Shown here: piece after piece, positions 1 through 64,000 of the stretch
How the letters are laid out: each line of letters opens with the position of its first letter
Position numbering within the stretch: position 1 is the first letter of the stretch
NCBI GenBank assembly: GCA_963727525.1
Contig: CAVSGO010000003.1
Coordinates: 160,001 to 224,000, forward strand
Length of the DNA: 64,000 bases
Source of the DNA: an uncultured bacterium
GTDB taxonomy: Bacteria > Krumholzibacteriota > Krumholzibacteriia > LZORAL124-64-63
Reading direction: 5' to 3'
Program-made: the position numbers and the translations under genes
The notes under the pieces: model-generated
What the model was told of the DNA's origin: nothing
What the model saw: only the letters and a program-made list of their open reading frames with translations
Database searches by the model: none

Positions 1-537
1 TGGCTGGTGGAGGCCAAGCAGAGCGTGATCGAGAACATGGCGCCCGTCCTCACGCGCCTCTTCACGCCGCTCTTCGCCGCTGTACTCGTGGCGTTTCTGG
101 TGACCCTGGTGGTCACCGGACACGGAATCGACATCGAGCGAAACGTGCTCATCGCTTTCGACCTGCTCCTGGCGGTGGTGCTGGGCCTGGTCCTCTACGC
201 GGCATCCGCACGCGATCATGGCACGCCTCCCGGCATCTTCGACGGGCTCCAGGTGGTGCTGCTAGTCAGTGCGCTGCTGGCCGACGCGGTGGCGCTGTGG
301 GCGATCGCCGCCCGCATCTCCGAGTTCGGCTTCACACCCAACCGCGTGGCGGCGCTCGGTGAGAACGTGATCCTGCTCGTCAACCTCGCCTGGTCGACAG
401 TGCTCTCTATGAAGTTCCTAGGCGGCCGCGGCTCGTTCGCGACCCTTGAACGCTGGCAGACAGACTACCTGCCGGTATATGCCGCGTGGGCGGCCGTCGT
501 GGTGGTCGTCTTTCCGCCGGTGTTCGGGTACGTGTGA
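1..537 (+). CDS. Integral membrane protein, 5'-partial (DUF4153/permease-prefix-like)
   Basis: Frame is open from base 1. Several hydrophobic TM segments and the motif RISEFGFTPNRVAALGEN. Confidence 0.7.
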   Translation, partial: WLVEAKQSVIENMAPVLTRLFTPLFAAVLVAFLVTLVVTGHGIDIERNVLIAFDLLLAVVLGLVLYAASARDHGTPPGIFDGLQVVLLVSALLADAVALWAIAARISEFGFTPNRVAALGENVILLVNLAWSTVLSMKFLGGRGSFATLERWQTDYLPVYAAWAAVVVVVFPPVFGYV

Positions 538-556
538 CCTGGCGCCCATGCGTACG

Positions 557-594
557 ACCGGCGAGGTCGTCCCCGTGGGGGCGGCCTCGCCGGT
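557..594. terminator. Strong GC hairpin between convergent genes
   Basis: accggcgaggtcgtccc-cgtg-ggggcggcctcgccggt, located between the stops at 537 and 633. No U-tract. Confidence 0.5.
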
Positions 595-632
595 GTCATC
601 CGACCCTGCGCCGGGCCGCGGGTGCCGCGATG

Positions 633-2048
633 TCAATCGTGGCTCGCGATCCACTCCCAGACCGGTTGCCAGAACATCTGCGCGGAGATCGCGGCGGTGA
701 AGATGTTGACGTGGCCGATGTCCAGACGCTTCTCGCCCTGGAGCTGGACGTCGAGGAGGGTGACGTCGTCCGAGCCCGAGAGCAACGACGCCGTATCGTC
801 CATGAGGTCGCCCCAGCTCCCGTGCGCGCCCAGAAAGAAGACAGGCACACTTATCTCCCCCAGGTGGTCGTCGTACGGCGAGTTCCCCTCGTCGCAGTGG
901 ATCAGCGTGTTGTCGAGGTCGAACGGATTCGAACCGTAGCTATTGAACTGGCGGAGCCACCCGAGATAATGACCGACGTCGGTATACTGGAGATCGATGA
1001 CGTTCTCGTCGGCATCGAAAACGCCTGCCAGATAGTGGACGTCGGGATCGGGCATGCCGAACGCCACACCCGTCACCGCCCCGACGAAGAGAGCCGCATG
1101 CAGGTTGTCGAGCCAGTCCACGATCTCGGAGTCGCCGCTGGGGTCATCCTGACCGAGAGACCCCAGGGTCTGGAACAGTAAGCCATAGTCATTCTGATAG
1201 ACGCCACTCTGGACGAGGTCGGTGACCTCGGGTAGCCAGTCGCATTCACTTTGCCGCCAGGCCTCGTCGTTCGTCTTGTAGAAGAAGTCGACGGGAATGT
1301 ACCCGCCGATCTGACGCTGCCACGCCGGGAGCTGGGTCTCGAGGTCCAGGGCCGCGAAGCCGGTCATGGAGCCGGTGCTGTACCCCAGCAGGTTCATCCT
1401 GTCGTAGCCGCTCCCGGTCAACAGACGCGTGAGACGGGCGACGGCCATGCCCGTCCGCACGTTCTGCGCATCGAACCGCAGATCCCAGTTGGCCATGAAC
1501 GAGAAATCCTCGGTGTCCTGCGGCAGCAGTGTGTAGGCCTGGTCGATGCCCCACACGTCTACGTCGTGCTGCGCGAGGTACACTGCGAACGATTGATCCG
1601 CCGGTATCTCGGGGACGACTGCACCGGGCAGGAACATCACGGTGAAGTGGCCGGGCGTACCATGTACCGCAAAGAGCGACCTGTGCGTGCGGATCGGCCG
1701 GAAGGGACGCCGCTCCTTGACGACGCGATGCAAACCCACCACGTCATAGGGTCCGGGGCCGACGCGTAGACGGAAGGAATAGTGAACGATGTCGCCCACG
1801 ACCGACTCCCGTTCGATCTGCCATAACTGACATTTCTCGAGCCAATCACCACCAGGATTGTCAAGGACGACGGGATTCCCGTTCTCGTCGACAGCCGGCC
1901 AACCGGTCGATCTTACGAGAGCCTGAGCCACCGCCTCAGGGTCGACATACGACCGCGTGATGGCGGACTGGTCGATCGCGGGAGACGTGGGTGTCTGTTC
2001 CTGGCAGGCGACGGGCAGAAGCAATACGAGAATACAAACTGACCACAT
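633..2048 (-). CDS. Alpha/beta-hydrolase lipoprotein
   Basis: Lipobox-like LLPVAC, oxyanion-like HGTPG, nucleophile GYSTG and a C-terminal GH. The SD-associated ATG at 2063 is followed by TAA (see findings). Confidence 0.75.
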   Translation of the reverse strand: MWSVCILVLLLPVACQEQTPTSPAIDQSAITRSYVDPEAVAQALVRSTGWPAVDENGNPVVLDNPGGDWLEKCQLWQIERESVVGDIVHYSFRLRVGPGPYDVVGLHRVVKERRPFRPIRTHRSLFAVHGTPGHFTVMFLPGAVVPEIPADQSFAVYLAQHDVDVWGIDQAYTLLPQDTEDFSFMANWDLRFDAQNVRTGMAVARLTRLLTGSGYDRMNLLGYSTGSMTGFAALDLETQLPAWQRQIGGYIPVDFFYKTNDEAWRQSECDWLPEVTDLVQSGVYQNDYGLLFQTLGSLGQDDPSGDSEIVDWLDNLHAALFVGAVTGVAFGMPDPDVHYLAGVFDADENVIDLQYTDVGHYLGWLRQFNSYGSNPFDLDNTLIHCDEGNSPYDDHLGEISVPVFFLGAHGSWGDLMDDTASLLSGSDDVTLLDVQLQGEKRLDIGHVNIFTAAISAQMFWQPVWEWIASHD

Positions 2049-2196
2049 TACACGCCTTTACATGAGATGCCTCCTTTGGTATGAAGTTACTTCAAGTAGA
2101 CTCGATATCGAGTCCAGGAATCCGACGGCGATCGCGATGGGATCGCGCCCGCCATTGGCAACGGACTTGCCTACGGATGCGGCTGCCGGCGCGTCG

Positions 2197-2784
2197 TCAG
2201 TGGCGTAGACCCACCATCAGACCCAACCCGGCAATATGGCGATCGATCATCGTAGCGGATAGCTCGGTGATGACGTTGTTGCTGACGTGCGCACCGATTC
2301 CAGCTCCGACGGAAATTCCGAAATCCGTGCTGCTGTGGGTTCCGCCGATGTCGACCGACAGATGATCCGCTGCGAAACCGACTTTTCCGAGCACGTAGAC
2401 ATCTCGGCCCACTCGCGCGACGTTGTATATACCGATGCTCCAGAGCCGCCATGTCCACTGCGAGGCCAGTGCGTCGAGCTGCGCCTGGTTCAATTCATTC
2501 GCGTTATCATAGTAGCTGTAATGCTGCACCGGTGCGACGGATCCGTCGGAGACCGATGTCAAGCCCGACAGCTCGACAGAGAATTCGACATCCCGTGTGC
2601 GACCAACGACCTTGCCCATCGTGCAACCAATATTGTTCGGGCCGTCCGATAGGGGCTGGCCGTCGTCGCTGACCGACGTCGTGCCGAAACTCGCACCGCC
2701 ATAGAATTCCTGCGCCCCGAGGCCGGTTGCCGCGATCGTTGCGACAGCCATGACCAGAATATTCCTCATATGTCGTTGAATCAT
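2197..2784 (-). CDS. Small outer-membrane beta-barrel protein (OmpA-like TM domain)
   Basis: Signal peptide ending LGA-QE, then FYGGASFG, alternating beta strands, and GISVGAGIG near the C-terminus. Confidence 0.65.
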   Translation of the reverse strand: MIQRHMRNILVMAVATIAATGLGAQEFYGGASFGTTSVSDDGQPLSDGPNNIGCTMGKVVGRTRDVEFSVELSGLTSVSDGSVAPVQHYSYYDNANELNQAQLDALASQWTWRLWSIGIYNVARVGRDVYVLGKVGFAADHLSVDIGGTHSSTDFGISVGAGIGAHVSNNVITELSATMIDRHIAGLGLMVGLRH

Positions 2785-2807
2785 GAGACACGCCTCCCAT
2801 CACGGCT

Positions 2808-4547
2808 CTAGTTTGGATCGCTGCCGTCGCCGCCCAGCTCCATTAGAATCAGCTCCTCGGAATTGCTGCTCGTGCCGGCAACGACGATGCGCTCACCCTG
2901 CATGGCGACCACGCTGCCCGAGACGCTGTGGTCGAGGCCCTGGAAAGTCCGTTCCCAGACCAGGTTGCCGTCGAGTGCCAGCCGGGCGACGTACATGACA
3001 CTGCCGGATGAACTCGACGACGAACGACACGTCGCCAGGATCACCACGCCACCGTCGGGGGCTCCGCACAGCGATGCGAGATCGCAGCTGCTGTATTGCG
3101 GGATCGCTAGCTGGGAGTCCCAGATCCAGATGGTCGAACCATCCTGAGCGAGCTCGTGGAGATAGGTGCGGTAGGTCCCGCCGTCGGAGACGGTAAGCGC
3201 AGCCGTACAGGCGCCGTCAGGACCAACGGCGATCTCCCGTCGATACGATGTGCCGTTGTAGTTGATCGCCCGTTCCCAGATCGTCCCGAAGTTCGTGTCT
3301 ATTTCCGCGATGCGCAGATCCTGGTTCGCGATCCTCCCGTAGTAGATGCATCGCGATCCGTTGTCGGCCAGCTCGATGCCGTCGACCGCGCCGGGGAGCG
3401 GCCCCAGCGTCATCTGTACGATGACGTTTCCCTCGGTATCGGTGCGGACGAGATCCGGTCCACCGTAGTTGTCGAAAGACATCCACATGCCGAACTCGCT
3501 CGTCGTGCGTATGCCCGTCGGTGTGTCCCAGCCGGAGTAAGTACGGGTTCCGTATGCGATCCCGTCCCCGTGCATCTTTATGAGCACCACGTCGTTGTCG
3601 TATGACGACGTCGGCGTCAGGACGAAGACATCTCCATTGGCATCGACCGTGCTTCTCGATTCGCTGGCGGAGTATGCTCCCTGGCCATGGCTCCAGGTCG
3701 TACTGGAGGCGCCGAGTGTCCAGCGCGCAAACCACAGTTGAGATCCGGACACCCCCTGTACCAGGAAAGCGCCGTCCGGAAACACAGCCAGATCTCGGAT
3801 GACGGTGAGGTCGTCGAGGGCGTGCGTGTAGCGAGCGTTCGCGTGAACGGAGAAGCGCCAGGTGGCGCTCCATCCCGTCGTCCAGCCATCCGGCGATGCC
3901 ACCCGTCCCCGCCAGTAGTGGAGACCGTCGGCGGCCGCTACGTCGAATTGGGCGTTGTATGAACTCGCCGTGGACATGGTGGCGGCTTCGGTGAACAAGC
4001 TGTCGGATGCGATCTCGACGGTGTAGGTCAGTTCGTCGTAGCTGTTCGGCTGGTAGTCCGCCATCTGCAGCTCGAGGTTATTTCCGAAGATCACGGTCAA
4101 GCCATCGGCTGGCCTGGAGAGCGCTGGCCATGAGAATGAACCGTTCGTGAAGGTGACCTTGACCGAGTCTTCGCCGACGGAGGCGTAGGCGTCGGCGGCC
4201 GCGACGACGATCGTGAGGGTGTCGTCCGGGCCAACGTATAGTGCCGGCGAGATACTGTTGATGGAGAGGTAGCTGTTGCCTCTTCCACTGTAAACCAGAG
4301 AGTCGTTCATGAACGTCGTAATCGCACGAACTGATCCGTCAGTGATATCGGCTGTCACCATGAAAGTGTCGTAGTAGTCGAGTATCGCGCCGTCGAATGG
4401 CGCGGTGATGCGGACGACCGGGGCACGGTTCGATTCCGCGCCGATCGGGGTATCGAGGTCCAGGCCGTCCTCGGAAGTGGGGAGCAAGCATGATGACAGG
4501 GCCGGCAAGAGCACACACGCGAGGATGATCGAGCGACGTGGTGACAT
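2808..4547 (-). CDS. Lipoprotein with Ig/FN3-like domains and a C-terminal beta-propeller
   Basis: MSPRRSIILACVLLPALSSC lipobox with SD aaagga; NRAPVVRITAP Ig-like start; YWRGRV...WSATWRF FN3-like; repeated DG..W motifs. Confidence 0.7.
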   Translation of the reverse strand: MSPRRSIILACVLLPALSSCLLPTSEDGLDLDTPIGAESNRAPVVRITAPFDGAILDYYDTFMVTADITDGSVRAITTFMNDSLVYSGRGNSYLSINSISPALYVGPDDTLTIVVAAADAYASVGEDSVKVTFTNGSFSWPALSRPADGLTVIFGNNLELQMADYQPNSYDELTYTVEIASDSLFTEAATMSTASSYNAQFDVAAADGLHYWRGRVASPDGWTTGWSATWRFSVHANARYTHALDDLTVIRDLAVFPDGAFLVQGVSGSQLWFARWTLGASSTTWSHGQGAYSASESRSTVDANGDVFVLTPTSSYDNDVVLIKMHGDGIAYGTRTYSGWDTPTGIRTTSEFGMWMSFDNYGGPDLVRTDTEGNVIVQMTLGPLPGAVDGIELADNGSRCIYYGRIANQDLRIAEIDTNFGTIWERAINYNGTSYRREIAVGPDGACTAALTVSDGGTYRTYLHELAQDGSTIWIWDSQLAIPQYSSCDLASLCGAPDGGVVILATCRSSSSSSGSVMYVARLALDGNLVWERTFQGLDHSVSGSVVAMQGERIVVAGTSSNSEELILMELGGDGSDPN

Positions 4548-4804
4548 CACGGCGGGTCCTTTCGAGGAGTGATTATGGCGAAGCGATAAAGCCACGAGAA
4601 ACGTCGATATACGATCACGAAATCCGACCGAGCGTTACACCATGTATGATGTGTGTCAAGCGGATTCGGATCGCCAGGAGTAGCATTTCGTGAAGCCCCA
4701 CATTTTATAGATTTTGCGGGACGAAATATGCCGGTCTCGTTCATTGGTAATGGTGCATGATGCTGTCTTACGGGACTCCGGTCCGAGGCCACGGAGGTGA
4801 TACG

Positions 4805-7273
4805 ATGCCCAGGCGCGTGCCAGGAGTGCGAAACGGATTCGTCATGGTCGGCGTCGGGATGCTCGCGATGGTGATGGTGGACCTTGTCGCCGGCGGCCGG
4901 ATCGACACCGCCCGGGCGAATTGTATCGACTACCTCGGCAACTCGGTCAACGTCGGCCGATTCGACACGCCCGGACACGCGCGCCGTGTCTCGATATCGG
5001 GTCACCTGGCATGTGTCGCGGACGAGGAGGGCGGTCTGCGCATCATCGACGTCGAGGATGACCGCATGGTCCGGTTCGTGGGCTACATGGTGTTCCCATC
5101 ACGGGTTCTCGATGTCTTTGCTCGCGGCGATATCGTGTATCTTGCCGACAGCCAGGACGGGATGCGCATCGTTGACATCAGCGATCCGGCGGCACCAAGC
5201 TTGGAGAAGTCGGTGTACGTCTCCGGTGAAGCGCGAGGCGTAATCGTCGTGAACGACCGCGCCTACGTCGCGGCGGGATCGCAGGGTTTGCGCATCGTGG
5301 ATGTCGCGGACATCGCACAGGCGGCGATGGTCGGCGGTATCGTGACGGCCGGGCCGGCCAACGATGTCGATGTCCGGGACTCGTTTGCCTATGTTGCGGC
5401 GGGAAACGCGGGACTGCTGATCGTCGATATCGGCGACGATACGGCGCCACGACTTGTCGCGACGGTCGCCGTCGGTGGCGTGGCGAATGCCGTGGCGATG
5501 CGCGAATCCGTGGCAATCGTCGCGGCCGGTGATGCTGGTGTCGCGATCGTCGATGTCGAGGATCCGGAACATCCGGTGCTGGTATACGTGGCCCACGTGG
5601 GGGGCGATGCACTGGACGTTGTCGTGACTGACGGGTACGCGGTGGTCGCCGACCTCGCGTCTGGAATCTTGGTCATCGATATCAGCGACCCTGGCTCGCC
5701 CGCGGTGGTGGGCGGTCTGGATCTTGCGGGTGACGCATCGGGCGTGGCGATAGGGGGACAGCGCGCCTATGTCGCGACCGGCGACGCCGGGCTCACGATC
5801 GTCGATCTCTCCGAGCCCACGGATCCCCGGCTACCGGAGACATTGTGGCTACCAGGTGACGCGCTCGGGATCGCCGTGGCCAGCAGATTCGGCTACGTCG
5901 CGAGCCGCTGGGCGGGCTTGCAGGTGGTTGCCTTCGTTGGTGACGGGGAGCTGCAGCGTACCGGGAACGTGGGTACCGTCGGAGAGGCCCAGAGTATCGT
6001 GCTCCAGGGTACGCTCGCCTACGTCACGCAGTCCTATTTCGGTCTGGTCGTCATCGATGTGGAGAATCCCGAAGACCCCGTGATCATGGGAAGCGTTGAT
6101 ACGCAGGGAGTTGCGCGCGGCCTCGCGGTCTCTGGCGGCTATGCATATATCGCCGACGGAGAGACGGGCCTGGCCGTGATCGATATCGCGAACGCGGCCG
6201 CGCCGCATGTCGTGGCGAATCTCATTCTGCCGGGCATCGCTCGCTCGGTCGTGGTCATGGGCGAGCGGGCTCTCGTCGGGAGCTCGGGGTATGGAATCCC
6301 GATCGTAGATATCTCGAATCCCCGTGTCCCCGTTCTCGCGGGATCGGTGCCGGTATACGGTTTCGCCACAGATATGGCCGCGGCGGGTGACTTCGTGGTC
6401 GGCGTCGGTACTTCCGGCCTCGCGGTCATCGACGTGGGCTCACGGGAGCAACCGACCCTGCTGGGACAGATCAATCTGCAGTCGAATCCACGGAGCGTCA
6501 CCGTACGCGCCGATCACGTGTACGTGGGGAGCGAACTGAGCGGTATGCAAGTCGTCGACATCGGTGATCCGACGACCCCCGTGCTCCTGGGCAGCCTGCA
6601 GACGGCCGAGGAAATCCTGGACGTGGGGCTGACCGACGAATGGGCATTGGTCGCGGGACCGACTGGGCTCGTCGCCGCGCCACTGCAGTGTGGTGACGAG
6701 ACGGCGACATATCTCGATTTCTTCACGTTGTCCCCGCAAGATGGCCAGATCGACATCTGTTGGCGGGTGGGTTTGGCGTACGGAACGCCCGAGTTTCAGC
6801 TCACGGGTACCTGCAGACACGAGTGCTGGAACGTACCATTCGCGGCCGACGGCACATACGGGGACTTCGCAGCGGTGGATCGTGTGGGTGCTTTGCACGA
6901 CGACGCGACGGTGACCTACGAACTTCGCGGCCGCGACAGCGCCACGGACTGGTCGGTTGTCGCTTCCGCGTCAGCGCGACCCGTGTCCTCGCGGCGCGCG
7001 AGCACAATCGTCGGCATCGCGCCCAATCCGTTCAATCCCGTCGCTACGATCAGTTTCGAGTGCGCGGCCGCGAGCGCCGTGAGGCTGACCATCCACGACC
7101 TCGCTGGTCGCTTGGTGGCATGTCTCGTCGACGGGCCCATGGCGCAGGGGCGCCACCAGCAATCATGGGATGGTCGGGATCGTGCGGGCCGCCCCGTGCC
7201 CGCGGCCATGTACGTGACGCGCCTCGTGACGGCCGATCGGGTGGTCAGCCGCACGCTCACCATCGTGAAGTAG
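4805..7273 (+). CDS. LVIVD-repeat secreted protein with FlgD-Ig/T9SS-like C-terminal domain
   Basis: About 14 repeats of AYVA....GL.IVD.SDP; C-terminal APNPFNP...WDGRD..G..V....Y...RTLTIVK; SD ggaggt before ATG 4805. Confidence 0.85.
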   Translation: MPRRVPGVRNGFVMVGVGMLAMVMVDLVAGGRIDTARANCIDYLGNSVNVGRFDTPGHARRVSISGHLACVADEEGGLRIIDVEDDRMVRFVGYMVFPSRVLDVFARGDIVYLADSQDGMRIVDISDPAAPSLEKSVYVSGEARGVIVVNDRAYVAAGSQGLRIVDVADIAQAAMVGGIVTAGPANDVDVRDSFAYVAAGNAGLLIVDIGDDTAPRLVATVAVGGVANAVAMRESVAIVAAGDAGVAIVDVEDPEHPVLVYVAHVGGDALDVVVTDGYAVVADLASGILVIDISDPGSPAVVGGLDLAGDASGVAIGGQRAYVATGDAGLTIVDLSEPTDPRLPETLWLPGDALGIAVASRFGYVASRWAGLQVVAFVGDGELQRTGNVGTVGEAQSIVLQGTLAYVTQSYFGLVVIDVENPEDPVIMGSVDTQGVARGLAVSGGYAYIADGETGLAVIDIANAAAPHVVANLILPGIARSVVVMGERALVGSSGYGIPIVDISNPRVPVLAGSVPVYGFATDMAAAGDFVVGVGTSGLAVIDVGSREQPTLLGQINLQSNPRSVTVRADHVYVGSELSGMQVVDIGDPTTPVLLGSLQTAEEILDVGLTDEWALVAGPTGLVAAPLQCGDETATYLDFFTLSPQDGQIDICWRVGLAYGTPEFQLTGTCRHECWNVPFAADGTYGDFAAVDRVGALHDDATVTYELRGRDSATDWSVVASASARPVSSRRASTIVGIAPNPFNPVATISFECAAASAVRLTIHDLAGRLVACLVDGPMAQGRHQQSWDGRDRAGRPVPAAMYVTRLVTADRVVSRTLTIVK

Positions 7274-7296
7274 CACGCTCCCGACGCCGCCCGCTC

Positions 7297-7320
7297 CTAG
7301 CGGAACAACTAGCGGAACAA
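7297..7320. repeat. Perfect 12-bp tandem duplication (ctagcggaacaa x2) spanning the stop codon of the 7309-8205 gene
   Basis: Read directly: 7297-7308 is identical to 7309-7320. Confidence 0.9.
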
Positions 7321-8205
7321 CGACTTCACGTCGCTCCAGCTTGCGGTCTGCGTGCCGACCGGCAGGGCGGTCAGTGCGAGGTCCTGGAAGAGGAGCGTGT
7401 CGCCCTCGTAGTCGTGCATGTAGTCCGGACAGTCGGGGCAATCGACGACGGCGAAGGGGGTGGACTCCTCGTGCATCGCGACCGGCCCGACATCGGGCAC
7501 GTAGAAGACCTGGCCGCGGTACTCGCCGTGGATGCTCCCGAGCAACACGCCTTCCTCGGTGACAAAGTCCTGCCAGCCCAGGTCGACGAGGTAGTCCATC
7601 TGCACGGCGTCGGTGAAGGTGCTGACCGGCGTGGACACGGTCGCGTCGATGGCGGCGACGGTGCCGTGCAGGAAGATGTCGTCGGCGAACTCGGGTACGA
7701 GTTGCAGCACGAATGACGCGCCGACCGTGAGATCGCTCTCGACGTAGATCCAGGTGAGGTGGGAGAAATCGGGCTGCCACATCTCGATGTCGTCGGCAGT
7801 CTTCAGGAAGTAGCCACCGTGGAGGAAGTCGGGATTCCAGGATCTCTGGGGCCTGTTCTGCCCGTAACGCGCGACGATGGCCTCGCGAAGATCGGGCCGG
7901 CCCTGCCAGACCATCGCCAGGGGGAACGGGAGGTCCGGCGCGGTGGCGACCGCGGCCGGGATGTCACCGTGTTCGGCCAGCAGGACCTGGGCCGTGCCAC
8001 CCGGCGTGCCAATGGTGCCTTCGAGTGCGAGGAACGCGGACGTCGTGGCATCGACCGGCTCCGGGAAGACCTGGACGACGTGATAGTCGAACTCCCAGCG
8101 CGTCCCATCGGGATTCGGCCAGAGCGAGTCGAGGGTGGGCTGGGCCACCGCTGCGGCCGCGACGAGCACCGCGACCGAACAAAGGATGAATACGAAACGT
8201 CGCAT
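7309..8205 (-). CDS. Secreted hypothetical protein with C-terminal WSDVKSLFR tail
   Basis: Sec signal peptide (AVA-QP) with SD gaaagga. Ends ...ALPVGTQTASWSDVKSLFR. Confidence 0.8.
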   Translation of the reverse strand: MRRFVFILCSVAVLVAAAAVAQPTLDSLWPNPDGTRWEFDYHVVQVFPEPVDATTSAFLALEGTIGTPGGTAQVLLAEHGDIPAAVATAPDLPFPLAMVWQGRPDLREAIVARYGQNRPQRSWNPDFLHGGYFLKTADDIEMWQPDFSHLTWIYVESDLTVGASFVLQLVPEFADDIFLHGTVAAIDATVSTPVSTFTDAVQMDYLVDLGWQDFVTEEGVLLGSIHGEYRGQVFYVPDVGPVAMHEESTPFAVVDCPDCPDYMHDYEGDTLLFQDLALTALPVGTQTASWSDVKSLFR

Positions 8206-8375
8206 GCCGGTTCCTTTCTCGTGGCGATGGCACTGAAATTACATGATCAGTGTATCACATCCGCGACGTTTCGAACAAGGCGCCGGGGCAGCGCTCGGCG
8301 ACCGCATGTGCTACGTTTTGCCGCTGAAATCTCGCGACCCCGGGGTTGCGTCACCTCCGTCGAAGGGACCGCACC

Positions 8376-8756
8376 ATGTCCAAGCAAGCCATCGTCTCGC
8401 CCGACCTCGCGCCTCCGGTGGGGCCGTACTCCACGGCCGTGCGCGCCGGGGGATTCGTCTTCCTGAGCGGTCAGATCGGCCTGGATCCGGGTACGAGAAA
8501 GATCGTGGCCGGTGGGGTCGAGGCGCAGACGGAGCAGCTCTTCCGCAACATCCGCGCCGTACTCGAGGCCGCGGGGAAGACCATGGACGATGTCGTGCGC
8601 ACGTGCGTGTACCTCACGGACATGGCCGATTTCGGCACCATGAACGCGATCTATGCGCGACAGTTCAAGGAGCCCTTCCCGGCGCGCACGACGATCGCCG
8701 TGACAGCGTTGCCCATCGGGGCGACAGTGGAGATCGATCTCGTCGTGGAGGATTGA
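8376..8756 (+). CDS. ridA: RidA/YjgF family reactive-intermediate deaminase
   Basis: PPVGPYS, VFLSGQIG, MNAIYARQF...PARTTIAVTALP...VEID. Confidence 0.9.
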   Translation: MSKQAIVSPDLAPPVGPYSTAVRAGGFVFLSGQIGLDPGTRKIVAGGVEAQTEQLFRNIRAVLEAAGKTMDDVVRTCVYLTDMADFGTMNAIYARQFKEPFPARTTIAVTALPIGATVEIDLVVED

Positions 8757-8765
8757 GGTCGGGAT

Positions 8766-10028
8766 GGAATCGCAACAGTTCTGACGTGCCACGAAGAATG
8801 TTGACGGGTCCAGCGCTTGCCTGGGCCCGTCTTCATGAACACCAAAACCCTCACTTCATGCCCTACGCTTCCTCCCCACTGCCCCAACCCTAACTGCAAA
8901 TACCACAAGCCTCAGCCGCAACCCTGGCCCTTCGCGCTCTTCGGCACCTTCTCCCGAAAATCCCCACCCTACACCGTCCAACGCTACCTCTGCCTGGCCT
9001 GCGGCAGGACCTGCTCAGACCAGACCTTCCGCACCACATACTGGCTCAAACGCGCCGATCTCCTGCCCAAGGTCCACAAGCACGCCGTCTCAGGCGCCGC
9101 CAACCGCCAGATCGCCAGGCTCCTCGACACCTCGCCGACGACCGTCGACAACCTCCTCGCCCGCCTCGGCCGACACTGCATCCTCTTCCATCGACACCTG
9201 GTGTCCCGGGCGTCACCCTTCGTGGACATCGCCATCGACGGCCTCGTCACCTTCGAGCACTCCCAGTACTTCCCCTACGAGATCGTCACGGCCGTCGATC
9301 GCCCCTCCAGCTTCATCATCCACTTCGCCGAGGCCGAGCGGCGACGCAGCGGGGCGATGACCGACGAGCAGAAATGGAAACGGTCCCTCTTCGAACAAAA
9401 CTATGGACGGCCGGACCCCAGGTCGTTGATGCGGGCGCTGCTCGAGGTGCTCTCGGTCTCGCTCGACGGCGCCACCGAGGCCCACATCTGGAGCGACAAG
9501 CACAAGACCTATCCCTACGCGATCGCGAAGCTACGGTATTGCAAGGTGATCCACGAGACGATCGACTCCCGTCAGCCGCGGACGAGTCGCAACCCGTTGT
9601 TCGAGGTCAACTTGCTGGACATGTTGCTGCGGCATTGTCTGAAAGACCATACGCGGGAGACGATCGCGTTCGGGAAGCGACGGCAGCATTCGATCTACCG
9701 GCTGGCGATCTTCCTGGTGTGGCGCAACACGATCAAGTTGCGTCGGGAGAAGCGGTGCTGGAGCACGCCGGCGATGCAGATCGGGATCGCCACGAAGCCC
9801 CTGACCGAGGAGGAGGTGTTGTCGCGGCGGCTGTTCGTGTCGCATATCGAGTTGCCGCCGTTGTGGGATGACTACTACTGGCGACGGGTCGAGACGCGGC
9901 CATTGAAGGTGAACCGGAGGCACGTGCTGACGTACGCCGCGTAGTGAGTCTGTCAGGCGTGGCGGGGAGTGCCCGGGCTCAAGGCGCCAACAACATTCTT
10001 CTTGGCACAACCCAACGCTTGATTGGCC
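8766..10028 (+). mobile_element. Insertion sequence, IS1/IS1595-like
   Basis: Imperfect ~38-bp terminal IRs with an 18-bp core: gtgccacgaagaatgttg (8786-8803) vs caacattcttcttggcac (9991-10008), one mismatch. Single transposase ORF. No TSD seen. Confidence 0.75.
8835..9944 (+). CDS. IS1-family-like transposase (Zn finger, HTH, DDE-type core)
   Basis: CPNPNC...QRYLCLACGRT zinc ribbon; NRQIARLLDTSPTTV HTH; IAIDG, IWSDK, and TPAMQIGI motifs. Confidence 0.8.
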   Translation: MNTKTLTSCPTLPPHCPNPNCKYHKPQPQPWPFALFGTFSRKSPPYTVQRYLCLACGRTCSDQTFRTTYWLKRADLLPKVHKHAVSGAANRQIARLLDTSPTTVDNLLARLGRHCILFHRHLVSRASPFVDIAIDGLVTFEHSQYFPYEIVTAVDRPSSFIIHFAEAERRRSGAMTDEQKWKRSLFEQNYGRPDPRSLMRALLEVLSVSLDGATEAHIWSDKHKTYPYAIAKLRYCKVIHETIDSRQPRTSRNPLFEVNLLDMLLRHCLKDHTRETIAFGKRRQHSIYRLAIFLVWRNTIKLRREKRCWSTPAMQIGIATKPLTEEEVLSRRLFVSHIELPPLWDDYYWRRVETRPLKVNRRHVLTYAA

Positions 10029-10030
10029 GT

Positions 10031-10064
10031 TTCCTATCACCTCACGATTCCTATCACCTCACGA
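10031..10064. repeat. Perfect 17-bp tandem duplication (ttcctatcacctcacga x2) spanning the stop codon of the 10054-12276 gene
   Basis: Read directly: 10031-10047 is identical to 10048-10064. Confidence 0.9.
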
Positions 10065-12276
10065 GCACGAGCTTCGCCGTGGTCGCGCCGATGTCCGCGG
10101 TCACCTGTGCCAGGTAGACGCCGCTGCCGAGCGGCCGCCCGGCGTCGTCCGTCCCATCCCATTGCAGGATCCGCAGCCCCGCGGGCTCGACGGCGTCGAG
10201 CAGGGTCCGCACGTGGGCACCGCGCAGGTCGTGGATCGTGACGCGGGTCTGGCCGGCGCGCGGCAGGTCCAGGGACAGCGTGACGCGGGGATTGAAGGGA
10301 TTGGGAGCCACAGCGAGCGCGAGGGTTCGAATCGGCTGCGGCGCACCGTCGCCGGTCGCCGTGGCGATGTCCGGAAGTTCGGAGAGCGGGCGCGACCAGT
10401 AGCCGTGGCCGCGCGAACCGGCATAGAGGTTCGTGGCGTCGGACGCGAAGCAGTAGACCTCGCCGCCGGCGTAGCCGTCGTCGAATGGTGTCCAGTCCAT
10501 GCCGTCGAGGCTGGTGGAGACGCGGTTGCTGGAATCGGCGGCCACGAGCACGCTGCCCACGATGTGCAGGGCGTTCACGAACGTGGAGGGCAGGCCGACG
10601 CGCTCCCAGAGCGTGCCCGTCCAGCGGTAGATGCCGTCGCCCTGGGTGGCGGCGAGGACCTCGCCGTCGAAGACCGCGAGATCGTTGATGTACAGCGTCA
10701 GGTCGTTCAGCCCATCGCTGATGGGCGTGAAGCTGGCGCCGCCGTCTGTGGAGATGGCGGCACCGAACCCATACTGGCCTGCGAAGATGTCGTTGCCGCG
10801 CGAGGCGAGGGCCGACACGCGCTGGATGCCCGATACCGGCGTCCACTGGACGCCGCCGTCGTCGGAGCGGTAGAGGTCGTCCCAGGTGCCGGCGAAGAGA
10901 ACGCCGTCGTGCTCGTGCATACAGAGCACGATGTCGTTGCTCGCGATGCCGTTCGTGGCGGCGACGAAGCTGACACCATCGTCGTCGGAACGGTACACGC
11001 CGCGCGGGATGCCGTAGAGGCCTGCGAAGATGGAGTTGTGGTAAGGTAGCAACGCCACGGCCGTGGTGGAGGTGGCGATGCCGGTCGACCGGGTCCACGT
11101 GGCGCCCTGATCGGCGGAATACCAGATGGCGCGGCCGGTGCCGGCAGTCGCCTCGACGCCGGCAACCAGGTTGGCGCCCGCCACGAGCATGGCCTCGCTG
11201 CCGATGATACCCGACGCGCCGCTCCAGCTCGCCTGCCACGACGCACCGCCGTTGGACGAGCGGTGCACGGCACCGACCGTGCCCACGAGGATGTCGCCGC
11301 CCACCACGGCGGCGGCCGTGATCCGATCGAGCACCGGCAGCGTGGCGGTGATGTGCTGCCAGGTCTGACCGCCGTCGGTGGATGTGAAAAGGCCCGGCGT
11401 ACCGAAGTTGCCGTCGAGCGCGAGATAGTACGTGCCGCCGTCCGCCAGGAACGCGGTGGCGTCGACCTGCGAGGTCGTGGGCAGGTTCGTGCTGTGCAGC
11501 GTCCAGGTCAGGCCCGCGTCGAGCGACCGGTACACGCCTGAGAACGTGAAGCCGCTGCGGACCGCGGCGTAGATGGTCGTGCCGTCGACCAGGAGGCGGT
11601 CGACACGCGGTGTCGCAGGCAGGCCCGTGGTGATCGGCGCCCACGTGGCGCCGGCATCGGGCGAGCGGTAGAGCCCCGCGTCGGTGCCGGCGAGCACGAC
11701 GTCCACGAGGCTGGCAAGGTCGGAGCACGTCATGGCCGGGCAGCCGGGAATCGGTGCCCAGTGATCGCCGCCGTCGGTGCTGGCCGAAAGCGGTGACGGA
11801 CCGAAGTTGTCGAACCCGATGATGAGGTGGGAGGCGGAAATGTCGACCATGGCCGAGATGCTCGCGCTGGCCGACAGCCCCTGCGTCAACGCCTCCCACG
11901 ACGCGCCCCCGTCGGTGGTGCGGTGCAATCCCGAGAGATACCCACCGGCGAATACGGCCGCCGCGGTGCGCCGGATCACGAGGATGCCGCCGTTGGGCAG
12001 CCGCGTGTTGCTCCAGACCTGTCCGCCGTCGTCGGACACGTAGACATCGCCCGCGTCGGCTTCGTTGGTCCCCAGGAAAACCAGTCCCCCGTCGCTCGCA
12101 AGCACGCTGGACGCGGGCCCGATGGGTCCCGTGACCTGTTGCCACTCCGCGCGTGCGGACGCCACCCACACCGCGGTGAGCAGACCCGCAGCAATTACGA
12201 GGATCAGGTGATGCAGACCCGAATCGAGCAATGGACGACGGGACATGGGTGGCCTCCCGAGGGCAGGGGCGAACAT
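10054..12276 (-). CDS. BNR/Asp-box beta-propeller secreted protein with FlgD-Ig/T9SS-like C-terminal domain
   Basis: Many S.DGG.TW repeats and a signal peptide (ARA-EW). C-terminus APNPFNP...WDGTDDAG...SGVY...AKLVLVR. Start may be 12246. Confidence 0.85.
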   Translation of the reverse strand: MFAPALGRPPMSRRPLLDSGLHHLILVIAAGLLTAVWVASARAEWQQVTGPIGPASSVLASDGGLVFLGTNEADAGDVYVSDDGGQVWSNTRLPNGGILVIRRTAAAVFAGGYLSGLHRTTDGGASWEALTQGLSASASISAMVDISASHLIIGFDNFGPSPLSASTDGGDHWAPIPGCPAMTCSDLASLVDVVLAGTDAGLYRSPDAGATWAPITTGLPATPRVDRLLVDGTTIYAAVRSGFTFSGVYRSLDAGLTWTLHSTNLPTTSQVDATAFLADGGTYYLALDGNFGTPGLFTSTDGGQTWQHITATLPVLDRITAAAVVGGDILVGTVGAVHRSSNGGASWQASWSGASGIIGSEAMLVAGANLVAGVEATAGTGRAIWYSADQGATWTRSTGIATSTTAVALLPYHNSIFAGLYGIPRGVYRSDDDGVSFVAATNGIASNDIVLCMHEHDGVLFAGTWDDLYRSDDGGVQWTPVSGIQRVSALASRGNDIFAGQYGFGAAISTDGGASFTPISDGLNDLTLYINDLAVFDGEVLAATQGDGIYRWTGTLWERVGLPSTFVNALHIVGSVLVAADSSNRVSTSLDGMDWTPFDDGYAGGEVYCFASDATNLYAGSRGHGYWSRPLSELPDIATATGDGAPQPIRTLALAVAPNPFNPRVTLSLDLPRAGQTRVTIHDLRGAHVRTLLDAVEPAGLRILQWDGTDDAGRPLGSGVYLAQVTADIGATTAKLVLVR

Positions 12277-12350
12277 GCGCTTTCGAAATACGAGTGAAAC
12301 AATCTTACCTCGGGTCGGGGCCGGTGTCCAGGGGGTCGGCGTAACAGGGG

Positions 12351-13440
12351 TCAGCGCAAGAGTATGACCTTGGCCACCGTTCGATCATCGCCCGCCGCCG
12401 CCCGGGCGAAGTAGACACCACTCGCGAGCGCTCGCCCCGCGCAGGTCGTGAATCGTCACGCGCACGTGTCCGGCGCGAGGCAGTGCCAGTGACAGAGTGA
12501 CGCGGGGATTGAAGGGGTTGGGTGCGGCGGTGAGCGCGAGCCCGAGCGCGTCGGGAACGCCGCCCTCGATGGAGCCGCCGAGATCCTCGCCGAACGCCGC
12601 GAGCACATCGTGGATCAGCGCCGAGCGCACGCGGTACCCGAGTTCGGTGAGCAATGCGTGCGCACCACCGGACTCGAGCAGGACGCCGTAGCCGGCCAGC
12701 GTCGCCGCCGCCGCGCGACTGCCAGGGCCGTCGCCGATATCGGCGGCGGGCGTGGTCGTCACGAAGAGGTCATGGTCAGACTACCCCTCGGCGAGCGAGA
12801 ACCTCCACTCGGCACCTGTATCGGTACGGTCGCTAGGCATGACCACCGTTTCGCCGGGCGGTGCCGGTGGCCTCGAAGTAGTAATGCACAACGTCACCGG
12901 GAAAGAGCAGGCTGGAGTCGGGCAAATCGAAGGCGTCGCGGCCGGCGACCGACGTCAGGAATCTCGCCACCTCGCCGGTGATGATGGCCTTCACCTGCGT
13001 GACGCCGGCCGGCAGCACCCACACACCGTCGAACAAGGGGTTGGCGCGGATGCGGACGGCCATTCGCGGCGGACAATCGAGCGTGGTGCCGGCACCAGTG
13101 GCGTGGGAAGCGATCGCGAAGATACTCGGGACCGCCAGAGTCGACCAGGCCGAAGCTGCGCCACGGGCCCGCCGACAGGGTGGCGGGATCGTCACTGGAG
13201 TTCGACCGGACGAACCACTCGGAGGAGATCTCCGCCAGGCTCTGGGTGCGAGGGTTGTGCACGAACACGTCGTACTTCAACTCGAGCGCGTCGCAACGCC
13301 CTGGCCACGGGAGAGCCAGCGCCGCCATCGCGCCGACCATGCTCCTGGCGGAGGCGGGCGTGGAGTACACCTTCCTCTGTTCATCGACGAATATCCCCGT
13401 GGAACCGTCCATCCGGAGTCTCGGCTCGATCAGGCTCACG
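12351..13440 (-). pseudogene. Decayed large FlgD-tailed secreted protein (fragments in several frames)
   Basis: Fragments FDLPDSSLLFPGDVVHYYFEAT, LTELGY...LIHDVLAAFG and APNPFNPRVTLSLALPRAGHVRVTIHDLRG, followed by an out-of-frame jump to RALASGVYFAR...AKVILLR*. The 5' boundary is uncertain. Confidence 0.65.
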
Positions 13441-13574
13441 TGCCCGAGCGCGGGTTACGTCATCCTGATGGCAAAGGCCGACGGCGTGGCGTCCGGCGAC
13501 AACACCACGTTCTGGATCGGGTCGAGCACATCCACGATCGGCAAGCCGGGGCTGGATGCACGCCCGCCTCGATA

Positions 13575-14499
13575 TCACCGCACGAGCATCATCCGCTGCG
13601 TCTGTAGGATCTCGCCCGACCGCAGCCGTGCGAAGTAAGCGCCCGACGGCATCGCGCGGCCGGTGTCGTTGGCGCCATCCCAGACGATGTCGTGCGCGCC
13701 GGCGGGAACGATGTCGTCGCGCACGAGCGTACATACGCCACGTCCCGCGCAATCGAAGACCGTCAGCGAAACGGCCATCGGTGCGGCCAGCGTATAGTGC
13801 GATGTCGTGCGCGGGTTGAACGGGTTGGGAGTGCAAGGTCGCAGCGAGACCGGTGCCGGCGCAACGGGCGCGTCGAATACTGGCACGAGGCCTAACAAGG
13901 AGTAAGCGTCGGCCACGCCGCCCGTATCGGCATCGATGTCCACCTCGATGATCATGCCCACGCCACGCAGGTACCACTCGATGCCGGTCACGGCGCCGGG
14001 GGCGGTGTCATACCCGGCGCCAGATTCGACGCCATCACGACGTTGTGGAGGTTGGGAGCATAATCCGGGTCGTAGCTGGCGATGGCGACCATGTCGTCAT
14101 ACACACGCGGACCATAGACGTATCGCAAGGCGTGCAGAAGCAGACGCCGAACTTCGCGCCGACGACCACCTCGACCAGCACGATGCTCTTGTCGAGATCG
14201 TGGACGATGCCAGCCTCGGCCTCGGCGTACACGGTGATCACGCCGCCGTCACGATGGATGACGGTGTAGTTGGCGACGTCCTCGCCGAGCTTGAACGCAG
14301 GATGACCCTCGTACGTGAATTCCTCGAAGACCGAGTTTACCCAGGTGTCGCCGGGGATATCGACATTCTCGTACGTCCAGGTCGCGCCGAGAACGAGCGG
14401 GAAATACCAGCCGAACATGTCGGCGGCGAGGGCCGGCGCGGCCGTGGCGAAACAGAGTACGAGGCAAAACAGGGTGATCCGGGGCGGTGGGCGAAGCAT
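13575..14499 (-). pseudogene. Frameshifted secreted protein with FlgD-Ig/T9SS-like tail
   Basis: SD aaggag, signal peptide (ALA-AD) and YFPLVLGATWTY. Frame changes near 14103 and 13998 lead to EWYLRGVG...PNPFNP...QRMMLVR*. Confidence 0.7.
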
Positions 14500-14510
14500 G
14501 ATGGTCTCCT

Positions 14511-14600
14511 TCATCGCACGAGTACGAACCGCGCCGTCGCCGTGACGTCGCCGGCTTGCAACCGGGCCAGGTAGAGTCCCGCCGCCACGGCGCGGTCATG
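14511..14600 (-). pseudogene. Isolated 3' remnant of another FlgD-tailed gene
   Basis: DRAVAAGLYLARLQAGDVTATARFVLVR*, with no PNPFNP half upstream. Confidence 0.6.
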
Positions 14601-15132
14601 GTCGTCACGCACGATGCCCCGAAATCCGGCTGTCCGGTGGTGGAGGTGGCGGCGGCGTTCAGGAAGCAAGAATCGGTATGGACCGTCGGGACGACGGCAC
14701 GCAGCAGACTTGCGAACAGGCGCGTGGCGCGAATGATCAAACCCCCGAGAATGCGTGATCAGGTGTCGACTGTACACCGAGGCCGCCTCACGTCACAAGC
14801 GGCCCGGCGAATGTCGACGGTTCCATGCGTTGCCTGGATCCGCCTCTAGCCACGACCCGCGCCCGGGAAACCCGAATCTACCGCTCTGAGCTCGGTGCCG
14901 GTGACCGTGATACTAGAGAAATGTCATATATCCATGCCGGCGTCATGGATGCGGGAGACAGCGAGTGGCGAGGTGCCATGAATAGCTGCGAGAAAGCATA
15001 TTCAGGAATACTTCTCGAGCTTGCCGCACCTAATGGTACGTAAACATAGGACGTGCGAGGCGTACCCACCGGGTGTATCGTAATGAACTCAGAGGATGTT
15101 GAACTTCTCGGTGGGAGACGGGGAGAATCGCG

Positions 15133-17052
15133 ATGCGAGAACCAGGCCAAACAGCGACGGGTCGCAAGCTCCTACCACGATTCCTGAGAATAGTTCTGCC
15201 CGGCTACATGCTCATCGGGGTCCTCGTGCTGGTCTTCGTCGCGCTCAAGGCGCAGAGTCAGCGCAAGCTCATCGAGGTCGAGCAGGCTCACGTCGTCCAT
15301 GACCAGCATGAGATCATGCAGACAGTCTGCGAGGGGATCGTCACGGATCTCATGGTGCTCGCCTCCCAGCTCGAGATGAAGGCGATGGTCGACGATTCGT
15401 CCGCGAGCACGGAAGCGTCGCTGGCGAGCGAGTTTCGTACCTTCGCCCAGTACAAGCGCGACTACGACCAGGTGCGCTACATCGCGCGGTCCGGGCGAGA
15501 GGTCTTGCGCGTGTCGCGGGATCTCGGCGCCCCTGTCGTCGTGTCGACACCCGATCTGCAGGACAAGAGTGCGCGGTACTACGTGAAGACCGCTCTTACT
15601 CTCGCGCCTGGGCAGATCTACGTTTCGCCACTTGATCTCAACATTGAACACGGCAAGATTGAACAACCGTCCAAGCCGACGATCCGTCTCGCCACGCCCG
15701 TCTGCGATTCGAGCGGACAAATCCACGGCATTGTCGTGCTGAATTATCTGGCTGCAAACCTACTGGAGCCGCTGCGTCGCGTCAATCGTACGGCCCCCGG
15801 GCCCATCATGCTCCTGGATAACGCAGGCTACTGGCTCTTTGCTGAAAACTCGGATGACACGTTCGGCTTCATGTTCCCCGATCACCGTGATCGTACACTC
15901 GCCCAGCGCGATCCTGGATCGTGGCGACAGATTGCGGCCGCGGAACGGGGCTTGTTCGCGAATGCCCGTGGATTCTTCGCGTTCGCGACCATCCGGCCGA
16001 TCAGGTCGTGGGTCGGTGACGTCGTCACCGATGGCGCGTCGATGGGAGACGTGGTCAGTGCGGCTGACCGCTATGCCTGGAAGCTCGTATCCTACGTGCC
16101 GAGATCCCAGTACCGGCGCGAGGTCCTGGCCGACATCCGGGGTTGGCTGGTGCCGATCCTCCTGGTGCTGGTGCTACTCGCTAGCGTGGCCTGGCGGCTC
16201 GCGCGCTCGATCGAACGACGAAATGCGGCCGAGCAAGAGCTGCGCAACCTGAATGAGGAACTCGAAGCGCGGGTCACCGAGCGGTCGTCGGCACTCGTGG
16301 CGGCCACCGAGGCTCGCCGGCGGGCCGAGTCGGAGCTGCGTCAGTCGGAGAAGATCCGCACGCTTGGTACCGTGGCCGCGCGTATCGCCCACGACTTCAA
16401 CAACGCGCTAGAACCGATCCTGGGTTTCACCGAGCTAGCCCAGATCGGTCTGCCCGCCACCGCCCACGTCCAGCAGTACCTCGCGGCCGTGACCGTCGCC
16501 GTCGGCCGGGCCAGCGACCTGGTGCGCGAGATCCAGCTCTTCAGCAGCCGCGCGGCCCCGTGCCTGGAGAAAACCGCCCTGGCCGACATCGTGCAGGAAG
16601 TCGCGGCACAGACGAGATCGATGGCGCCGTCGGGCGTGACGATCCGCGTCGCCATCGATCCAGCCTGCCCGGCGGTCGACGTCGACCGCGGCCAGATCCA
16701 CCGGGCGCTCACCAACCTCTGCCGCAATGCCGTCCAGGCCTTCGAGCGCCGCGAAGGTGTTGTGACGATCGCACTCGGTACGAGCGGGGAACCACGAAAC
16801 TCCGTGAGACTCGCCGTGGTCGACGACGGGCCGGGCATTGCGCCAGAGATACGCGAGCGGCTGTTCGAGCCGTACGCCACCACGCGTGGCCGGAGCGGCG
16901 GATCAGGCCTCGGGCTCGCCACGGTGCACGGCATCGTGGAGCGCCATGGCGGGTTTATCGAGGTCGTCAGCACGCCTGACGAGGGCACGGCGTTCACGGT
17001 GGTGCTGCCGGTGGACGCCGAAAAGAGCCGGGCCCGGGAGCCGGTCGGGTAG
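15133..17052 (+). CDS. Membrane sensor histidine kinase (Cache-type periplasmic domain, HisKA, HATPase)
   Basis: Two TM segments; YVSPLDLNIEHGKIE...PTIRLATPV; AHDFNN H-box; NLCRNA, DDGPGI and GSGLGLA boxes. Confidence 0.9.
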   Translation: MREPGQTATGRKLLPRFLRIVLPGYMLIGVLVLVFVALKAQSQRKLIEVEQAHVVHDQHEIMQTVCEGIVTDLMVLASQLEMKAMVDDSSASTEASLASEFRTFAQYKRDYDQVRYIARSGREVLRVSRDLGAPVVVSTPDLQDKSARYYVKTALTLAPGQIYVSPLDLNIEHGKIEQPSKPTIRLATPVCDSSGQIHGIVVLNYLAANLLEPLRRVNRTAPGPIMLLDNAGYWLFAENSDDTFGFMFPDHRDRTLAQRDPGSWRQIAAAERGLFANARGFFAFATIRPIRSWVGDVVTDGASMGDVVSAADRYAWKLVSYVPRSQYRREVLADIRGWLVPILLVLVLLASVAWRLARSIERRNAAEQELRNLNEELEARVTERSSALVAATEARRRAESELRQSEKIRTLGTVAARIAHDFNNALEPILGFTELAQIGLPATAHVQQYLAAVTVAVGRASDLVREIQLFSSRAAPCLEKTALADIVQEVAAQTRSMAPSGVTIRVAIDPACPAVDVDRGQIHRALTNLCRNAVQAFERREGVVTIALGTSGEPRNSVRLAVVDDGPGIAPEIRERLFEPYATTRGRSGGSGLGLATVHGIVERHGGFIEVVSTPDEGTAFTVVLPVDAEKSRAREPVG

Positions 17053-17346
17053 GGAACGGCGCCAGCCGTGTCGCATTCTATCATCACGGAATCGTCGGAC
17101 AGATTCTTGAGGTCCTCCTTCTGGGCGCGTCGGCCACGGTGGCTGGCAGGATCGACGAGAGCCGCGGGACGCGCGGACGCACGTGAAAGCACCCACGCGC
17201 GTGGTTGACCTTTCGTTCCGGGTCCGGCGGACCCTACCATACCCGCAGAAGGGCGATATGCCTGGCATCGCGCTGGACTTGCGCCTTTCTTGCCAGGAAG
17301 AGCGGCGGCTGCTGCGACGCCGGCCCGTTTTCCAGGAGAGTCCGCC

Positions 17347-19212
17347 ATGCCCGCACATGCACCGCATTCCACGGATCAAGAGGCACCGCCACTGCGCGAC
17401 TACGCCTTCCTCTCCGACTGCCACTCGTCAGCCCTGGTGTCCCGCGACGGCTCCATCGACTGGTGCTGCATGCCGCGCTTCGACTCGAGGAGCTGTTTCG
17501 GTCGCCTGATCGGCCGGGAGGAGGGAGGCTACTTCCGCATCGCGCCGCGCGGCACGTTCACGGTGGAACGCCGGTACCGCGGCTCCTCGCTCATCCTCGA
17601 GACCACGTTCATCACGGAGACTGGCACGGCGCGGCTCATCGACTTCCTGCCGATGCGTGTGGGGGGGCAACGAGACCCGTACCAGCAGATCGTACGCATC
17701 GTCGAGGGCGTGGCGGGCGAGGTGACTCTCGACGTCGACCTCGCGCCGCGGTTCGACTACGGGGCTATCGTGCCCTGGATCCATGCACGGTCGTCCCGGG
17801 AGTTCGTCGCCTTCGGGGGCGCCGACGGCCTCCTGATCAGCGCTGACGAGCCGCTCTCGCTTTTCGAACGCAAGCGGTTGCACGGCGAGCTGACGTTGGA
17901 GGAGGGCGACCGTCGCCGCTTCTCCATCGTCTACGTGCGACCCGAGGTGCTCGATAGCCGCAAGATCGAGGCGCCCGCGTCCGAGGTGCTCGACGATCGA
18001 CTGGAGGAGACCGAGCACTGGTGGCAGCGCTGGAGCCAGCAGGCCCACGCCGCCGGCTTTGGTCACGAGCAGAGCCTGCGTTCCGCCGTGGTCCTCAAGG
18101 GCCTCACGCACGCGCCCACCGGGGCGATCGCAGCGGCCGCCACCACGTCTCTCCCCGAGTCGCCGGGCGGCAGCCGCAACTGGGACTACCGCTTCACCTG
18201 GGTGCGCGATTCCGTCTTCACCGTGCGCTCGCTGCGCGAGCTGGGGTTCACGCGGGAGGCCGATGGCTTCCGCCGCTTCGTCGAGCGCAGTGCTGCGGGC
18301 AGCGCTCGCGAGATCCAGGTGATGTACGGCGTGGATGGACGCCGCCGGTTGCACGAGCACTCGATCCCCGAGCTGTCGGGCTATCGCGGCGCCACCCCCG
18401 TGCGTGAGGGAAACGCGGCCGCTGTGCAGACGCAGCTCGACGTCTTCGGTGAGGTACTCGACCTCGCCCACGCCTGGCACGAGCAGGGAAATTCCCCGGA
18501 CGACGACTACTGGGAGTTCATCGTCAGCCTCGTGGCGCGTACCATCGAGTTGTGGCGCGACCCCGATCAGGGGCTGTGGGAGATGCGCGGTGAGCCGCGG
18601 CACTTCGTGCACTCGAAAGCGATGTGCTGGGTGGCGCTTGATCGTGGCATCCGCCTGGCCGAGGACCTGGGCCGCGAGGTCGACGCGCTCGACCGCTGGC
18701 GCGAGGAACGCGATGCCATCCGCCACGCCGTGGAGACCGAGGGCTACGAGGAGAAGCGCGGGATCTTCACGCAATCGTATGGCTCGCCGGAACTCGACGC
18801 CGCACTGCTCCTGCTGCCCGTCTTCGGCTTCGTGCCGTTCGACGATCCGCGCATGATCCGCACCGTCGATGCCGTCCGCGACGAGTTATGCGAGCATGGC
18901 CTGGTGCGCCGCTATGGCGCGGACAACGACCATCTCGACGGCTGCGAGGGCACCTTCATCGCCTGCACTTTCTGGCTCGCCGAGTGTCTGGCTCGCCAGG
19001 GCCGCGTCGCCGAGGCGCGCACGGTCTACGGCCACGCTTGCGACACGGGCAACGACCTCGGACTGTTCAGCGAGGAATACGAGCCCGCCACCCGGACCAT
19101 GCTCGGCAACTTCCCCCAGGGCCTCACCCACCTCTCGCAGATCGCGGCGGCGGTGGCGATCAGCGGCGCGACGTCAGGAACGCCACCAGAGCGTCGGTCT
19201 CGTCCGGCTTGA
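17347..19212 (+). CDS. Glycoside hydrolase family 15 (trehalase/glucoamylase-like)
   Basis: TTSLPE..GG.RNWDYRFTWVRD, PDQGLWEMRG, GLFSEE...GNFPQGLTH. Confidence 0.92.
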   Translation: MPAHAPHSTDQEAPPLRDYAFLSDCHSSALVSRDGSIDWCCMPRFDSRSCFGRLIGREEGGYFRIAPRGTFTVERRYRGSSLILETTFITETGTARLIDFLPMRVGGQRDPYQQIVRIVEGVAGEVTLDVDLAPRFDYGAIVPWIHARSSREFVAFGGADGLLISADEPLSLFERKRLHGELTLEEGDRRRFSIVYVRPEVLDSRKIEAPASEVLDDRLEETEHWWQRWSQQAHAAGFGHEQSLRSAVVLKGLTHAPTGAIAAAATTSLPESPGGSRNWDYRFTWVRDSVFTVRSLRELGFTREADGFRRFVERSAAGSAREIQVMYGVDGRRRLHEHSIPELSGYRGATPVREGNAAAVQTQLDVFGEVLDLAHAWHEQGNSPDDDYWEFIVSLVARTIELWRDPDQGLWEMRGEPRHFVHSKAMCWVALDRGIRLAEDLGREVDALDRWREERDAIRHAVETEGYEEKRGIFTQSYGSPELDAALLLLPVFGFVPFDDPRMIRTVDAVRDELCEHGLVRRYGADNDHLDGCEGTFIACTFWLAECLARQGRVAEARTVYGHACDTGNDLGLFSEEYEPATRTMLGNFPQGLTHLSQIAAAVAISGATSGTPPERRSRPA

Positions 19213-20587
19213 GGATGGCTCCGAAGCCCGGCATGTTGTAGCCGCCGTTCATGATGCGGATGACCATCTGTTCCCGACCCAGTCGCGTTCCGACATGGGT
19301 CAGTTCGGGACCGCGGTGGCCTCCGTAGCCGCCGACATCGTGGCAGTAAATACACGCGCGATCATGGAAAAGGGCCGCGCCGCGTGTGATTTCCGGATCG
19401 TCCGAGGCGATGACGCCGGCCGGAAGCGGCTGGGCACCGAAGTCGGGTGACCAGTGAGCCTTTACACCGGAGATGGTCAAGGCGCCGATGATCGTCACAC
19501 ATGCTGCTACCACCACCACAGCCCACGGCCGCCGGCGCGGCGACCGCTCGCCATGTGGCCAGACGAGCGGGAGCGCGACGAGCGCGGCAAAGACCAGCAG
19601 GGGACCGAGGATGATGACGTAATCCTCGAGACCATGCGGCATCAATGCCAGGAGCGCGAAGTAGAACAGGAAATACCAGTCGGGGCGGGGGTGGGCCACG
19701 ACGGCACTGGGGTCAGGGGCGCGATCAAGTGCCGGCGGTCCCCAGATCCACGCAAGCGCGACGACAGCGATCACGACGAGGGCGGCGACCAGCATATCCC
19801 GCCATGCGGCGTGGGGCCAGAACCGGACCCCGGCAGTCGCGACCTTCTCCTCGTATTGCTGCCTGTAGGTCACGGGATCGACGGGTTCGCCGGCGCGGGG
19901 CATCTCCGAGACGCCGTGGCGCAGCACGAGATAGACGTGCAGGCCGATCATAGCGATGATCAGGCCGGGGATCGCGAAGACGTGCAGGGCGAAGAATCGG
20001 GTCAGGGTTGCGGCGCCCAGTGTCGGGCCACCCATGATCACGCGTGCGATGGCGTCGCCCACGAATGGCGTGCGTCCGGCCTGCTCGGCGCCCACGACGA
20101 CGGACCATACGGCATTCTGATCCCACCGCAGGAGCTGACCGGTGAACCCCATGCCCAGAGTCAGGGCGAAGAGGAGCACCCCACTCAACCAGTTCAACTC
20201 GCGGGGAAACTTGTACGCGCCGGTGAGGAACACCCGGATCATATGCAGCCCCACGAGCAGGATCATCGCCGAAGCCCCGAAGAAGTGCATGCCCCGCAGC
20301 AAACGCCCGAGAGTGTCGGCCTGGCTCAGCGTTTGCAATGTTTCGTAAGCAGCGCGCGTGCTTGGCACGTAGAGTGAGGCAAGGGCGGCGCCGGTCACGA
20401 GCTGCAGCAGGAACGCCACGGCCGTGGCGCTGCCGAACACGTAGAGCCAGCCGGCATCGGCGGGTACGGGGTGTTCGAGCATCGGGCGCACGCTAGCAAT
20501 GAGTCCTGTACGATCCTCGAACCAGCGGCCGATGACGCGGATGACGTGCAATCCCGACCCCCCTGCGCGCGCCGACGGCGCGCTCAT
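19160..20587 (-). CDS. qcrB: Cytochrome b (bc complex) with fused C-terminal monoheme cytochrome c
   Basis: RGMHFFGAS...LH, FFALHVF...LH, RPDWYFLF, and C-terminal CIYCH...MPGF. Confidence 0.9.
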   Translation of the reverse strand: MSAPSARAGGSGLHVIRVIGRWFEDRTGLIASVRPMLEHPVPADAGWLYVFGSATAVAFLLQLVTGAALASLYVPSTRAAYETLQTLSQADTLGRLLRGMHFFGASAMILLVGLHMIRVFLTGAYKFPRELNWLSGVLLFALTLGMGFTGQLLRWDQNAVWSVVVGAEQAGRTPFVGDAIARVIMGGPTLGAATLTRFFALHVFAIPGLIIAMIGLHVYLVLRHGVSEMPRAGEPVDPVTYRQQYEEKVATAGVRFWPHAAWRDMLVAALVVIAVVALAWIWGPPALDRAPDPSAVVAHPRPDWYFLFYFALLALMPHGLEDYVIILGPLLVFAALVALPLVWPHGERSPRRRPWAVVVVAACVTIIGALTISGVKAHWSPDFGAQPLPAGVIASDDPEITRGAALFHDRACIYCHDVGGYGGHRGPELTHVGTRLGREQMVIRIMNGGYNMPGFGAILKPDETDALVAFLTSRR

Positions 20588-21093
20588 GTGATGGGTAAGG
20601 GTGTGGTGCGGATCTCCACAATGCCGTTGCTCACCCGGACCGGATAGCGGCGCAACGGTTGTGGCGGCGGGCCGGCCGCCACGCGACCGTCCTCGTAGTA
20701 GATTCCGCCGTGACAGGGACACATGAAGAGCTTGGCGCCCGGTTCCCAGCGTACCGGGCAGCCCAGGTGCGTGCAATCGAGCGAGAAGGCCACGAAGCTC
20801 CCCGGTCCGACCCTCCGCAGCCAGGCTCCCGTCCGACCGGTGGGCCCCGCCCAGGGGCGGGCGTCGGCATCCTCGAACTCGACCCTCACGGTCGCGTCTT
20901 CATGAAAGGAGTCCACGGCGCCCACCTTGCGCCACGCCTGGGAGCGTCGGCGAAACACGGGTGCCAGGACGAAGCCGATCACGGGGACGGCTACGAGGAG
21001 CGCGCTCACCGCGCCGAGCGCGATGGCCAGTTGCGTCAGGAAGTGTCGACGTTCCGGCGATGGCGCCGACGGTCGATCAGGCGAGGGGTTCAT
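20584..21093 (-). CDS. qcrA: Rieske [2Fe-2S] subunit, Tat-exported
   Basis: ERRHFL Tat motif; CTHLGC and CPCHGG. Confidence 0.92.
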   Translation of the reverse strand: MNPSPDRPSAPSPERRHFLTQLAIALGAVSALLVAVPVIGFVLAPVFRRRSQAWRKVGAVDSFHEDATVRVEFEDADARPWAGPTGRTGAWLRRVGPGSFVAFSLDCTHLGCPVRWEPGAKLFMCPCHGGIYYEDGRVAAGPPPQPLRRYPVRVSNGIVEIRTTPLPIT

Positions 21094-21307
21094 CGTGCAG
21101 ATCTCCGATCCAGCCCGCGGCCGCGAGCACGATTCCCAGGACACCGGCGACGATGATCCAGGGCGACGTCAGGATACCCCAGAGCGCAAAGCAGATGGCT
21201 ACAGCCATGACTGCGGGCCAGAACGTCGGCTCGGGCATCCGGTGCTGCAGGGTGGGCGGTGGCTGCGCGCTGCCGTCACGATTCATACCCTCGACCCTCC
21301 GGTTCAC
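21077..21307 (-). CDS. Small two-TM protein, probably a cytochrome c oxidase accessory subunit
   Basis: GTGA overlap with the upstream stop; PEPTFWP followed by two TM helices. Confidence 0.6.
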   Translation of the reverse strand: MNRRVEGMNRDGSAQPPPTLQHRMPEPTFWPAVMAVAICFALWGILTSPWIIVAGVLGIVLAAAGWIGDLHDEPLA

Positions 21308-22101
21308 GTCATCTCGGGGCGATCGGATTCCCGGTACCAGCGACCGTATACTGCCAGCACGGCCCAGAGGAAGAAGAAACCGCCCACGACCCACATCAGG
21401 AGCCCGCCAAGTTGCTGATCGGCAGTGGGATCCAGGGCCCAGTGATCGCGAATGAAGGCGAGCACTGCCGAGTCTCCTGTCGGTCGCAAGTACATCGGGT
21501 AGAGGCCGGGGGCGGAAAAGGTCAGCAGCGCACCGAGAACGGAGTTCGCGACCGCCGCCAGGAACAGGTAGACGATGGCCATCGCTCCCCGGAGCTGGCA
21601 CTCCGGCAGCGGGGAGAGGATCGGCCACCAGTAGATCGTCGCGGTGACGAGAAAGCTCAGGTGCTGCAATGCGTGAATCCGCTCGTCGGCGAGCGCGGCG
21701 TTGTAGAGTGCGGGAGCATGCCACGCATAGAGCGTGACGACGGCGATCAGCCAGGCCAGAACCGGCCGCCGGAGCGTGCGCTCCACGGCACCCACAATGC
21801 GCAGGGCGAGCAGGCGTCGCGTCCAGGCCTCCGGGAGTCCCATAAGCAGCAACGGAGGCACGGCGACCAGGAGTAGTAGATGCTCCAGCATATGCGCGCT
21901 GAAGAGAAACTCGTCGCCCAGGTAGTCCAGGGGACCCACGAGCACGAGCAACATCAACACATCGCCGCCGACGAACGCCAGGACGCGTCGCACCTGCAGT
22001 GGTCGTACGCCGAGCAGATAAACCGCCAGCAACACGACGCAGCCGGCCACGATGCTCGGCTCCCAGTCCCAGGCTTGCCGCAGGAGGAGACCCGTCGTCA
22101 T
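21304..22101 (-). CDS. ctaG: caa3-type oxidase assembly factor CtaG
   Basis: LFSAHMLEHLLL...PPLL, WHAPALY, DQQLGGLLMWV; ATGA overlap. Confidence 0.85.
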   Translation of the reverse strand: MTTGLLLRQAWDWEPSIVAGCVVLLAVYLLGVRPLQVRRVLAFVGGDVLMLLVLVGPLDYLGDEFLFSAHMLEHLLLLVAVPPLLLMGLPEAWTRRLLALRIVGAVERTLRRPVLAWLIAVVTLYAWHAPALYNAALADERIHALQHLSFLVTATIYWWPILSPLPECQLRGAMAIVYLFLAAVANSVLGALLTFSAPGLYPMYLRPTGDSAVLAFIRDHWALDPTADQQLGGLLMWVVGGFFFLWAVLAVYGRWYRESDRPEMT

Positions 22102-22652
22102 AGCACATTCCACAGGTAGACGATCCCGAAGATCACGACCCACACGACATCGACGAAATGCCAGTAGATCGATACGGCTTCCACGGCGCCCGGGCGGACG
22201 CGCTCCCATCCTCTGGTGGCCAGTCCTAGCAGGGTGGCGATCATCACCAGTCCCAGGGCTACGTGCATGCCATGGAAGCCGGTGAGGGTGAAGAACGTCG
22301 AACCGAAGAGGTTGCGGCTGATCGTGACGTCTTCGCGCAGAAGCTGTGCGTACTCGAGACACTGTCCCACGAGAAACGCGAGTCCGAGCGCCAGGGTCGC
22401 GGCGAGCCCGACCACGAAGCGACCACGAGCACCGCGGCGAGCGCCGCGCCCCGCGACGGCCATGGTCGCGCTGCTGGCCAGCAAGGCTACCGAGTAGAGT
22501 CCGGTGCGCCCCACGTTCAGGGTGCTGGCGGCGGTGGGACCGGAGCCGCGACCGCGGTGATATACCACGTAGGCCAGGACGAGCAGCAGGAAGAACACGC
22601 CCTCCGAGGCGATGAAGAACAGCATGCCGAGTCGACTGCGGGTTCCGCTCAC
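22098..22652 (-). CDS. coxC: Heme-copper oxidase subunit III
   Basis: GMLFFIASE, FFTLTGFHGMHV, YWHFVDVVW; GTGA overlap. Confidence 0.9.
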   Translation of the reverse strand: MSGTRSRLGMLFFIASEGVFFLLLVLAYVVYHRGRGSGPTAASTLNVGRTGLYSVALLASSATMAVAGRGARRGARGRFVVGLAATLALGLAFLVGQCLEYAQLLREDVTISRNLFGSTFFTLTGFHGMHVALGLVMIATLLGLATRGWERVRPGAVEAVSIYWHFVDVVWVVIFGIVYLWNVL

Positions 22653-24325
22653 GAGGCGACCTCCGCCCCGCCCTCGCGACGCCAGTCCGGATCGTCGGGA
22701 TGCGCGACGTCCCACAGCGGCCGACGGCTGCGCACGGGAGGCACGCCGTCGAAATTCCACGGCGGCGGGGGAGAGCTGGTTGCCCATTCGAGCGTCCAGC
22801 CACCCCACGGATTCGGGCCGGCGTCGCGTCCGCGCGCCAGGCCATGAACCAGGATCACGAGGAAGAAGAGGATCGATCCGACGAGGACATACGCGCCCAG
22901 TGTCGAGACGAGATTGAGCGCGGCATAGTGCGGAAACGGAGGATACGTGAATACGCGACGTGGCAGTCCGAGAACTCCCAGCACGTGGAGGACGAAGAAC
23001 GTGGTGTTGAAGCCGACCACCGTCAGCCAGAAGTGGATCTTGCCCAGACGTTCGCAGAGGAGCCGACCGGTCATCTTGGGAAACCAGTAATAGAAACCGG
23101 CAAAGAGCGCGAACATCGTTCCACCGAGAAGCACATAGTGTAAATGGGCGACGACGAAGTAGCTATCGGTGAGCTGCCAGTCCACGGGGACCGCCGCGAA
23201 GGCCACTCCGCTGAGTCCGCCAATGGTGAACTGAATGAGGAATGCGGTGGCGAAGAGCATGCTCGTGGTGAACCGGATCGAGCCGCCCCACATGGTGGCG
23301 ATCCAGTTGAAGATCTTGATCCCGGTGGGGATGGCGATGAGCATGCTGGCGCCGGCGAAGATGTAGTAGACCGGAAATCCCAGCCCCGTGGCGAACATGT
23401 GGTGGACCCACACGCCGAAGCTGAGAAACGCGATGGCGAGTGTCGACGCGGCCAGAAAGCCGTAGCCGTAGATCACCTTGCGCGAAAAGACGGGGATCAC
23501 CTCGCTGATGATACCGAAACCCGGCAGGATCAGGATGTAGACCTCGGGATGTCCGAACATCCAGAAGTAATGCTGCCAGAGCAGTGCCGATCCGCCACCA
23601 CGTGGCTGGAAGAAAAGGGCGTTGAGTTGCCGGTCGGCGATGAGCATCACCAGCGCCGCGTTCAGCGCGGGCAGGGCGAGGATGATGAGGATGGCGTTGA
23701 TCAGCACCATCCACACGAAGAGCGGCAGCCTGCGTATGCTCATTCCCGGCGCACGCAGCGTGATGATCGTGACGGCCAGGTTGATCCCGCCGGCCACGGA
23801 GCTGGCGCCGTTGACGAGCAGCGCCAGCGCCCAGTAGTCCTGCCCCTGGTTGAATGCGTAGGCCTTTTCGGTGAGCGGGGCGTAGGCGAACCATCCGGCG
23901 GCCGGCGAGCTGCCGGTGAAGAAGCTGAAATAGAGCATCAGACCACTGCCCACGTACAACCAGTAGCTCAGGGCATTGAGGCGTGGAAACGCCATGTCAC
24001 GGGTTCCGATCATCAGCGGCACGAAGTACGTCGCGAAGCCGATGAGCATCGGCATGGCCACGAGGAAGATCATCGTCGTACCATGCATGGTGAACAGCTC
24101 GTTGTACGTGGTCGGCGACAGGAGGTGATTGTCCGGCCGGATGAGCTGCGTCCGCATCGCCGCGCCGAACAGGGCACCGACCGCGAGGAACACGAGGCTG
24201 GTGGCGATGTACATGAGGCCGATCTGCTTGTGGTCGACGGAACTGACCCAGCTGAAGATCCCCCGGTACTCCGGAATGTCGGCAAGCCTGCGCGCACCGG
24301 TTCCCGTGGGCGTGCCTGCGCTCAT
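22649..24325 (-). CDS. coxA: Cytochrome c oxidase subunit I (A1 type)
   Basis: DHKQIG, TMHGTTM, GHPEVY, WVHHMF, VAHLHY; ATG overlaps the coxB stop. Confidence 0.95.
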   Translation of the reverse strand: MSAGTPTGTGARRLADIPEYRGIFSWVSSVDHKQIGLMYIATSLVFLAVGALFGAAMRTQLIRPDNHLLSPTTYNELFTMHGTTMIFLVAMPMLIGFATYFVPLMIGTRDMAFPRLNALSYWLYVGSGLMLYFSFFTGSSPAAGWFAYAPLTEKAYAFNQGQDYWALALLVNGASSVAGGINLAVTIITLRAPGMSIRRLPLFVWMVLINAILIILALPALNAALVMLIADRQLNALFFQPRGGGSALLWQHYFWMFGHPEVYILILPGFGIISEVIPVFSRKVIYGYGFLAASTLAIAFLSFGVWVHHMFATGLGFPVYYIFAGASMLIAIPTGIKIFNWIATMWGGSIRFTTSMLFATAFLIQFTIGGLSGVAFAAVPVDWQLTDSYFVVAHLHYVLLGGTMFALFAGFYYWFPKMTGRLLCERLGKIHFWLTVVGFNTTFFVLHVLGVLGLPRRVFTYPPFPHYAALNLVSTLGAYVLVGSILFFLVILVHGLARGRDAGPNPWGGWTLEWATSSPPPPWNFDGVPPVRSRRPLWDVAHPDDPDWRREGGAEVAS

Positions 24326-25251
24326 TGCAGTTCCTCCAGATACGCCGCGATGTCCGCGGCCTCGTCGACCGTCAGACCCTCGTCGGGCATGTTGCAGTCG
24401 GGCTTGATCTTCTGCGGATCCTGGATCCAGTGCGCGAGGTTCGCGGCGTTGTTCTCGAGCACCCCCGCAGCCAGTGTCTGCCGGGTCGCCACGTGGGTGA
24501 GATCGGGGCCGATGCGCGGGGAGGAGATCCCGCGGACAGCGTGGCAGTTCACGCACGTCCGGGTGCGAAAGAGCTCGGCGCCCCTGTGGCCGGCTGCGCT
24601 GGTTGGCTCCGCCGGCGCGCGCAGCTGCGCCTGGGTCCAGACGTCGTATTGCTGCGGTGTCTCGCCCTGCACGAGGATGCGCATCCAGGCATGCTCGGCG
24701 CCGCAAAACTCGTCGCACGTCCCGCGATAGTTCCCGGGCTCGTCGATGGTCATCCAGAGATACGTGATCCGGTTCGGGAAGACGTCGACCTTGCGTCCGA
24801 GTCGGGGCACCCACCAGTCATGGACGACGTCGCCCGAACGGAAGCGCAGCAGGAGCTTGCGGCCGATCGGCAGGTGGAATTCGTTGGCGACGCGGACGCC
24901 CGTCGCAGGATAGTTGCCTTCCCACCACCACTGATGCGCAGTGACCACGAGGTCCGGCTGACGGTCGCGCACCGGCGGATCGACAGCATGCATGACCCGG
25001 ACGGTCAGCACGAAGAGGCCGACGAGGATGAGGAATGGCAGCACGGTCCAGACCAGCTCGAGCCGCGGATTCCCCTCATCCTGCACCGGCATCGCACCGC
25101 CATCGCGCCTCCGGAAACGGACCACGATCGTGATCACGAGCCCCGTGACGATCAGGAAGATCACGCCGGCCACGAGGAGCACGATCCGGAATAGGCCGAG
25201 GACGTCCTGGGCCTCCGGCGAGCCGGGGTCGATGATCGACGGCGTGGTCAA
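24322..25251 (-). CDS. coxB: Cytochrome c oxidase subunit II with fused cytochrome c (caa3)
   Basis: HQWWW, DVVH, CuA motif CDEFCGAEHAWM, and CVNCH. TTG start with SD gaggga. Confidence 0.92.
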   Translation of the reverse strand: MTTPSIIDPGSPEAQDVLGLFRIVLLVAGVIFLIVTGLVITIVVRFRRRDGGAMPVQDEGNPRLELVWTVLPFLILVGLFVLTVRVMHAVDPPVRDRQPDLVVTAHQWWWEGNYPATGVRVANEFHLPIGRKLLLRFRSGDVVHDWWVPRLGRKVDVFPNRITYLWMTIDEPGNYRGTCDEFCGAEHAWMRILVQGETPQQYDVWTQAQLRAPAEPTSAAGHRGAELFRTRTCVNCHAVRGISSPRIGPDLTHVATRQTLAAGVLENNAANLAHWIQDPQKIKPDCNMPDEGLTVDEAADIAAYLEELQ

Positions 25252-25367
25252 GGGAACGCGCTCCCTCTGTGGTCCATGTGTGATATTGTATGTTCAATTC
25301 ATGTTAAATACAGGATTTCAGTTTGCCAACCGGGAATAAAGCGGCTCGCCACCGCCGCGACACGGAC

Positions 25368-28300
25368 CTAGCCGGAACGCCGTTGCGTCGGCAGGTTTGT
25401 CGCCCGCCCATTCAACGCGTGGTGCGCCTGCAGTCCGCGCACCTTCAGTTCCCAGCCACGCAGCGCCTTGATGCCCGACACCGCGGCCTGCGCGGCCGAG
25501 GTGGTGGTGAGTAACGGCACGCGATGGCGGACAGCGGCGGCGTACATGGCCGACTGGTCGACGTGGGCCTGCTGGCCCAGCGGGGTGTTGATGATGAGGT
25601 CGACGGTGTGGTCCTCGATGAGTTGCACCGTGGTGAGCCCGGGTTGCCCGGCCTTGGCCGCGCGCGTGACGGGCAGGCCCACGCGCTCGAGCGCCATGGC
25701 CGTGCCCTCGGTGGCGTAGAGCTGGAAGCCCATGCGGTGCAGGTCGCGCGCCATCTTGAGGGCGGCCGACTTGTCGTAGTCGTTCACCGTGATCAGCACG
25801 GCGCCCTGCTTGGGCAGCTTCACGCCGGCGGCGAGCTGGGCCTTGGCCAGCGCGTGGCCGAAGCGCGAGGCGTGGCCCATCACCTCGCCGGTGGAGCGCA
25901 TCTCGGGACTCAAGCGCACATCGGCGCCGGGCAGCTTGTCGAACGGCAGCACCACAGCCTTCACGAAGAAGCCGTCAATGGGCGGCGTCTCGACGAATCC
26001 CAGCTCCTGCAGCGTCTTGCCGGCCTGCACCTGCGCCGCGAGCCGCGCCACGGGCACGCCGGTAGCCTTGCTCACGAAGGGAACGGTGCGGCTGGCGCGG
26101 GGATTCACCTCGATCACGAAGACGACGTCGTCCTTGATCGCGTACTGCACGTTCATCAGACCGCGCACGCCGAGGGCGCGGCCGAGGCGCTCGGTGTAAT
26201 CGCGCATGATGCTCAGGTGGTACTGCGAGATCTTGTACGGCGGCAGCACGCAAGCGCTGTCGCCGGAGTGGATACCTGCTTCCTCGATGTGCTGCATCAC
26301 GCCCGCAACGGTGACGTGCGTGCCGTCGCCGACGGCGTCGACGTCGATCTCGTACGCGTCCTCGAGGAACTGGTCGATGAGCACCGGCTGTCCCTCGGCC
26401 ACCCGCGCGGCGCGCTCGAGATAGGTGGCGAGTTGCGTCTCGTCGTAGGCGATGGCCATGGCGCGCCCGCCCAGCACGAATGACGGCCGCACGAGCACCG
26501 GGAAGCCGATGCGCGCGGCGATCTCGCGGGCCTCGGCGAGCGTGGCGGCCATGCCCCACTGCGGGTGGTCGATGTCCAGCTCGCGCAGCAGGGCGCCGAA
26601 GCGGCCGCGGTCCTCGGCCAGGGCGATGGCGTCGGGCGGCGTGCCCCAGACCGGCACGCCCGCGGCGGCGAGGCCCTCGGTGAGGTTGATCGGTGTCTGC
26701 CCGCCGAACTGCACGATCACGCCCTCGGGCTGCTCGAGGTCGACGATGTTGAGCACATCCTCGAGGGTGAGCGGCTCGAAGTAGAGGCGGTCGGCGGTGT
26801 CATAGTCGGTGGAGACGGTCTCGGGATTGCAGTTCACCATGATCGTCTCGAAGCCGAGGTCGGACAGCGCCCAGCACGCCTGCACGCAGCAGTAGTCGAA
26901 CTCGATACCCTGGCCGATACGGTTCGGTCCACCCCCGAGGATCATCACCTTGCGGCGTTCCGAGGGCTGGGCCTCGCAGTCGGGCTCGTAGCAGGAGTAG
27001 AGGTACGGGGTGTGTGCCGCGAACTCGGCGGCACAGGTGTCGACGCGATAGTAGGAGGGCGTGACACCGGCTGCGATGCGCGCCCGCCGGACCTCGAGCT
27101 CGCTCTCCCCTCGCCCGCGGGCGATCACGCGATCGCTGAAGCCGAGGCGTTTGGCGGCCAGAAGGCGCTCCGGCGTCAGCTCGGGCGCGGTGCGTAGCGC
27201 GTCCTCGCCGTCGAGGATGCGCACGAGCTGGGCGACGAACCAGGGGTCGTAACCCGCATCGCGCGCGGCGGCCTCGCCGGCGGCGCGGTCGGCGCCCAGC
27301 AATGCGGCCAGGTGAAAGAGTCGCCCGGCCGTGGGCTTGTGGGCCATTCCCGTTTCGGGCGCGTACCGCGCGGCCAGGTCGCGCGTGAATCCGTCGAGCC
27401 CGATCTCCAGCCCGCGAATGGCCTTGTTGAGCGCCTCGGGAAAGGTGCGACCGATGGCCATGACCTCGCCCACGCTCTTCATCTGCGGGCCGAGCGACGC
27501 ATCCACGCCCGGGAACTTCTCGAAGTTCCAGCGCGGCATCTTCACCACGCAGTAGTCGAGGCTCGGCTCGAAGCTGGCAGGCGTCTCGCGGGTGATGTCG
27601 TTGCGGATCTCGTCGAGCGTGTAGCCCACGGCCACGAGCGCCGCGAGCTTGGCGATGGGGAACCCCGTGGCCTTGCTCGCCAGGGCCGACGAGCGCGACA
27701 CGCGCGGGTTCATCTCGATGATCATGACCTCGCCCGTGCGTGGATCCACGGCGAACTGCACGTTGCTGCCGCCCGTCTGCACGCCGACCACCTGCATGAC
27801 GCGCTTGGCCAGATCGCGCAGGTGCTGCAGCTCGCGATCGGTGAGCGTCTGTGCTGGCGCCACGGTGATGCTGTCGCCGGTGTGCACGCCCATGGGATCG
27901 ACGTTCTCGATCGTGCAGACGACGACGAAGTTGTCGGCGCCGTCGCGCATCACCTCCAGCTCATATTCCTTCCAGCCCAGCAGCGACTTCTCGATGAGCA
28001 CCTCGGTCACCGGACTCTGCCGCAGACCGTGTGCCACCACGCGCTCCAGGTCGGCGGGCGTCTCGATGATCCCGCCGCCTGCACCGCCCAGCGTGCGCGA
28101 CGCGCGCACCAGCGCCGGGTAACCGATCGCGTCGATCGCCGCGCGCGCCTCGTCCACCGTGTGTACGAACGCGCTCGGCGGCACAGGCAGCCCGGCGTCG
28201 ATCATCGCGGCCTTGAATCGCGACCGGTCCTCGGCGATGCGGATGGCCTCGAGGTCGGCCCCGATCATCGCCACCCCGTGCTGCGCCAGCACCCCCGACT

Positions 28301-28610
28301 CGGCGAGTTGCACCGCGAGATTCAACCCCGTCTGGCCGCCCACGGTGGGCAGCAGGGCGTCGGGTTTCTCGGCCTCGATGATCCGCGTCACCAGGCCATC
28401 GGTGAGCGGCTCGACGTAGGTGGCGTCGGCCAGGTCCGGATCGGTCATGATGGTGGCCGGATTCGAGTTCACCAGCACGACGCGGTAGCCCTCGCGCCGC
28501 AGCGCCTTGCAGGCCTGCACGCCGGAGTAATCGAACTCGCACCCCTGCCCGATGGTGATCGGCCCCGAGCCGAGGATGAGGATGGTGCGCAGATCGTCAC
28601 GCCGCGGCAT
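25368..28610 (-). CDS. carB: Carbamoyl-phosphate synthase large subunit
   Basis: MPRRDDL...[17 protein letters not shown], two ATP-grasp halves ([19 protein letters not shown]), and an MGS domain. Confidence 0.97.
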
Positions 28611-28681
28611 GGGTGATCTCCCGGTAGCGTGGACCACGCCCGGGGGCGAATGACGCAAGTATTATATTTTGCATGGACTTG

Positions 28682-28745
28682 AACCTGATTTCGGGCCCGA
28701 GGGAGTGGCCGCGGATCGGCCGCCCGAAGGGCGATATATAGCGCA
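28682..28745 (-). promoter_or_regulatory. Structured leader/promoter element upstream of carB (copy B)
   Basis: 59/64 identical to 34455-34518. Contains GCTATATAT and the nested stems TTCGGGC/GCCCGAA and GGCCG/CGGCC. Confidence 0.7.
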
Positions 28746-28843
28746 TAGGTCGGCGATTATCCAGAGCGTTGTCGTCGCGTGGTCTCGCTCATCGCGCGGA
28801 TTCGTGCATATCGGGACCACGCGCTGGCGGCGCCGCCGGCGAA

Positions 28844-29892
28844 TCACGCGCCGCCATCGCGACGCCGCTGCGGTTCTGCGGTAGGACCGAGGTCTTCCTC
28901 GGCCCCGTGACCGTGTTGACCAGGCCACCACCCCGGCCGTCCGCGCCGGTGCCACAGTCGGTGGCAGGCGCTGCAGAGGGTGATGAGGTTGGCGGGATCG
29001 TTGGTGCCGCCGCGCTCGCGAGGAACGACGTGATGGATCGCGAGGAAGCGGGTGTGCTGACCGCCGGGGGTCCTGCAGCGGTGGCGGTCGCGCGCGAGGA
29101 CCTCGCGGCGGACGCGGGGCGGGATGGTGGTGGTGTTCCTCTCGCCGGGGACCGCGATGGCGGCATCGCATAGCAGGCGCTCGGCGTCCGTGCGCCCGAC
29201 GGGCCGACCACCCGCCTCCACAGCCCCGCACTCGGGGCAGAGGTGGACGTGGATTTGCACTGGTGGGCGCGCCCCCCGGGGGGCGAGTGATTCGCAAGTT
29301 GTTGCAATATTATCACTTGTGTTGTTGTCTGGCTGCCTCCCGCCAGCCAGTGATGCCAGCGCCTCGAGAAGATCCTCGGCGTTGGGCACCGTGCCGAGCC
29401 TTAGCCACAGCTTGTCGTACCGGGCCCTCTGCTCGGCCGTCATACGCATGGAGACCTGCGAGGGGACCTCGGCGGCGAGATCGGCATGTCGCGCGACGTT
29501 CGGCGGCTGATCGTCGGCACGACTGTCGGCACTGTCCAGGAGACTCCCCTGCGCCGCCCGACGGTTCCTCCGCGCCGCCGCCTCGAACCTGGCCTGGGCC
29601 ACCTTGCGATCCAGCTCGCGGCGAGACGACTGCTCGGCCTCGGCGAGCCAGGCGTCCTCGTTGCGTGGCTCGCCACCTTCACCAGCTCGCGCGCCTTGGT
29701 GTAGCCGAGGTCACCGCGAGCGACCGACTCGCGGATTTGCGGCAGTTCCTCGAGCCGCTCGGCGAGGCGCAGGAGGTCGCCCGCGGCGGCCTGCAACCGA
29801 CGATGCACGGTCTCGGCCGGCTGATTGGTCTCGAAAACGGGGTTGTACGGCGGTTCGATGGAGGGACGGTCCGACACGCGGATCATCGGCAT
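28844..29892 (-). pseudogene. Degraded HNH endonuclease-domain protein (DUF222-like)
   Basis: N-terminal fragment LRLAERLEELP...LGYTKARELVKVA, a frameshift near 29665, then VLARDRHRC...IHHVVPRERGGTNDPANLITLCSACH. Confidence 0.75.
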
Positions 29893-30067
29893 GACCTCCC
29901 GGTAGAGGGCGGCCCACGGTGTCCCTGGGCTGCGATGTCAGGTCACAAGAGGCTTCTCATGTCAGATCCGCCTGCAGGCGAAGTGGGCACATCATGGACT
30001 CGGGGTGCGGCGGGCGACGTCGCTGCTCAGATCCACCATGTCGCCACCGAGAACCGGTGCTCCCGGT

Positions 30068-32980
30068 CTACTTCAGCAGCACCATCGCGCGCGTCTCCAC
30101 GTGTCCGGCGGCTTCGAGCCGGTACAGGTAGACGCCCGAGGCTACCACCGATCCGTGTTCGTCCTGGCCACGCCAGACCGCGAGGTGCGCGCCGGCGGCG
30201 ACCGGACCATCGATCAGGCTCGCGACGCGACGGCCGTGCAGGTCGTACACCGCGAGGCGGACATGGCCGGCAGCGCCCACGGCGAAGCGGATCGTGGTGG
30301 ACGGATTGAACGGGTTCGGAGCGTTCTGGGCGAGCACGAGCGGGGCGTCGAGGAGAGGCACGTCCACTGATTGGTCCAGGGTCGCGGTGATCGGGGCGTT
30401 GTCGACATCGCGTGCGATGAGCAGCGTATCGGTGAATGCCACGGCCTCCGAGAGGGTGACGCGCATCAGCTCGCCGGCGCCCGCGATGCCCGCACCGCCG
30501 CCGAGCATCACGAGCGATACGTCGAGGCGGTCGGGCTGCGTGTTGCGCAGGACGTATGGCGACGTCTGGCTGCCCAGCAGCGCGCCCGAGATCACGCTGG
30601 CCGTCACGCCGTTGGGCAGCGTGAAGCCGAAGCGTAGGCCCTTGAGATGGGGCGCGGCCGCCTGCAGTTCCAGGGCCCAGACCGTCGTGTCGACGTGACG
30701 CCAGGCGAGCAGCACGTCGCCGCCCTGAGGCGGCGGTGGCACGGGATCGCCGTAGTTGAGGCCCGCGATCATCACGTCCTCGAAGTCCACCGCGCCATCG
30801 GTGAGGGGGATGCCGTGCCCCGAGGCATCATCCGTCGGACCGAAATCGGCAATGGCGTTGAATACGGTGTCGTCGCGGGTGGTGCCGAACGCCGAGACGA
30901 GCGCGGCGATGTCCAGGGTGTCGACGATGCCGTCCAGCGGGTCGGCGATGTCGCCGAGCTGGTAGTTCGTCGCGCGGGGAGCCTCGGTGGTGCGGGCGCT
31001 CCAGTTGCCCAGCGCATCCCGTGCGAAGGCCTCGTAGGAGTAGACGCCGCGTACGGCGAGCGAGTCGACGTAGGTGCCGTCGGCCGCCGGGAGCGTGGTG
31101 ACGAGGGTCCACGTGGTGTCGGCCACGATCGCGGCATGGTCGGCCGGCCGTACCGGCGGATTGCTGCCGGGCGCGTCGTCGTACAGCGGATAAGCGGAAT
31201 TGCCGTTGCCGTCGCGCCACAGTCCGCGCCAGAGTTCGATCGCCTCGGCATCGTCGGGCACGCCATCATAAGCCACCGTGATGGCGTCGACGCCCGGCGC
31301 CGCCGTCAAGGCGGCGATGGCGTCGGGTGGCAGCACACCCATGACGTCGATGGTGACCAGAGCGGTGTTGCTCACGGCGCCGCCATCGTCGGACACGGTG
31401 TAGGAGAGCGAGTCGTCGCCTGCGAAGCCAGTGGCCGGGGTGTAGGTGATCGCGCCGGAGAGCGTGTCGACGGCAGCGGTGCCGTGCAGCGGCTCGATGA
31501 CTATGGTCACCGAGGCGGGTACGAGCACGCCAACGGCGTCGCTGTCATTGGCGAGCACGTCGATGACCACGGGGACACCGCCGGGCGTGCTGGCCGTATC
31601 TGGCAACGCGATCGGGGCCACGGCGTCGACGCTGTAGAGATAGAACTTCCCGGCATCGAGGTGCAGGGCGGTGTCGTACAGATTGGCCCCCGTGAGGAAA
31701 TCGTCGCGGCCGTCGCCGTTCTGGTCGTCGACGATGGCGGTGTTCGAGCCGAAGCGGTCGGAATCGTGCTCGCCGGTCAGGATGACGTCGGCAAGAGTGT
31801 CGGCCATGGCGGTGCCGGGCGGGTCGCCGCCGAAGAAGACGAAGGTGCGGCCGGGGCCGAAGCCGCCGGTGTCGGGCGTGGGCGCGCCGATCACCAGGTC
31901 ATCGCGGCCGTCGCCGTTGAGGTCGCCGGCGCCGGAAACCGCGCGGCCGAAGATGCCGCGGTACGTGGTGCCTGTGTAGACGAGATCGGGCAGGCCATCG
32001 GCACCCGGTCCACCGAAGTAGACGTCGGCGCGGCCGGCATCGAACCCGCCGGAGTCGTTGTGCATGTCGCCGATGATCACGTCGGCGAATCCATCGCCAT
32101 TCACGTCGCCGGCCGGCGCGACACAGTATCCGAAACGGTCGCTGCCGGAGTCGCCGGTGAAGATCAGGTCCGCGACACCGTCGAAGTCCGGCCCACCAGA
32201 AAAGAGGTAGGCCTGCGTCAGCGTGTTGCCGCCGACGAGCACGTCGGGCCAGCCGTCGCCATCGAAGTCGCCGGCCGCGCTGACGGACCATCCGAGAAAG
32301 CCGTTCTCCGGTACGGAAAGGGTGACGTCTACGGAATCGTCGAGCGCCGTGCCACCGAACACCACGTACGCGCGCCCATCGGCCGAGGTGCCCGCCGGCG
32401 CCCCGATGACGAGATCGTCGCCACCACCGTTGATATCACCCGGCCCGGCCACCGACCAGCCGAAGTACGCGAACGGAGCGGGGCCGGTGATCACCAGATC
32501 CGGCACGTCATCGATCGTCGGGCCGCCGAAATACACGTACACGCGGCCGGCATTGAGTCCGCCCGCATCAAACTTCGGCGCACCGACGACGATGTCATTC
32601 CAGCCGTCGCCGTCCACGTCGCCACACCCGCGAACCGAGGTTCCGAAGGCGTCGCCGGCAAACTCGCCGCTCAGCACGAGGTCGGGCGTATCGTCGTGGC
32701 CGGGGCCTCCGAAGTAGACCCAGGCCTGGCCCGCGCTCACGCCGCTGTGCCGTGCGCCAGGCGCACCCACGACGAAGTCGCCGACGCCGTCGCCATTGAC
32801 GTCACCCGCGGCGCTGAGAAAGAGTCCCAGCCCGGCGCTGTCGTTCTGTCCCGTGGCCGACAGGATCTCGGTGACCGGCACCGCGCTCGCCGTCATCGCC
32901 AGGACGCCGATGGCGACACCCAGGAACGACGCCGAAGCGATGCGACCACACGTATGCAGTCGCGTGATATGGCTCACCAT
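30068..32980 (-). CDS. FG-GAP repeat protein with Ig-like, dockerin-like and FlgD-Ig/T9SS-like domains
   Basis: About 7 repeats of FG.SV...GD.NGDG..D..VGAP; IDVLAND Ig-like; C-terminus QNAPNPFNP...RAMVLLK. Confidence 0.88.
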   Translation of the reverse strand: MVSHITRLHTCGRIASASFLGVAIGVLAMTASAVPVTEILSATGQNDSAGLGLFLSAAGDVNGDGVGDFVVGAPGARHSGVSAGQAWVYFGGPGHDDTPDLVLSGEFAGDAFGTSVRGCGDVDGDGWNDIVVGAPKFDAGGLNAGRVYVYFGGPTIDDVPDLVITGPAPFAYFGWSVAGPGDINGGGDDLVIGAPAGTSADGRAYVVFGGTALDDSVDVTLSVPENGFLGWSVSAAGDFDGDGWPDVLVGGNTLTQAYLFSGGPDFDGVADLIFTGDSGSDRFGYCVAPAGDVNGDGFADVIIGDMHNDSGGFDAGRADVYFGGPGADGLPDLVYTGTTYRGIFGRAVSGAGDLNGDGRDDLVIGAPTPDTGGFGPGRTFVFFGGDPPGTAMADTLADVILTGEHDSDRFGSNTAIVDDQNGDGRDDFLTGANLYDTALHLDAGKFYLYSVDAVAPIALPDTASTPGGVPVVIDVLANDSDAVGVLVPASVTIVIEPLHGTAAVDTLSGAITYTPATGFAGDDSLSYTVSDDGGAVSNTALVTIDVMGVLPPDAIAALTAAPGVDAITVAYDGVPDDAEAIELWRGLWRDGNGNSAYPLYDDAPGSNPPVRPADHAAIVADTTWTLVTTLPAADGTYVDSLAVRGVYSYEAFARDALGNWSARTTEAPRATNYQLGDIADPLDGIVDTLDIAALVSAFGTTRDDTVFNAIADFGPTDDASGHGIPLTDGAVDFEDVMIAGLNYGDPVPPPPQGGDVLLAWRHVDTTVWALELQAAAPHLKGLRFGFTLPNGVTASVISGALLGSQTSPYVLRNTQPDRLDVSLVMLGGGAGIAGAGELMRVTLSEAVAFTDTLLIARDVDNAPITATLDQSVDVPLLDAPLVLAQNAPNPFNPSTTIRFAVGAAGHVRLAVYDLHGRRVASLIDGPVAAGAHLAVWRGQDEHGSVVASGVYLYRLEAAGHVETRAMVLLK

Positions 32981-33335
32981 GGTGACTCACTTCGTTGAAA
33001 TAGACTGGTCCGGGTCCCCGTCCCGGATGCATGACTATCAGACGCTCATGGTACCGGATCGGCAAGTCCATTCCGGACTCTGTTGTGCCGCTCCGGTCAT
33101 GGTCGCGGAAGGCCAGGCGCCGGTATGCCATGCAAGTAGTTCTCATTCCGTGAATTGTCGGTGTCGCCGGTGCGCTTTCGCGATCGTGGCCGGACCCGCG
33201 GCGCGGCGCACTCTCGCTCTTGCTCCAGCTTTCCCGGACTGCACGCGTTGACCACGATGATGCGCCAGCAAGCTGGACCCGCGCGCGCGGCGCCCGGTCA
33301 CTCGATCGATGGGCAGGGGCGCTCGGGCCGAATGA

Positions 33336-34448
33336 CTACGCGGAGGCGGTTGCCTTCTCCGGCGGCTGATTCATCAGGTGGATGAATTCGTCGAAGTAGC
33401 GGTACGAGTCGTGCGGGCCGGGCGCGCTCTCGGGATGGTACTGCACCGCGAAGGCTCGCAGGTGCGGGGCGGCGAGTCCCTCGCAGCACCCGTCGCTGAG
33501 GTTGATCAGCGTGGGCACCACGCCGACGGGCAGCGACCGCGACTCCACTGCGAAGCCGTGGTTGTGGGCAGAGATCTCCACCGTACCGCCGTCGACGCCG
33601 CGCACCGGCTGGTTGCCGCCACGGTGGCCGAACTTGAGCTTGTAGGTCCGCGCACCGAGCGCGAGGGCGAGGATCTGGTGCCCCAGGCAGATGCCGAATA
33701 TGGGGATCCGCCCGAGCAGCTCGCGCACGTGCGCGATGGCATAGCTCACTGCGGCCGGGTCGCCGGGGCCGTTGCTGAGGAACACGCCGTGTGGCCGGGC
33801 GGCGAGGACCGCGGCGGCCGGCGTCGATGCCGGCACCACGGTGACGCGGCAGCCGCGCGCGGCGAGAAGGCGCAGGATGTTGCGCTTGATGCCATAGTCG
33901 TATGCCACCACGTGGAGCGGCGCGGCGCCGTCGCCCCACTCGTACGGTTCCTGGCAGGTGACCTCGCGCACAAGGTCGAGGCCGCTCATGTCGCGCGTGG
34001 CGCGAGCCATCGCCACGAGCCGCTCGGGATCGGCGTCGACCGTCGCGATCGCTGCGCGCATCGCTCCGCGTTCGCGAATGTGTCGGACAAGGGCGCGCGT
34101 GGACACATCGGTGATGCCCGGCACGTCGTGCTCGCGCAACCAGCCGTCGAGATCGCCCGTCGCCCGCCAGTTGCTCACCACGGGACTCAGATCACGCACC
34201 ACGACGGCGCTCGCCCAGATGCTGGCGCTCTCGTCGTCGTCATCGTTCACGCCGGTGTTGCCCACGTGGGTGGCGGTGAGAGTGACGAGCTGGCCATGGT
34301 ACGAGGGGTCAGTGAGGATCTCCTGATAACCGGTGAGGCTCGTGTTGAAGACGATCTCGCCCGTCGCTTCGCAGGTCGCGCCGAAGCCACGCCCCGGCCA
34401 GATGGAACCGTCCTCGAGGGCGAGCAGCGCTGGTCGTGATTCTCGCAT
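33336..34448 (-). CDS. carA: Carbamoyl-phosphate synthase small subunit
   Basis: [41 protein letters not shown]. Confidence 0.97.
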
Positions 34449-34454
34449 GCACTC

Positions 34455-34518
34455 AACCTGAATTCGGGCCCGCAGGAGTGGCCGCGGATCGGCCGCCCGA
34501 AGGCAGATATATAGCGCA
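34455..34518 (-). promoter_or_regulatory. Structured leader/promoter element upstream of carA (copy A)
   Basis: 59/64 identical to 28682-28745; ends 7 nt before the carA ATG. Confidence 0.7.
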
Positions 34519-34878
34519 ACGGTCGGAGCTTGAAAAGAGGCGAATAGGAATCGGGACTATTTGACTCTTTTTCGCCCGACCGCTGCTGGTAGGCTGGGTC
34601 CGGCGCCATCGGAACCTACACTCATGTCGGCGGAGAGTTCACGAACACGGGCCAGCTGGCCGTCGAATTCGGCTCGGGGCTCACGATCACCGGCGGCGCG
34701 ATCGCCGGGAACTTCACGCAGGTCGGTTTCCCGCCGGGGAGTGGTCCTGGGGTATTACGGGTACGCCCCCTTCCGTCACAGAGCCCAAGGTGGAGCGACC
34801 CCTGCGATATCATCGGCGCGGCCGGGACCACCGGCTGCCCGTCGGCGCCACGCTGCTTCGACCATCGTGAGGGTTCCC

Positions 34879-35847
34879 ATGGCGACGCTGAGTGCGATAC
34901 TCGATCACTACGACCGTAGCGCGTTTCGACCTGATGCCCCGCAGGCATTCGCCAACCAGCACAGGAAACTCGACGTGCTGGGCTCGGGGGCTTCCGGGTC
35001 GATCGCGGTGAGAGTGTTCAAGTACCACATGAACACCGACGACCCCCGCGGTGGCGTCGACCCGGCGGGAAGAATCAGTAATACAGGCTCCATGGATGAG
35101 TTCAGGGACGCCCGCGGTCCCATCGAGTCCTGGGTCCGGACCGCGAGTGCTGACGAGGGTGCGGCCGGTACGCGGGCCCGAACGAGACTCGCGGCCTTGC
35201 AGATGATCTCGGCGTCCGGCGCAGCCCCCGTGCGGTTGCGGCGGGTCTTCCTGGGGAAGGGATCACCACGGGATATCGCTCTGGCACTTTCGCTGCTTGC
35301 GCACAGCGGCCTCGTGGCGCGGCACCATCCCGGCAGCGCGGAAAAGGTGGCCCTGCAGCAGTATGCCGACCGCTACATGGGTGTCGATTGCAGCGGTTTC
35401 GTGAACAACTACTTCACGGCCATCGGCCGCCGCGCTCACGACCTCGTGGATCGTCCCGGCATTTCGACCTACGCGAGACCGGGGCGTCGTCTGCGCACGA
35501 TTCCGGGATCGCCGCGCAACCATGTCTTCTGCTGGTTGAAAGGCGAGTCGCGCACGAGCGCGCGGCCGCACCATCTGGCGGAATTCTCCCACATCGTCCT
35601 GGTCGACGACTGGGTGTCGCCACCTGGTGCGAATGGCGATCCCGTGCATGCGGTGCTGCGAGTCTCCCAGTCGGGGTCGAGCCTGGGCGGTATCTGCACG
35701 GGCCTGTACGAGATCCTCCGGGCGCCCGCAGCCACGGACGCCCGCTGCACCTGGCGGATCCGTCGCCTCGCGCACGGAGGCGACTTCAATCTGAATCCGA
35801 CGCCTCCGACGGCCTGGAACGAGGTGTTCCTGGCGCCACCCGTCTAG
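34879..35847 (+). CDS. Hypothetical protein with NlpC/P60-like Cys-His motif
   Basis: YMGVDCSGFV followed later by SHIVLV; no evident signal peptide. Confidence 0.55.
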   Translation: MATLSAILDHYDRSAFRPDAPQAFANQHRKLDVLGSGASGSIAVRVFKYHMNTDDPRGGVDPAGRISNTGSMDEFRDARGPIESWVRTASADEGAAGTRARTRLAALQMISASGAAPVRLRRVFLGKGSPRDIALALSLLAHSGLVARHHPGSAEKVALQQYADRYMGVDCSGFVNNYFTAIGRRAHDLVDRPGISTYARPGRRLRTIPGSPRNHVFCWLKGESRTSARPHHLAEFSHIVLVDDWVSPPGANGDPVHAVLRVSQSGSSLGGICTGLYEILRAPAATDARCTWRIRRLAHGGDFNLNPTPPTAWNEVFLAPPV

Positions 35848-35852
35848 CCCGC

Positions 35853-37235
35853 TCAGCGCACGAGTTGCATGACGCGCGACTCCGCGTGATCACCCGCACG
35901 CAATCGGGAGATGTACGTACCCGAGGCGAGGGCGCGGCCGCGGTCGTCCTGGCCTTGCCACGTCACCGCGTGGTGGCCCGCGGCGGTCTCGCCGTGGGCG
36001 AGCACCGTCACCCGATGGCCGCCGAGGTCGAAGATGCTGAGATCGATCGCCATCGCCTCGGGAAGATCGAAAGCGATCGTGGTCATGGGATTGAACGGAT
36101 TCGGCGCATTCTGGGCGAGCCGCGGTGTCTCCGCCGGCGTGTCCTGCACCGGCGTGACCGTACAGCCCTGGCCCTGGGCTCCCATCTGCACCAGACAGTC
36201 GTTGTTCAGCGGCAGGCAGGGCGACTCCCCGGCCAGACCGACATCGCCGCCGGCCAGGTCGCAGAACAGGGGGTCCGCGTCGATGTTGCCTGCCACCCCC
36301 GTCTGGTCGCCGATGTAGCCCGTGTACCCGCCACCGTCGTTGCCATGGACGTCGCTGCAACGCACCGTGATGTCGGTGCCCGTGTCGTTCACGTCGATGC
36401 CGCCGCTGCCGTGATTGAAGGCGACGACGCACATCTCGACCGTGGATACCGAACCGGCGCCGAACATGATCCCCGCGCCGATGTCGGCGCGGTTGCCGGC
36501 GATCGTGCAGTGGACAATGGGATTGTCGATGCCACCGAGGCAGAACACGCCGCCTCCGAAGTACTGCCCCTCGTTGTTCAATATCTCGCAGAAGTTCACG
36601 GCGATCGAGGATTCGTAGAGGTACAGACCGGCGCCGTCGTCGGCACGGTTGTTCATGATCCGTGAGCTGAAGATCTCGCCACTGGTGGCGTAGGCATACA
36701 TGCCGCCCGCTCCGCCGGCGCCGCCCTCGTTGTCGGTGACGCCGGAGACGTAGAGCGTCAGGTCGGACGCATGTGCGTAGACGCCGCCGCCGCGGTAACC
36801 GGCGACGTTGCCGGTGATCGTGCACCCCAGCAAGGTCAGTACCGCGTTCTCGCAGAAGACGCCACCCCCGAGACCGGTAACGCCCGGGACGAAACCGCCG
36901 GTCATGGTGACGCCCTGGACGCTGGCGGACTGGGTCAGGTTCTCGGCGGTGAACACGCGCCCTTGCTGGTCGGCGTCGATGGTGACGCACGTGGCGACAC
37001 CGAGCTCGCTGCGCACCGCGACGCCGCCTTTCAGCATGAGGTCGTGCTCGTGGTACGTGCCGCAGGCCAGGACCACCTGGTCGCCGGCGCTTGCGGAATC
37101 GAGGGCGGCGGCGATGGTGGCCACCTCGGCCGGCACATGCCACGTGCGGGCCGTGGCGGCACCCGCGGCCGTGATGATCACGGCACAAGCGATTGTCGAA
37201 ATTATGAAAAGAGTTGGATGACCGGGGCGATGCAT
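35853..37235 (-). CDS. Right-handed beta-helix (pectin-lyase/Pmp-like) secreted protein with FlgD-Ig/T9SS-like domain
   Basis: TIAAALDSA..GD.V.L..GTY, GGG.Y/N.A repeats, DADPLFC, QNAPNPFNP...RVMQLVR; SD aaggag. Confidence 0.85.
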   Translation of the reverse strand: MHRPGHPTLFIISTIACAVIITAAGAATARTWHVPAEVATIAAALDSASAGDQVVLACGTYHEHDLMLKGGVAVRSELGVATCVTIDADQQGRVFTAENLTQSASVQGVTMTGGFVPGVTGLGGGVFCENAVLTLLGCTITGNVAGYRGGGVYAHASDLTLYVSGVTDNEGGAGGAGGMYAYATSGEIFSSRIMNNRADDGAGLYLYESSIAVNFCEILNNEGQYFGGGVFCLGGIDNPIVHCTIAGNRADIGAGIMFGAGSVSTVEMCVVAFNHGSGGIDVNDTGTDITVRCSDVHGNDGGGYTGYIGDQTGVAGNIDADPLFCDLAGGDVGLAGESPCLPLNNDCLVQMGAQGQGCTVTPVQDTPAETPRLAQNAPNPFNPMTTIAFDLPEAMAIDLSIFDLGGHRVTVLAHGETAAGHHAVTWQGQDDRGRALASGTYISRLRAGDHAESRVMQLVR

Positions 37236-37401
37236 GGCGGTCTCCTTCCTGGATTGCGGGAGGGGCGACCCCGATCCTATCACATCCCGGGGCGAAGCGT
37301 GGCCAATTGGTGTTCGCGCGCGCATTGCGGCCTTGTTTTCATTGCGAGGGATCGCGCGTCAAGCTGCTATATTGCTGCCTCACGAAAGGCGGCGGCAGTC
37401 G

Positions 37402-38868
37402 ATGCGCGGTCAACGCGGGGTTCTCCACAATCTCGGCATCCTCTCGGCGGGCCAGGTGCTCAGCCAGCTCCTCAACGTATGGGCGCTGGTGTATCTGGCC
37501 GGTCACCTTGGAGCCCACTGGTTCGGTGTCGTGCAGATCGGCGTGACGTTCATGGCCTACGCGCTGATCACGGCCGAGTGGGGCATGATGTCGCTGGGGA
37601 TCCGCGAGGTGTCGCGGCTCGACGATCTGGGTTCCGTGCGCACCTATACCCGCGAGCACCTCGGCCTGATGTCTGCTCAGGCGCTTCTCGTGCTCGTGGT
37701 AGGGCTCGTTGCCCTGCGGTGGCTGCCGTTCTACCGCGAGGATCCATTGATCTTCATGCTCTACCTGTTCACGGTGCTGCCGCAGGTGTTCATGCTGAGC
37801 TGGGTGGCCGTCGGCATGGAGCGGATGGTCTGGGTGGGCGCGACCAAGACAGCGCGGGCGCTGATCTACGCCCTGCTGGTGCTGCTGACGCTCGAGCCGC
37901 TGCAGCGTGCGACGGGCGTGTCGGCGGCGCGCCTCGTGCCGGCGTTGTTCCTGGTCGGCATGCTGATCGGCAATGTCGTGATCGCGTGGCCGCTGGCGCG
38001 CTGGTTCGGCGGGCTGCTCTTGCCCGGCTGGCCGGCTTCCGGGGAGGCGCGGCGCCGGTGGCGCGAGACGGCGCCGCTGGGCGCGGGTATCGTCGTGCTG
38101 CGCGTGCTCCTCAATGTGGATATCGTGATGCTGGGGCTGCTGGCCCGGCCCGAGGTGGCCGGCAACTACGCCGCGGCGTCGCGGGTGATCTTCCTGCTGG
38201 TCACGGCGGTGGAAGTGCTGTGGGCAGCGTTGCTACCGCGTTTCAGCCGTCTGGCGCGATACGACCGGTCGGGTTTCCACCGTGCCTTCAATCTCTATCT
38301 TGGCTGCGTGCTCGGGGGCCTGCTGCCGATCGCGGTGGGTGGGGTGATGGTGGGTCCGGACCTCATGCACTTCCTGTATGGCAGCGAGTTCCCCGATGCC
38401 GGTGGCGTGTTCCGCGTGCTGGCCGTGAGCTATGCGCTGCTCTCGGTCGGCACGTTCCTCGGCAACACGCTCGTGAGCGAGGATCGCCAGTCGCAGTACC
38501 TGCCGCCCGTCGTAGCGAGCGCGGTGGTCGCCATCGTGGCCACATTCGTCCTGATTCCCCGTCATGGCGGATTTGGCGCGAGCCTGGGGATGGGGGCCAG
38601 CCACTTTTTGCTCGCATCGACGCTTGGCTTTAAGTTGCGGCGGCAATACCATCGTCTCCTCGGCGAGACCCTACTACGGCTCGTGCCCGCGCTACTGGTG
38701 ATGGCCCTCGTGGTGCATCTGGCCAGCGGGTGGCACGTCGTGGTGCGCATCGCCTGCGGCGGCATAGCGTATGGTGCGGCGGCCGCCTGGCCACTGGTGC
38801 GACTCGTGCGGGGAGCAGCGGCCCTTCGCGTTCCGCAGATCTCGACCGACGAGCCTCCTGGCAGGTGA
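37402..38868 (+). CDS. wzx: Polysaccharide flippase (Wzx/MOP family)
   Basis: About 12-14 TM segments; NVDIVMLGLL...EVAGNYAAASR; LIPRHGGFGAS. Confidence 0.85.
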   Translation: MRGQRGVLHNLGILSAGQVLSQLLNVWALVYLAGHLGAHWFGVVQIGVTFMAYALITAEWGMMSLGIREVSRLDDLGSVRTYTREHLGLMSAQALLVLVVGLVALRWLPFYREDPLIFMLYLFTVLPQVFMLSWVAVGMERMVWVGATKTARALIYALLVLLTLEPLQRATGVSAARLVPALFLVGMLIGNVVIAWPLARWFGGLLLPGWPASGEARRRWRETAPLGAGIVVLRVLLNVDIVMLGLLARPEVAGNYAAASRVIFLLVTAVEVLWAALLPRFSRLARYDRSGFHRAFNLYLGCVLGGLLPIAVGGVMVGPDLMHFLYGSEFPDAGGVFRVLAVSYALLSVGTFLGNTLVSEDRQSQYLPPVVASAVVAIVATFVLIPRHGGFGASLGMGASHFLLASTLGFKLRRQYHRLLGETLLRLVPALLVMALVVHLASGWHVVVRIACGGIAYGAAAAWPLVRLVRGAAALRVPQISTDEPPGR

Positions 38869-38875
38869 CGGCGCA

Positions 38876-39898
38876 ATGAACCTGGTCCTCCTCACCGACT
38901 ATCGCGGCGCTCTGAGACAGCGGCTCCAGGTCTTTCAGACCCTGGATGTGGATGCGCTCGTCGAGGAACTGGCCCGCCTTGGCATCGCGACGCGCAGCAT
39001 GCGGTTCGAGGACGTCGCGAACGGTGAGGACTTGGTCCAGGGCGAGACCATCCACTACACGAGCACGCAGGATCCGGGGTACCGCGGGTTCGTCGACGAC
39101 GTGCTCGACGACCTCCGCCGGCACAACACGCTCGTCCCGCGCTACGAGATATTCCGCAGCCACGAGAACAAGGGCTACCAGGAGCTGGAGAAGCGGCGGC
39201 TTGGCATCCGCGATCTCGGCTGGCACTATTTCGGAAACCTGCAGGGCTGGGAAGGGGACGCCGGCGAGATCACCTACCCGGTCGTCTTCAAGGCCACGCG
39301 AGGTTTCATGAGCAGCGGGGTGCGGCTGGTCGACGGCCCGGATGCTCTGCGCCATGTCATCCGCCGATTCAATCGGCCGCCCGGATTCACGTTGTACCGC
39401 GTCAAGAAACTCATCAAGCAGACGGTCATGCGCGGACGCTTTGTTCCTGAGATGTACACGGACTGTCCCTTCGGCGGGGGATTCGTGCTGCAGGAGTTCT
39501 CGCCCGGCGCCCTCGGCGACTGGAAGGTGCTCACTTATGGAGATCGCGTGTACGCGGTGCAGCGCGAGGTGAGGCCCGGCGACTTCCGCGCCAGCGGATC
39601 CGGACGGCTCGCCTTCGCCACGCCGCCGGACGTGGTGCTCGACTTCGCGCGCGACATCCACACGCGTCTCGACATGCCGATGAGCTCGCTCGACATCATC
39701 GAGGTCGCGGGCACCTGCCGGCTCGTGGAGTTCCAGGGGCTCCATTTCGGCACGTACACGCAGGAGAACGGTCCGCATCACTTCGTGCACGGTCCGGACG
39801 GCTGGCGGCGGATCGACGGCCGTCACGAGCTGGTCGCTGACTACGCGCACGCCCTGCACTGGTTTCTCGCGCGGCATCCCGACTCGGGCCGGTCATGA
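38876..39898 (+). CDS. ATP-grasp ligase (RimK-like)
   Basis: YPVVFK...G.MSSGV, FVLQEF, DWKV, DFRASGSG, LDI...LVEFQ. Confidence 0.8.
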   Translation: MNLVLLTDYRGALRQRLQVFQTLDVDALVEELARLGIATRSMRFEDVANGEDLVQGETIHYTSTQDPGYRGFVDDVLDDLRRHNTLVPRYEIFRSHENKGYQELEKRRLGIRDLGWHYFGNLQGWEGDAGEITYPVVFKATRGFMSSGVRLVDGPDALRHVIRRFNRPPGFTLYRVKKLIKQTVMRGRFVPEMYTDCPFGGGFVLQEFSPGALGDWKVLTYGDRVYAVQREVRPGDFRASGSGRLAFATPPDVVLDFARDIHTRLDMPMSSLDIIEVAGTCRLVEFQGLHFGTYTQENGPHHFVHGPDGWRRIDGRHELVADYAHALHWFLARHPDSGRS

Positions 39899-41139
39899 GG
39901 GTTCTGATCCAGAACAGCATCTTCTATCCCGACGTCATCGGTGGCGCCGAGATCTCCAGCCATCTGCTAGCGGTGAAGCTGCACGAGCGTGGCCATGCGG
40001 TGGACGCCCTTGCCACGAGTGGCCGCCGCGACACACCCGACGGTCTGGCCACGCGACCGCTGCCCGGCACAACCGGCCAAGTGTACTATGGCGCGTCGCA
40101 CGGGCTGTACGACCTGTATGGCCCCGACGGGCCACCCGAGCCGCCGGGCATCGTGGTGCGCGGTCTACATCATCTCGCGGCCGTGCGGTCGCCCCGCTGG
40201 CGCCGCCTGGCCGGCGAGGCTCTCGACCGCAGTCGCCCCGACGTCCTGCACACGAACACGATCGTGGGCATGACGCCCATGATCTGGGAGGCTGCGCGAG
40301 AGCGGGGCATACCCATCGTGCACACGCTGCGCGACTACCATCTCCTGTGCCCGCGCACAACATTGCTGCGTTCGAGCGGTCGCGAGTGCGTCGACACGCC
40401 ATGGCCCTGCCGTGCGCTGCGGCGGCTCAAGCTCGATCGCACCGGCGACATCGCCGTGATCACAGCGCCGTCCACCTTCGTGCTGCAACGACACCTCGAC
40501 GCCGGCGGATTTCCCGGCGCGCGCGCTGTGCGCGTGCCCAACTCCTGTGAGACGATTCCCGACACCATTCCCGATCGCCGCCATTGGACGTCGCCGCGGG
40601 GGATCTACCTCGGCCAACTCGACACGCACAAGGGCGTCGACGTATTGCTGGCGGCGCTGGCGCAGCTTGAGCAGAACAGCGCGCATGATCTCGGCTTCGA
40701 TTTCGCGGGCGTGGGGCCACTGGCGACCCGGGTCGAGGCGTTCTGCGCCACGGCGCCTGCACGCTTTCGCTATCACGGCCAGGTGGCCGGGAATACGAAG
40801 TACCAATTGCTGAGAGAAGCCTCATTCCTCGTCGTCCCCTCGGTGTGGAACGACAACTTCCCGCGCACGATGCTTGACGCCTTCGCCTGGGGCTTGCCGG
40901 TGATCGGCAGCGACCGCGGCGGAATCCCCGAGGTCGTCGGGCACGAGCGCGAGGGTGTGATCATCGAACCCGAACCGTCTGCCCTGGCCGCCGCCATCCG
41001 GCGCTACGCCGGCGATCCCGTTCTGCGGGCCCGCCACGGCGAGGCCGCGCGCGCGGCGGCCTCGCTATACACGATCGACAAGCAGGTGGACGCGTTCCTG
41101 GATATCTACGCGTCAGTCGTCGGTCCTGCCGCGAGCTAG
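39895..41139 (+). CDS. Glycosyltransferase family 4
   Basis: GGAE, HTLRDY.LLCP, KGVD, VPSVWNDNFP...PVIGSDRGGIPE. Confidence 0.9.
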   Translation: MRVLIQNSIFYPDVIGGAEISSHLLAVKLHERGHAVDALATSGRRDTPDGLATRPLPGTTGQVYYGASHGLYDLYGPDGPPEPPGIVVRGLHHLAAVRSPRWRRLAGEALDRSRPDVLHTNTIVGMTPMIWEAARERGIPIVHTLRDYHLLCPRTTLLRSSGRECVDTPWPCRALRRLKLDRTGDIAVITAPSTFVLQRHLDAGGFPGARAVRVPNSCETIPDTIPDRRHWTSPRGIYLGQLDTHKGVDVLLAALAQLEQNSAHDLGFDFAGVGPLATRVEAFCATAPARFRYHGQVAGNTKYQLLREASFLVVPSVWNDNFPRTMLDAFAWGLPVIGSDRGGIPEVVGHEREGVIIEPEPSALAAAIRRYAGDPVLRARHGEAARAAASLYTIDKQVDAFLDIYASVVGPAAS

Positions 41140-42578
41140 CTGCTCACCAACCGCACTCGCAGCGCACCCACACGCGATTTCAGGGCGAGCAACGCTCTGC
41201 GTGGCAGGAGTGGCGATGTGAACGCCGAGTCGAACGCCCGGGCGAGCCAGCCGCCGAGAGGGGCCGGCACGGCGTCGATGTGGGCGCGGATCGCCACCAG
41301 GTACCGGAAGAACCGGTGGGCGAACAGCACCTCGCCGTCGGTCAGCGTCGGCTGCTGGATCATGACCATCTCGCTGTTGTGCAGGCCGTGACGGTCGGTC
41401 AGGAAACCGTGCTCGCGGCAGACGCGGTGGCTCTGGGTGCCCGGGAAGGGGTAATAGATGAAGGCCGACATGATCGACGGCCGCAGGCGCGCATTCAGGC
41501 GGATCGTGGCCAGGAGTGTGCGCGGCGTCTCGAACGGCGCGCCGAGGATGTTGTAAGCCACCGTCTCGATACCCTGCGCGCGGAAGGCGTCGAACGCCTT
41601 CATGATCGTGGCGTTGGACTGTCCGCGCCGCAGTACCCGGTTCGCGATGTCCTCGTCGCCATTCTCCACGCCCATGCAGATCCGCTCGCAGCCGGCTTCC
41701 CGCAGCAGGCGGGGTACGTCGTCGCCGCCGAAGCCCGGACGCATGTTGCCCGTGAATGGCAGTCCGACGCGTGCGCGGTAGAGCGCGGAGAACTCGGTGA
41801 GCCACGCGTGATCGCGGCAGAGGATGTTGTCGTTGAAGACCAGCGATGTGATGCCGGGATACTGCCGGATCAGACCCTCGATATAGGCGATCGCGCGCGG
41901 CGGCGACATGAAGCGGACGTAATGCCGCCGGTCAGGGTAGGCGTCGCGCAGCGAGGCGTTGGCGCAGTACGTGCAACTGAACGGGCATCCGCGCGACACC
42001 ATCACGGGCAGGCGCCGGTGGCGCGCGTCGTAGAGCGATGCGTAGTCGTAGATGGAGTAATCGGGGAACGGCAGCGCGTCGAGGTCCTGCACCAGCGGGC
42101 GCGGGGGATTGCAGCGAATGGTGCCGTCGTCGGCGCGGCTCCAGGTGCCGAGCGTGGTGCTGGGATCGCCGGCGCCTTCGAGCCGGGCGCAGAGGTCGCG
42201 CAGCGTGAGCTCGCCCTCGCCCGTGCAGACATGGTCGACCTCGGGCACGGCCATGACATCCATCGGGTCGAGGATCGCATGCACGCCCCCGACGATGATC
42301 GGCGCGCGGCTCACCTCACGGGTCCAGCGGATCCACTCCCGCACGATGGGGAAGAAGTGCGTGATCGATGTGAAGCCCACCAGATCCGGAGCCGTGGCTT
42401 CCAGACGTCGCACGAAATCGGCCCGGGCCGGGGGGCAGGTGAGGTGGATCAGCGTGACAGTGTGGCCCTCGGCGTGCAGGACGGCGGCCATCGAGGCGAG
42501 CCCGTGGGCGAAGGTGCCGCCATAGGCGCCGGCGAAGTGTGGCAGATCGGGCAGCACGAAGGTGACGCGCAGGCTCAT
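41136..42578 (-). CDS. Cobalamin-binding radical SAM enzyme (class B methyltransferase-like)
   Basis: N-terminal B12-binding domain (PDLVGF...GGVHA...GEGE) and SRGCPFSCTYC. Confidence 0.9.
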   Translation of the reverse strand: MSLRVTFVLPDLPHFAGAYGGTFAHGLASMAAVLHAEGHTVTLIHLTCPPARADFVRRLEATAPDLVGFTSITHFFPIVREWIRWTREVSRAPIIVGGVHAILDPMDVMAVPEVDHVCTGEGELTLRDLCARLEGAGDPSTTLGTWSRADDGTIRCNPPRPLVQDLDALPFPDYSIYDYASLYDARHRRLPVMVSRGCPFSCTYCANASLRDAYPDRRHYVRFMSPPRAIAYIEGLIRQYPGITSLVFNDNILCRDHAWLTEFSALYRARVGLPFTGNMRPGFGGDDVPRLLREAGCERICMGVENGDEDIANRVLRRGQSNATIMKAFDAFRAQGIETVAYNILGAPFETPRTLLATIRLNARLRPSIMSAFIYYPFPGTQSHRVCREHGFLTDRHGLHNSEMVMIQQPTLTDGEVLFAHRFFRYLVAIRAHIDAVPAPLGGWLARAFDSAFTSPLLPRRALLALKSRVGALRVRLVSS

Positions 42579-43792
42579 GGGCGCATCCTGCGCGCCGCGG
42601 CAGTGAGCAAGGCGTCAAAAAATGGCCCAGGATCGCGCGGCGTCAGGCGGGCCTCCACGCGCACGGCGCCCAGGCTGCCCAGCCAGGCGCGCCAGGGCAC
42701 CGCTTCGCGCGTCGGGCCGTCGCGATGCCCTACGCGGTGGAGCATGTCCATGCGCATGTCCACCCACATCGTGCCGGGCCGGGCGGTGGCCGGAGCCGGC
42801 GCGGACAGGCCGAGCAGATCGCAGTACGCGCGGTGGGGGAGGTTCACGCCGGCGGCCGTCGCCATCTGGATCCACATCCAGGCGCGGGGATTGATCTCCA
42901 TCAGGTACGGTACGCCATCGCGTTCCTTGAACTCCATGTTGCCCAGGCCGACGAAGCCGACCGCGCGGATGAACCGCTCGCAGAGCGCGAGGAGCCCTTG
43001 CTCGGAGGTCGAGCGTCCGAGCGTGCACGTGCCGAAATCGGCCGGGTATTGACGCAGCTTGCGACCGGTGTGCCAGCCGCTCAGGCGTCCGCTGCGATCC
43101 ACGTAGAAGTCGACGGCCATGAGGTTTTCCGTGGGGCCGGTGATCTCCTCCTGCACCAGAATCACGAAGTCGTGGGCTAGGGCTTCCGCGGCGAGATAGC
43201 GCACGGCGGCGGGCGACGAGGCCCGGAGCGCCTTGGTTTCGAAGATCCGGAAAAACTCCATGTTGCGCGTGGGGTGGTCCGGGCGCAGGTCGAACTTGGC
43301 CACCGGCTTGATGACGTAGGGATAACGCGAAAGCCGCGGGACCAGCGCGTCAACGTCGCGCATGTCCTGCGGGTGGTAGGTTTCGGGTACGGGAAGACCG
43401 ATCGCGGACGCCATTTGCAGCATGAGCGCCTTGTCCAGACAGGGCGCGAATCGTTCCAGAGGCATGAACGGGAAGTGCACGACCGAAGCGAGTTGCGCCG
43501 CGTGCTGCTGGATGACGAGGGCGTGCAAGTCCTGGGTGGCGAAGAGCACGGGCGCCTCGGGCAGATCACGAGCCAGGGCCAGGATCGCCGAGACGAAAGC
43601 CTGCGCATCGCGATCGGGATCTGGCACCACCGCGAACTGGCAAAGACGTGAGCGGCGCAGCGGCGACGGTGCGTGGTCGAGGGCGAGCACCGGTACACCC
43701 TGCTCGGCGAGGCTGCGGATGATGCCATAGGCATTCGGGGCGGAGCCCGGCACCACCAGGGCTGTCGGACGCATGATATCTTTCATGGACAT
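42575..43792 (-). CDS. ATP-grasp carboxylate-amine ligase (D-aspartate-ligase-like)
   Basis: GIIRSL, YPYVIKP, VQEEITG, RKLRQYP..FGT, EFK...YLMEINPR; SD ggggg before ATG 43792. Confidence 0.8.
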   Translation of the reverse strand: MSMKDIMRPTALVVPGSAPNAYGIIRSLAEQGVPVLALDHAPSPLRRSRLCQFAVVPDPDRDAQAFVSAILALARDLPEAPVLFATQDLHALVIQQHAAQLASVVHFPFMPLERFAPCLDKALMLQMASAIGLPVPETYHPQDMRDVDALVPRLSRYPYVIKPVAKFDLRPDHPTRNMEFFRIFETKALRASSPAAVRYLAAEALAHDFVILVQEEITGPTENLMAVDFYVDRSGRLSGWHTGRKLRQYPADFGTCTLGRSTSEQGLLALCERFIRAVGFVGLGNMEFKERDGVPYLMEINPRAWMWIQMATAAGVNLPHRAYCDLLGLSAPAPATARPGTMWVDMRMDMLHRVGHRDGPTREAVPWRAWLGSLGAVRVEARLTPRDPGPFFDALLTAAARRMRP

Positions 43793-43956
43793 TTGCGATC
43801 CCCCTATAGCATTCCGTGACGATGATACCATTGTTTCGAGACGCCGGTCAATCGCGATGGGCGCACGATGCCCGCCGCTTGGCGGTTGCTCGGAGTGGGC
43901 GGGCTGGTACAATGCCTGCTGGCATTGATCGTCATTATCGAAATGTGGCGGGGCTG

Positions 43957-45039
43957 ATGGGCTTGACGATCCGGCGGCGGCGCCTGCGAGGCGCGGCGTT
44001 TGCGGGCGTGGGCCTTGCGCTCGCCGCCACGCTGCTCGTGAGCGGCTGCGGCGGCCATGACAACACCGCGCCGCCGCCGTGCCAGGACGTGGCGATCGCC
44101 CTGGAGAACATCAACCGTTTCAGCGCGCGAGCCGGCGTCGTGATGATCCATGAGGAACTGCCCTGGGCAGATCTGCTCGCCGGCATGGCGGTGGGCGATA
44201 TCCTCGCGCGCGACAAGGTCGATCTCGTGAACTACCTGCGCGGCCGCGGCCTGCGCCTCCTCTTCATGGCCGACCTCAGCGATGGTCTTTCGCGGGGGCA
44301 GGAGCCGCCGCAGCTGCGTGACGCCGGTCGCACCATTACCGAACCTGCGGTGCAGCAGCTCTACCGCGACTACGTGCTCGGTTTCGTGCAGACATTTCAC
44401 CCCGACGTCATCGGCCTCACCTCGGAAACGAACCTGGTGCGCGCCTCCGCGCCGGCGAATGTTTACGAGGCCGTCGTGGCGGCCGCGAACGCGGCGGCCG
44501 CGGATCTGGCGGCGGCCCCCGCGACGGCGCCGCTGATGATCAGCGTGCAGGTGGAGACGGCGTGGGCCGTGCTCGGCGGTCACGGGCCGTACGTGGGCAT
44601 CGCGCAGGACCTCGTCTGCTTCCCCTTCATCCAGGTGCTCGGGCTCGCCTCGTATCCGTATTTCGGATACCCGCAGCCTGCGGACATTCCCGACGACTAT
44701 TTCCAGCGGGTCACGGCCGGTGCCGCGGTACCGGTCATGCTCTGCGAGCGCGGCTGGGCGAGCGCCTCGATCGATACGCTCGTCTCGTCGCCTGCGATGC
44801 AGGCGAGCTACGTGCGCGAGCCGGCCGGTCTGCTCGACTCCGTCGACGCCACGGCAGCGGTGCAGACGCTCTTCACGGACATCGACCTCGACAGCCTCTC
44901 CGACCCCTACCCGCCGCTCCTGCCGCTCTTCACCACCGTGGGCCTCATGGAACTCTCGGGCGACACCTTCGTGGCGAAGCCGGCGCTGACCGTCTGGGAC
45001 AGTCCATGGGCCCTGCAGCGGGCGGACGCGTCGCGCTGA
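43957..45039 (+). CDS. Lipoprotein, putative TIM-barrel glycoside hydrolase
   Basis: Lipobox LVSGC; SETN and CERGW positioned like clan GH-A acid/base and nucleophile residues. Confidence 0.55.
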   Translation: MGLTIRRRRLRGAAFAGVGLALAATLLVSGCGGHDNTAPPPCQDVAIALENINRFSARAGVVMIHEELPWADLLAGMAVGDILARDKVDLVNYLRGRGLRLLFMADLSDGLSRGQEPPQLRDAGRTITEPAVQQLYRDYVLGFVQTFHPDVIGLTSETNLVRASAPANVYEAVVAAANAAAADLAAAPATAPLMISVQVETAWAVLGGHGPYVGIAQDLVCFPFIQVLGLASYPYFGYPQPADIPDDYFQRVTAGAAVPVMLCERGWASASIDTLVSSPAMQASYVREPAGLLDSVDATAAVQTLFTDIDLDSLSDPYPPLLPLFTTVGLMELSGDTFVAKPALTVWDSPWALQRADASR

Positions 45040-45097
45040 CCTATCTTGGCCCGGAGAGTCACGAGAGGTGCGGATCCCTGCCAGAGCGGAGGTGACC

Positions 45098-46099
45098 ATG
45101 GAATACACACGACTGGGCAACACGGGCCTGACGGTCTCGCGCATCTGCCTCGGCTGCATGAGCTACGGTGATCCGAACGCGACCATGCCCGGCGAGACCA
45201 TGCGCTGGGAGTGGGCGCTGCAGGAGGACGACGCGCGGCCGTTCTTCAAGCGCGCACTCGAGCTGGGTATCAACTTCTTCGATACGGCCAACGTGTATTC
45301 GTTCGGCGCCAGCGAGGAAATCACCGGCCGGGCGCTGCGCGACTTCGCGCGACGCGAGGAGGTGGTCATCGCCACCAAGGTGTGGGGCCGCATGCGTCCG
45401 GGTGCGAACGGCCGTGGTCTGTCGCGCAAGGCGATCATGCACGAGATCGACGCGAGTCTCGCGCGCCTGGGTACCGACTACGTCGATCTCTATCAGATCC
45501 ATCGCTGGGACCCCGCCACACCTATCGCGGAGACGATGGAAGCGCTGCACGACGTCGTACGCCAGGGCAAGGCGCGCTATATCGGCGCCTCGTCGATGCA
45601 CGCGTGGCGGTTCGCCAAGGCGCAGCAGGTGGCCGAACGGAACGGCTGGACCCGCTTCGTGTCGATGCAGAACCACTGGAACCTGATCTACCGTGAAGAG
45701 GAGCGTGAGATGGCGCCGCTGTGCGTGGATCAGGGCGTGGGCATGATTCCCTGGAGCCCGCTCGCGCGCGGCAAGGTGGCGCGACCCCCGCAGGCCGGTG
45801 GCACGAAGCGCACCGAGACCGACCGCTTCACCCGTACTCTCTACGATGCGACGGCCGACGCCGACCAGCGCGTGATCGCCGCGCTCGACGAGCTCGCCCG
45901 GGCCCGCGAATTGCCGCACGCCCGGATCGCCCTCGCCTGGTTGCTGCAGAAGGACGGCGTGGCGGCCCCCATCATCGGCGCGACCAAGCTGGCCCATCTC
46001 GAGGATGCGGTGGCGGCGGCCGACGTCACGCTCACGGCCGACGAGGTCGCGAAGCTCGAGGACGCGTACTTGCCGCACGCCGTCGCCGGTTTCGCGTAG
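45098..46099 (+). CDS. Aldo/keto reductase
   Basis: LGNTGLTVSRICLGCM, FFDTANVY, IATK, DLYQIHRWD, PWSPLARG. Confidence 0.93.
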   Translation: MEYTRLGNTGLTVSRICLGCMSYGDPNATMPGETMRWEWALQEDDARPFFKRALELGINFFDTANVYSFGASEEITGRALRDFARREEVVIATKVWGRMRPGANGRGLSRKAIMHEIDASLARLGTDYVDLYQIHRWDPATPIAETMEALHDVVRQGKARYIGASSMHAWRFAKAQQVAERNGWTRFVSMQNHWNLIYREEEREMAPLCVDQGVGMIPWSPLARGKVARPPQAGGTKRTETDRFTRTLYDATADADQRVIAALDELARARELPHARIALAWLLQKDGVAAPIIGATKLAHLEDAVAAADVTLTADEVAKLEDAYLPHAVAGFA

Positions 46100-46263
46100 G
46101 CCCGCGCCTTCGCCGCGAAGTTCTTGGTTCATGGCGCGTCCGGGTGTCTTGAATATATAAAATCATCGACCCGTCTCCACCCGCCTGTCACACGATGCGC
46201 CGCGATTCGTACCGACTCATGCTACCGGTGTCCGGACCACACCTTGGCAATGGAGGTCAATTC

Positions 46264-48963
46264 ATGGCAGCGCAATACGAATTCCCCGGGACTGCGCGGC
46301 GGTGGCAGGACCGCAGGTCGCCCTATCGATCCTGGGTCGCGATTCTGGCGGTGCTGCTCGCGCCGGCGATCGCCGCGGCGGTCAGCCCGCCCGAGCCGCT
46401 CGCAGGCAGCTTTCTCGCGGGAGACGATACCCCCGCGGCCGCGCTCGGCAACCAGGACGAACCTGCGATCGCGCGTGGCGGCGACCAGTATCTCGTCGTC
46501 TGGACCGATAATCGCACCAGCTACGACGACGCCTCGGGGCAATCCGGCAGCAAGCGCGATATCTACGCCGCGCGGCTCGATGCCGACGGCAACGTCATCG
46601 ACACCACGCCCATCGTGGTCACCGGCGCGCCCGGCGATCAGTACGATCCGCACGTGGTCTGGAACGGCAACAAGTGGCTGGTGGTGTGGACGGACTCGCA
46701 ACCCTCGAACGCGTATTACCACCCGATCAAGGCCGCGCGCGTCTCGGCCGGCGGCCAGGTGCTCGACAGTACGCCTCTCACGCTCTGGGCGCCCGACTAC
46801 ACCTCCGAGCATCTCTTCGGTGTGGCGAGCGACGGGCAGAACTGGGCGGTCGGTATCACGGACGAGTACTACAACGGCCTCGCGACGAATGTCCGTCTCG
46901 TCGCGCGGCGCGTGATGGACAACGGATCCGTGGGCGCGGTGAGCGGCGTGTTCTCGCCCTCGTCAGGCGTATTCTTCGGTAGCGAGGCGCTGGCCTGGAC
47001 CGGCACCCAGTACCTCGCACTCGTGTACGGGTACGTCGATAGCACTTACTTCGGCATCATGGGCATCCGGCTGACATCGACGCTCTCGGTCATCGATTCT
47101 TACCCGTTCCCGATCACGCAGACGACGTGGGCGAACAATGACTATTACCTCAATCCGGGATTCGGGACCAACGGCGACGAGCTCTTCGTGGTGTGGGAGT
47201 TCCAGCACAACGCCGGCACGTCGCAGATCTACGGGGCGCGCGTCGATGGCGATGGCAACTCTCTCGACGGCGACGGGTATCCGGTCGCTAGCGGCTTGCC
47301 GTCGACGTTCGACACGGTGCCGCGGGTCGCGTGGGACGGGTCCCAGTGGATCGTCGCCTGGCCGCAGGACGGGGCGTTCACGATGGCGCGGATCTCGGCC
47401 CTCGGCGGTGTGACCTCGCCGGTCGTACCCGTACCCGGCGCCAGCGACGGTGCGATCGTCGCGGCGACGGGTGGCGGCACCCGCTACGTGTGGCCCGAGG
47501 ATCGCGTGGGCGGCACGTTGCCTCTGGATCTCTTCACGGCGCGACTCGATGGCGTGCTGGTGCCCGGCCCCGACCATCCGGTGGCGCTGGGCGCACCCTT
47601 CCAGACGGAGGCCGCCCTGGCCGTCGCCCCCGATGGCTATCTTCTCGTCTATCGTAGCGACACCTCCGGCGATACGCGCATCATGGCCCGCGCGCTCACG
47701 GTCGACGGCAGTCCCGTGGCGACCGACGCCGTCGTGCTCGCGTCCGGCGACGTCGACGATCCGCGCGCGGCGTACAGCGAGGGCAAGTACCTCGTGGCGT
47801 GGAACGCGGCGGGCGAGGTTCAGGCGCGCCGCCTCATGGCTGATGGCACTCCGATCGATGCGGAGCCGGTGATGGTCCTGGCGGGCCACGACGCCGACGT
47901 GGCGGGATACAGCGGGGGCGACCCGGGCGGCATCTTCCTGGTCACGGCCGCCAGCGGCAGCGGTGCGGCGTCCCGGACCATCGCGGCGCGCGTGGCCGGC
48001 GATGGCACCCTGCTCGACGCGACGCCGTTCGTCCTGGCGGGCGATCATGCGTTCTTTCCGCGCGCGATCCAGCACGGTGTGAACTGGCTCGCGGTCTGGG
48101 AGTCGACCGGCCACGGCAACGGCGGCGAGATCGACGGCGCCCTCATCGCCACCGGCGGCGGCTACGCGCCGTTCCATTTCACCTCCGACACCGACGGCCT
48201 GGCGGCGCACCGTCCCGCACTTGCGGGCAACGACACGACGCTCGTGATGTGGCACGATCCGCGCGGCAATGGCGACATCTATGGTCGCCGTCTGCTGCCA
48301 AGCCTCGATTCCTTCGACGCGGCCGGCGGCATCGCGTTGCTGTCGGGAGCCGGCACGCAGGATCAGGGCGAGATAGGCTGGGACGGCTCATCGTATCTGA
48401 TCGTGGCGCGCGACGACCGTGGCGCCTCTCCCTACGACCCGCGCACCGACGTCTACCGCAACTTCGTGCAGCCGCTGGCTTTGATCGCCAATCCCGCGGG
48501 CACGCCACTCTTCACGACGGATGTCGACGAGAGGGACCCGGCCGTGGCCGGCGGAGCCGGCTACACCGGAGGCGCGGTGTACGTGGCCAGCGTCTTCGAC
48601 CCGGCCGCCCCGTATGCGGCACTGCGCCTGCTCGTGAGTCCGACGGTGAGTCCCACGCCGGTGGCGGAGAACGACACACCGCGGCCGGCGCGTCTGCTCT
48701 CGGTATTTCCCAACCCGGCGAATCCGGCGGTGGAGATACGCTTCCGGTCTGCAGCGCCTGGCGACGTGGCCATCGACGTGTTCGATGTGCGCGGCCGACG
48801 CGTCCGCACGCTCCACGCACTCGCGCCGTCGACCGGCGAGGGCCAGGTGCGCTGGGACGGCACCGATGACAGCGGCCGTTCACTGGCCTCGGGGACGTAT
48901 CTGCTGCGGATGCAATCCGCCGGCGGACGTGCCGGCATGGGGCGCGTGGTGATCGTGCGCTGA
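46264..48963 (+). CDS. Secreted repeat (beta-propeller-like) protein with FlgD-Ig/T9SS-like domain
   Basis: SD ggagg and signal peptide; repeats of Q..P.V.W.G..YLVVW.D.R...IY.AR; C-terminus PNPANP...GRVVIVR. Confidence 0.82.
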   Translation: MAAQYEFPGTARRWQDRRSPYRSWVAILAVLLAPAIAAAVSPPEPLAGSFLAGDDTPAAALGNQDEPAIARGGDQYLVVWTDNRTSYDDASGQSGSKRDIYAARLDADGNVIDTTPIVVTGAPGDQYDPHVVWNGNKWLVVWTDSQPSNAYYHPIKAARVSAGGQVLDSTPLTLWAPDYTSEHLFGVASDGQNWAVGITDEYYNGLATNVRLVARRVMDNGSVGAVSGVFSPSSGVFFGSEALAWTGTQYLALVYGYVDSTYFGIMGIRLTSTLSVIDSYPFPITQTTWANNDYYLNPGFGTNGDELFVVWEFQHNAGTSQIYGARVDGDGNSLDGDGYPVASGLPSTFDTVPRVAWDGSQWIVAWPQDGAFTMARISALGGVTSPVVPVPGASDGAIVAATGGGTRYVWPEDRVGGTLPLDLFTARLDGVLVPGPDHPVALGAPFQTEAALAVAPDGYLLVYRSDTSGDTRIMARALTVDGSPVATDAVVLASGDVDDPRAAYSEGKYLVAWNAAGEVQARRLMADGTPIDAEPVMVLAGHDADVAGYSGGDPGGIFLVTAASGSGAASRTIAARVAGDGTLLDATPFVLAGDHAFFPRAIQHGVNWLAVWESTGHGNGGEIDGALIATGGGYAPFHFTSDTDGLAAHRPALAGNDTTLVMWHDPRGNGDIYGRRLLPSLDSFDAAGGIALLSGAGTQDQGEIGWDGSSYLIVARDDRGASPYDPRTDVYRNFVQPLALIANPAGTPLFTTDVDERDPAVAGGAGYTGGAVYVASVFDPAAPYAALRLLVSPTVSPTPVAENDTPRPARLLSVFPNPANPAVEIRFRSAAPGDVAIDVFDVRGRRVRTLHALAPSTGEGQVRWDGTDDSGRSLASGTYLLRMQSAGGRAGMGRVVIVR

Positions 48964-48989
48964 GTCGGTCTGCTTATCGTACGCCTTTC

Positions 48990-49024
48990 GCGGGTCCCCG
49001 GTCGGCGCCGGGGACCCGCCTTCT
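48990..49024 (+). terminator. Probable intrinsic terminator
   Basis: 12-bp stem gcgggtccccgg/ccggggacccgc followed by cttct, 26 nt after the stop. Confidence 0.6.
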
Positions 49025-49291
49025 GGTGCCGGCGCCAGCCGCACCGGGCCGAGAATCACGATAGAAATTGTGGTATACCCGCCGTCACCCGCGATGGTTC
49101 GCTGGTCCTGCTCACCAACCGGATGACGGACAAGGTCGTATCCATCGCCCCGCGCACCAGTACAGCGCAGCGGTCGGTGCATCACCAGGGCTCCGGCAAC
49201 CCGGCGACGGCGGTGACGCAGGATGTGGCGCGGGCCGTCTGCGGTAAGATCGAATCACGAGTTCGCCCGCGAGCGTCGAAGCACGTCATGA

Positions 49292-49479
49292 TATATCCCA
49301 CCCTATTCACGCTATCGCTACTGCGGCGGCGTCACGGTCTCTGTGAGCGGGCTTTCTCGGGTTTGCTTCGGTCACCGTACCGCTGTGGGTACGGCTCCCT
49401 CACAAACCCTGCGAGATCCCGCTCGCAGAGGCCGTTCCACCCGCCTCGCTACGCGATAGCGTGAATAAGGTGGGATATA
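49292..49479. mobile_element. ERIC-like MITE / long-hairpin repeat
   Basis: 27-bp terminal IRs tatatcccaccctattcacgctatcgc / gcgatagcgtgaataaggtgggatata (one mismatch), TA at both ends, self-complementary interior. Confidence 0.7.
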
Positions 49480-49697
49480 CCTGACTATTTGTAGTTATTG
49501 ATATTTGCGCGGCTGGTCGGCGACCCGACGTCGAAAACCGTAAAACAGGTCTTTCCGAGTGTTCTGGTGCTGGTTGGCGTGGTGTGCGGATGACTTTGCG
49601 ACCGTCACGACACGCGACATTTTTGCTCGTTGAAATCGAGGTCGAGACGCAGATTGCAAGATGCGGCAGCAAATCCACCTTCGAAACTTCCGTATTC

Positions 49698-49726
49698 TTG
49701 ACTCACCTCCTGGCAGGAAATAGGTT
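49698..49726 (+). promoter_or_regulatory. Putative sigma70 promoter of the nuo operon
   Basis: TTGACT-N17-TAGGTT, 70 nt upstream of nuoA. Confidence 0.55.
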
Positions 49727-49795
49727 TGCCCGCAGCGGTCGCGTCCGGGGTGACGTTTCGCTCCGTCGAGGGTGCCCTTCCGCCGAGGTAACGCC

Positions 49796-50197
49796 GTGGG
49801 ATTCCAATTCGTCGTCGTCCTGCTGTTCCTCGCTATCCCGGTGGTGATCGTGGGGATCGCGCTCTGGATCGGGCGCTTCCTGCGACCGAACGTTCCCGAC
49901 CCGCAGAAGGCCTCCATCTACGAGTGCGGTGAGCGCCCCATCGGCAGCGCGTGGTTCAACTTCAATCCCCGCTTCTACATGTTCGCCCTGGTCTTCATCG
50001 TCTTCGACGCGGAGATCGCGCTCACCTACCCGGTGGCCGCGGTCACGCGGAAGTGGATCGACCATGGCCACGGGTGGCTGGCCGTCGTGGAGATCGTGCT
50101 GTTCCTGACGATCCTCGTGGCCGCGCTCGGCTACATCTGGGGCAAGGGCGAGCTCGACTGGAATCGCGAGCTGCACGGTCCCGAGGAGATGCCATGA
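49796..50197 (+). CDS. nuoA: Complex I subunit A
   Basis: YECGE.P.G...[18 protein letters not shown] start after gaggt. Confidence 0.92.
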
Positions 50198-50736
50198 CGG
50201 ACGAGAACGTCTTCAACACGGTGCCCGAGGCGGGGGGCGGACCCACGATGTGCCCCACCGGAGGTGAGGCGGCACCGCTGGTCGTGACGACCCGGGCCGA
50301 CGACCTCGTCAACTGGACGCGCCAGAACTCGATCTGGTACCTCCTCTTCGCCACCGCCTGCTGCGGGATCGAGTTGATGCAGACCGGTGGTCCGCGTACC
50401 GACCTCGACCGTTTCGGCGCCGTCTTCCGTTCGACGCCGCGGCAGTCCGATCTGCTGATCGTGGCCGGCACGATCACCTACAAGATGGCCGACCGCGTGC
50501 GTCTGCTCTACGCGCAGATGGCCGAGCCCAAGTACGTCATGGCGATGGGCAGCTGCGCGAATTGTGGCGGCCTGTTCCAGCCGTCGTACTCGGTGGTGCC
50601 GGGCGTGGATGCCATCGTCCCCGTCGACATCTACCTGCCCGGTTGCCCGCCACGCCCCGAGGCGCTGAACGAGGCGATCATCCGACTCCAGGACCTGATG
50701 AAGAGCGAGCACTGGGCCGAGCGGCGCAAAGGATGA
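50194..50736 (+). CDS. nuoB: Complex I subunit B
   Basis: [26 protein letters not shown]. Confidence 0.95.
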
Positions 50737-50745
50737 GGTGACCCC

Positions 50746-52425
50746 GTGACGTCTGGCGAGATCTACACGCGCGTGAGCAAGGCGCATCCCGACGCGGTGG
50801 AGGAGGTCCAGAGCGAACTCCTCGATCCCGCGATCTGCCTGCGCCCGGAGAGCCTCCACGAGGTCTGCCGCTTCCTGCGCGACGACCCCGACCTCGAGCT
50901 GCACTACCTGCGCCTGATGACGGCCACCGACCGGCCGGCGCCGAAGCCGGCCGAGGGCGAGGAGCCGCAGCCGGGATTCGTCGAGGTCGTGTACCACCTC
51001 TGGTCGTACACGAAGCGCCATGGCTGCCAGGTGCGCGTGCGCCTCGACCATGAGAACCCCTCCGTCGCCTCGGTGTGCGACCTCTGGCCGGTGGCCAACT
51101 GGCACGAGCGCGAGGCCTTCGATCTGGTGGGCGTCACGTTCACCGGTCACCCGGACCTGCGCCGCATCATGATGCCGATCGACTGGGTGGGCCATCCGCT
51201 GCGCAAGGATTACGTGCGGCCCGATCGCTACCATGGCCTGCCCACGAGCCGCGAGGCCGTGATGAGCGAGGCGCGGGTGGTGACGGCGGCCACGGCCATG
51301 CACGAGGCGAAGGGTGCGCCCGTCTCCGGCTACATGCAGATCAACATGGGGCCGCACCATCCGGCCACCCACGGCGTGATCAACTTCCTGCTCGAGACCG
51401 ACGGCGAGATCATCAAGAAGGCGTCGCCCGACGTCGGCTACCTGCACCGCGGCATCGAGAAGATCGCCGAGATCGTGGGCTACGTCGGTACCATGCCGTA
51501 CACCGACCGTGTGGATTATCTCGGCGCCATGTTCACCAACCACGGCTGGGCGCTGGCCGTGGAGAAGCTCGTGGGCATCGAGGTGCCGCGGCGAGCCGAG
51601 TTCTGCCGTGTGATCGCCAGCGAGCTGAACCGCATCGCCAGCCACCTCATCGCGACCGGCGCCCTGGCCATGGACCTCGGCGCGTTCACGCCCTTTCTGC
51701 ACTGGATCCGCGAGCGCGAGACGATCAACGATATCATGGAGCGCATCTGCGGCGCCCGGCTCACCTACAACTACATGCGCTTCGGCGGCGTGTCGCATGA
51801 TATCGATCAAGTGACGGTCGACAAGATCCTCGACTGGCTCGACCACTTCGAGCCCATGATGGGCGAGTTCGATCGCCTGATCAGCGGCAACGAGATCTTC
51901 GTGCGGCGCCTGGCCGGCGTGACGCAGATCGCGCCCGAGGATGCCATCGCCTACGGTCTGGTGGGTCCGAACCTGCGCGCCTGCGGCGTGAACTGGGACG
52001 TGCGCAAGGACGAGCCGTACTCGATATACGACGAGTTCGACTTCGACGTGGTGCTCGGCCAGGCCGTGCACGGCACGCTCGGCGATGCCTTCGACCGCTA
52101 TGACTGCCGTCTGCGCGAGATCAAGGAAAGCATCAAGATCGTCCGCCAGGCCATCGCGGCCATGCCCGAGGGAGAATTGCGGACCAAGGCGCCGAAGATC
52201 AAGCCGGCGGCCAACGAGGTATACGCCCGCGTCGAGGGACCGCGCGGCGAGTGCGGATTCTACGTTGTTGCCGATGGAACCGATAAGCCCTACCGGGCGC
52301 GCTTCCGTACCGGTTCCTTCACTGCCATGACGATCATCGAGCACCTGAGCCCCGGATTGATGATCGCGGACCTCGTCGCGCTCATCGGCTCGCTCGATGT
52401 CATCGCTCCGGAGATTGACCGGTGA
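50746..52425 (+). CDS. nuoCD: Complex I subunit C/D (one ORF as sequenced)
   Basis: NuoC motifs WHEREAFDL...GHPLRKDY, then NuoD motifs [12 protein letters not shown]...GYLHRG...EIDR. No hydrogenase CxxC motifs. Confidence 0.92.
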
Positions 52426-53693
52426 ACATCATCCAGCAATCGGCGGATCTACTGATCCGCGGCCTCTTCAAGGCCGATCCGGCGACGTGGCACTACACGT
52501 GGCTGGTCTACGCGGTGGTCATCGTCTTCGCGGCGTTCCTGGCCTTCGCGTTCGTCGCCATCTTCGCGGGTCCGGTGAGCTGGATCGAGCGTCGCATCGC
52601 GGCGCGCATCCAGTCGCGTATCGGACCGAACCGCGTGGGCCCGCAAGGAATTCTCCAGTGGCTCGCCGACGGCGTGAAGTGCTGGCTCAAGGAAGACCTG
52701 GTGCCGGACACGGCCGATAAGCCGCTGTTCCTGGCGGCGCCCTACCTCGTGTTCACCGGCATGTTCGGCGCTTTCGTGGTGCTGCCCTTCGGGGCGCACG
52801 TGGTGGCTGCGAACCTCGACGTGGGCGTGCTCTACATCCTAGCCATCACCTCGCTGGTGGTGGTCGGGCTCCTCATGGCCGGCTGGGGCAGCAACTCGAA
52901 GTGGGCGCTGTTCGGAGGCGTGCGCAGTGCGGCCCAGCTCGTGTCGTACGAGGTGCCGTCGGCGTTCTCGCTGCTCACCATCGTGCTCATGGCGGGGACA
53001 CTGTCCACACAGGGTATCGTGGAAGCGCAGGGCGGCTGGCCGTGGCAGTGGTTCATGTTCCGCAATCCGTTCCTCTTCGTCACCTTCTTCCTGTACTTCA
53101 CGTCGGCGATCGCCGAGGGCAACCGCACGCCGTTCGACCTGCCCGAGGCCGAGAGCGAGATCATCGCCGGGTACAATATCGAGTACTCCGGCATGCGCTT
53201 CCTCTTCTTCCTCTTCGCCGAGTGGGCCAACATCTGGATCATGACGGCCATCGCCACCTTCGCCTTCCTGGGCGGCTGGCAGATCCCAGGCGTGGCGCCC
53301 GCGACGATCGCCGCCGCGCACGGCTGGGCCTTCGTCGCCTGGCAGCTCCTGTCGTGGACGATCTTCGTGACCAAGGCGACGGTCCTGGTCTTCATCGTCA
53401 TCCAGATCCGCTGGACGCTGCCGCGCCTGCGCGTGGACCAGCTCATGATCACCTGCTGGAAATATCTCGTGCCGATGAGCATGGCCATGCTCCTGGGCGT
53501 GCTGCTGCTACTCATGCTGGTGCCTGATGGTGGCATCATCGACCTGGTGTTGCGAGGCGTGACGCTCACCGTCGGACTGCTGGCGCTGTTCGCGTACATC
53601 CGCAAGATTCGCCAGACCTTCCTGGTCGATCAGGACCACTACCAAAAGATGGAAGGACGGGGTCTATGGTACCCGCCGTACCGCCTCCCATGA
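52422..53693 (+). CDS. nuoH: Complex I subunit H
   Basis: [40 protein letters not shown]. Confidence 0.95.
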
Positions 53694-54328
53694 GCGGGCA
53701 AGGCCCACAGGGCCGCCGGCACGGGTTCGGAGCGTACATTCACAATATCCGGCAAGCGGTCACGTCGACCTTCGAGGGTCTGACCGTGACGATGAGCTGG
53801 ATGTTCCGCCGTCCGTCCACGGTCCAGTATCCCGATCGTACCGATAAGCCGGTACAGGAGATGCTGCCGGAGAACTATCGCGGCGTGCTCGAGGTCGACC
53901 TCGATCGTTGCACGGCCTGCATGCTTTGCCAGAAGTCGTGCCCGCTCGGGTGCATCAGCATCGAGACCTGCAAGCATCCCGAGGGCGGCCGCGAGATGTC
54001 GAAGTTCGACATCGACATCGGCCTGTGCATGTACTGCGGGCTGTGCGCCGAGGCGTGCAACTTCGACGCGCTCGTGCACACGAACGAGTTCGAGGCGGCC
54101 GTCGACAACGCGGAGAAGCTCGTGCTGCACTTCGTGGACAAGCCGCGTCCGGTCGTCAAGGCCAAGGCGCCGGAGATGCCGCCGCGGCAGCCGCGTGGCG
54201 CGATCCTCAAGGCGCTCATCCCCGGGTTCGGCAAGCGTCAGCCCGGAACGATGCCGGAGCCGCAGCCGCGTCCCGCGCCGCCGCCGGCACCGGAGCAGCC
54301 CGACAAGAAACCGGAGGGCGACGCATGA
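53690..54328 (+). CDS. nuoI: Complex I subunit I
   Basis: CTACMLCQKSCP and CMYCGLCAEAC. Confidence 0.93.
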   Translation: MSGQGPQGRRHGFGAYIHNIRQAVTSTFEGLTVTMSWMFRRPSTVQYPDRTDKPVQEMLPENYRGVLEVDLDRCTACMLCQKSCPLGCISIETCKHPEGGREMSKFDIDIGLCMYCGLCAEACNFDALVHTNEFEAAVDNAEKLVLHFVDKPRPVVKAKAPEMPPRQPRGAILKALIPGFGKRQPGTMPEPQPRPAPPPAPEQPDKKPEGDA

Positions 54329-54867
54329 TCCCGCCATTCGTCCACGCGATCCTCTTCTACGCCTTTGCGGGGCTGGCCCTCGCCGGCGGATGCCTGGTGG
54401 CCTTCTCGCGGAACATCGTGCACAGCGCCTTCGCGCTGCTGGGCGCCTTCGTGGGCGTGGCCGGGCTGTACGCTTTCCTGTCGGCCGATTTCCTGGCCGT
54501 GATCCAGCTCATGGTGTACGTGGGCGGCGTGCTCATCCTGATCCTGTTCGCCGTCATGCTCACGGCGCGGATCGACGAGGCCCGCATCTCCAACCCGACG
54601 ATCGGACGCGTGCCGGGCATGGCGCTGTTGCTGGTCATGGGCGCCCTGCTCGTCTACGCGAGCCTGAAGACCTTCGCCGGTCATCCGGTGCCAGCGCCAG
54701 CGGGACCGACCACGGCGGGCATCGGTGACGCGCTGCTGAGCCGCTTCATCTTGCCGTTCGAGGTGATCTCGGTGCTGCTGCTGGCGGCGCTGCTGGGTGC
54801 GGTGACCATCGCCGGCGACCGGTTGCGCAAGCCTGACACGAGCACCGACGAGGAGGGGCCGGCGTGA
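54325..54867 (+). CDS. nuoJ: Complex I subunit J
   Basis: NIVHSA, QLMVYVGGV, PFEVISVLLL. Confidence 0.92.
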   Translation: MIPPFVHAILFYAFAGLALAGGCLVAFSRNIVHSAFALLGAFVGVAGLYAFLSADFLAVIQLMVYVGGVLILILFAVMLTARIDEARISNPTIGRVPGMALLLVMGALLVYASLKTFAGHPVPAPAGPTTAGIGDALLSRFILPFEVISVLLLAALLGAVTIAGDRLRKPDTSTDEEGPA

Positions 54868-55172
54868 GTATCGGACTCGGGCATTTCGTGGTCGTGGCCG
54901 CGCTGCTCTTCGCGCTCGGGCTCTACTGCCTGGTCACGCGGCGTAACGCCGTGGCCATCCTCATGGGCGTGGAGCTGGTGCTCAACGCGGCGCTGCTGAA
55001 TCTGGTGGCTTTCTCGCGCTACGTGCACGGACAGCCCGACGGACAGATCTTCGCACTCTTCGGGATCGTGCTCGCCGCGGCGGAAGCCGTGGTCGCGCTC
55101 GCGCTCGTCCTGCAGTTCTATCGCGCGTTCCGCTCCGTCGACACCACCGAGTCGCCGGAACTGAAGGGGTAG
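54864..55172 (+). CDS. nuoK: Complex I subunit K
   Basis: RRNAVAILMGVELVLN, AAAEAVV. Confidence 0.93.
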   Translation: MSIGLGHFVVVAALLFALGLYCLVTRRNAVAILMGVELVLNAALLNLVAFSRYVHGQPDGQIFALFGIVLAAAEAVVALALVLQFYRAFRSVDTTESPELKG

Positions 55173-55175
55173 GCC

Positions 55176-57446
55176 ATGCACCTGGTTGCATACCCGCTCG
55201 GACTGATCCCGCTGTTGCCGCTGATCGGCGCCGCGTATTCGGGGCTGTTCGGCATACGGCTGCAGCGGCGGTATGGTGAGGCGGCCATCTACTGGCCGAC
55301 GATCCTGCTGCCGTGGGCCTCGTTCGTGATCGCGCTGATCGGCGTGGTGAAGCTGGCCGGCGCCGGCCCGGAGGCCGCGCTGTACCACAACGTGTGGTCG
55401 TGGCTCCACGTGGGTGCGTTGCGGGCCGACGTCGCGTTCCAGATGGACCGTCTCTCGGCGGTGATGGTGCTCGTCGTCACCTTCGTCGGCAGCCTCATCC
55501 ACATCTACTCGCGCGGCTACATGAAGGGCGATCCCGAGTTCTGGCGTTTCTTCTCGCACCTGAATCTCTTCATGTTCGCCATGCTTACGCTGGTGCTGGG
55601 CGACAACTTCCTGCTCATGTTCGTGGGCTGGGAAGGCGTGGGTCTGTGCAGCTACCTGCTCATAGGCTTCTGGTACCGCGATGCGAAGAACGCCGTCGCC
55701 GGCATGAAGGCCTTCATCGTCAACCGCGTGGGCGACTACGGCTTCTCGCTGGGCCTGTTTGCGCTGTTCTGGGGCCTGGCCCTGGCGCCGATGTCGCACA
55801 CGTCGGCCGTGGCCGAGCATGGGAGCGAGCACGCAGCCGCGGTCGCGGAGCAGAGCGAGGCGATGACCGAAACTCACGGCGCGGCCGACGGCCACTCCAT
55901 GGCCGCGTCGCACGAGGATCTGCCCACCACCAGCATCGTCTTCCGCGAGGTGCAGGAGATCGTCCAGGATCCGGCCCGCCGCGGCGGCATCCTGGGGCTG
56001 AAGATTTGGGGCGTGTCACTCATCACCCTGGTGTGCTTGCTCTTCTTCGTGGGCGCCACGGGCAAGTCGGCGCAGATCCCGCTCTATGTCTGGTTGCCCG
56101 ATGCCATGGCCGGGCCCACGCCCGTGTCGGCCCTCATCCATGCGGCCACGATGGTCACAGCGGGCGTCTACATGGTGGCGCGATTGCACTTTCTCTTCGC
56201 CGCCAGTCCCATAGCGATGACCACGGTGGCCACCGTCGGCGCCGTGACGGCGCTCTTCGCCGCCACCATCGGTCTCTTCCAGTACGACATCAAGAAGGTG
56301 CTGGCATACTCCACCGTGAGCCAGCTCGGTTACATGTTCCTGGCCGTGGGCACCGGCGCCTACTGGGTGGGCATCTTCCACCTGATGACGCACGCCTTCT
56401 TCAAGGCCTGCCTCTTCCTCTGCTCGGGCAGCGTGATCCTGGGCTGCCACCATGAGCAGGACATGCGGCACATGGGCGGTTTGCGCAAGCTCATGCCGAT
56501 CACGGCCGTGACATATCTGCTGGCGTCGTGCGCCATCGCCGGCTTCCCGTTCTTCTCGGGCTTCTTCTCGAAGGACGAGATCCTCTGGAAGGCCTTCGAC
56601 TCCGATAACATCCTGCTGCCCGGCCACGGCACGATCCTGTGGGCCCTGGGCGCCATCGCCGCTCTGTGCACCAGCTATTACATGTTCCGCACGTACTACA
56701 TGACGTTCAGCGGGAAGTACCGTGGCGGCCAGGCTCATGGACACGGCCACGACGGCCACGACGACCACGACCACAGCCAGGCGCACACCCCGCACGAGTC
56801 GCCGCGGTCGATGACGTACGTCCTCGTGGTGCTCGCGGCGCTCGCCGTGGTCGGTGGTTTCGTGGGTCTACCGGAGCTGTGGGGCCTGCCGAACTACTTC
56901 GAGGCGTGGCTGGAGCCCGTGTTCGAGGGCTCGCATCATCTGATCAGGTCGGCTGGACATACGCACGGCGTGGAATGGGGACTGATGTTCCTGTCGATCG
57001 GCATCGCCTTCACGGGCTTCCTGATCGCGCGCTGGCTGTACCGCGACAACAAGAACCCCGTTCCGGCGCGCGTGCTGGCGAATGAGAACGGGTTCGTGCG
57101 CGGCTTCCACAAGACGGTCTTCAACAAGTACTACGTGGACGAGTTCTACAACGCGGTCTTCGTCATGGGCGCGCGGCGGCTATCGACGCTGCTTTCGGCG
57201 ATCGACCGCAACGTGGTCGACGGCATCGTGAACCTGTGGGGTACCATCGGGCGCACGCTGTCGAACTGGCAGGGCGCGATCGACCGCTACGTGGTCGATG
57301 GCGCGGTGAACGCGGTCGGTTCTCTCGTGATCCAGTCGGGACGGAATCTTCGCAAGATCCAGACCGGCCGGATCCAGTCGTACGTCTTCGGCCTCAGCGC
57401 CGGATTCGTGATTCTCGTGGTAGTTAGCTATCTGCTGGCCACTTAA
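55176..57446 (+). CDS. nuoL: Complex I subunit L
   Basis: GWEGVGLCSY, GKSAQIPLYVWLPDAMAGPTPVSALIHAATMV, HAFFKA. Confidence 0.95.
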   Translation: MHLVAYPLGLIPLLPLIGAAYSGLFGIRLQRRYGEAAIYWPTILLPWASFVIALIGVVKLAGAGPEAALYHNVWSWLHVGALRADVAFQMDRLSAVMVLVVTFVGSLIHIYSRGYMKGDPEFWRFFSHLNLFMFAMLTLVLGDNFLLMFVGWEGVGLCSYLLIGFWYRDAKNAVAGMKAFIVNRVGDYGFSLGLFALFWGLALAPMSHTSAVAEHGSEHAAAVAEQSEAMTETHGAADGHSMAASHEDLPTTSIVFREVQEIVQDPARRGGILGLKIWGVSLITLVCLLFFVGATGKSAQIPLYVWLPDAMAGPTPVSALIHAATMVTAGVYMVARLHFLFAASPIAMTTVATVGAVTALFAATIGLFQYDIKKVLAYSTVSQLGYMFLAVGTGAYWVGIFHLMTHAFFKACLFLCSGSVILGCHHEQDMRHMGGLRKLMPITAVTYLLASCAIAGFPFFSGFFSKDEILWKAFDSDNILLPGHGTILWALGAIAALCTSYYMFRTYYMTFSGKYRGGQAHGHGHDGHDDHDHSQAHTPHESPRSMTYVLVVLAALAVVGGFVGLPELWGLPNYFEAWLEPVFEGSHHLIRSAGHTHGVEWGLMFLSIGIAFTGFLIARWLYRDNKNPVPARVLANENGFVRGFHKTVFNKYYVDEFYNAVFVMGARRLSTLLSAIDRNVVDGIVNLWGTIGRTLSNWQGAIDRYVVDGAVNAVGSLVIQSGRNLRKIQTGRIQSYVFGLSAGFVILVVVSYLLAT

Positions 57447-57463
57447 GGCCCGTAGGGGGCAGC

Positions 57464-59125
57464 ATGGATTTCCCGACAACGAGCACGTTTCTGAGCTGGA
57501 TGATCTTCACGCCGTTGATGGGCGTGGGCGCAATCCTGGTGTTCATCGCGCTGCGGCCCATGCTGGGCAAGGCGCTGGTGGACAACCTCGCCCGCGCCAC
57601 GGCGCTCATCTGTTCGCTCATCGTGACGGTGGAGGCCTTCATCCTGTGGGGCGGTTTCCACAACGGTGAGGGCGCGATGCAGTTCGTGCACCACGGCGTG
57701 TGGATCAAGCAGTGGAGCATCGAGTACTTCGTCGGCGTCGACGGGCTCTCGATCTCCATGGTCATCCTGACGGCGATCGTGTTCCTGGTCGGTGCCATCG
57801 CGTCGGTGCCCTGGTGGGGCCGCCTCGACGATGCCCATCATCCGCACTTCTCGAAGAAGAAGACGCCGGGCTACATGATCCTCTTCCTGCTGCTCGAGAT
57901 GGGCGTGCTCGGCACCTTCTGCGCCCTCGACTTCTTCCTCTTCTACGTGTTCTGGGAAGTGATGCTGCTGCCCATGTATTTCCTCATCGGCATCTGGGGC
58001 GCGCCCCCGCGTGTCGAGGAAGGCGGGCGCGTGCGTGGCGGCCCGTACGCGGCGATCAAGTTCTTCCTCTACACCCTGGCCGGCTCGGTGCTGATGCTGC
58101 TGGCGATGATCGCCATCTACCACAACTCCGGCCCCTCGGTGCTGGCCGACGGCAGCGCGAGCGAGCACACCTTCAATGTCATGCGGCTCACGGAGATGTT
58201 CAAGGCGGGGTACTTCGCACACGCGCCGTCTCTCTTCGGGCTGGCTTTCGTGCAGCTAGTGTTCGTGGCGCTGTTCATCGGCTTCTCGATCAAGGTCCCC
58301 ATGTTCCCCTTCCACACGTGGTTGCCCGATGCCCACGTCGACGCGCCCACACCCATCTCCGTCATCCTGGCCGGCATCCTGCTGAAGACCGGCATGTACG
58401 GCATGCTGCGCTTCAATCTGCAGATGCTGTCGCCAGCGATGGAGTGGGCGGCCTTCGGCATCGGCGTGCTGGGCGTGATCAACATCGTGTACGGCGCCTT
58501 CGTCTGCATGGCGCAGAAGGACCTCAAGAAGCTCATCGCGTACTCATCGGTGTCGCACATGGGCTTCTGCCTGCTCGGCCTCGCCGCCCTCACGCCCCAG
58601 GGCCTGATGGGCTGCATCTTCCAGATGTTCTCGCACGGTATCATCTCGCCGATGCTCTTCCTCGTGGCCGGCGTGATCTACGACCGCGCCCACACCCGCG
58701 AGATCAATGGCTTCGGCGGCCTGGCCGAGAAGCTGCCCGAATACACCGGCATCACGGGCCTGGCCTTCATGGCGTCGCTGGGGCTGCCGGGTCTGGCCGG
58801 CTTCGTGGGCGAGGTGCTCGTGTTTCTGGGCGGCTTCGGCGCGGTCAATACGTCATTCCGGGTGCTGGTCGCCATCTCCGCCCTCGCGGTGATCATCACA
58901 GCGGCGTACTACCTGTGGACCATGCAGCGCATGTTCCTGGGCAAGCTCAACGAGAAGTGGGCCGGCCTGTGGGACATGAACTGGCGTGAGCGCATGACGT
59001 TGTACCCGCTGGCCGCGGTGACGATCGTGCTGGGCGTGTACCCGACGCCGATCTTCAACCTGGTGAGCACGTCGCTGAACCAGGTCCTGTCGGTGGTGGC
59101 CGGCGCGCTGCACGCGGGCCAGTAG
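57464..59125 (+). CDS. nuoM: Complex I subunit M
   Basis: FYVFWE, KVPMFPFHTWLPDAH, IAYSSVSHMG. Confidence 0.95.
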   Translation: MDFPTTSTFLSWMIFTPLMGVGAILVFIALRPMLGKALVDNLARATALICSLIVTVEAFILWGGFHNGEGAMQFVHHGVWIKQWSIEYFVGVDGLSISMVILTAIVFLVGAIASVPWWGRLDDAHHPHFSKKKTPGYMILFLLLEMGVLGTFCALDFFLFYVFWEVMLLPMYFLIGIWGAPPRVEEGGRVRGGPYAAIKFFLYTLAGSVLMLLAMIAIYHNSGPSVLADGSASEHTFNVMRLTEMFKAGYFAHAPSLFGLAFVQLVFVALFIGFSIKVPMFPFHTWLPDAHVDAPTPISVILAGILLKTGMYGMLRFNLQMLSPAMEWAAFGIGVLGVINIVYGAFVCMAQKDLKKLIAYSSVSHMGFCLLGLAALTPQGLMGCIFQMFSHGIISPMLFLVAGVIYDRAHTREINGFGGLAEKLPEYTGITGLAFMASLGLPGLAGFVGEVLVFLGGFGAVNTSFRVLVAISALAVIITAAYYLWTMQRMFLGKLNEKWAGLWDMNWRERMTLYPLAAVTIVLGVYPTPIFNLVSTSLNQVLSVVAGALHAGQ

Positions 59126-59137
59126 AAAGGAACGTCG

Positions 59138-60642
59138 ATGACGCCCGACCTTTCCGGACTCGGCGCGACCACGGGACTCCTGCCCGAGTTCGTGCTCGCG
59201 GCCACGATCCTGGTGCTCGTCGTGCTCGACGTGGCGCTGCGGCGGCACGCGCAGCGGCACACCGCGCTGCTCGTGGCCACGATGCTCGGCCTCGCGGCCT
59301 CGGCGCTGTCGATCCTGGCCGTGCCCATCGGGCCGCAGCCGCTGTTCTACGGCATGGTGGTGGCCGACAGCTTCGCCGTCTTCATCATGGGCCTGGTGAC
59401 GATCGCCGCCCTGGTGGGCACGGTGTTCGCGGCGTTGTCGCCGGAGATCCGTCGCAATCAATACGGCGAGTACCTCATCCTCATCCTCTGCCTGACGATG
59501 GGCATGGGCTTGCTCGCGGCGTCGAAGAACCTGCTGATGATCTACCTGTCGCTCGAGCTGGTGTCGCTGCCGTCGTACATCCTCGCCGGCTTCCGGCGCG
59601 GCGACCATCGCTCCAGCGAGGCGGCCCTGAAGTACGTGATCTTCGGCGCAGCGGCCTCGGGCTTCATGCTCTACGGCTTCTCACTGCTCTACGGCATGGC
59701 CGGCACCCTCGACCTCGACGGCATTGGCCGCACCGTGGTCGAGGGGCACGCAGCGGTGGCCTCCCCTCGCACTTCGTGGTGGTGGTGGCCGTGCTGCTCT
59801 CCCTGGCCGGCTTCGCCTACAAGGTGGCGGCGGTGCCCTTCCACATGTGGTGCCCCGATGTGTACGAGGGCGCGCCCACGCCGTTCGTGGCCTTCCTCTC
59901 GGTGGCTCCCAAGGCTGCCGGCTTCGCCGCCCTGCTGCGCTTCGTCCTGATGGGCTTCGGCGCGTCGACCGGCTTTGCCGCGGCGAACGAGTTCCCGTGG
60001 CCGCTCGTGCTCGGCATGCTGTCCATCGCCACGATGACGGTGGGCAACTTCGCGGCCGTCACCCAGACCAACGTCAAGCGCATGCTCGCCTATTCGAGCA
60101 TCGCTCACGCCGGCTACATGCTCATGGCCGCCGCCGTGGGCAGCCCGCTGGCGATCAAGGGTATCCTGATCTACCTGCCCATCTACCTGCTGATGAACAT
60201 GGGTGCTTTCTTCGTCGTCATGGTCGTGCGCGAACGCACGGGTTCCGAGACGGTGGACGCCTTCCGCGGTCTGGGGCAACGCTCGCCGTACCTGGCCGTC
60301 GTGATGGCCGTGTTCCTGTTCTCGCTCACCGGCCTGCCGCCATTTGCGGGCTTCATCGGCAAGTTCTTCCTCTTCGCCGCCGCCCTGCAGACCGGCAGCG
60401 TGTTCTTCTACGCCGTGGCCATCATCGGCGTGCTGAACTCCGTGGTGTCGCTCTACTACTACGCCCGCATCGTGCGCGCCTGCTTCCTCGAGAAGGCGGA
60501 GGAAGGCCACGACGGCGTCGTCCTGGTGGCGGCTCCGGCCACCGCCATCCTCGGCGTCCTCGCCCTGCCCACCCTCCTGCTAGGCATCTGGTGGGGTCCC
60601 CTGCTAGGCGTGGTGGAGAAGGCGGTGCTGCTGGCGCGGTAG
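59138..60642 (+). CDS. nuoN: Complex I subunit N, split by a single frameshift near 59741-59748
   Basis: N-half (ELVSLPSY, SEAALKY) lies in the 59138 frame. C-half (KVAAVPFHMWCPDVYEGAPTP, KRMLAYSS) lies in the -1 frame. Confidence 0.9.
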
Positions 60643-60666
60643 GGCGCCCGTAGAGATCGCATGGTC

Positions 60667-60702
60667 AGGGCGGTACCCGGACGGGTGCCGCCCTTTCGCT
60701 TT
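60667..60702 (+). terminator. Intrinsic terminator of the nuo operon
   Basis: agggcggtaccc-ggac-gggtgccgccct followed by ttcgcttt. Confidence 0.75.
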
Positions 60703-60779
60703 GATCCCACTCTCCTGGTACGTTACCTTTCACCGGGGGGCATCTGTCGGCCGGATCACGCAGCCGGGGGATCTGCGTC

Positions 60780-62630
60780 ATGACCGTTCATCGCATTCAT
60801 CGCGTCTTGCTGGCCACCGTTTTCGCGGCGGTTTTCGCCATGGCCACGGGTTGCGCCCGGCGCGACTCCCTGCCCACGGCACCCGAGGGCGGCATTACCG
60901 ATATCTGGACCCGACTCTATCCGCCCTCCACCAACCGGAACCTCCATGGCGTCTGGGCCATGGATGCGGACGACGTCTGGGCGGTTGGCCAGGGCGGCGT
61001 GATCGTGCACTACGACGGCCAGAATGTGCGCGAGGTCGCCAGCCCGACGGCCGCGGACCTGAAAGCCATCGACGGGTGCGCTCGCGACGACATCTGGGCC
61101 GTCGGTTCCATGGCGATTCTCCACTTCGACGGATATGCCTGGCGTGACGTGTCGACCGACGCGGTATCGGGCCTGAGCACCCTCTGCTGCCGTGGCCCCG
61201 GCGACGTCTTCGTCATGGGTGAGGCGTCCACGGATTCCGGAACCGTCGTGGCGGTCAGCCACTATGATGGCGTCGCGTGGCGCGACACCGGCTTCCCTGC
61301 GCGCCACTTCTACTCGAGTCGCGTCCTCTGGTCGCCGGGACCGGACTATCCCCTGTATGCCGGAACCTGGACGCTGGTGTATTACCAGGATGGCGTGTGG
61401 ACTCCGTGCTCGCCCGTGGTGTACCCGCAGGCGGCATCGGGCAATCGGCTGCTGGCGCGTTTCGGGGGCTACACGGAGGTCGGGCTCTTCGAGGTCGACA
61501 CTTCCGGAGGCCTGCACACGCTCTGCGGGAGCGGCCATCTGCCGCCGGCCAGATACATGGTGCGGTCGCGCGATATGCTCGCCGGCGATAGCCGCGGCAT
61601 CTGGTCCATCGTCTCCTGCGACGACGAGCCATCATTTCTCGGGTCCGACGTGTATCTCGAGGCGCTGGCCGCTCCGGTCCGGCCCGGCCCGGACGGTCCG
61701 GCTGTCTATGCTGTCGGTCGCGATGCCCTCATGTTACGCGGGGCGTGGCAACCCGATCATACGCTCGCCTGGAGCCAGCTCGGTCCGGGTCCGACGCCCA
61801 CGCTCGGCATTGACTCCTTTGCCGGTAGCGGGGACCGCGCCTACGCGCTCACCGAGGACGGACGGCTCGCGCGCATCACATCCGCCGGTGTCACGTTCGA
61901 CGGCGCCTTCATCGGCTTGCGGGAACTCCGCGGCGTTGCGGACGGGCGGATCGCCGCCCTCACCGCCGGGGGAAGCCTCATCGCCCGCGACGACGACGGC
62001 CCCTGGGAGACGGTCGTGGCCGATGTCCCCACGATGACCGAGCGTTACTGGACGGACGGGGTTTCGGCTCTCTTCACCACCGTGTTCGGCGCCTGCTGGG
62101 CGTACGAGGGCGGTGGCCTCGCGCCGGTCGATTCCCTGCCGGCATACTGCTCCTGGGTCGACGGCTATGCGCTCGACGACCTCTACGCCACGGCAATGGG
62201 CGGTCTGCGGCATTTCGACGGCCAGCACTGGCAGTCCGTGGTCGGTGCCGACTCGAGCTTCACGCTCAACGCCTACGCCAGCCCTTTCCGCAATCGAGTC
62301 TATATCCGCGGCCTCGACTACGACGGGCGCGAGTTAGAGGGGCACGTCTCGGCCGGCGTGTTTACGGCCAACCCCTCGCCGGGCGCTCCTCGCTGGTACG
62401 ACGATGCGATCTGCGAGGTGGCGCCGGACGATCTCTACTGTATTGGCTACGATAGCGGCACGAGCGGGCTCTACCGTCGCCGCGGCGACGCCTGGACTCC
62501 GGTCGCGAGCTGGGAGCGCGGGGCCACCGGCATGTACGGTAGCGCCGGCCTCGGCCTCGTCGTGCGCGACAGCTACGGCGAGGTATCCCGCACCGCGCTG
62601 CCGGTCGGCGAGGAAGGGGCTCGGCCATGA
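60780..62630 (+). CDS. Beta-propeller lipoprotein
   Basis: Lipobox ATGC; repeats of L..VW....DVWAVG..G.I.HYDG..W. Confidence 0.75.
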   Translation: MTVHRIHRVLLATVFAAVFAMATGCARRDSLPTAPEGGITDIWTRLYPPSTNRNLHGVWAMDADDVWAVGQGGVIVHYDGQNVREVASPTAADLKAIDGCARDDIWAVGSMAILHFDGYAWRDVSTDAVSGLSTLCCRGPGDVFVMGEASTDSGTVVAVSHYDGVAWRDTGFPARHFYSSRVLWSPGPDYPLYAGTWTLVYYQDGVWTPCSPVVYPQAASGNRLLARFGGYTEVGLFEVDTSGGLHTLCGSGHLPPARYMVRSRDMLAGDSRGIWSIVSCDDEPSFLGSDVYLEALAAPVRPGPDGPAVYAVGRDALMLRGAWQPDHTLAWSQLGPGPTPTLGIDSFAGSGDRAYALTEDGRLARITSAGVTFDGAFIGLRELRGVADGRIAALTAGGSLIARDDDGPWETVVADVPTMTERYWTDGVSALFTTVFGACWAYEGGGLAPVDSLPAYCSWVDGYALDDLYATAMGGLRHFDGQHWQSVVGADSSFTLNAYASPFRNRVYIRGLDYDGRELEGHVSAGVFTANPSPGAPRWYDDAICEVAPDDLYCIGYDSGTSGLYRRRGDAWTPVASWERGATGMYGSAGLGLVVRDSYGEVSRTALPVGEEGARP

Positions 62631-64000
62631 TGCCCTGCCGCGCCGCCACGGCGATGCTCTCGACGGCCCTGCTCCTGCTTCTCGCGCTGGCCTCCGGCTG
62701 CACCGAGCGCGATGCCATGCCCACCTTGCCGGTCGAAACGGGCGATGCGAGTCCCGGCATCTGGACGAAGGTGTATCCCACGCTGCCGACCGAGGGCCTG
62801 TCGGCGATCTGGGGTATGGACGCCGACGACATGTGGGCCGTGGGGGGCGAGGGTACGATCGTGCATTTCGACGGTGAGCGATTGCACCTGGTGGCGAGTC
62901 CCACGACGCAGACGCTCTACGCCATCGACGGGTGCTCGGCGACGGACATCTACGCGGCCGGCTCCGGCGTGGTCGTTCACTGGAACGGGCACGTGTGGAG
63001 CGACATCACGCCTGACGTCCCCGTGTGGGTGCGAAGTCTCGTCTGTCGGTCATCCACGGAAGTCTTCGTCGCGAGCCAGGTCAATCCCGATTCGATGACG
63101 ATCAACCAGATCCTGCGCTACGACGGCGCCCGGTGGCGCGATACCGGCTTCCCCATCATCCATGCCAGCGCCGCGGCGCGGCTCTGGGATCCTGACCCGG
63201 CCGGATCTCTGGTCTTCAGCCAGGTCGACGGCGGCTCCTACGCGTACGACGGTCAGAGTTGGGAGCCCCTGGATTCGTCGTTCTACGTCGTCGACTCCGA
63301 TGGTGATCTCGTGATGGCGCGGCGCGGGGTAGGCTCGGACCGCGTCCTGTTCCGCGTCGGCGGTGATGGCTCGCTCGAGGAACTCTGCGACGACTTCGAT
63401 CCAGGCTTCCCGTCCCTGATCGCCGCCTCTCGTACCGTGGTGGCGTCCAACCGGAACGAGATCTGGACGTCGACTCCCTGCCATCGTCAGCCGACCTCGT
63501 TCACCACGGAATCGAGTGTGTACGATCTTGCCGTTCCGGAGCGTCCGGGATCCTCCGGCCCGGCCGTCTTCGCGGTTGGCAACGAGGCCCTGTTCACACG
63601 TGGCGCCTGGCAAGCCGACGGCACCTTGATCTGGCGTGACCTCTGGGATGGCCGAAATACCGATCTCGATCCGTACGAACTCGCCGGTGATGGAGCGACG
63701 GTCTATGCGACCACCGCACGGGATCGCCTCGTAACCGTCGTCGCAGGGCAGGTGTCGATCGACCAGGCCGGGCCCAACGTGCGATACATTCGCACGCTTC
63801 CCGGCGGCGACATCGTGGCTTTGCAGGGCAATAGGCGACTGGTTCGACGGAGAGCATCGGGCGCGTGGGAGATGATCGGACCGGAGATCTCCGTACCCCT
63901 TCACGAGTTCTGGACGGACGGAGCCGATCGCGCACTCTTGACGCATATCCGGGCCTGCTGGACGCTGGACGCCGGTGCGTGGGCCGAAGCCGATTCTCTT
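62627..64000 (+). CDS. Paralogous beta-propeller lipoprotein, 3'-partial (absent from the ORF track)
   Basis: ATGA overlap with the upstream stop. Manual translation: MMPCRAATAMLSTALLLLLALASGCTERDAMPTLP...IWTKVYP...IWGMDADDMWAVG, collinear with 60780-62630. Confidence 0.75.
   Translation, partial: MMPCRAATAMLSTALLLLLALASGCTERDAMPTLPVETGDASPGIWTKVYPTLPTEGLSAIWGMDADDMWAVGGEGTIVHFDGERLHLVASPTTQTLYAIDGCSATDIYAAGSGVVVHWNGHVWSDITPDVPVWVRSLVCRSSTEVFVASQVNPDSMTINQILRYDGARWRDTGFPIIHASAAARLWDPDPAGSLVFSQVDGGSYAYDGQSWEPLDSSFYVVDSDGDLVMARRGVGSDRVLFRVGGDGSLEELCDDFDPGFPSLIAASRTVVASNRNEIWTSTPCHRQPTSFTTESSVYDLAVPERPGSSGPAVFAVGNEALFTRGAWQADGTLIWRDLWDGRNTDLDPYELAGDGATVYATTARDRLVTVVAGQVSIDQAGPNVRYIRTLPGGDIVALQGNRRLVRRRASGAWEMIGPEISVPLHEFWTDGADRALLTHIRACWTLDAGAWAEADSL

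Follow-up and report, generated by a model that had tools for sequence, protein, structure and literature searches.

A conserved short C-terminal tail on exported proteins of FCB bacteria, a candidate sorting or anchoring signal

Introduction

The LPXTG and PEP-CTERM signals and the C-terminal domain (CTD) of T9SS cargo each led to a dedicated machine and enabled prediction of the surface proteome. Membrane anchors that act by physico-chemical means are usually less tightly conserved in sequence, and those of the PBP5/6 and MinD type are weakly conserved. The T9SS is reported to occur in the FCB group (PMC12398890), and 'short' variants of its CTD have been described (PMC11969387). The surface-export signal of the Bacteroidetes (LES) is given as SDDDD / K-(D/E)2 and is demonstrated in PMC5080379 for Bacteroidetes only. 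For small C-terminal sorting signals in general, eight attributes have been set out by Haft (10.1101/2023.06.07.544157).

Here we analyze a 64-kb stretch of DNA, referred to throughout as the window, in which a 298-aa exported protein ends in a short tail. The initial annotation of the window took this tail, of ~15 aa, as possibly interchangeable with a FlgD/T9SS-like tail.

Results

The gene that carries the tail and its relevant parts are located in the window as follows.

7309..8205, (-) strand: gene of the 298-aa exported protein, tail carrier; intact ORF with its stop codon at 7309-7311
8143..8205, (-) strand: predicted signal peptide, residues 1-21, MRRFVFILCSVAVLVAAAAVA followed by QPTLDSLWPN, read from sequence
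7312..7362, (-) strand: C-terminal tag, residues P282-R298, PVGTQTASWSDVKSLFR, a Pro/Thr linker and then the core motif, by logo fit and tail profile
7312..7338, (-) strand: core motif W290-R298, WSDVKSLFR, by homologue conservation and predicted helix

The ORF is intact and encodes a secreted protein with a short tail, PVGTQTASWSDVKSLFR, as initially annotated; its translation ends in ALPVGTQTASWSDVKSLFR before the stop. The N-terminus (MRRFVFILCSVAVLVAAAAVA followed by QP) reads as a type-I signal peptide with a putative cleavage site after residue 21. The homologue alignment gives the consensus ...A.AQPTLDSLWPN for this region, and AlphaFold2 models residues 2-20 as a helix. Homologues number 58 in one search and 310 representatives in another. 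The profile search found 0 Pfam families, no NCBIfam family and no CTD model on the protein. The top Foldseek match of its AlphaFold2 model (mean pLDDT 92.7) is 3fzx (E 2.7e-5, TM 0.32/0.42), followed by LolA-superfamily entries; 4fvs (E 1.5e-4) and 3buu of the LolA superfamily (E 1.5e-3) are further matches, with TM-scores of just 0.24-0.42 overall. At such low TM-scores, the model suggests a possible LolA/YmcC-like half-barrel as the passenger. An outer-membrane beta-barrel with a C-terminal beta-signal was considered and rejected, since the passengers appear to be a half-barrel or other soluble folds and most tails end in Arg; some relatives end in KARY, KARW or KARF.

In the core WSDVKSLFR, W-S replaces the W-G of the general form W-G-x-[VI]-K-x-[LM]-[YF]-R, and the P at -17 and V at -16 match the cross-family logo (P 33%, V 44%). 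K294 is invariant and W290 at least 90% conserved in an alignment of 55 homologues, three fragments having been left out of the 58, among which 47 strict and 9 loose tails were counted. Only one of the 847 window frames (stop-to-stop, at least 40 aa) ends with or contains the motif, and it is the 298-aa ORF. Tail profile A4, whose 71 rows include the 298-aa tail itself, assigns this tail 25.7 bits vs 4.4 bits for the next-best window frame.

In the structural model the tail lies outside the predicted passenger fold as a coil and a helix at 290-296, with pLDDT of 69-71 for this block vs 95-98 in the preceding ones. The tail of a second, unrelated passenger family was also modelled outside the fold, as a helix at 118-128 after a coil. 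Tail pLDDT is ~70 and ~66 in the two models, lower than in their cores; the helix is predicted with moderate confidence, and the tail probably forms 2-3 helical turns outside the passenger fold.

In order to find the tail elsewhere, 185,579 species genomes were scanned at the DNA level for [ST]WGx-h-Kx-h-[YF]R followed by a stop, h being a codon with T in the middle. At least 124 stretches matched, whereas chance alone would give about 15-69 matches over the entire collection. The hosts are all MAGs, with lineages as labelled in the record titles. A hand count of these titles, among the matches listed, gave an FCB lineage name to 44 of the 80 flanked loci: Eisenbacteria 21, Ignavibacteria-type 8 (Melioribacter 4, Kapaibacterium 3, Ignavibacteria 1), Fibrobacteraceae 6, Bacteroidota 3, Krumholzibacteria 2, Latescibacteria 2, Zixibacteria 1 and KSB1 1. 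Thirty-one of the 80 are labelled just 'bacterium' and three carry other labels (Planctomycetota, Polyangiaceae, Alphaproteobacteria). The remaining two, Lachnospiraceae matches in ORFs of 6 aa, are evident chance. Nearly all named hosts among the matches listed are FCB lineages, in agreement with the mention in the initial annotation of similar endings from candidate FCB genomes.

The tail is not confined to one protein family. Among the matches listed, the passengers of 77 full-length bearers fall into 41 unrelated BLAST clusters, none of which is the window family. No Pfam family was found in 58 of the 77; domains seen in passengers are beta-helix/pectate-lyase-like, LTD, DNRLRE, CBM4_9, CBM96, DUF7901, DUF7451, DUF4114 and NHL. 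A small FN3-like family, unrelated to the 298-aa protein, keeps the tail in 120 of 120 homologues listed, 114 of which share the identical 12-mer KRTWGSIKALFR though overall identity drops to 52%. Several bearers may occur in one genome, with four in tandem at one locus (L038) and five within 20 kb at another (L080). Sourced names of the 298-aa and FN3-like homologues are all 'hypothetical protein' except for one JGI 'uncharacterized membrane protein'. An alignment of 71 tails shows no variation at W, K and R and at least 90% conservation of G, positions that the scan pattern partly fixed; the conservation of K294 and W290, by contrast, comes independently from the alignment built by homology. 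Trp, Tyr/Phe, Lys and Arg abound in the cross-family logo, and the consensus is P-[VT]-[PSA]-[TVA]-x3-[ST]-W-G-x-[VI]-K-x-[LM]-[YF]-R, about 17 residues at or near the C-terminus. No matching entry was found in Pfam, NCBIfam or PDB, and no mention in the literature searched.

C-terminal placement was also seen outside the seeds. In frames of 80 aa or more across 1.21 Mb of flanking DNA, leaving out the seeds, WG-h-K-x-x-[YFW] was counted 18 times, and 16 of these 18 lie within 15 residues of the end (13 at up to 5 residues, three at 6-15, two further in). Counts in the same 1.21 Mb were 0 for the reversed motif and one for a scrambled version. Six of seven non-seed DNA matches are at most four codons from a stop, and up to ~10 extra residues are tolerated after the motif. 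Co-occurrence of motif and signal peptide, which the initial annotation had proposed as a check, was found as well: by a strict home-made heuristic, 37/58 tail genes encode a signal peptide vs 107/889 other ORFs (odds ratio 12.9, p 1.8e-18), the lenient version being positive for 440/889 controls. We have little doubt that the tail is a real, modular and conserved C-terminal element.

Within the 298-aa family other devices take its place. In three true homologues (P0059, P0071 and P0102) the common passenger runs up to L-[ST]-x-x-P, and a FlgD CTD follows in exactly the position of the tail; the tail is absent from all 26 flank genes with a CTD. Of the 153 homologues whose N-terminus is intact, 71 have only the tail, 70 only a lipobox, two both and ten neither; in the two with both, the Cys falls inside the signal peptide. 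Tail and lipobox are mutually exclusive in the family (2/153 with both), an exclusion that is largely a split between two clades, so that its p-value overstates the independence of the homologues. At least two acidic residues follow the lipobox Cys in 50 of the 70 lipobox homologues, resembling the SDDDD / K-(D/E)2 export signal of Bacteroidetes. The passenger family uses three devices: the tail, a FlgD/T9SS-type CTD, or an N-terminal lipobox with acidic residues.

The window itself includes at least five intact FlgD-type CTD proteins. The following neighbors are relevant here.

4757..7273, (+) strand: LVIVD-repeat (choice-of-anchor B-like) exported protein with FlgD-type CTD (PF08309 E 2.8e-86, PF13860 E 1.8e-7)
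10054..12276, (-) strand: intact BNR/sortilin-like exported protein with FlgD-type CTD (PF02012, PF15902, PF13860 E 4.6e-9)
13575..14514, (-) strand: frameshifted gene with signal peptide, unassigned passenger and FlgD-type CTD, by three-frame reading
13578..13859, (-) strand: FlgD Ig-like / T9SS-type CTD of the frameshifted gene, with PCTPNPFNPRTT and the ending RMMLVR (PF13860 E 1.5e-6)

The product of 10054..12276 scores 26.8 bits with TIGR04183, over the cut-off of 23, and this intact protein shows the coexistence of tail and FlgD-type CTD in one genome. The 4757..7273 gene, whose product matches TIGR04312 choice_anch_B under its cut-off (E 1.5e-21), is convergent with the 298-aa tail gene.

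The product of 13575-14514 is read in frame 0 to ~14130, in frame 2 to ~14000 and then in frame 1. Its CTD, preceded by LLGLVPVFDAPVAPAPVSLRPCTPNPFNP, matches TIGR04183 under the cut-off (E 2.5e-4), and a phmmer search with it found 26 C-terminal-CTD genes in 18 of 78 tail-bearing loci. The initial annotation had called this a decayed gene (13575-14499) with a passenger apparently related to that of the 298-aa protein. The three-frame split is evident, but nuoN is frameshifted too, so the apparent decay may have arisen in the assembly. The relationship itself did not hold up: BLASTP gave best E-values of 14 and 24, and hhalign of the 298-aa family profile against two pieces of the product gave probabilities of 8.3% and 0.1%, the former over 38 columns comprising the signal peptide and start motif. 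The two short likenesses quoted in its favor are present in both sequences but are not significant. A weak chain via L058 and P0101 is the sole link between the two proteins; hmmsearch recovered the N-terminus and the tail and nothing else, and no longer relatives of the 13575-14514 gene were found. Exchange of tail and CTD is seen in P0059, P0071 and P0102, not in this pair.

Discussion

In FCB bacteria the tag is a modular element, joined by a short linker of Pro and Thr to many Sec-exported proteins that are unrelated to one another. The data leave roughly an even chance for the reading of this tail as a signal for sorting or anchoring, with a dedicated partner. On this proposal, after Sec export, a conserved envelope component would recognize the tail and retain, anchor or route the passenger to the outer membrane or cell surface. 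The tail would then be a third topogenic option, beside an N-terminal lipid anchor with an LES-like acidic motif and the FlgD/T9SS-type CTD. We infer the destination, the dedicated partner and any cleavage or modification of the tail. No gene was found to recur beside bearers of differing passenger families in the flanks of the tail loci, where the recurrent neighbors are ABC ATPases, Maf, MatE and regulators, and no T9SS component was found in the window or in the 30 scanned of 45 large or barrel-like flank proteins.

An unlikely alternative is that the tail anchors proteins directly, as a short cationic, aromatic interfacial helix that sits on the leaflet or LPS and needs no dedicated recognizer; the C-terminal anchors of PBP5/6 and the targeting helix of MinD would be its analogues. 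A terminal helix after a flexible linker, predicted in two unrelated proteins, agrees with this, as do the abundance of Trp, Tyr/Phe, Lys and Arg and the net charge of +4 of KRTWGSIKALFR, the Ignavibacteria version of the tail. The lack of a conserved partner gene nearby points the same way, and exclusion with a lipid anchor suits an anchoring role. However, the helical hydrophobic moment (0.49) does not exceed that of shuffled tails (0.36, sd 0.17; 24% of shuffles reach 0.49) and just ~9 residues are available. An invariant Gly as the second helix residue would be unusual in a simple amphipathic helix, and near-invariant W, G and K across phyla and 41 clusters are tighter than is usual for physico-chemical anchors.

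Somewhat less probable still is a docking or regulatory peptide, namely a degron, a protease or chaperone handle, a site of covalent modification on the Lys or an adaptor to a surface scaffold. The Lys is invariant and a basic residue ends the motif, the tolerance of up to ~10 extra residues implies no need for a free carboxylate at a set distance, and no sorting machinery was found. Nevertheless, the passengers are typical surface or extracellular modules, and complementarity with a lipid anchor and a CTD in one family points to a topogenic role rather than to turnover. This explanation partly merges with that of a sorting or anchoring signal because a covalent link to the wall, as in Braun's lipoprotein, whose C-terminal Lys is linked to peptidoglycan, is itself anchoring.

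It is doubtful, more so than either of these, that the tail is a minimal T9SS signal that, as with a CTD, PorV/SprA would bind and PorU would cleave off. Its distribution matches the FCB group where the T9SS occurs, tail and FlgD-type CTD proteins share genomes (at least five in the window, 26 in 18/78 loci), and the tail takes the place of the CTD in homologues. MAFFT sets the tail W on the W-D-G of the CTD, with S-L-F-R over S-L-I-R of the last strand, and a conserved basic residue is reported in CTD motif E (PMC11969387); yet the overlap amounts to a single Trp plus a hydrophobic-basic terminus. The CTDs known so far fold as Ig-like sandwiches, an architecture described as essential (PMC11285876), and even 'short' CTDs are described as retaining motifs B, D and E (PMC11969387), whereas the tail has 17 residues and is predicted to be helical. 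Por_Secre_tail and FlgD_ig matched none of the 78 bearers.

A structural element peculiar to one family, or a resemblance by chance, as the single bearer in the 64-kb window might suggest, is ruled out for practical purposes by the scan, the 41 unrelated passenger clusters, the C-terminal placement outside the predicted folds and the motif controls (reversed 0, scrambled 1).

Returning to a sorting or anchoring signal, we tentatively propose, at somewhat less than even probability, a further, hitherto unrecognized FCB sorting pathway. Its label would be a helical C-terminal stretch, ...[ST]WGx[VI]Kx[LM][YF]R, 10-17 residues long and lacking both a TM segment and a folded domain. An envelope factor would read it, and the invariant Gly or Lys might be a site of cleavage or modification. 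The pathway would handle numerous exported proteins in each genome, side by side with T9SS CTDs and surface lipoproteins. The tail flags a large, so far unannotated set of exported proteins, among them polysaccharide-active beta-helix, CBM and nuclease-like modules, in bearers that span mostly uncultured phyla (Eisenbacteria, Latescibacteria, Zixibacteria, KSB1, Ignavibacteria, Fibrobacteraceae). At ~25 bits, the tail profile is sufficient for a usable annotation model, and per-genome tail counts in whole genomes would turn the search for a partner into phylogenetic profiling.

Compared with known systems, the tail resembles the T9SS type A CTD in being C-terminal, on unrelated Sec-exported passengers and limited to FCB; it is found in genomes that also encode the CTD and takes the same junction in homologues of the 298-aa protein. 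It differs in length (~17 residues vs ~60-100), in forming a predicted helix rather than a 5- or 7-stranded sandwich and in lacking the B, D and E motifs, and it is far shorter than any CTD, including the 'short' ones as described in PMC11969387. TIGR04183, PF18962 and PF13860 gave no match on the 298-aa protein or the 77 other bearers, whereas window neighbors do match.

Six of the eight attributes listed by Haft (1, 2, 3, 6, 7 and 8, as given in 10.1101/2023.06.07.544157) are found in the tail. Like LPXTG, PEP-CTERM, GlyGly-CTERM and MYXO-CTERM, it is near-C-terminal with at least three near-invariant signature residues, occurs several times per genome on unrelated passengers with signal peptides, and has homologues with another signal or none. 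In contrast to them it has no hydrophobic TM helix or basic cluster of 2-5 residues (attributes 4 and 5): only eight residues follow the Trp, the Lys included, and a single terminal Arg ends the motif. With neither TM segment nor Arg cluster, an intramembrane sortase-type enzyme is unlikely, and we know of no cognate enzyme for the tail.

With the amphipathic anchors of PBP5/6 and MinD the tail shares a short, aromatic and basic terminal helix outside the fold, but its W, G and K are invariant across phyla and its moment is not above shuffles. The LES of Bacteroidetes (as described in PMC5080379), which resembles the alternative device in the 298-aa family, is likewise short, linear and superphylum-specific; it is N-terminal, acidic and dependent on lipidation, whereas the tail is C-terminal, basic and aromatic and is found on non-lipoproteins.

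The window protein and its family

The open reading frame (ORF) at 7309-8205 encodes a protein of 298 aa that closes with a peptide of about 17 residues (core WSDVKSLFR). We call this peptide the tail, proteins that have it bearers, and the rest of each protein its passenger.

7309-8205 (-): 298-aa tail-bearing exported protein; ORF, ends ...LTALPVGTQTASWSDVKSLFR

Read from the sequence, a typical type-I signal peptide opens the protein (MRRFVFILCSVAVLVAAAAVA|QP). Of the window's 847 stop-to-stop frames (40 aa or longer), this ORF alone has, terminally or internally, the pattern W-x2-[VILM]-K-x(1-3)-h-[FYW]-[RK], and the window provides a single example of the tail. A word-index search identified 58 homologues of about 300 aa, labelled 'bacterium' or Gemmatimonadota MAGs, the named ones all being 'hypothetical'; an exhaustive search (E up to 1e-3) found 310 representatives of the family. 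When 55 family sequences were aligned (3 fragments excluded), K294 was invariant and W290 and L278 were conserved at 90% or more. All 201 retrieved family proteins were inspected for their endings: 78 have the strict tail, 16 a loose tail and four match the FlgD Ig-like/T9SS-type C-terminal domain (CTD; PF13860, TIGR04183).

AlphaFold2 predicts with confidence (mean pLDDT 92.7) an open beta half-barrel with two helices, followed in the tail by coil (284-289) and a helix (290-296), a block with pLDDT of 69-71. The top Foldseek matches in the PDB are YmcC-like and LolA-superfamily proteins with low TM-scores (0.24-0.42). On this model the passenger looks like a half-barrel that would bind lipid or a hydrophobic ligand, a lead at most. 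Residues 272-298 gave no usable match in the ESM Atlas.

The tail occurs on diverse passengers

In order to estimate how widespread the tail is, we scanned a collection of one genome per species (596 Gb) with the DNA pattern WCN TGG GGN NNN NTN AAR NNN NTN TWY CGN TRR, i.e. [ST]WG-x-h-K-x-h-[YF]-R and a stop. At least 124 matching stretches were found, against 15-69 predicted by chance for the whole collection, a figure that varies with G+C content. Two Lachnospiraceae matches, in ORFs of 6 aa, were rejected as chance; nearly every other match listed closes a long ORF. The matches listed comprise 131 distinct proteins, 77 of them full-length within the 80 loci with flanks (L001-L080). After removal of their last 20 residues, these 77 form 41 BLAST clusters, none of which includes the window protein. 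Pfam and NCBIfam assign 19 of the 77 passengers (beta-helix/NosD/pectate-lyase-like, lamin-tail domain, DNRLRE, CBM4_9, CBM96, DUF7901, DUF7451, DUF4114, NHL/SGL and ThuA), and no model of either database touches the tail region in the 77. The tail as a family-specific or chance feature is ruled out.

Hosts, which are MAGs with labels as deposited, were counted by hand from the record titles of the 80 listed loci with flanks. Among these, 44 loci have FCB-named hosts: Eisenbacteria (21), Fibrobacteraceae (6), Melioribacter(aceae) (4), Kapaibacterium (3), Bacteroidota/Bacteroidia (3), Krumholzibacteria (2), Latescibacteria (2), Ignavibacteria (1), Zixibacteria (1) and KSB1 (1). Other labels are Planctomycetota, Polyangiaceae and Alphaproteobacteria (one each), Lachnospiraceae (the two chance matches) and 'bacterium' (31).

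Because greedy gene calling missed many bearers in GC-rich loci, bearers per locus were counted by direct motif scans. Four tandem tail-bearing paralogues of 252-290 aa lie within about 4.2 kb in L038 (7898-11124, -), and L080 has five bearers within 20 kb, namely three beta-helix-like genes of 443-450 aa and two others. A 413-aa protein in L019 (10004-11242, -) includes the motif twice, with one terminal copy and one internal copy (…AQWGALKAMFR, 189 residues from the C-terminus), as if the loss of a stop codon had joined two tandem paralogues, each with a tail.

Position and association with signal peptides

Position was examined in the flanks only (1.21 Mb, frames of at least 80 aa), with seed matches removed to avoid circularity. 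WG-h-K-x-x-[YFW] had 18 further matches there: 13 within 5 residues of the end, three at 6-15 residues and two deeper, one followed by read-through-like sequence and the other a tandem fusion that has a terminal tail too. The W-[SAT] variants, the window type, gave four more, three of them terminal. The reversed motif was absent and the scrambled motif matched once. At the DNA level, a stop is no more than 4 codons away in six of seven non-seed matches.

Signal peptides were called with a strict home-made rule, which was positive in 37/58 tail genes vs 107/889 other ORFs from these loci (odds ratio 12.9, p 1.8e-18). It replaced a lenient heuristic that was dropped, as 440/889 controls were positive.

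Anatomy of the tail

A logo was built from 125 distinct 28-residue ends, in which only the positions left free by the scan pattern are informative. These favour P at -17 (33%), V or T at -16 (44/27%), P, S or A at -15 (45/20/18%), T, V or A at -14 and E or R at -13, then V or I at -6, A or S at -4 and L or M at -3. The window tail agrees with the logo (P-17, V-16 ... W-9, S-8, V-6, K-5, L-3, F-2, R-1), with Ser replacing Gly. Sixty-one of the 125 tails have a Cys between -28 and -11, frequently within C-x(2-4)-P-[VT]; these Cys might form a disulfide that closes the passenger.

An FN3-like exported protein of 130-150 aa with a near-invariant end, KRTWGSIKALFR, was observed in Ignavibacteria-type genomes, at L044 (10004-10393) and 12 related loci.

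Loci related to the L044 gene: L002, L011, L030, L034, L047, L049, L050, L054, L059, L064, L071, L077

None of its 408 homologues has a descriptive name. The tail is kept in all 120 homologues listed and the identical 12-mer KRTWGSIKALFR in 114 of them, while overall identity drops to 52%. The family model passes from a confident beta-sandwich through coil to a helix at 118-128 (pLDDT ~66). Conservation and models thus place the tail outside the passenger folds, with a stronger constraint on the tail than on the folds.

The tail alternates with the CTD and with a lipobox

The initial annotation had proposed that the tail is interchangeable with the CTD, citing the 298-aa protein and a broken gene nearby. 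The interchange is borne out in three homologues of the 298-aa protein (P0059, 390 aa; P0071; P0102), which retain the passenger through the conserved L-[ST]-x-x-P and continue with a linker and a FlgD-type CTD at the site that the tail occupies in other homologues. Similarly, in the flanks a cluster of PD40 propellers has a single member with the tail and two that end in a CTD-like sequence. The tail is absent from all 26 CTD genes in the flanks. In a MAFFT alignment the tail was split over the FlgD CTD, its Trp on the CTD's W-D-G and its S-L-F-R on the last S-L-I-R; this may be coincidence, or the tail may mimic both ends of the CTD.

The N-terminus is intact in 153 homologues of the 298-aa protein: 71 of these bear just the tail, 70 just a lipobox, two both and ten neither. 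In the two with both, the Cys is inside the signal peptide; the CTD form P0059 is one of the ten with neither. The split largely tracks two clades and is thus a pattern, not 153 independent events. It matches 'choice of anchor', the eighth of Haft's attributes of small C-terminal sorting signals (10.1101/2023.06.07.544157). The distant tail-less relatives (within P0089-P0201) are lipoproteins, and 50 of the 70 have two or more acidic residues after the lipobox Cys (CDDD, CSDDE, CNDDD and similar). The Bacteroidetes lipoprotein export signal, which drives surface exposure, is described as SDDDD, SDDFE and K-(D/E)2 (PMC5080379), and the acidic run has the same pattern. This suggests that a Bacteroidetes-type surface-export signal also works in these uncultured lineages.

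CTD genes and the broken gene of the window

The window includes at least five intact CTD proteins, two CTD fragments and the broken gene.

4757-7273: intact CTD protein
10054-12276: intact CTD protein (the BNR gene)
30068-32980: intact CTD protein
35853-37325: intact CTD protein
46195-48960: intact CTD protein
12385-12762 (-): CTD fragment; 12434-12540 shares 82% identity (107 nt) with 10217-10323, in the CTD of the BNR gene
14511-14777 (-): CTD fragment; ends ...GLYLARLQAGDVTATARFVLVR, resembling the final CTD strands
13575-14514 (-): broken gene, CTD-ended; protein-like sequence in frame 0 to ~14130, frame 2 to ~14000 and frame 1 to the stop
59138-60639 (+): nuoN, split by a frameshift; the Proton_antipo_M match spans profile positions 1-73 in 59138-59947 and 82-289 in 59776-60639, which is read in a different frame

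Beside the two CTD fragments, the ORF at 8817-9944 (+) matches HTH_38 and, weakly, IS1/ISL3 transposases.

The broken gene closes with a CTD of the FlgD Ig-like form (PF13860, E 1.5e-6), and the coordinates and sequences first quoted are correct. The kinship then suggested between its passenger and that of the 298-aa protein did not hold up: the short likenesses exist but have no statistical weight. BLASTP between the two gave E values of 14 and 24, not significant, and hhalign of the 298-aa family profile with the two pieces of the broken gene gave probabilities of 8.3% and 0.1%, the former over 38 columns of signal peptide and start motif. A tail-bearing Fibrobacteraceae protein (L058, 248 aa) starts YFPLTPGLLWNYE, resembling the broken gene (E 0.002), and matches the 298-aa family profile (hhalign 96.9%). 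As proof of a bridge it was rejected, since in hmmsearch the tail and the N-terminal 40 positions (signal peptide/start motif) contribute its whole score. The first piece of the broken gene, used as a query, retrieved no longer relatives, weak evidence according to the search tool. Remote common ancestry of the two passengers is possible. Since nuoN is frameshifted too, the 'decay' of the broken gene may be an assembly error; a broken core respiratory gene suggests assembly indels and weakens 'pseudogene' readings elsewhere in the window.

Possible role of the tail and comparison with known sorting signals

On sequence grounds, we see an even chance that the tail is a modular tag for sorting or anchoring, of a type without an existing model, that is read by a conserved partner; its function we infer throughout. 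The tag would be destined for the outer membrane or cell surface, judging from the two devices that alternate with it, the CTD and the lipobox. Pfam-A (2025) and NCBIfam 20.0 hold no model for the tail on any of 78 bearers. A tail profile, built with the window tail included, gives the window protein 25.7 bits, so that an existing tail model should have shown up. The profile has no match among PDB chains at E up to 10. Bearers are named 'hypothetical protein' throughout, apart from one JGI 'uncharacterized membrane protein', and motif spellings, exact tails and the topic returned no description of the tail from full-text literature outside subscription journals and supplements.

Direct binding of lipid or LPS by the tail is unlikely; its hydrophobic moment is not above that of shuffled tails at helical or strand periodicity. 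A docking or modification peptide is a doubtful alternative. No candidate machinery for the tail was identified in the window or the flanks examined. Conserved neighbours were rejected as candidates, being limited to Maf/MatE synteny in Ignavibacteria (maf follows the FN3-like gene in 8/12 loci and matE is nearby in five) and generic ABC, regulator and sigma genes. T9SS components were absent from the 30 proteins scanned of 45 preselected in the flanks, a sample too small to be informative. That the tail is a minimal T9SS signal is improbable, as it differs from the T9SS CTD in every criterion that could be tested.

Of the eight attributes that Haft lists for small C-terminal sorting signals, the tail shows six (10.1101/2023.06.07.544157). 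It differs from the tripartite class in having neither of the two defining attributes, a transmembrane helix and a cluster of Arg residues. From these comparisons, the tail is read as a putative tag of a type not yet modelled.

Follow-up and report, generated by a model that had tools for sequence, protein, structure and literature searches.

In many bacteria, the pyr and car genes are controlled by a PyrR-binding attenuator or translational operator (Rfam RF00515), whose consensus hairpin has a UUUAA-type bulge and a loop of the GAGAG type. The E. coli carAB genes are controlled through the carP1 and carP2 promoters by UTP-sensitive reiterative transcription, ArgR, and RutR, PepA, IHF and PyrH. 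The subunit genes are also found split, as in Neisseria gonorrhoeae and in Pseudomonas, where an ORF lies between carA and carB. Within the family of the bacterium studied here, adjacency is the rule: in 22 of the 23 genomes with carA (the exception is G032) carB directly follows carA, with its start no more than 110 nt from where the carA alignment ends. In all four of the nearest genera the carA stop codon overlaps the carB start, and these relatives read ...CAT GCC nnG GCG TGA across the carB start.

Here we analysed a 64,000-nt stretch of genomic DNA (the window) in which this operon is broken. No carB is present within 1.5 kb downstream of carA, and the carA stop, a TAG, has no carB overlap. 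The two genes (CarA is 65-76% and CarB 77-80% identical to its counterpart in the nearest genera) are 4.7 kb apart, and the gap holds a gene for an FG-GAP/T9SS-tail protein and an HNH endonuclease gene of a multi-copy family (Table 1). As in Neisseria gonorrhoeae and Pseudomonas, the subunit genes are separated by unrelated DNA. The locus differs from the overlapping operon of the nearest genera in that the body of carA is missing before carB, where 25 decayed codons remain, whereas the complete carA is found 4.7 kb farther upstream, where it has a leader copy of its own. This looks like an insertion that split an ancestral overlapping carA-carB operon. We found no synteny beyond carA and carB in a comparison with four relatives, in which the carAB neighbours match the first inserted gene at domain level only (76-109 aa), which leaves no basis for ordering the steps of the rearrangement. 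In a metagenome scan with CarA the best 80 loci were at most 62% identical, and so no close relative is found there.

Table 1. Features of the split car locus (positions in the window)
Feature	Position	Strand	Content and basis
carA, CPSase small subunit	33336..34448	minus	Full length, 370 aa; Pfam CPSase_sm_chain 1e-49, GATase 2.5e-48
carA-side copy of the 83-nt block	34445..34526	minus	In order: CCGACC, GCTATATAT (34515-34507), outer 5' arm (34501-34495), GGCCG-ATCCG-CGGCC (34494-34480), outer stem 3' arm (34469-34463), CAGGTT (34460-34455), ATG (34448-34446); sequence reading and blastn
Inserted gene 1	30068..32980	minus	970-aa FG-GAP/Big_9 repeat protein with T9SS-type C-terminal sorting domain; Pfam FG-GAP 3e-33, Big_9, FlgD_ig
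Inserted gene 2	28844..29602	minus	252-aa HNH endonuclease of a multi-copy family; Pfam HNH 2e-11
carB-side copy of the 83-nt block	28671..28753	minus	In order: CCGACC, GCTATATAT (28742-28734), outer 5' arm (28728-28722), inner hairpin (28721-28707), outer 3' arm (28696-28690), CAGGTT (28687-28682), vestigial carA ATG (28674-28672); sequence reading and blastn
25-codon upstream ORF	28597..28674	minus	From the vestigial carA ATG to a TGA 10 nt inside carB
Decayed remnant of carA codons 2-21	28611..28671	minus	In-register identity to 34445-34385
carB, CPSase large subunit	25368..28610	minus	1080 aa; Pfam

A preliminary description of this DNA had reported one structured 64-nt element in front of both car genes, and proposed either a new riboswitch, protein-binding or NTP-sensing leader, or a promoter copied when the operon was split. 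The repeat is real. Read in the sense direction (minus strand), the segments 28745-28682 and 34518-34455 agree at 59 of 64 nt, each copy precedes a car gene on its coding strand, and the five mismatches (positions 14, 15, 45, 46 and 57) avoid both the TTCGGGC/GCCCGAA and the GGCCG/CGGCC stems, as had been described. The similarity is wider than first noted. It forms an 83-nt block (73/83 identical with one 1-nt gap; blastn E 1.4e-23) that starts ~20 nt before a TATATAT box and takes in the hairpin, CAGGTT and the carA ATG, with the start codon inside the repeat on both sides, and its identical nucleotides fall in runs of 6, 13, 29, 10, 7, 3 and 5 along the alignment. This similarity is far beyond chance. 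The further copies that the preliminary description had asked after are absent from the genome: BLAST across all 4.66 Mb found two matching places, the best of 18 further matches reached E 0.22 over 24 nt, and eight weak BLAST and covariance-model matches that we inspected all lie within long open frames. As there are two copies, both before car genes, we rejected a dispersed repeat of the REP or MITE kind, with many copies before unrelated genes.

The similarity does not end with the block. Past the vestigial ATG, the sequence up to carB aligns without gaps and in register with the first codons of carA at 29 of 61 positions, compared with 16.1 +/- 3.6 in 80 other registers (maximum 26) and with a phase-preserving shuffle p of 2.6e-4, and this register is the unique best among 1432 in-frame 61-mers of carA plus carB. 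The carB-side copy is thus a decayed carA 5' end, and as in a segmental duplication the homology runs in register into the coding sequence of the parent gene. The relic also holds an AT-rich run with a perfect TATAAT (28666-28661). On the other side, upstream of the 83-nt block, no residual similarity was detected (26/80; other registers 13-29).

Identity drops abruptly within the copied segment, from 88% across the block to 48% in the adjoining relic (Fisher p 2.3e-7). The fall comes right past the start codon: the block ends at ATGC, and 16 of the next 30 nt match. This contrast suggests that the non-coding block has been under constraint, although purifying selection is also what gene conversion from one copy to the other could imitate. 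The decayed coding relic thereby offers an internal clock against which constraint on the non-coding part can be read.

The upstream ORF that begins at the vestigial ATG has the frame relation to carB that carA has in relatives. It shares the carA initiation region, the same TGA and the same position of that stop 10 nt inside carB, and so, as far as sequence arrangement goes, an ORF with its own initiation region ends inside carB in a stop/start overlap. The conserved MPRRD codons of carB dictate where this ORF stops. That the frame has stayed open over 25 codons is not significant (P 0.52 in shuffles), and we dropped openness as evidence. Additionally, carB has its own Shine-Dalgarno sequence, GGGAG, 7 nt 5' of its ATG, and thus coupling to the relic ORF may be dispensable.

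We consider it probable that the repeat represents carA's 5' control region, doubled when an ancestral overlapping carA-carB operon was split. The copied segment would have comprised ~20 nt upstream of TATATAT, the hairpin, the ribosome-binding region, the ATG and the first ~20 codons. Purifying selection would then have kept the non-coding block, which would supply carB with the same expression signals as carA, namely a transcription start and/or a 5' leader plus a translation initiation region, and co-expression of both enzyme subunits would thereby outlast the split. Ribosomes may start at the vestigial carA ATG, translate the relic ORF and stop at its TGA within carB, which would reproduce the stop/start overlap, and the translational coupling, of carA with carB in relatives. 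The hairpin is most likely a generic part of the 5' leader that would affect the stability of the mRNA 5' end or access to the CAGG ribosome-binding site beside it; a ligand- or protein-specific switch appears less likely. The locus thus has the look of an ordinary rearrangement rather than of a new riboswitch. The second proposal of the preliminary description is borne out in its central part by the adjacency and overlap in relatives and by the copied ATG and relic, with the promoter itself putative, whereas the first gained no support from Rfam, folds, covariation, homologues or the leaders of relatives.

If correct, the locus is a natural example in which co-expression of two enzyme subunits was possibly rescued after an operon break by copying the 5' region of the first gene. 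We know of no report in which the carA 5' region was copied with its start codon before carB, and a narrow literature search found none of a copied carA leader. The locus also carries a warning for annotation, as a repeated structured leader before two linked genes can be a paralogous copy, and identity between such copies says nothing on RNA structure.

The region resembles that of E. coli carAB in being a control region of the genes for the same enzyme and in starting with an AT-rich box, and differs in that one region is copied before each gene, whereas E. coli has two tandem promoters before one operon. A consensus scan for sigma-70-type promoters (-35 and -10 hexamers 16-18 nt apart, 9/12 matches, and a -10 with A at position 2 and T at position 6) called no site in either copy, a simple rule under which a weaker or different promoter is possible. 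TATATAT cannot give both the A and the T that the rule demands of the -10 hexamer. The -35 region falls beyond the conserved block and is not alike in the two copies, and any promoter here is therefore putative. The number of TATATAT boxes in the genome (43 observed, 32 expected) is uninformative. Between the box and the hairpin, in the predicted initiation region, there is only TT; reiterative control of the carP1 type calls for three or more T in succession where transcription begins (PMC6245113).

An alternative, which we regard as unlikely, is that the ~45-nt nested hairpin is a lineage-specific cis-regulatory RNA that binds a metabolite or a protein and controls both car genes through translation at the CAGG site or mRNA stability, the duplication having spread the sensor. 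The hairpin core is perfectly conserved over 29 nt beside a relic at 48%, and 13 of 15 loop positions are identical. Loops are thus kept as well as stems, which is not required of a purely structural 5' hairpin. All differences avoid the 24 paired positions, whether the 5 in the 64-nt element (hypergeometric p 0.086) or the 10 in the 83 columns (p 0.026), an observation that is true but weak as evidence. The hairpin ends 3 nt before CAGG (it is followed by AAUCAGG or AUUCAGG), and the stem could be lengthened by pairing between the CC on its 5' side and the GG of CAGG. Against such a sensor, the two copies are no more stable than shuffled sequences (z -0.54 and -0.91; -0.46 and +0.31 in the other two of four stretches folded), and none of the 12 pairs varies in the covariation comparison, which covers two copies in one genome from a collection without a second species of the genus.

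Homologous leaders, which a conserved sensor would be expected to have, were not recovered either. The Rfam check proposed in the preliminary description yielded no family for the car leaders, neither across the whole window at gathering thresholds nor in local searches of 6.4 kb, 191 nt and 161 nt at E up to 10, where matches were at chance level (miRNA, snoRNA, DUF3800-III at 13 bits and ncS011 at 7.7 bits); the carA loci of 12 relatives gave nothing at E up to 0.1. BLAST of a 101-nt element in 60 relatives found no credible homologue, its one match (29 nt in G001, E 0.008) recurring with covariance model R1 at 19 bits and E 0.11. Across 91 family genomes, our own included, R1 had some match at E up to 1 in 72, which is noise. 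In the 90 others there is no credible homologue, and the 11 best matches all lie in long open frames: L132, L133 and L137 are antisense to a conserved coding motif (...EEHFNLISALHKSLRNSD...), L135 and L136 are nearly identical DNA, and L140 falls in a frame resembling a tRNA ligase. A strict scan for the nested pattern in one genome per species across 185,579 species, a set that may leave out the record of the window itself, gave eight matches, whose flanks are unrelated and whose spacers differ. In the six nearest genera the carA leaders differ in sequence and share no architecture in a multiple alignment and single folds (z -1.43 to +0.99, none at -2 or below), and so the search of related genomes that had been called for ended without homologues of the element.

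In more distant family members, a PyrR-like hairpin (CCTTTAATCG..GAGAGCCCGAAAGG) abuts the carA ATG, and the hairpin here takes the position of a PyrR site, immediately flanked by the presumed start site and the carA ribosome-binding site. The genome does encode PyrR (251 bits), and upstream of pyrR it has a PyrR site with a U-tract terminator, the single site in a motif search of the genome. As a positive control, that leader scored 22.4 bits with RF00515 (E 0.34), below the gathering score of 54. We rejected a PyrR binding site in the car leaders, where searches with RF00515 over 6.4 kb, 191 nt and 161 nt were negative at E up to 10. The UUUAA bulge, the GAGAG-type loop and a downstream terminator are all missing from them, and the preliminary description was right that neither a PyrR loop nor a U-tract terminator is present, as Rfam, motif and terminator scans agree. 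In particular, an attenuator with an intrinsic terminator (a GC-rich hairpin and a U run) finds no terminator-like site in 28550-28900 or 34400-34700. It is also unlikely that the nested hairpin, with its sequence-conserved loops, is a genus-specific riboregulator that replaced the PyrR site of more distant family members and was copied, along with the carA initiation region, to hold both subunits under one signal, relayed to carB through coupling from the relic ORF. If it does prove to sense a specific signal, this regulator of carbamoyl-phosphate synthesis would be a narrow one, confined to its lineage.

The conserved core could instead act as DNA, with a repressor co-regulating transcription of carA and carB from an operator of nested inverted repeats (GGCCG-N5-CGGCC in TTCGGGC-N25-GCCCGAA) just downstream of the putative start site. 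This accords with the fully conserved symmetry in both copies, with conserved loop or spacer bases, as expected of DNA contacted by protein, and with the unexceptional RNA folding energy. We nevertheless judge it improbable. The genome has no further site, and hence no regulon is visible beyond the car genes; no recognisable regulator gene adjoins either copy; and such GC-rich inverted repeats are common in 67%-GC DNA, as the eight unrelated genomes with the strict pattern illustrate. Control by ArgR is not indicated: a search of this genome (96.7% complete) for its C-terminal domain (PF02863) was negative at E up to 0.01, compared with matches in 8 of 14 reference genomes in a control search, and ARG boxes were judged by eye alone.

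We also find it rather improbable, and slightly more so than an operator, that the carB-side copy is a functionless scar kept similar by occasional gene conversion, with carB expressed by read-through and its own GGGAG. No promoter was called in the carB-side copy. All four genes lie on one strand and a terminator scan of 25000-35000 on this strand found none between carA and carB, its single terminator-like site lying 3' of carB (25358-25341), and carB may be transcribed by read-through. The longest identical tract, at 29 nt, approaches the length required for recombination. However, high identity stops at the start codon, a boundary that conversion has no reason to respect, the mismatches are interspersed and do not flank a single tract, and the relic adjoining the block was not refreshed.

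Although the direct repeats bracket a 5.8-kb unit with an HNH endonuclease gene of a multi-copy family, we give almost no credence to a mobile element with the copies as its termini or attachment sites, or to a dispersed repeat family that includes them, given that there are only two copies in the genome, that other HNH copies lack a surrounding nucleotide-level repeat, that the unit includes the essential carA itself, that the GC content of the insert (0.68-0.70) is like that of its surroundings, and that the repeated DNA is the 5' region of carA, some of it coding sequence. No nucleotide repeats that define a mobile unit were found around the HNH gene. This family has four matches in the genome, one of them a pseudogene with three stop codons, and 12 in G011; compared with IscB, the HNH part of inserted gene 2 alone matches (52.7 bits, cut-off 175). 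The sorting domain of inserted gene 1 scores 23.4 bits with NCBIfam Por_Secre_tail, against a cut-off of 23.

The near-identical stretches in front of carA and carB are, on the evidence of sequence comparison, best explained by a duplication of the 5' end of carA when the operon was split. The 64-nt stretches of the preliminary description are identical at 59/64 positions, with all five mismatches outside the stems TTCGGGC/GCCCGAA and GGCCG/CGGCC, as it had claimed, and the repeat proved longer than first described, spanning 83 nt (73/83 identical; BLAST E 1.4e-23). It opens with CCGACC, ~7 nt ahead of GCGCTATATAT, takes in the hairpin and CAGGTT, and closes at the carA start codon (ATGC). BLAST finds only these two copies in the 4.66-Mb genome; the remaining 18 matches span 14-29 nt (E at least 0.22), and eight weak BLAST or covariance-model matches that we inspected all lie inside long open frames. 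A box resembling GCGCTATATAT, GCGCGCTATAAG, occurs ~100 nt upstream of carA in one relative (genome G003, locus L028); there the leader downstream of the box has an unrelated sequence.

Positions of features at the car locus (window positions) and elsewhere in the same genome, G000 (contig:positions)
Feature	Positions	Strand	Remark
carA-side copy of block	34445-34526	minus	
carA	34448-33336	minus	
FG-GAP/Big_9 protein	32980-30068	minus	970 aa, T9SS-type tail
HNH endonuclease	29602-28844	minus	252 aa
carB-side copy of block	28671-28753	minus	
Vestigial ATG	28674-28672	minus	copied carA start codon
carA relic	28671-28611	minus	61 nt
A/T run in relic	28657-28670	minus	14 nt
TATAAT in A/T run	28666-28661	minus	
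carB	28610-25368	minus	
ORF upstream of carA	34561-35847	plus	428 aa
HNH relatives	C7:329073-329708, C2:87236-87838, C7:181658-182173		40-46% identical
pyrR leader hairpins and T8 run	C7:114984-115090		~1372-1461 of excerpted locus L035
pyrR	C7:115109-115633		

As annotated from ORFs, Pfam and NCBIfam, carA, carB and the genes between them all share one strand; the carA stop and carB start lie 4725 bp apart, and the insert has an ordinary GC content (0.68-0.70). The ~1.3 kb upstream of carA (34520-35850) holds no convincing gene, its plus-strand ORF being without a Pfam or NCBIfam match and weak in third-position GC (0.74 versus 0.85-0.87 in adjoining genes).

The short interval between the carB-side copy and carB carries a remnant of carA itself. 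With the register fixed by the repeat, the 61 nt after the vestigial ATG match carA codons 2-21 at 29/61 positions, against 16.1 +/- 3.6 (maximum 26) in 80 other registers (p 2.6e-4 in a codon-phase-preserving shuffle), and this pair is the unique best among 1432 in-frame 61-mers of carA plus carB. On the other side, residual similarity is absent upstream of the block (26/80 identical; other registers 13-29). The in-register match and the copied ATG thus imply a copied segment reaching from about -25 of the TATATAT box to at least carA codon 15-20, whose coding part has meanwhile decayed almost to saturation. Because the non-coding block stays 88% identical while the relic does not (Fisher p 2.3e-7), and identity falls directly past the start codon, the leader and initiation region appear to be held by purifying selection. 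Gene conversion between the copies is an alternative source of the block's similarity, but it offers no reason for a boundary at the ATG. Within the relic, the run AAAATATAATACTT is almost purely A/T in a 67%-GC genome and includes a perfect TATAAT, for which no -35 partner was found; carA has GAGAATCACGACCA in register, so the changes ran towards A/T. Two possible roles for this run are an additional carB start site and a zone that keeps the relic ORF unstructured.

Comparison with relatives shows that the separated arrangement is derived. A search at E up to 1e-60 found carA in 23/40 other family genomes, and in all of these except G032 (22/23) carB starts at most 110 nt from the end of the carA alignment; here no carB lies within 1.5 kb downstream of carA. 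In each of the four nearest genera whose carA and carB share a contig (G007, G010, G033 and G011; CarA 65-76% and CarB 77-80% identical), the carA frame terminates at a TGA 10 nt inside carB (junction ...CAT GCC nnG GCG TGA). No flanking genes common to this locus and those four were found. In G003 (contig C477, L028) and G011 (contig C38, L029/L034), carA matches in two segments, ~residues 3-176 and 165-366, with one internal TAA in G003; the cause may be a frameshift, a misassembly or disruption of the gene.

We therefore favour the second option of the preliminary description, a promoter copied at an operon split: the copying of the carA 5' region is supported, and its promoter role is putative. 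An ancestral overlapping carAB operon would have been split by an insert of ~4.7 kb, among whose genes is an HNH endonuclease of a multi-copy family, and carB would have gained in front of it a copy of the carA 5' control region together with the ATG and the initial codons. There the copy may either start transcription or serve only as leader and initiation region. The case is an instructive yet ordinary rearrangement. The vestigial ATG opens a 25-codon frame ending at a TGA 10 nt inside carB, in the frame that carA has relative to carB in relatives, an arrangement compatible with retained translational coupling. Three points limit this as evidence: the TGA is dictated by the conserved MPRRD codons of carB, 52% of shuffles leave a frame of such length open, and carB still has a GGGAG of its own 7 nt ahead of its ATG.

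The first option, a new riboswitch, protein-binding or NTP-sensing leader, met mostly negative evidence. Rfam returned nothing relevant at any threshold (whole window, plus local searches at E up to 10), the predicted folds of the two leaders are no better than dinucleotide shuffles (z -0.54 and -0.91), and 0/12 pairs vary between the copies, which leaves no covariation. Mismatches avoid the stems at p 0.086 over 64 nt and 0.026 over 83 columns. A covariance model built from the two copies was run on 90 family genomes without recovering a credible homologue, its best 11 matches all lying in long open frames, and a strict nested-stem pattern scan hit 8 genomes from unrelated phyla, where the flanks are unrelated too. 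In the six nearest genera carA has leaders of different sequence, none of them reaching a fold z of -2 or lower against shuffles (-1.43 to +0.99). Our collection contains no second species of the genus, and a metagenome scan with CarA gave none above 62% identity among the best 80 loci. The hairpin loops are conserved at 13/15 positions beside a decayed relic, which keeps a structured regulatory RNA alive as an idea; a specific riboswitch-like or protein-binding function is nonetheless unsupported, and we consider it improbable.

Known control systems were likewise sought. The genome encodes PyrR (251 bits versus a cut-off of 138), and upstream of pyrR a PyrR-type binding hairpin is followed by a U-tract terminator (GC hairpin, then T8 run) and preceded by a promoter-like TTGCCC-17-TATGCT; the Rfam PyrR score of this leader is 22.4 bits, under the gathering score of 54. 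In the car leaders, Rfam at E up to 10 and a motif search found no PyrR site, and no terminator-like site follows either hairpin, in agreement with the earlier claim that both leaders lack a PyrR loop and a U-tract terminator. Among more distant family members, G012 (L021), G008 (L025) and G031 (L031) have a PyrR-like hairpin (CCTTTAATCG..G.GAGCCCGAAAGG) immediately before the carA ATG, adjoining or overlapping the ribosome-binding site; a TTGACA-17-TAACCT pair precedes it in the latter two. This hairpin was judged by eye against a consensus, and Rfam at E up to 0.1 made no call there. No ArgR C-domain was found in the genome. As described in PMC6245113, UTP-sensitive reiterative transcription at E. 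coli carP1 needs a run of three T; here such a run appears to be absent, with only TT after the TATATAT box. Neither copy yielded a sigma-70-type promoter in a consensus scan; the -35 region is not part of the conserved block, and its sequence differs from one copy to the other. The sole terminator-like site on the minus strand between 25000 and 35000 follows carB, so read-through from carA to carB is possible. Many TATATAT sites of this genome cluster at ~760-812 kb of contig C5, a strongly AT-rich stretch, which hints at a large island that deviates in composition.

The HNH gene of the insert belongs to a multi-copy family, with 4 matches in this genome, one carrying three internal stops (2 TGA and 1 TAG), and 12 in G011. 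No nucleotide repeat delimiting a mobile unit was found around it. The N-terminal 160 aa of its product have no family match, and likeness to IscB is confined to the HNH part.
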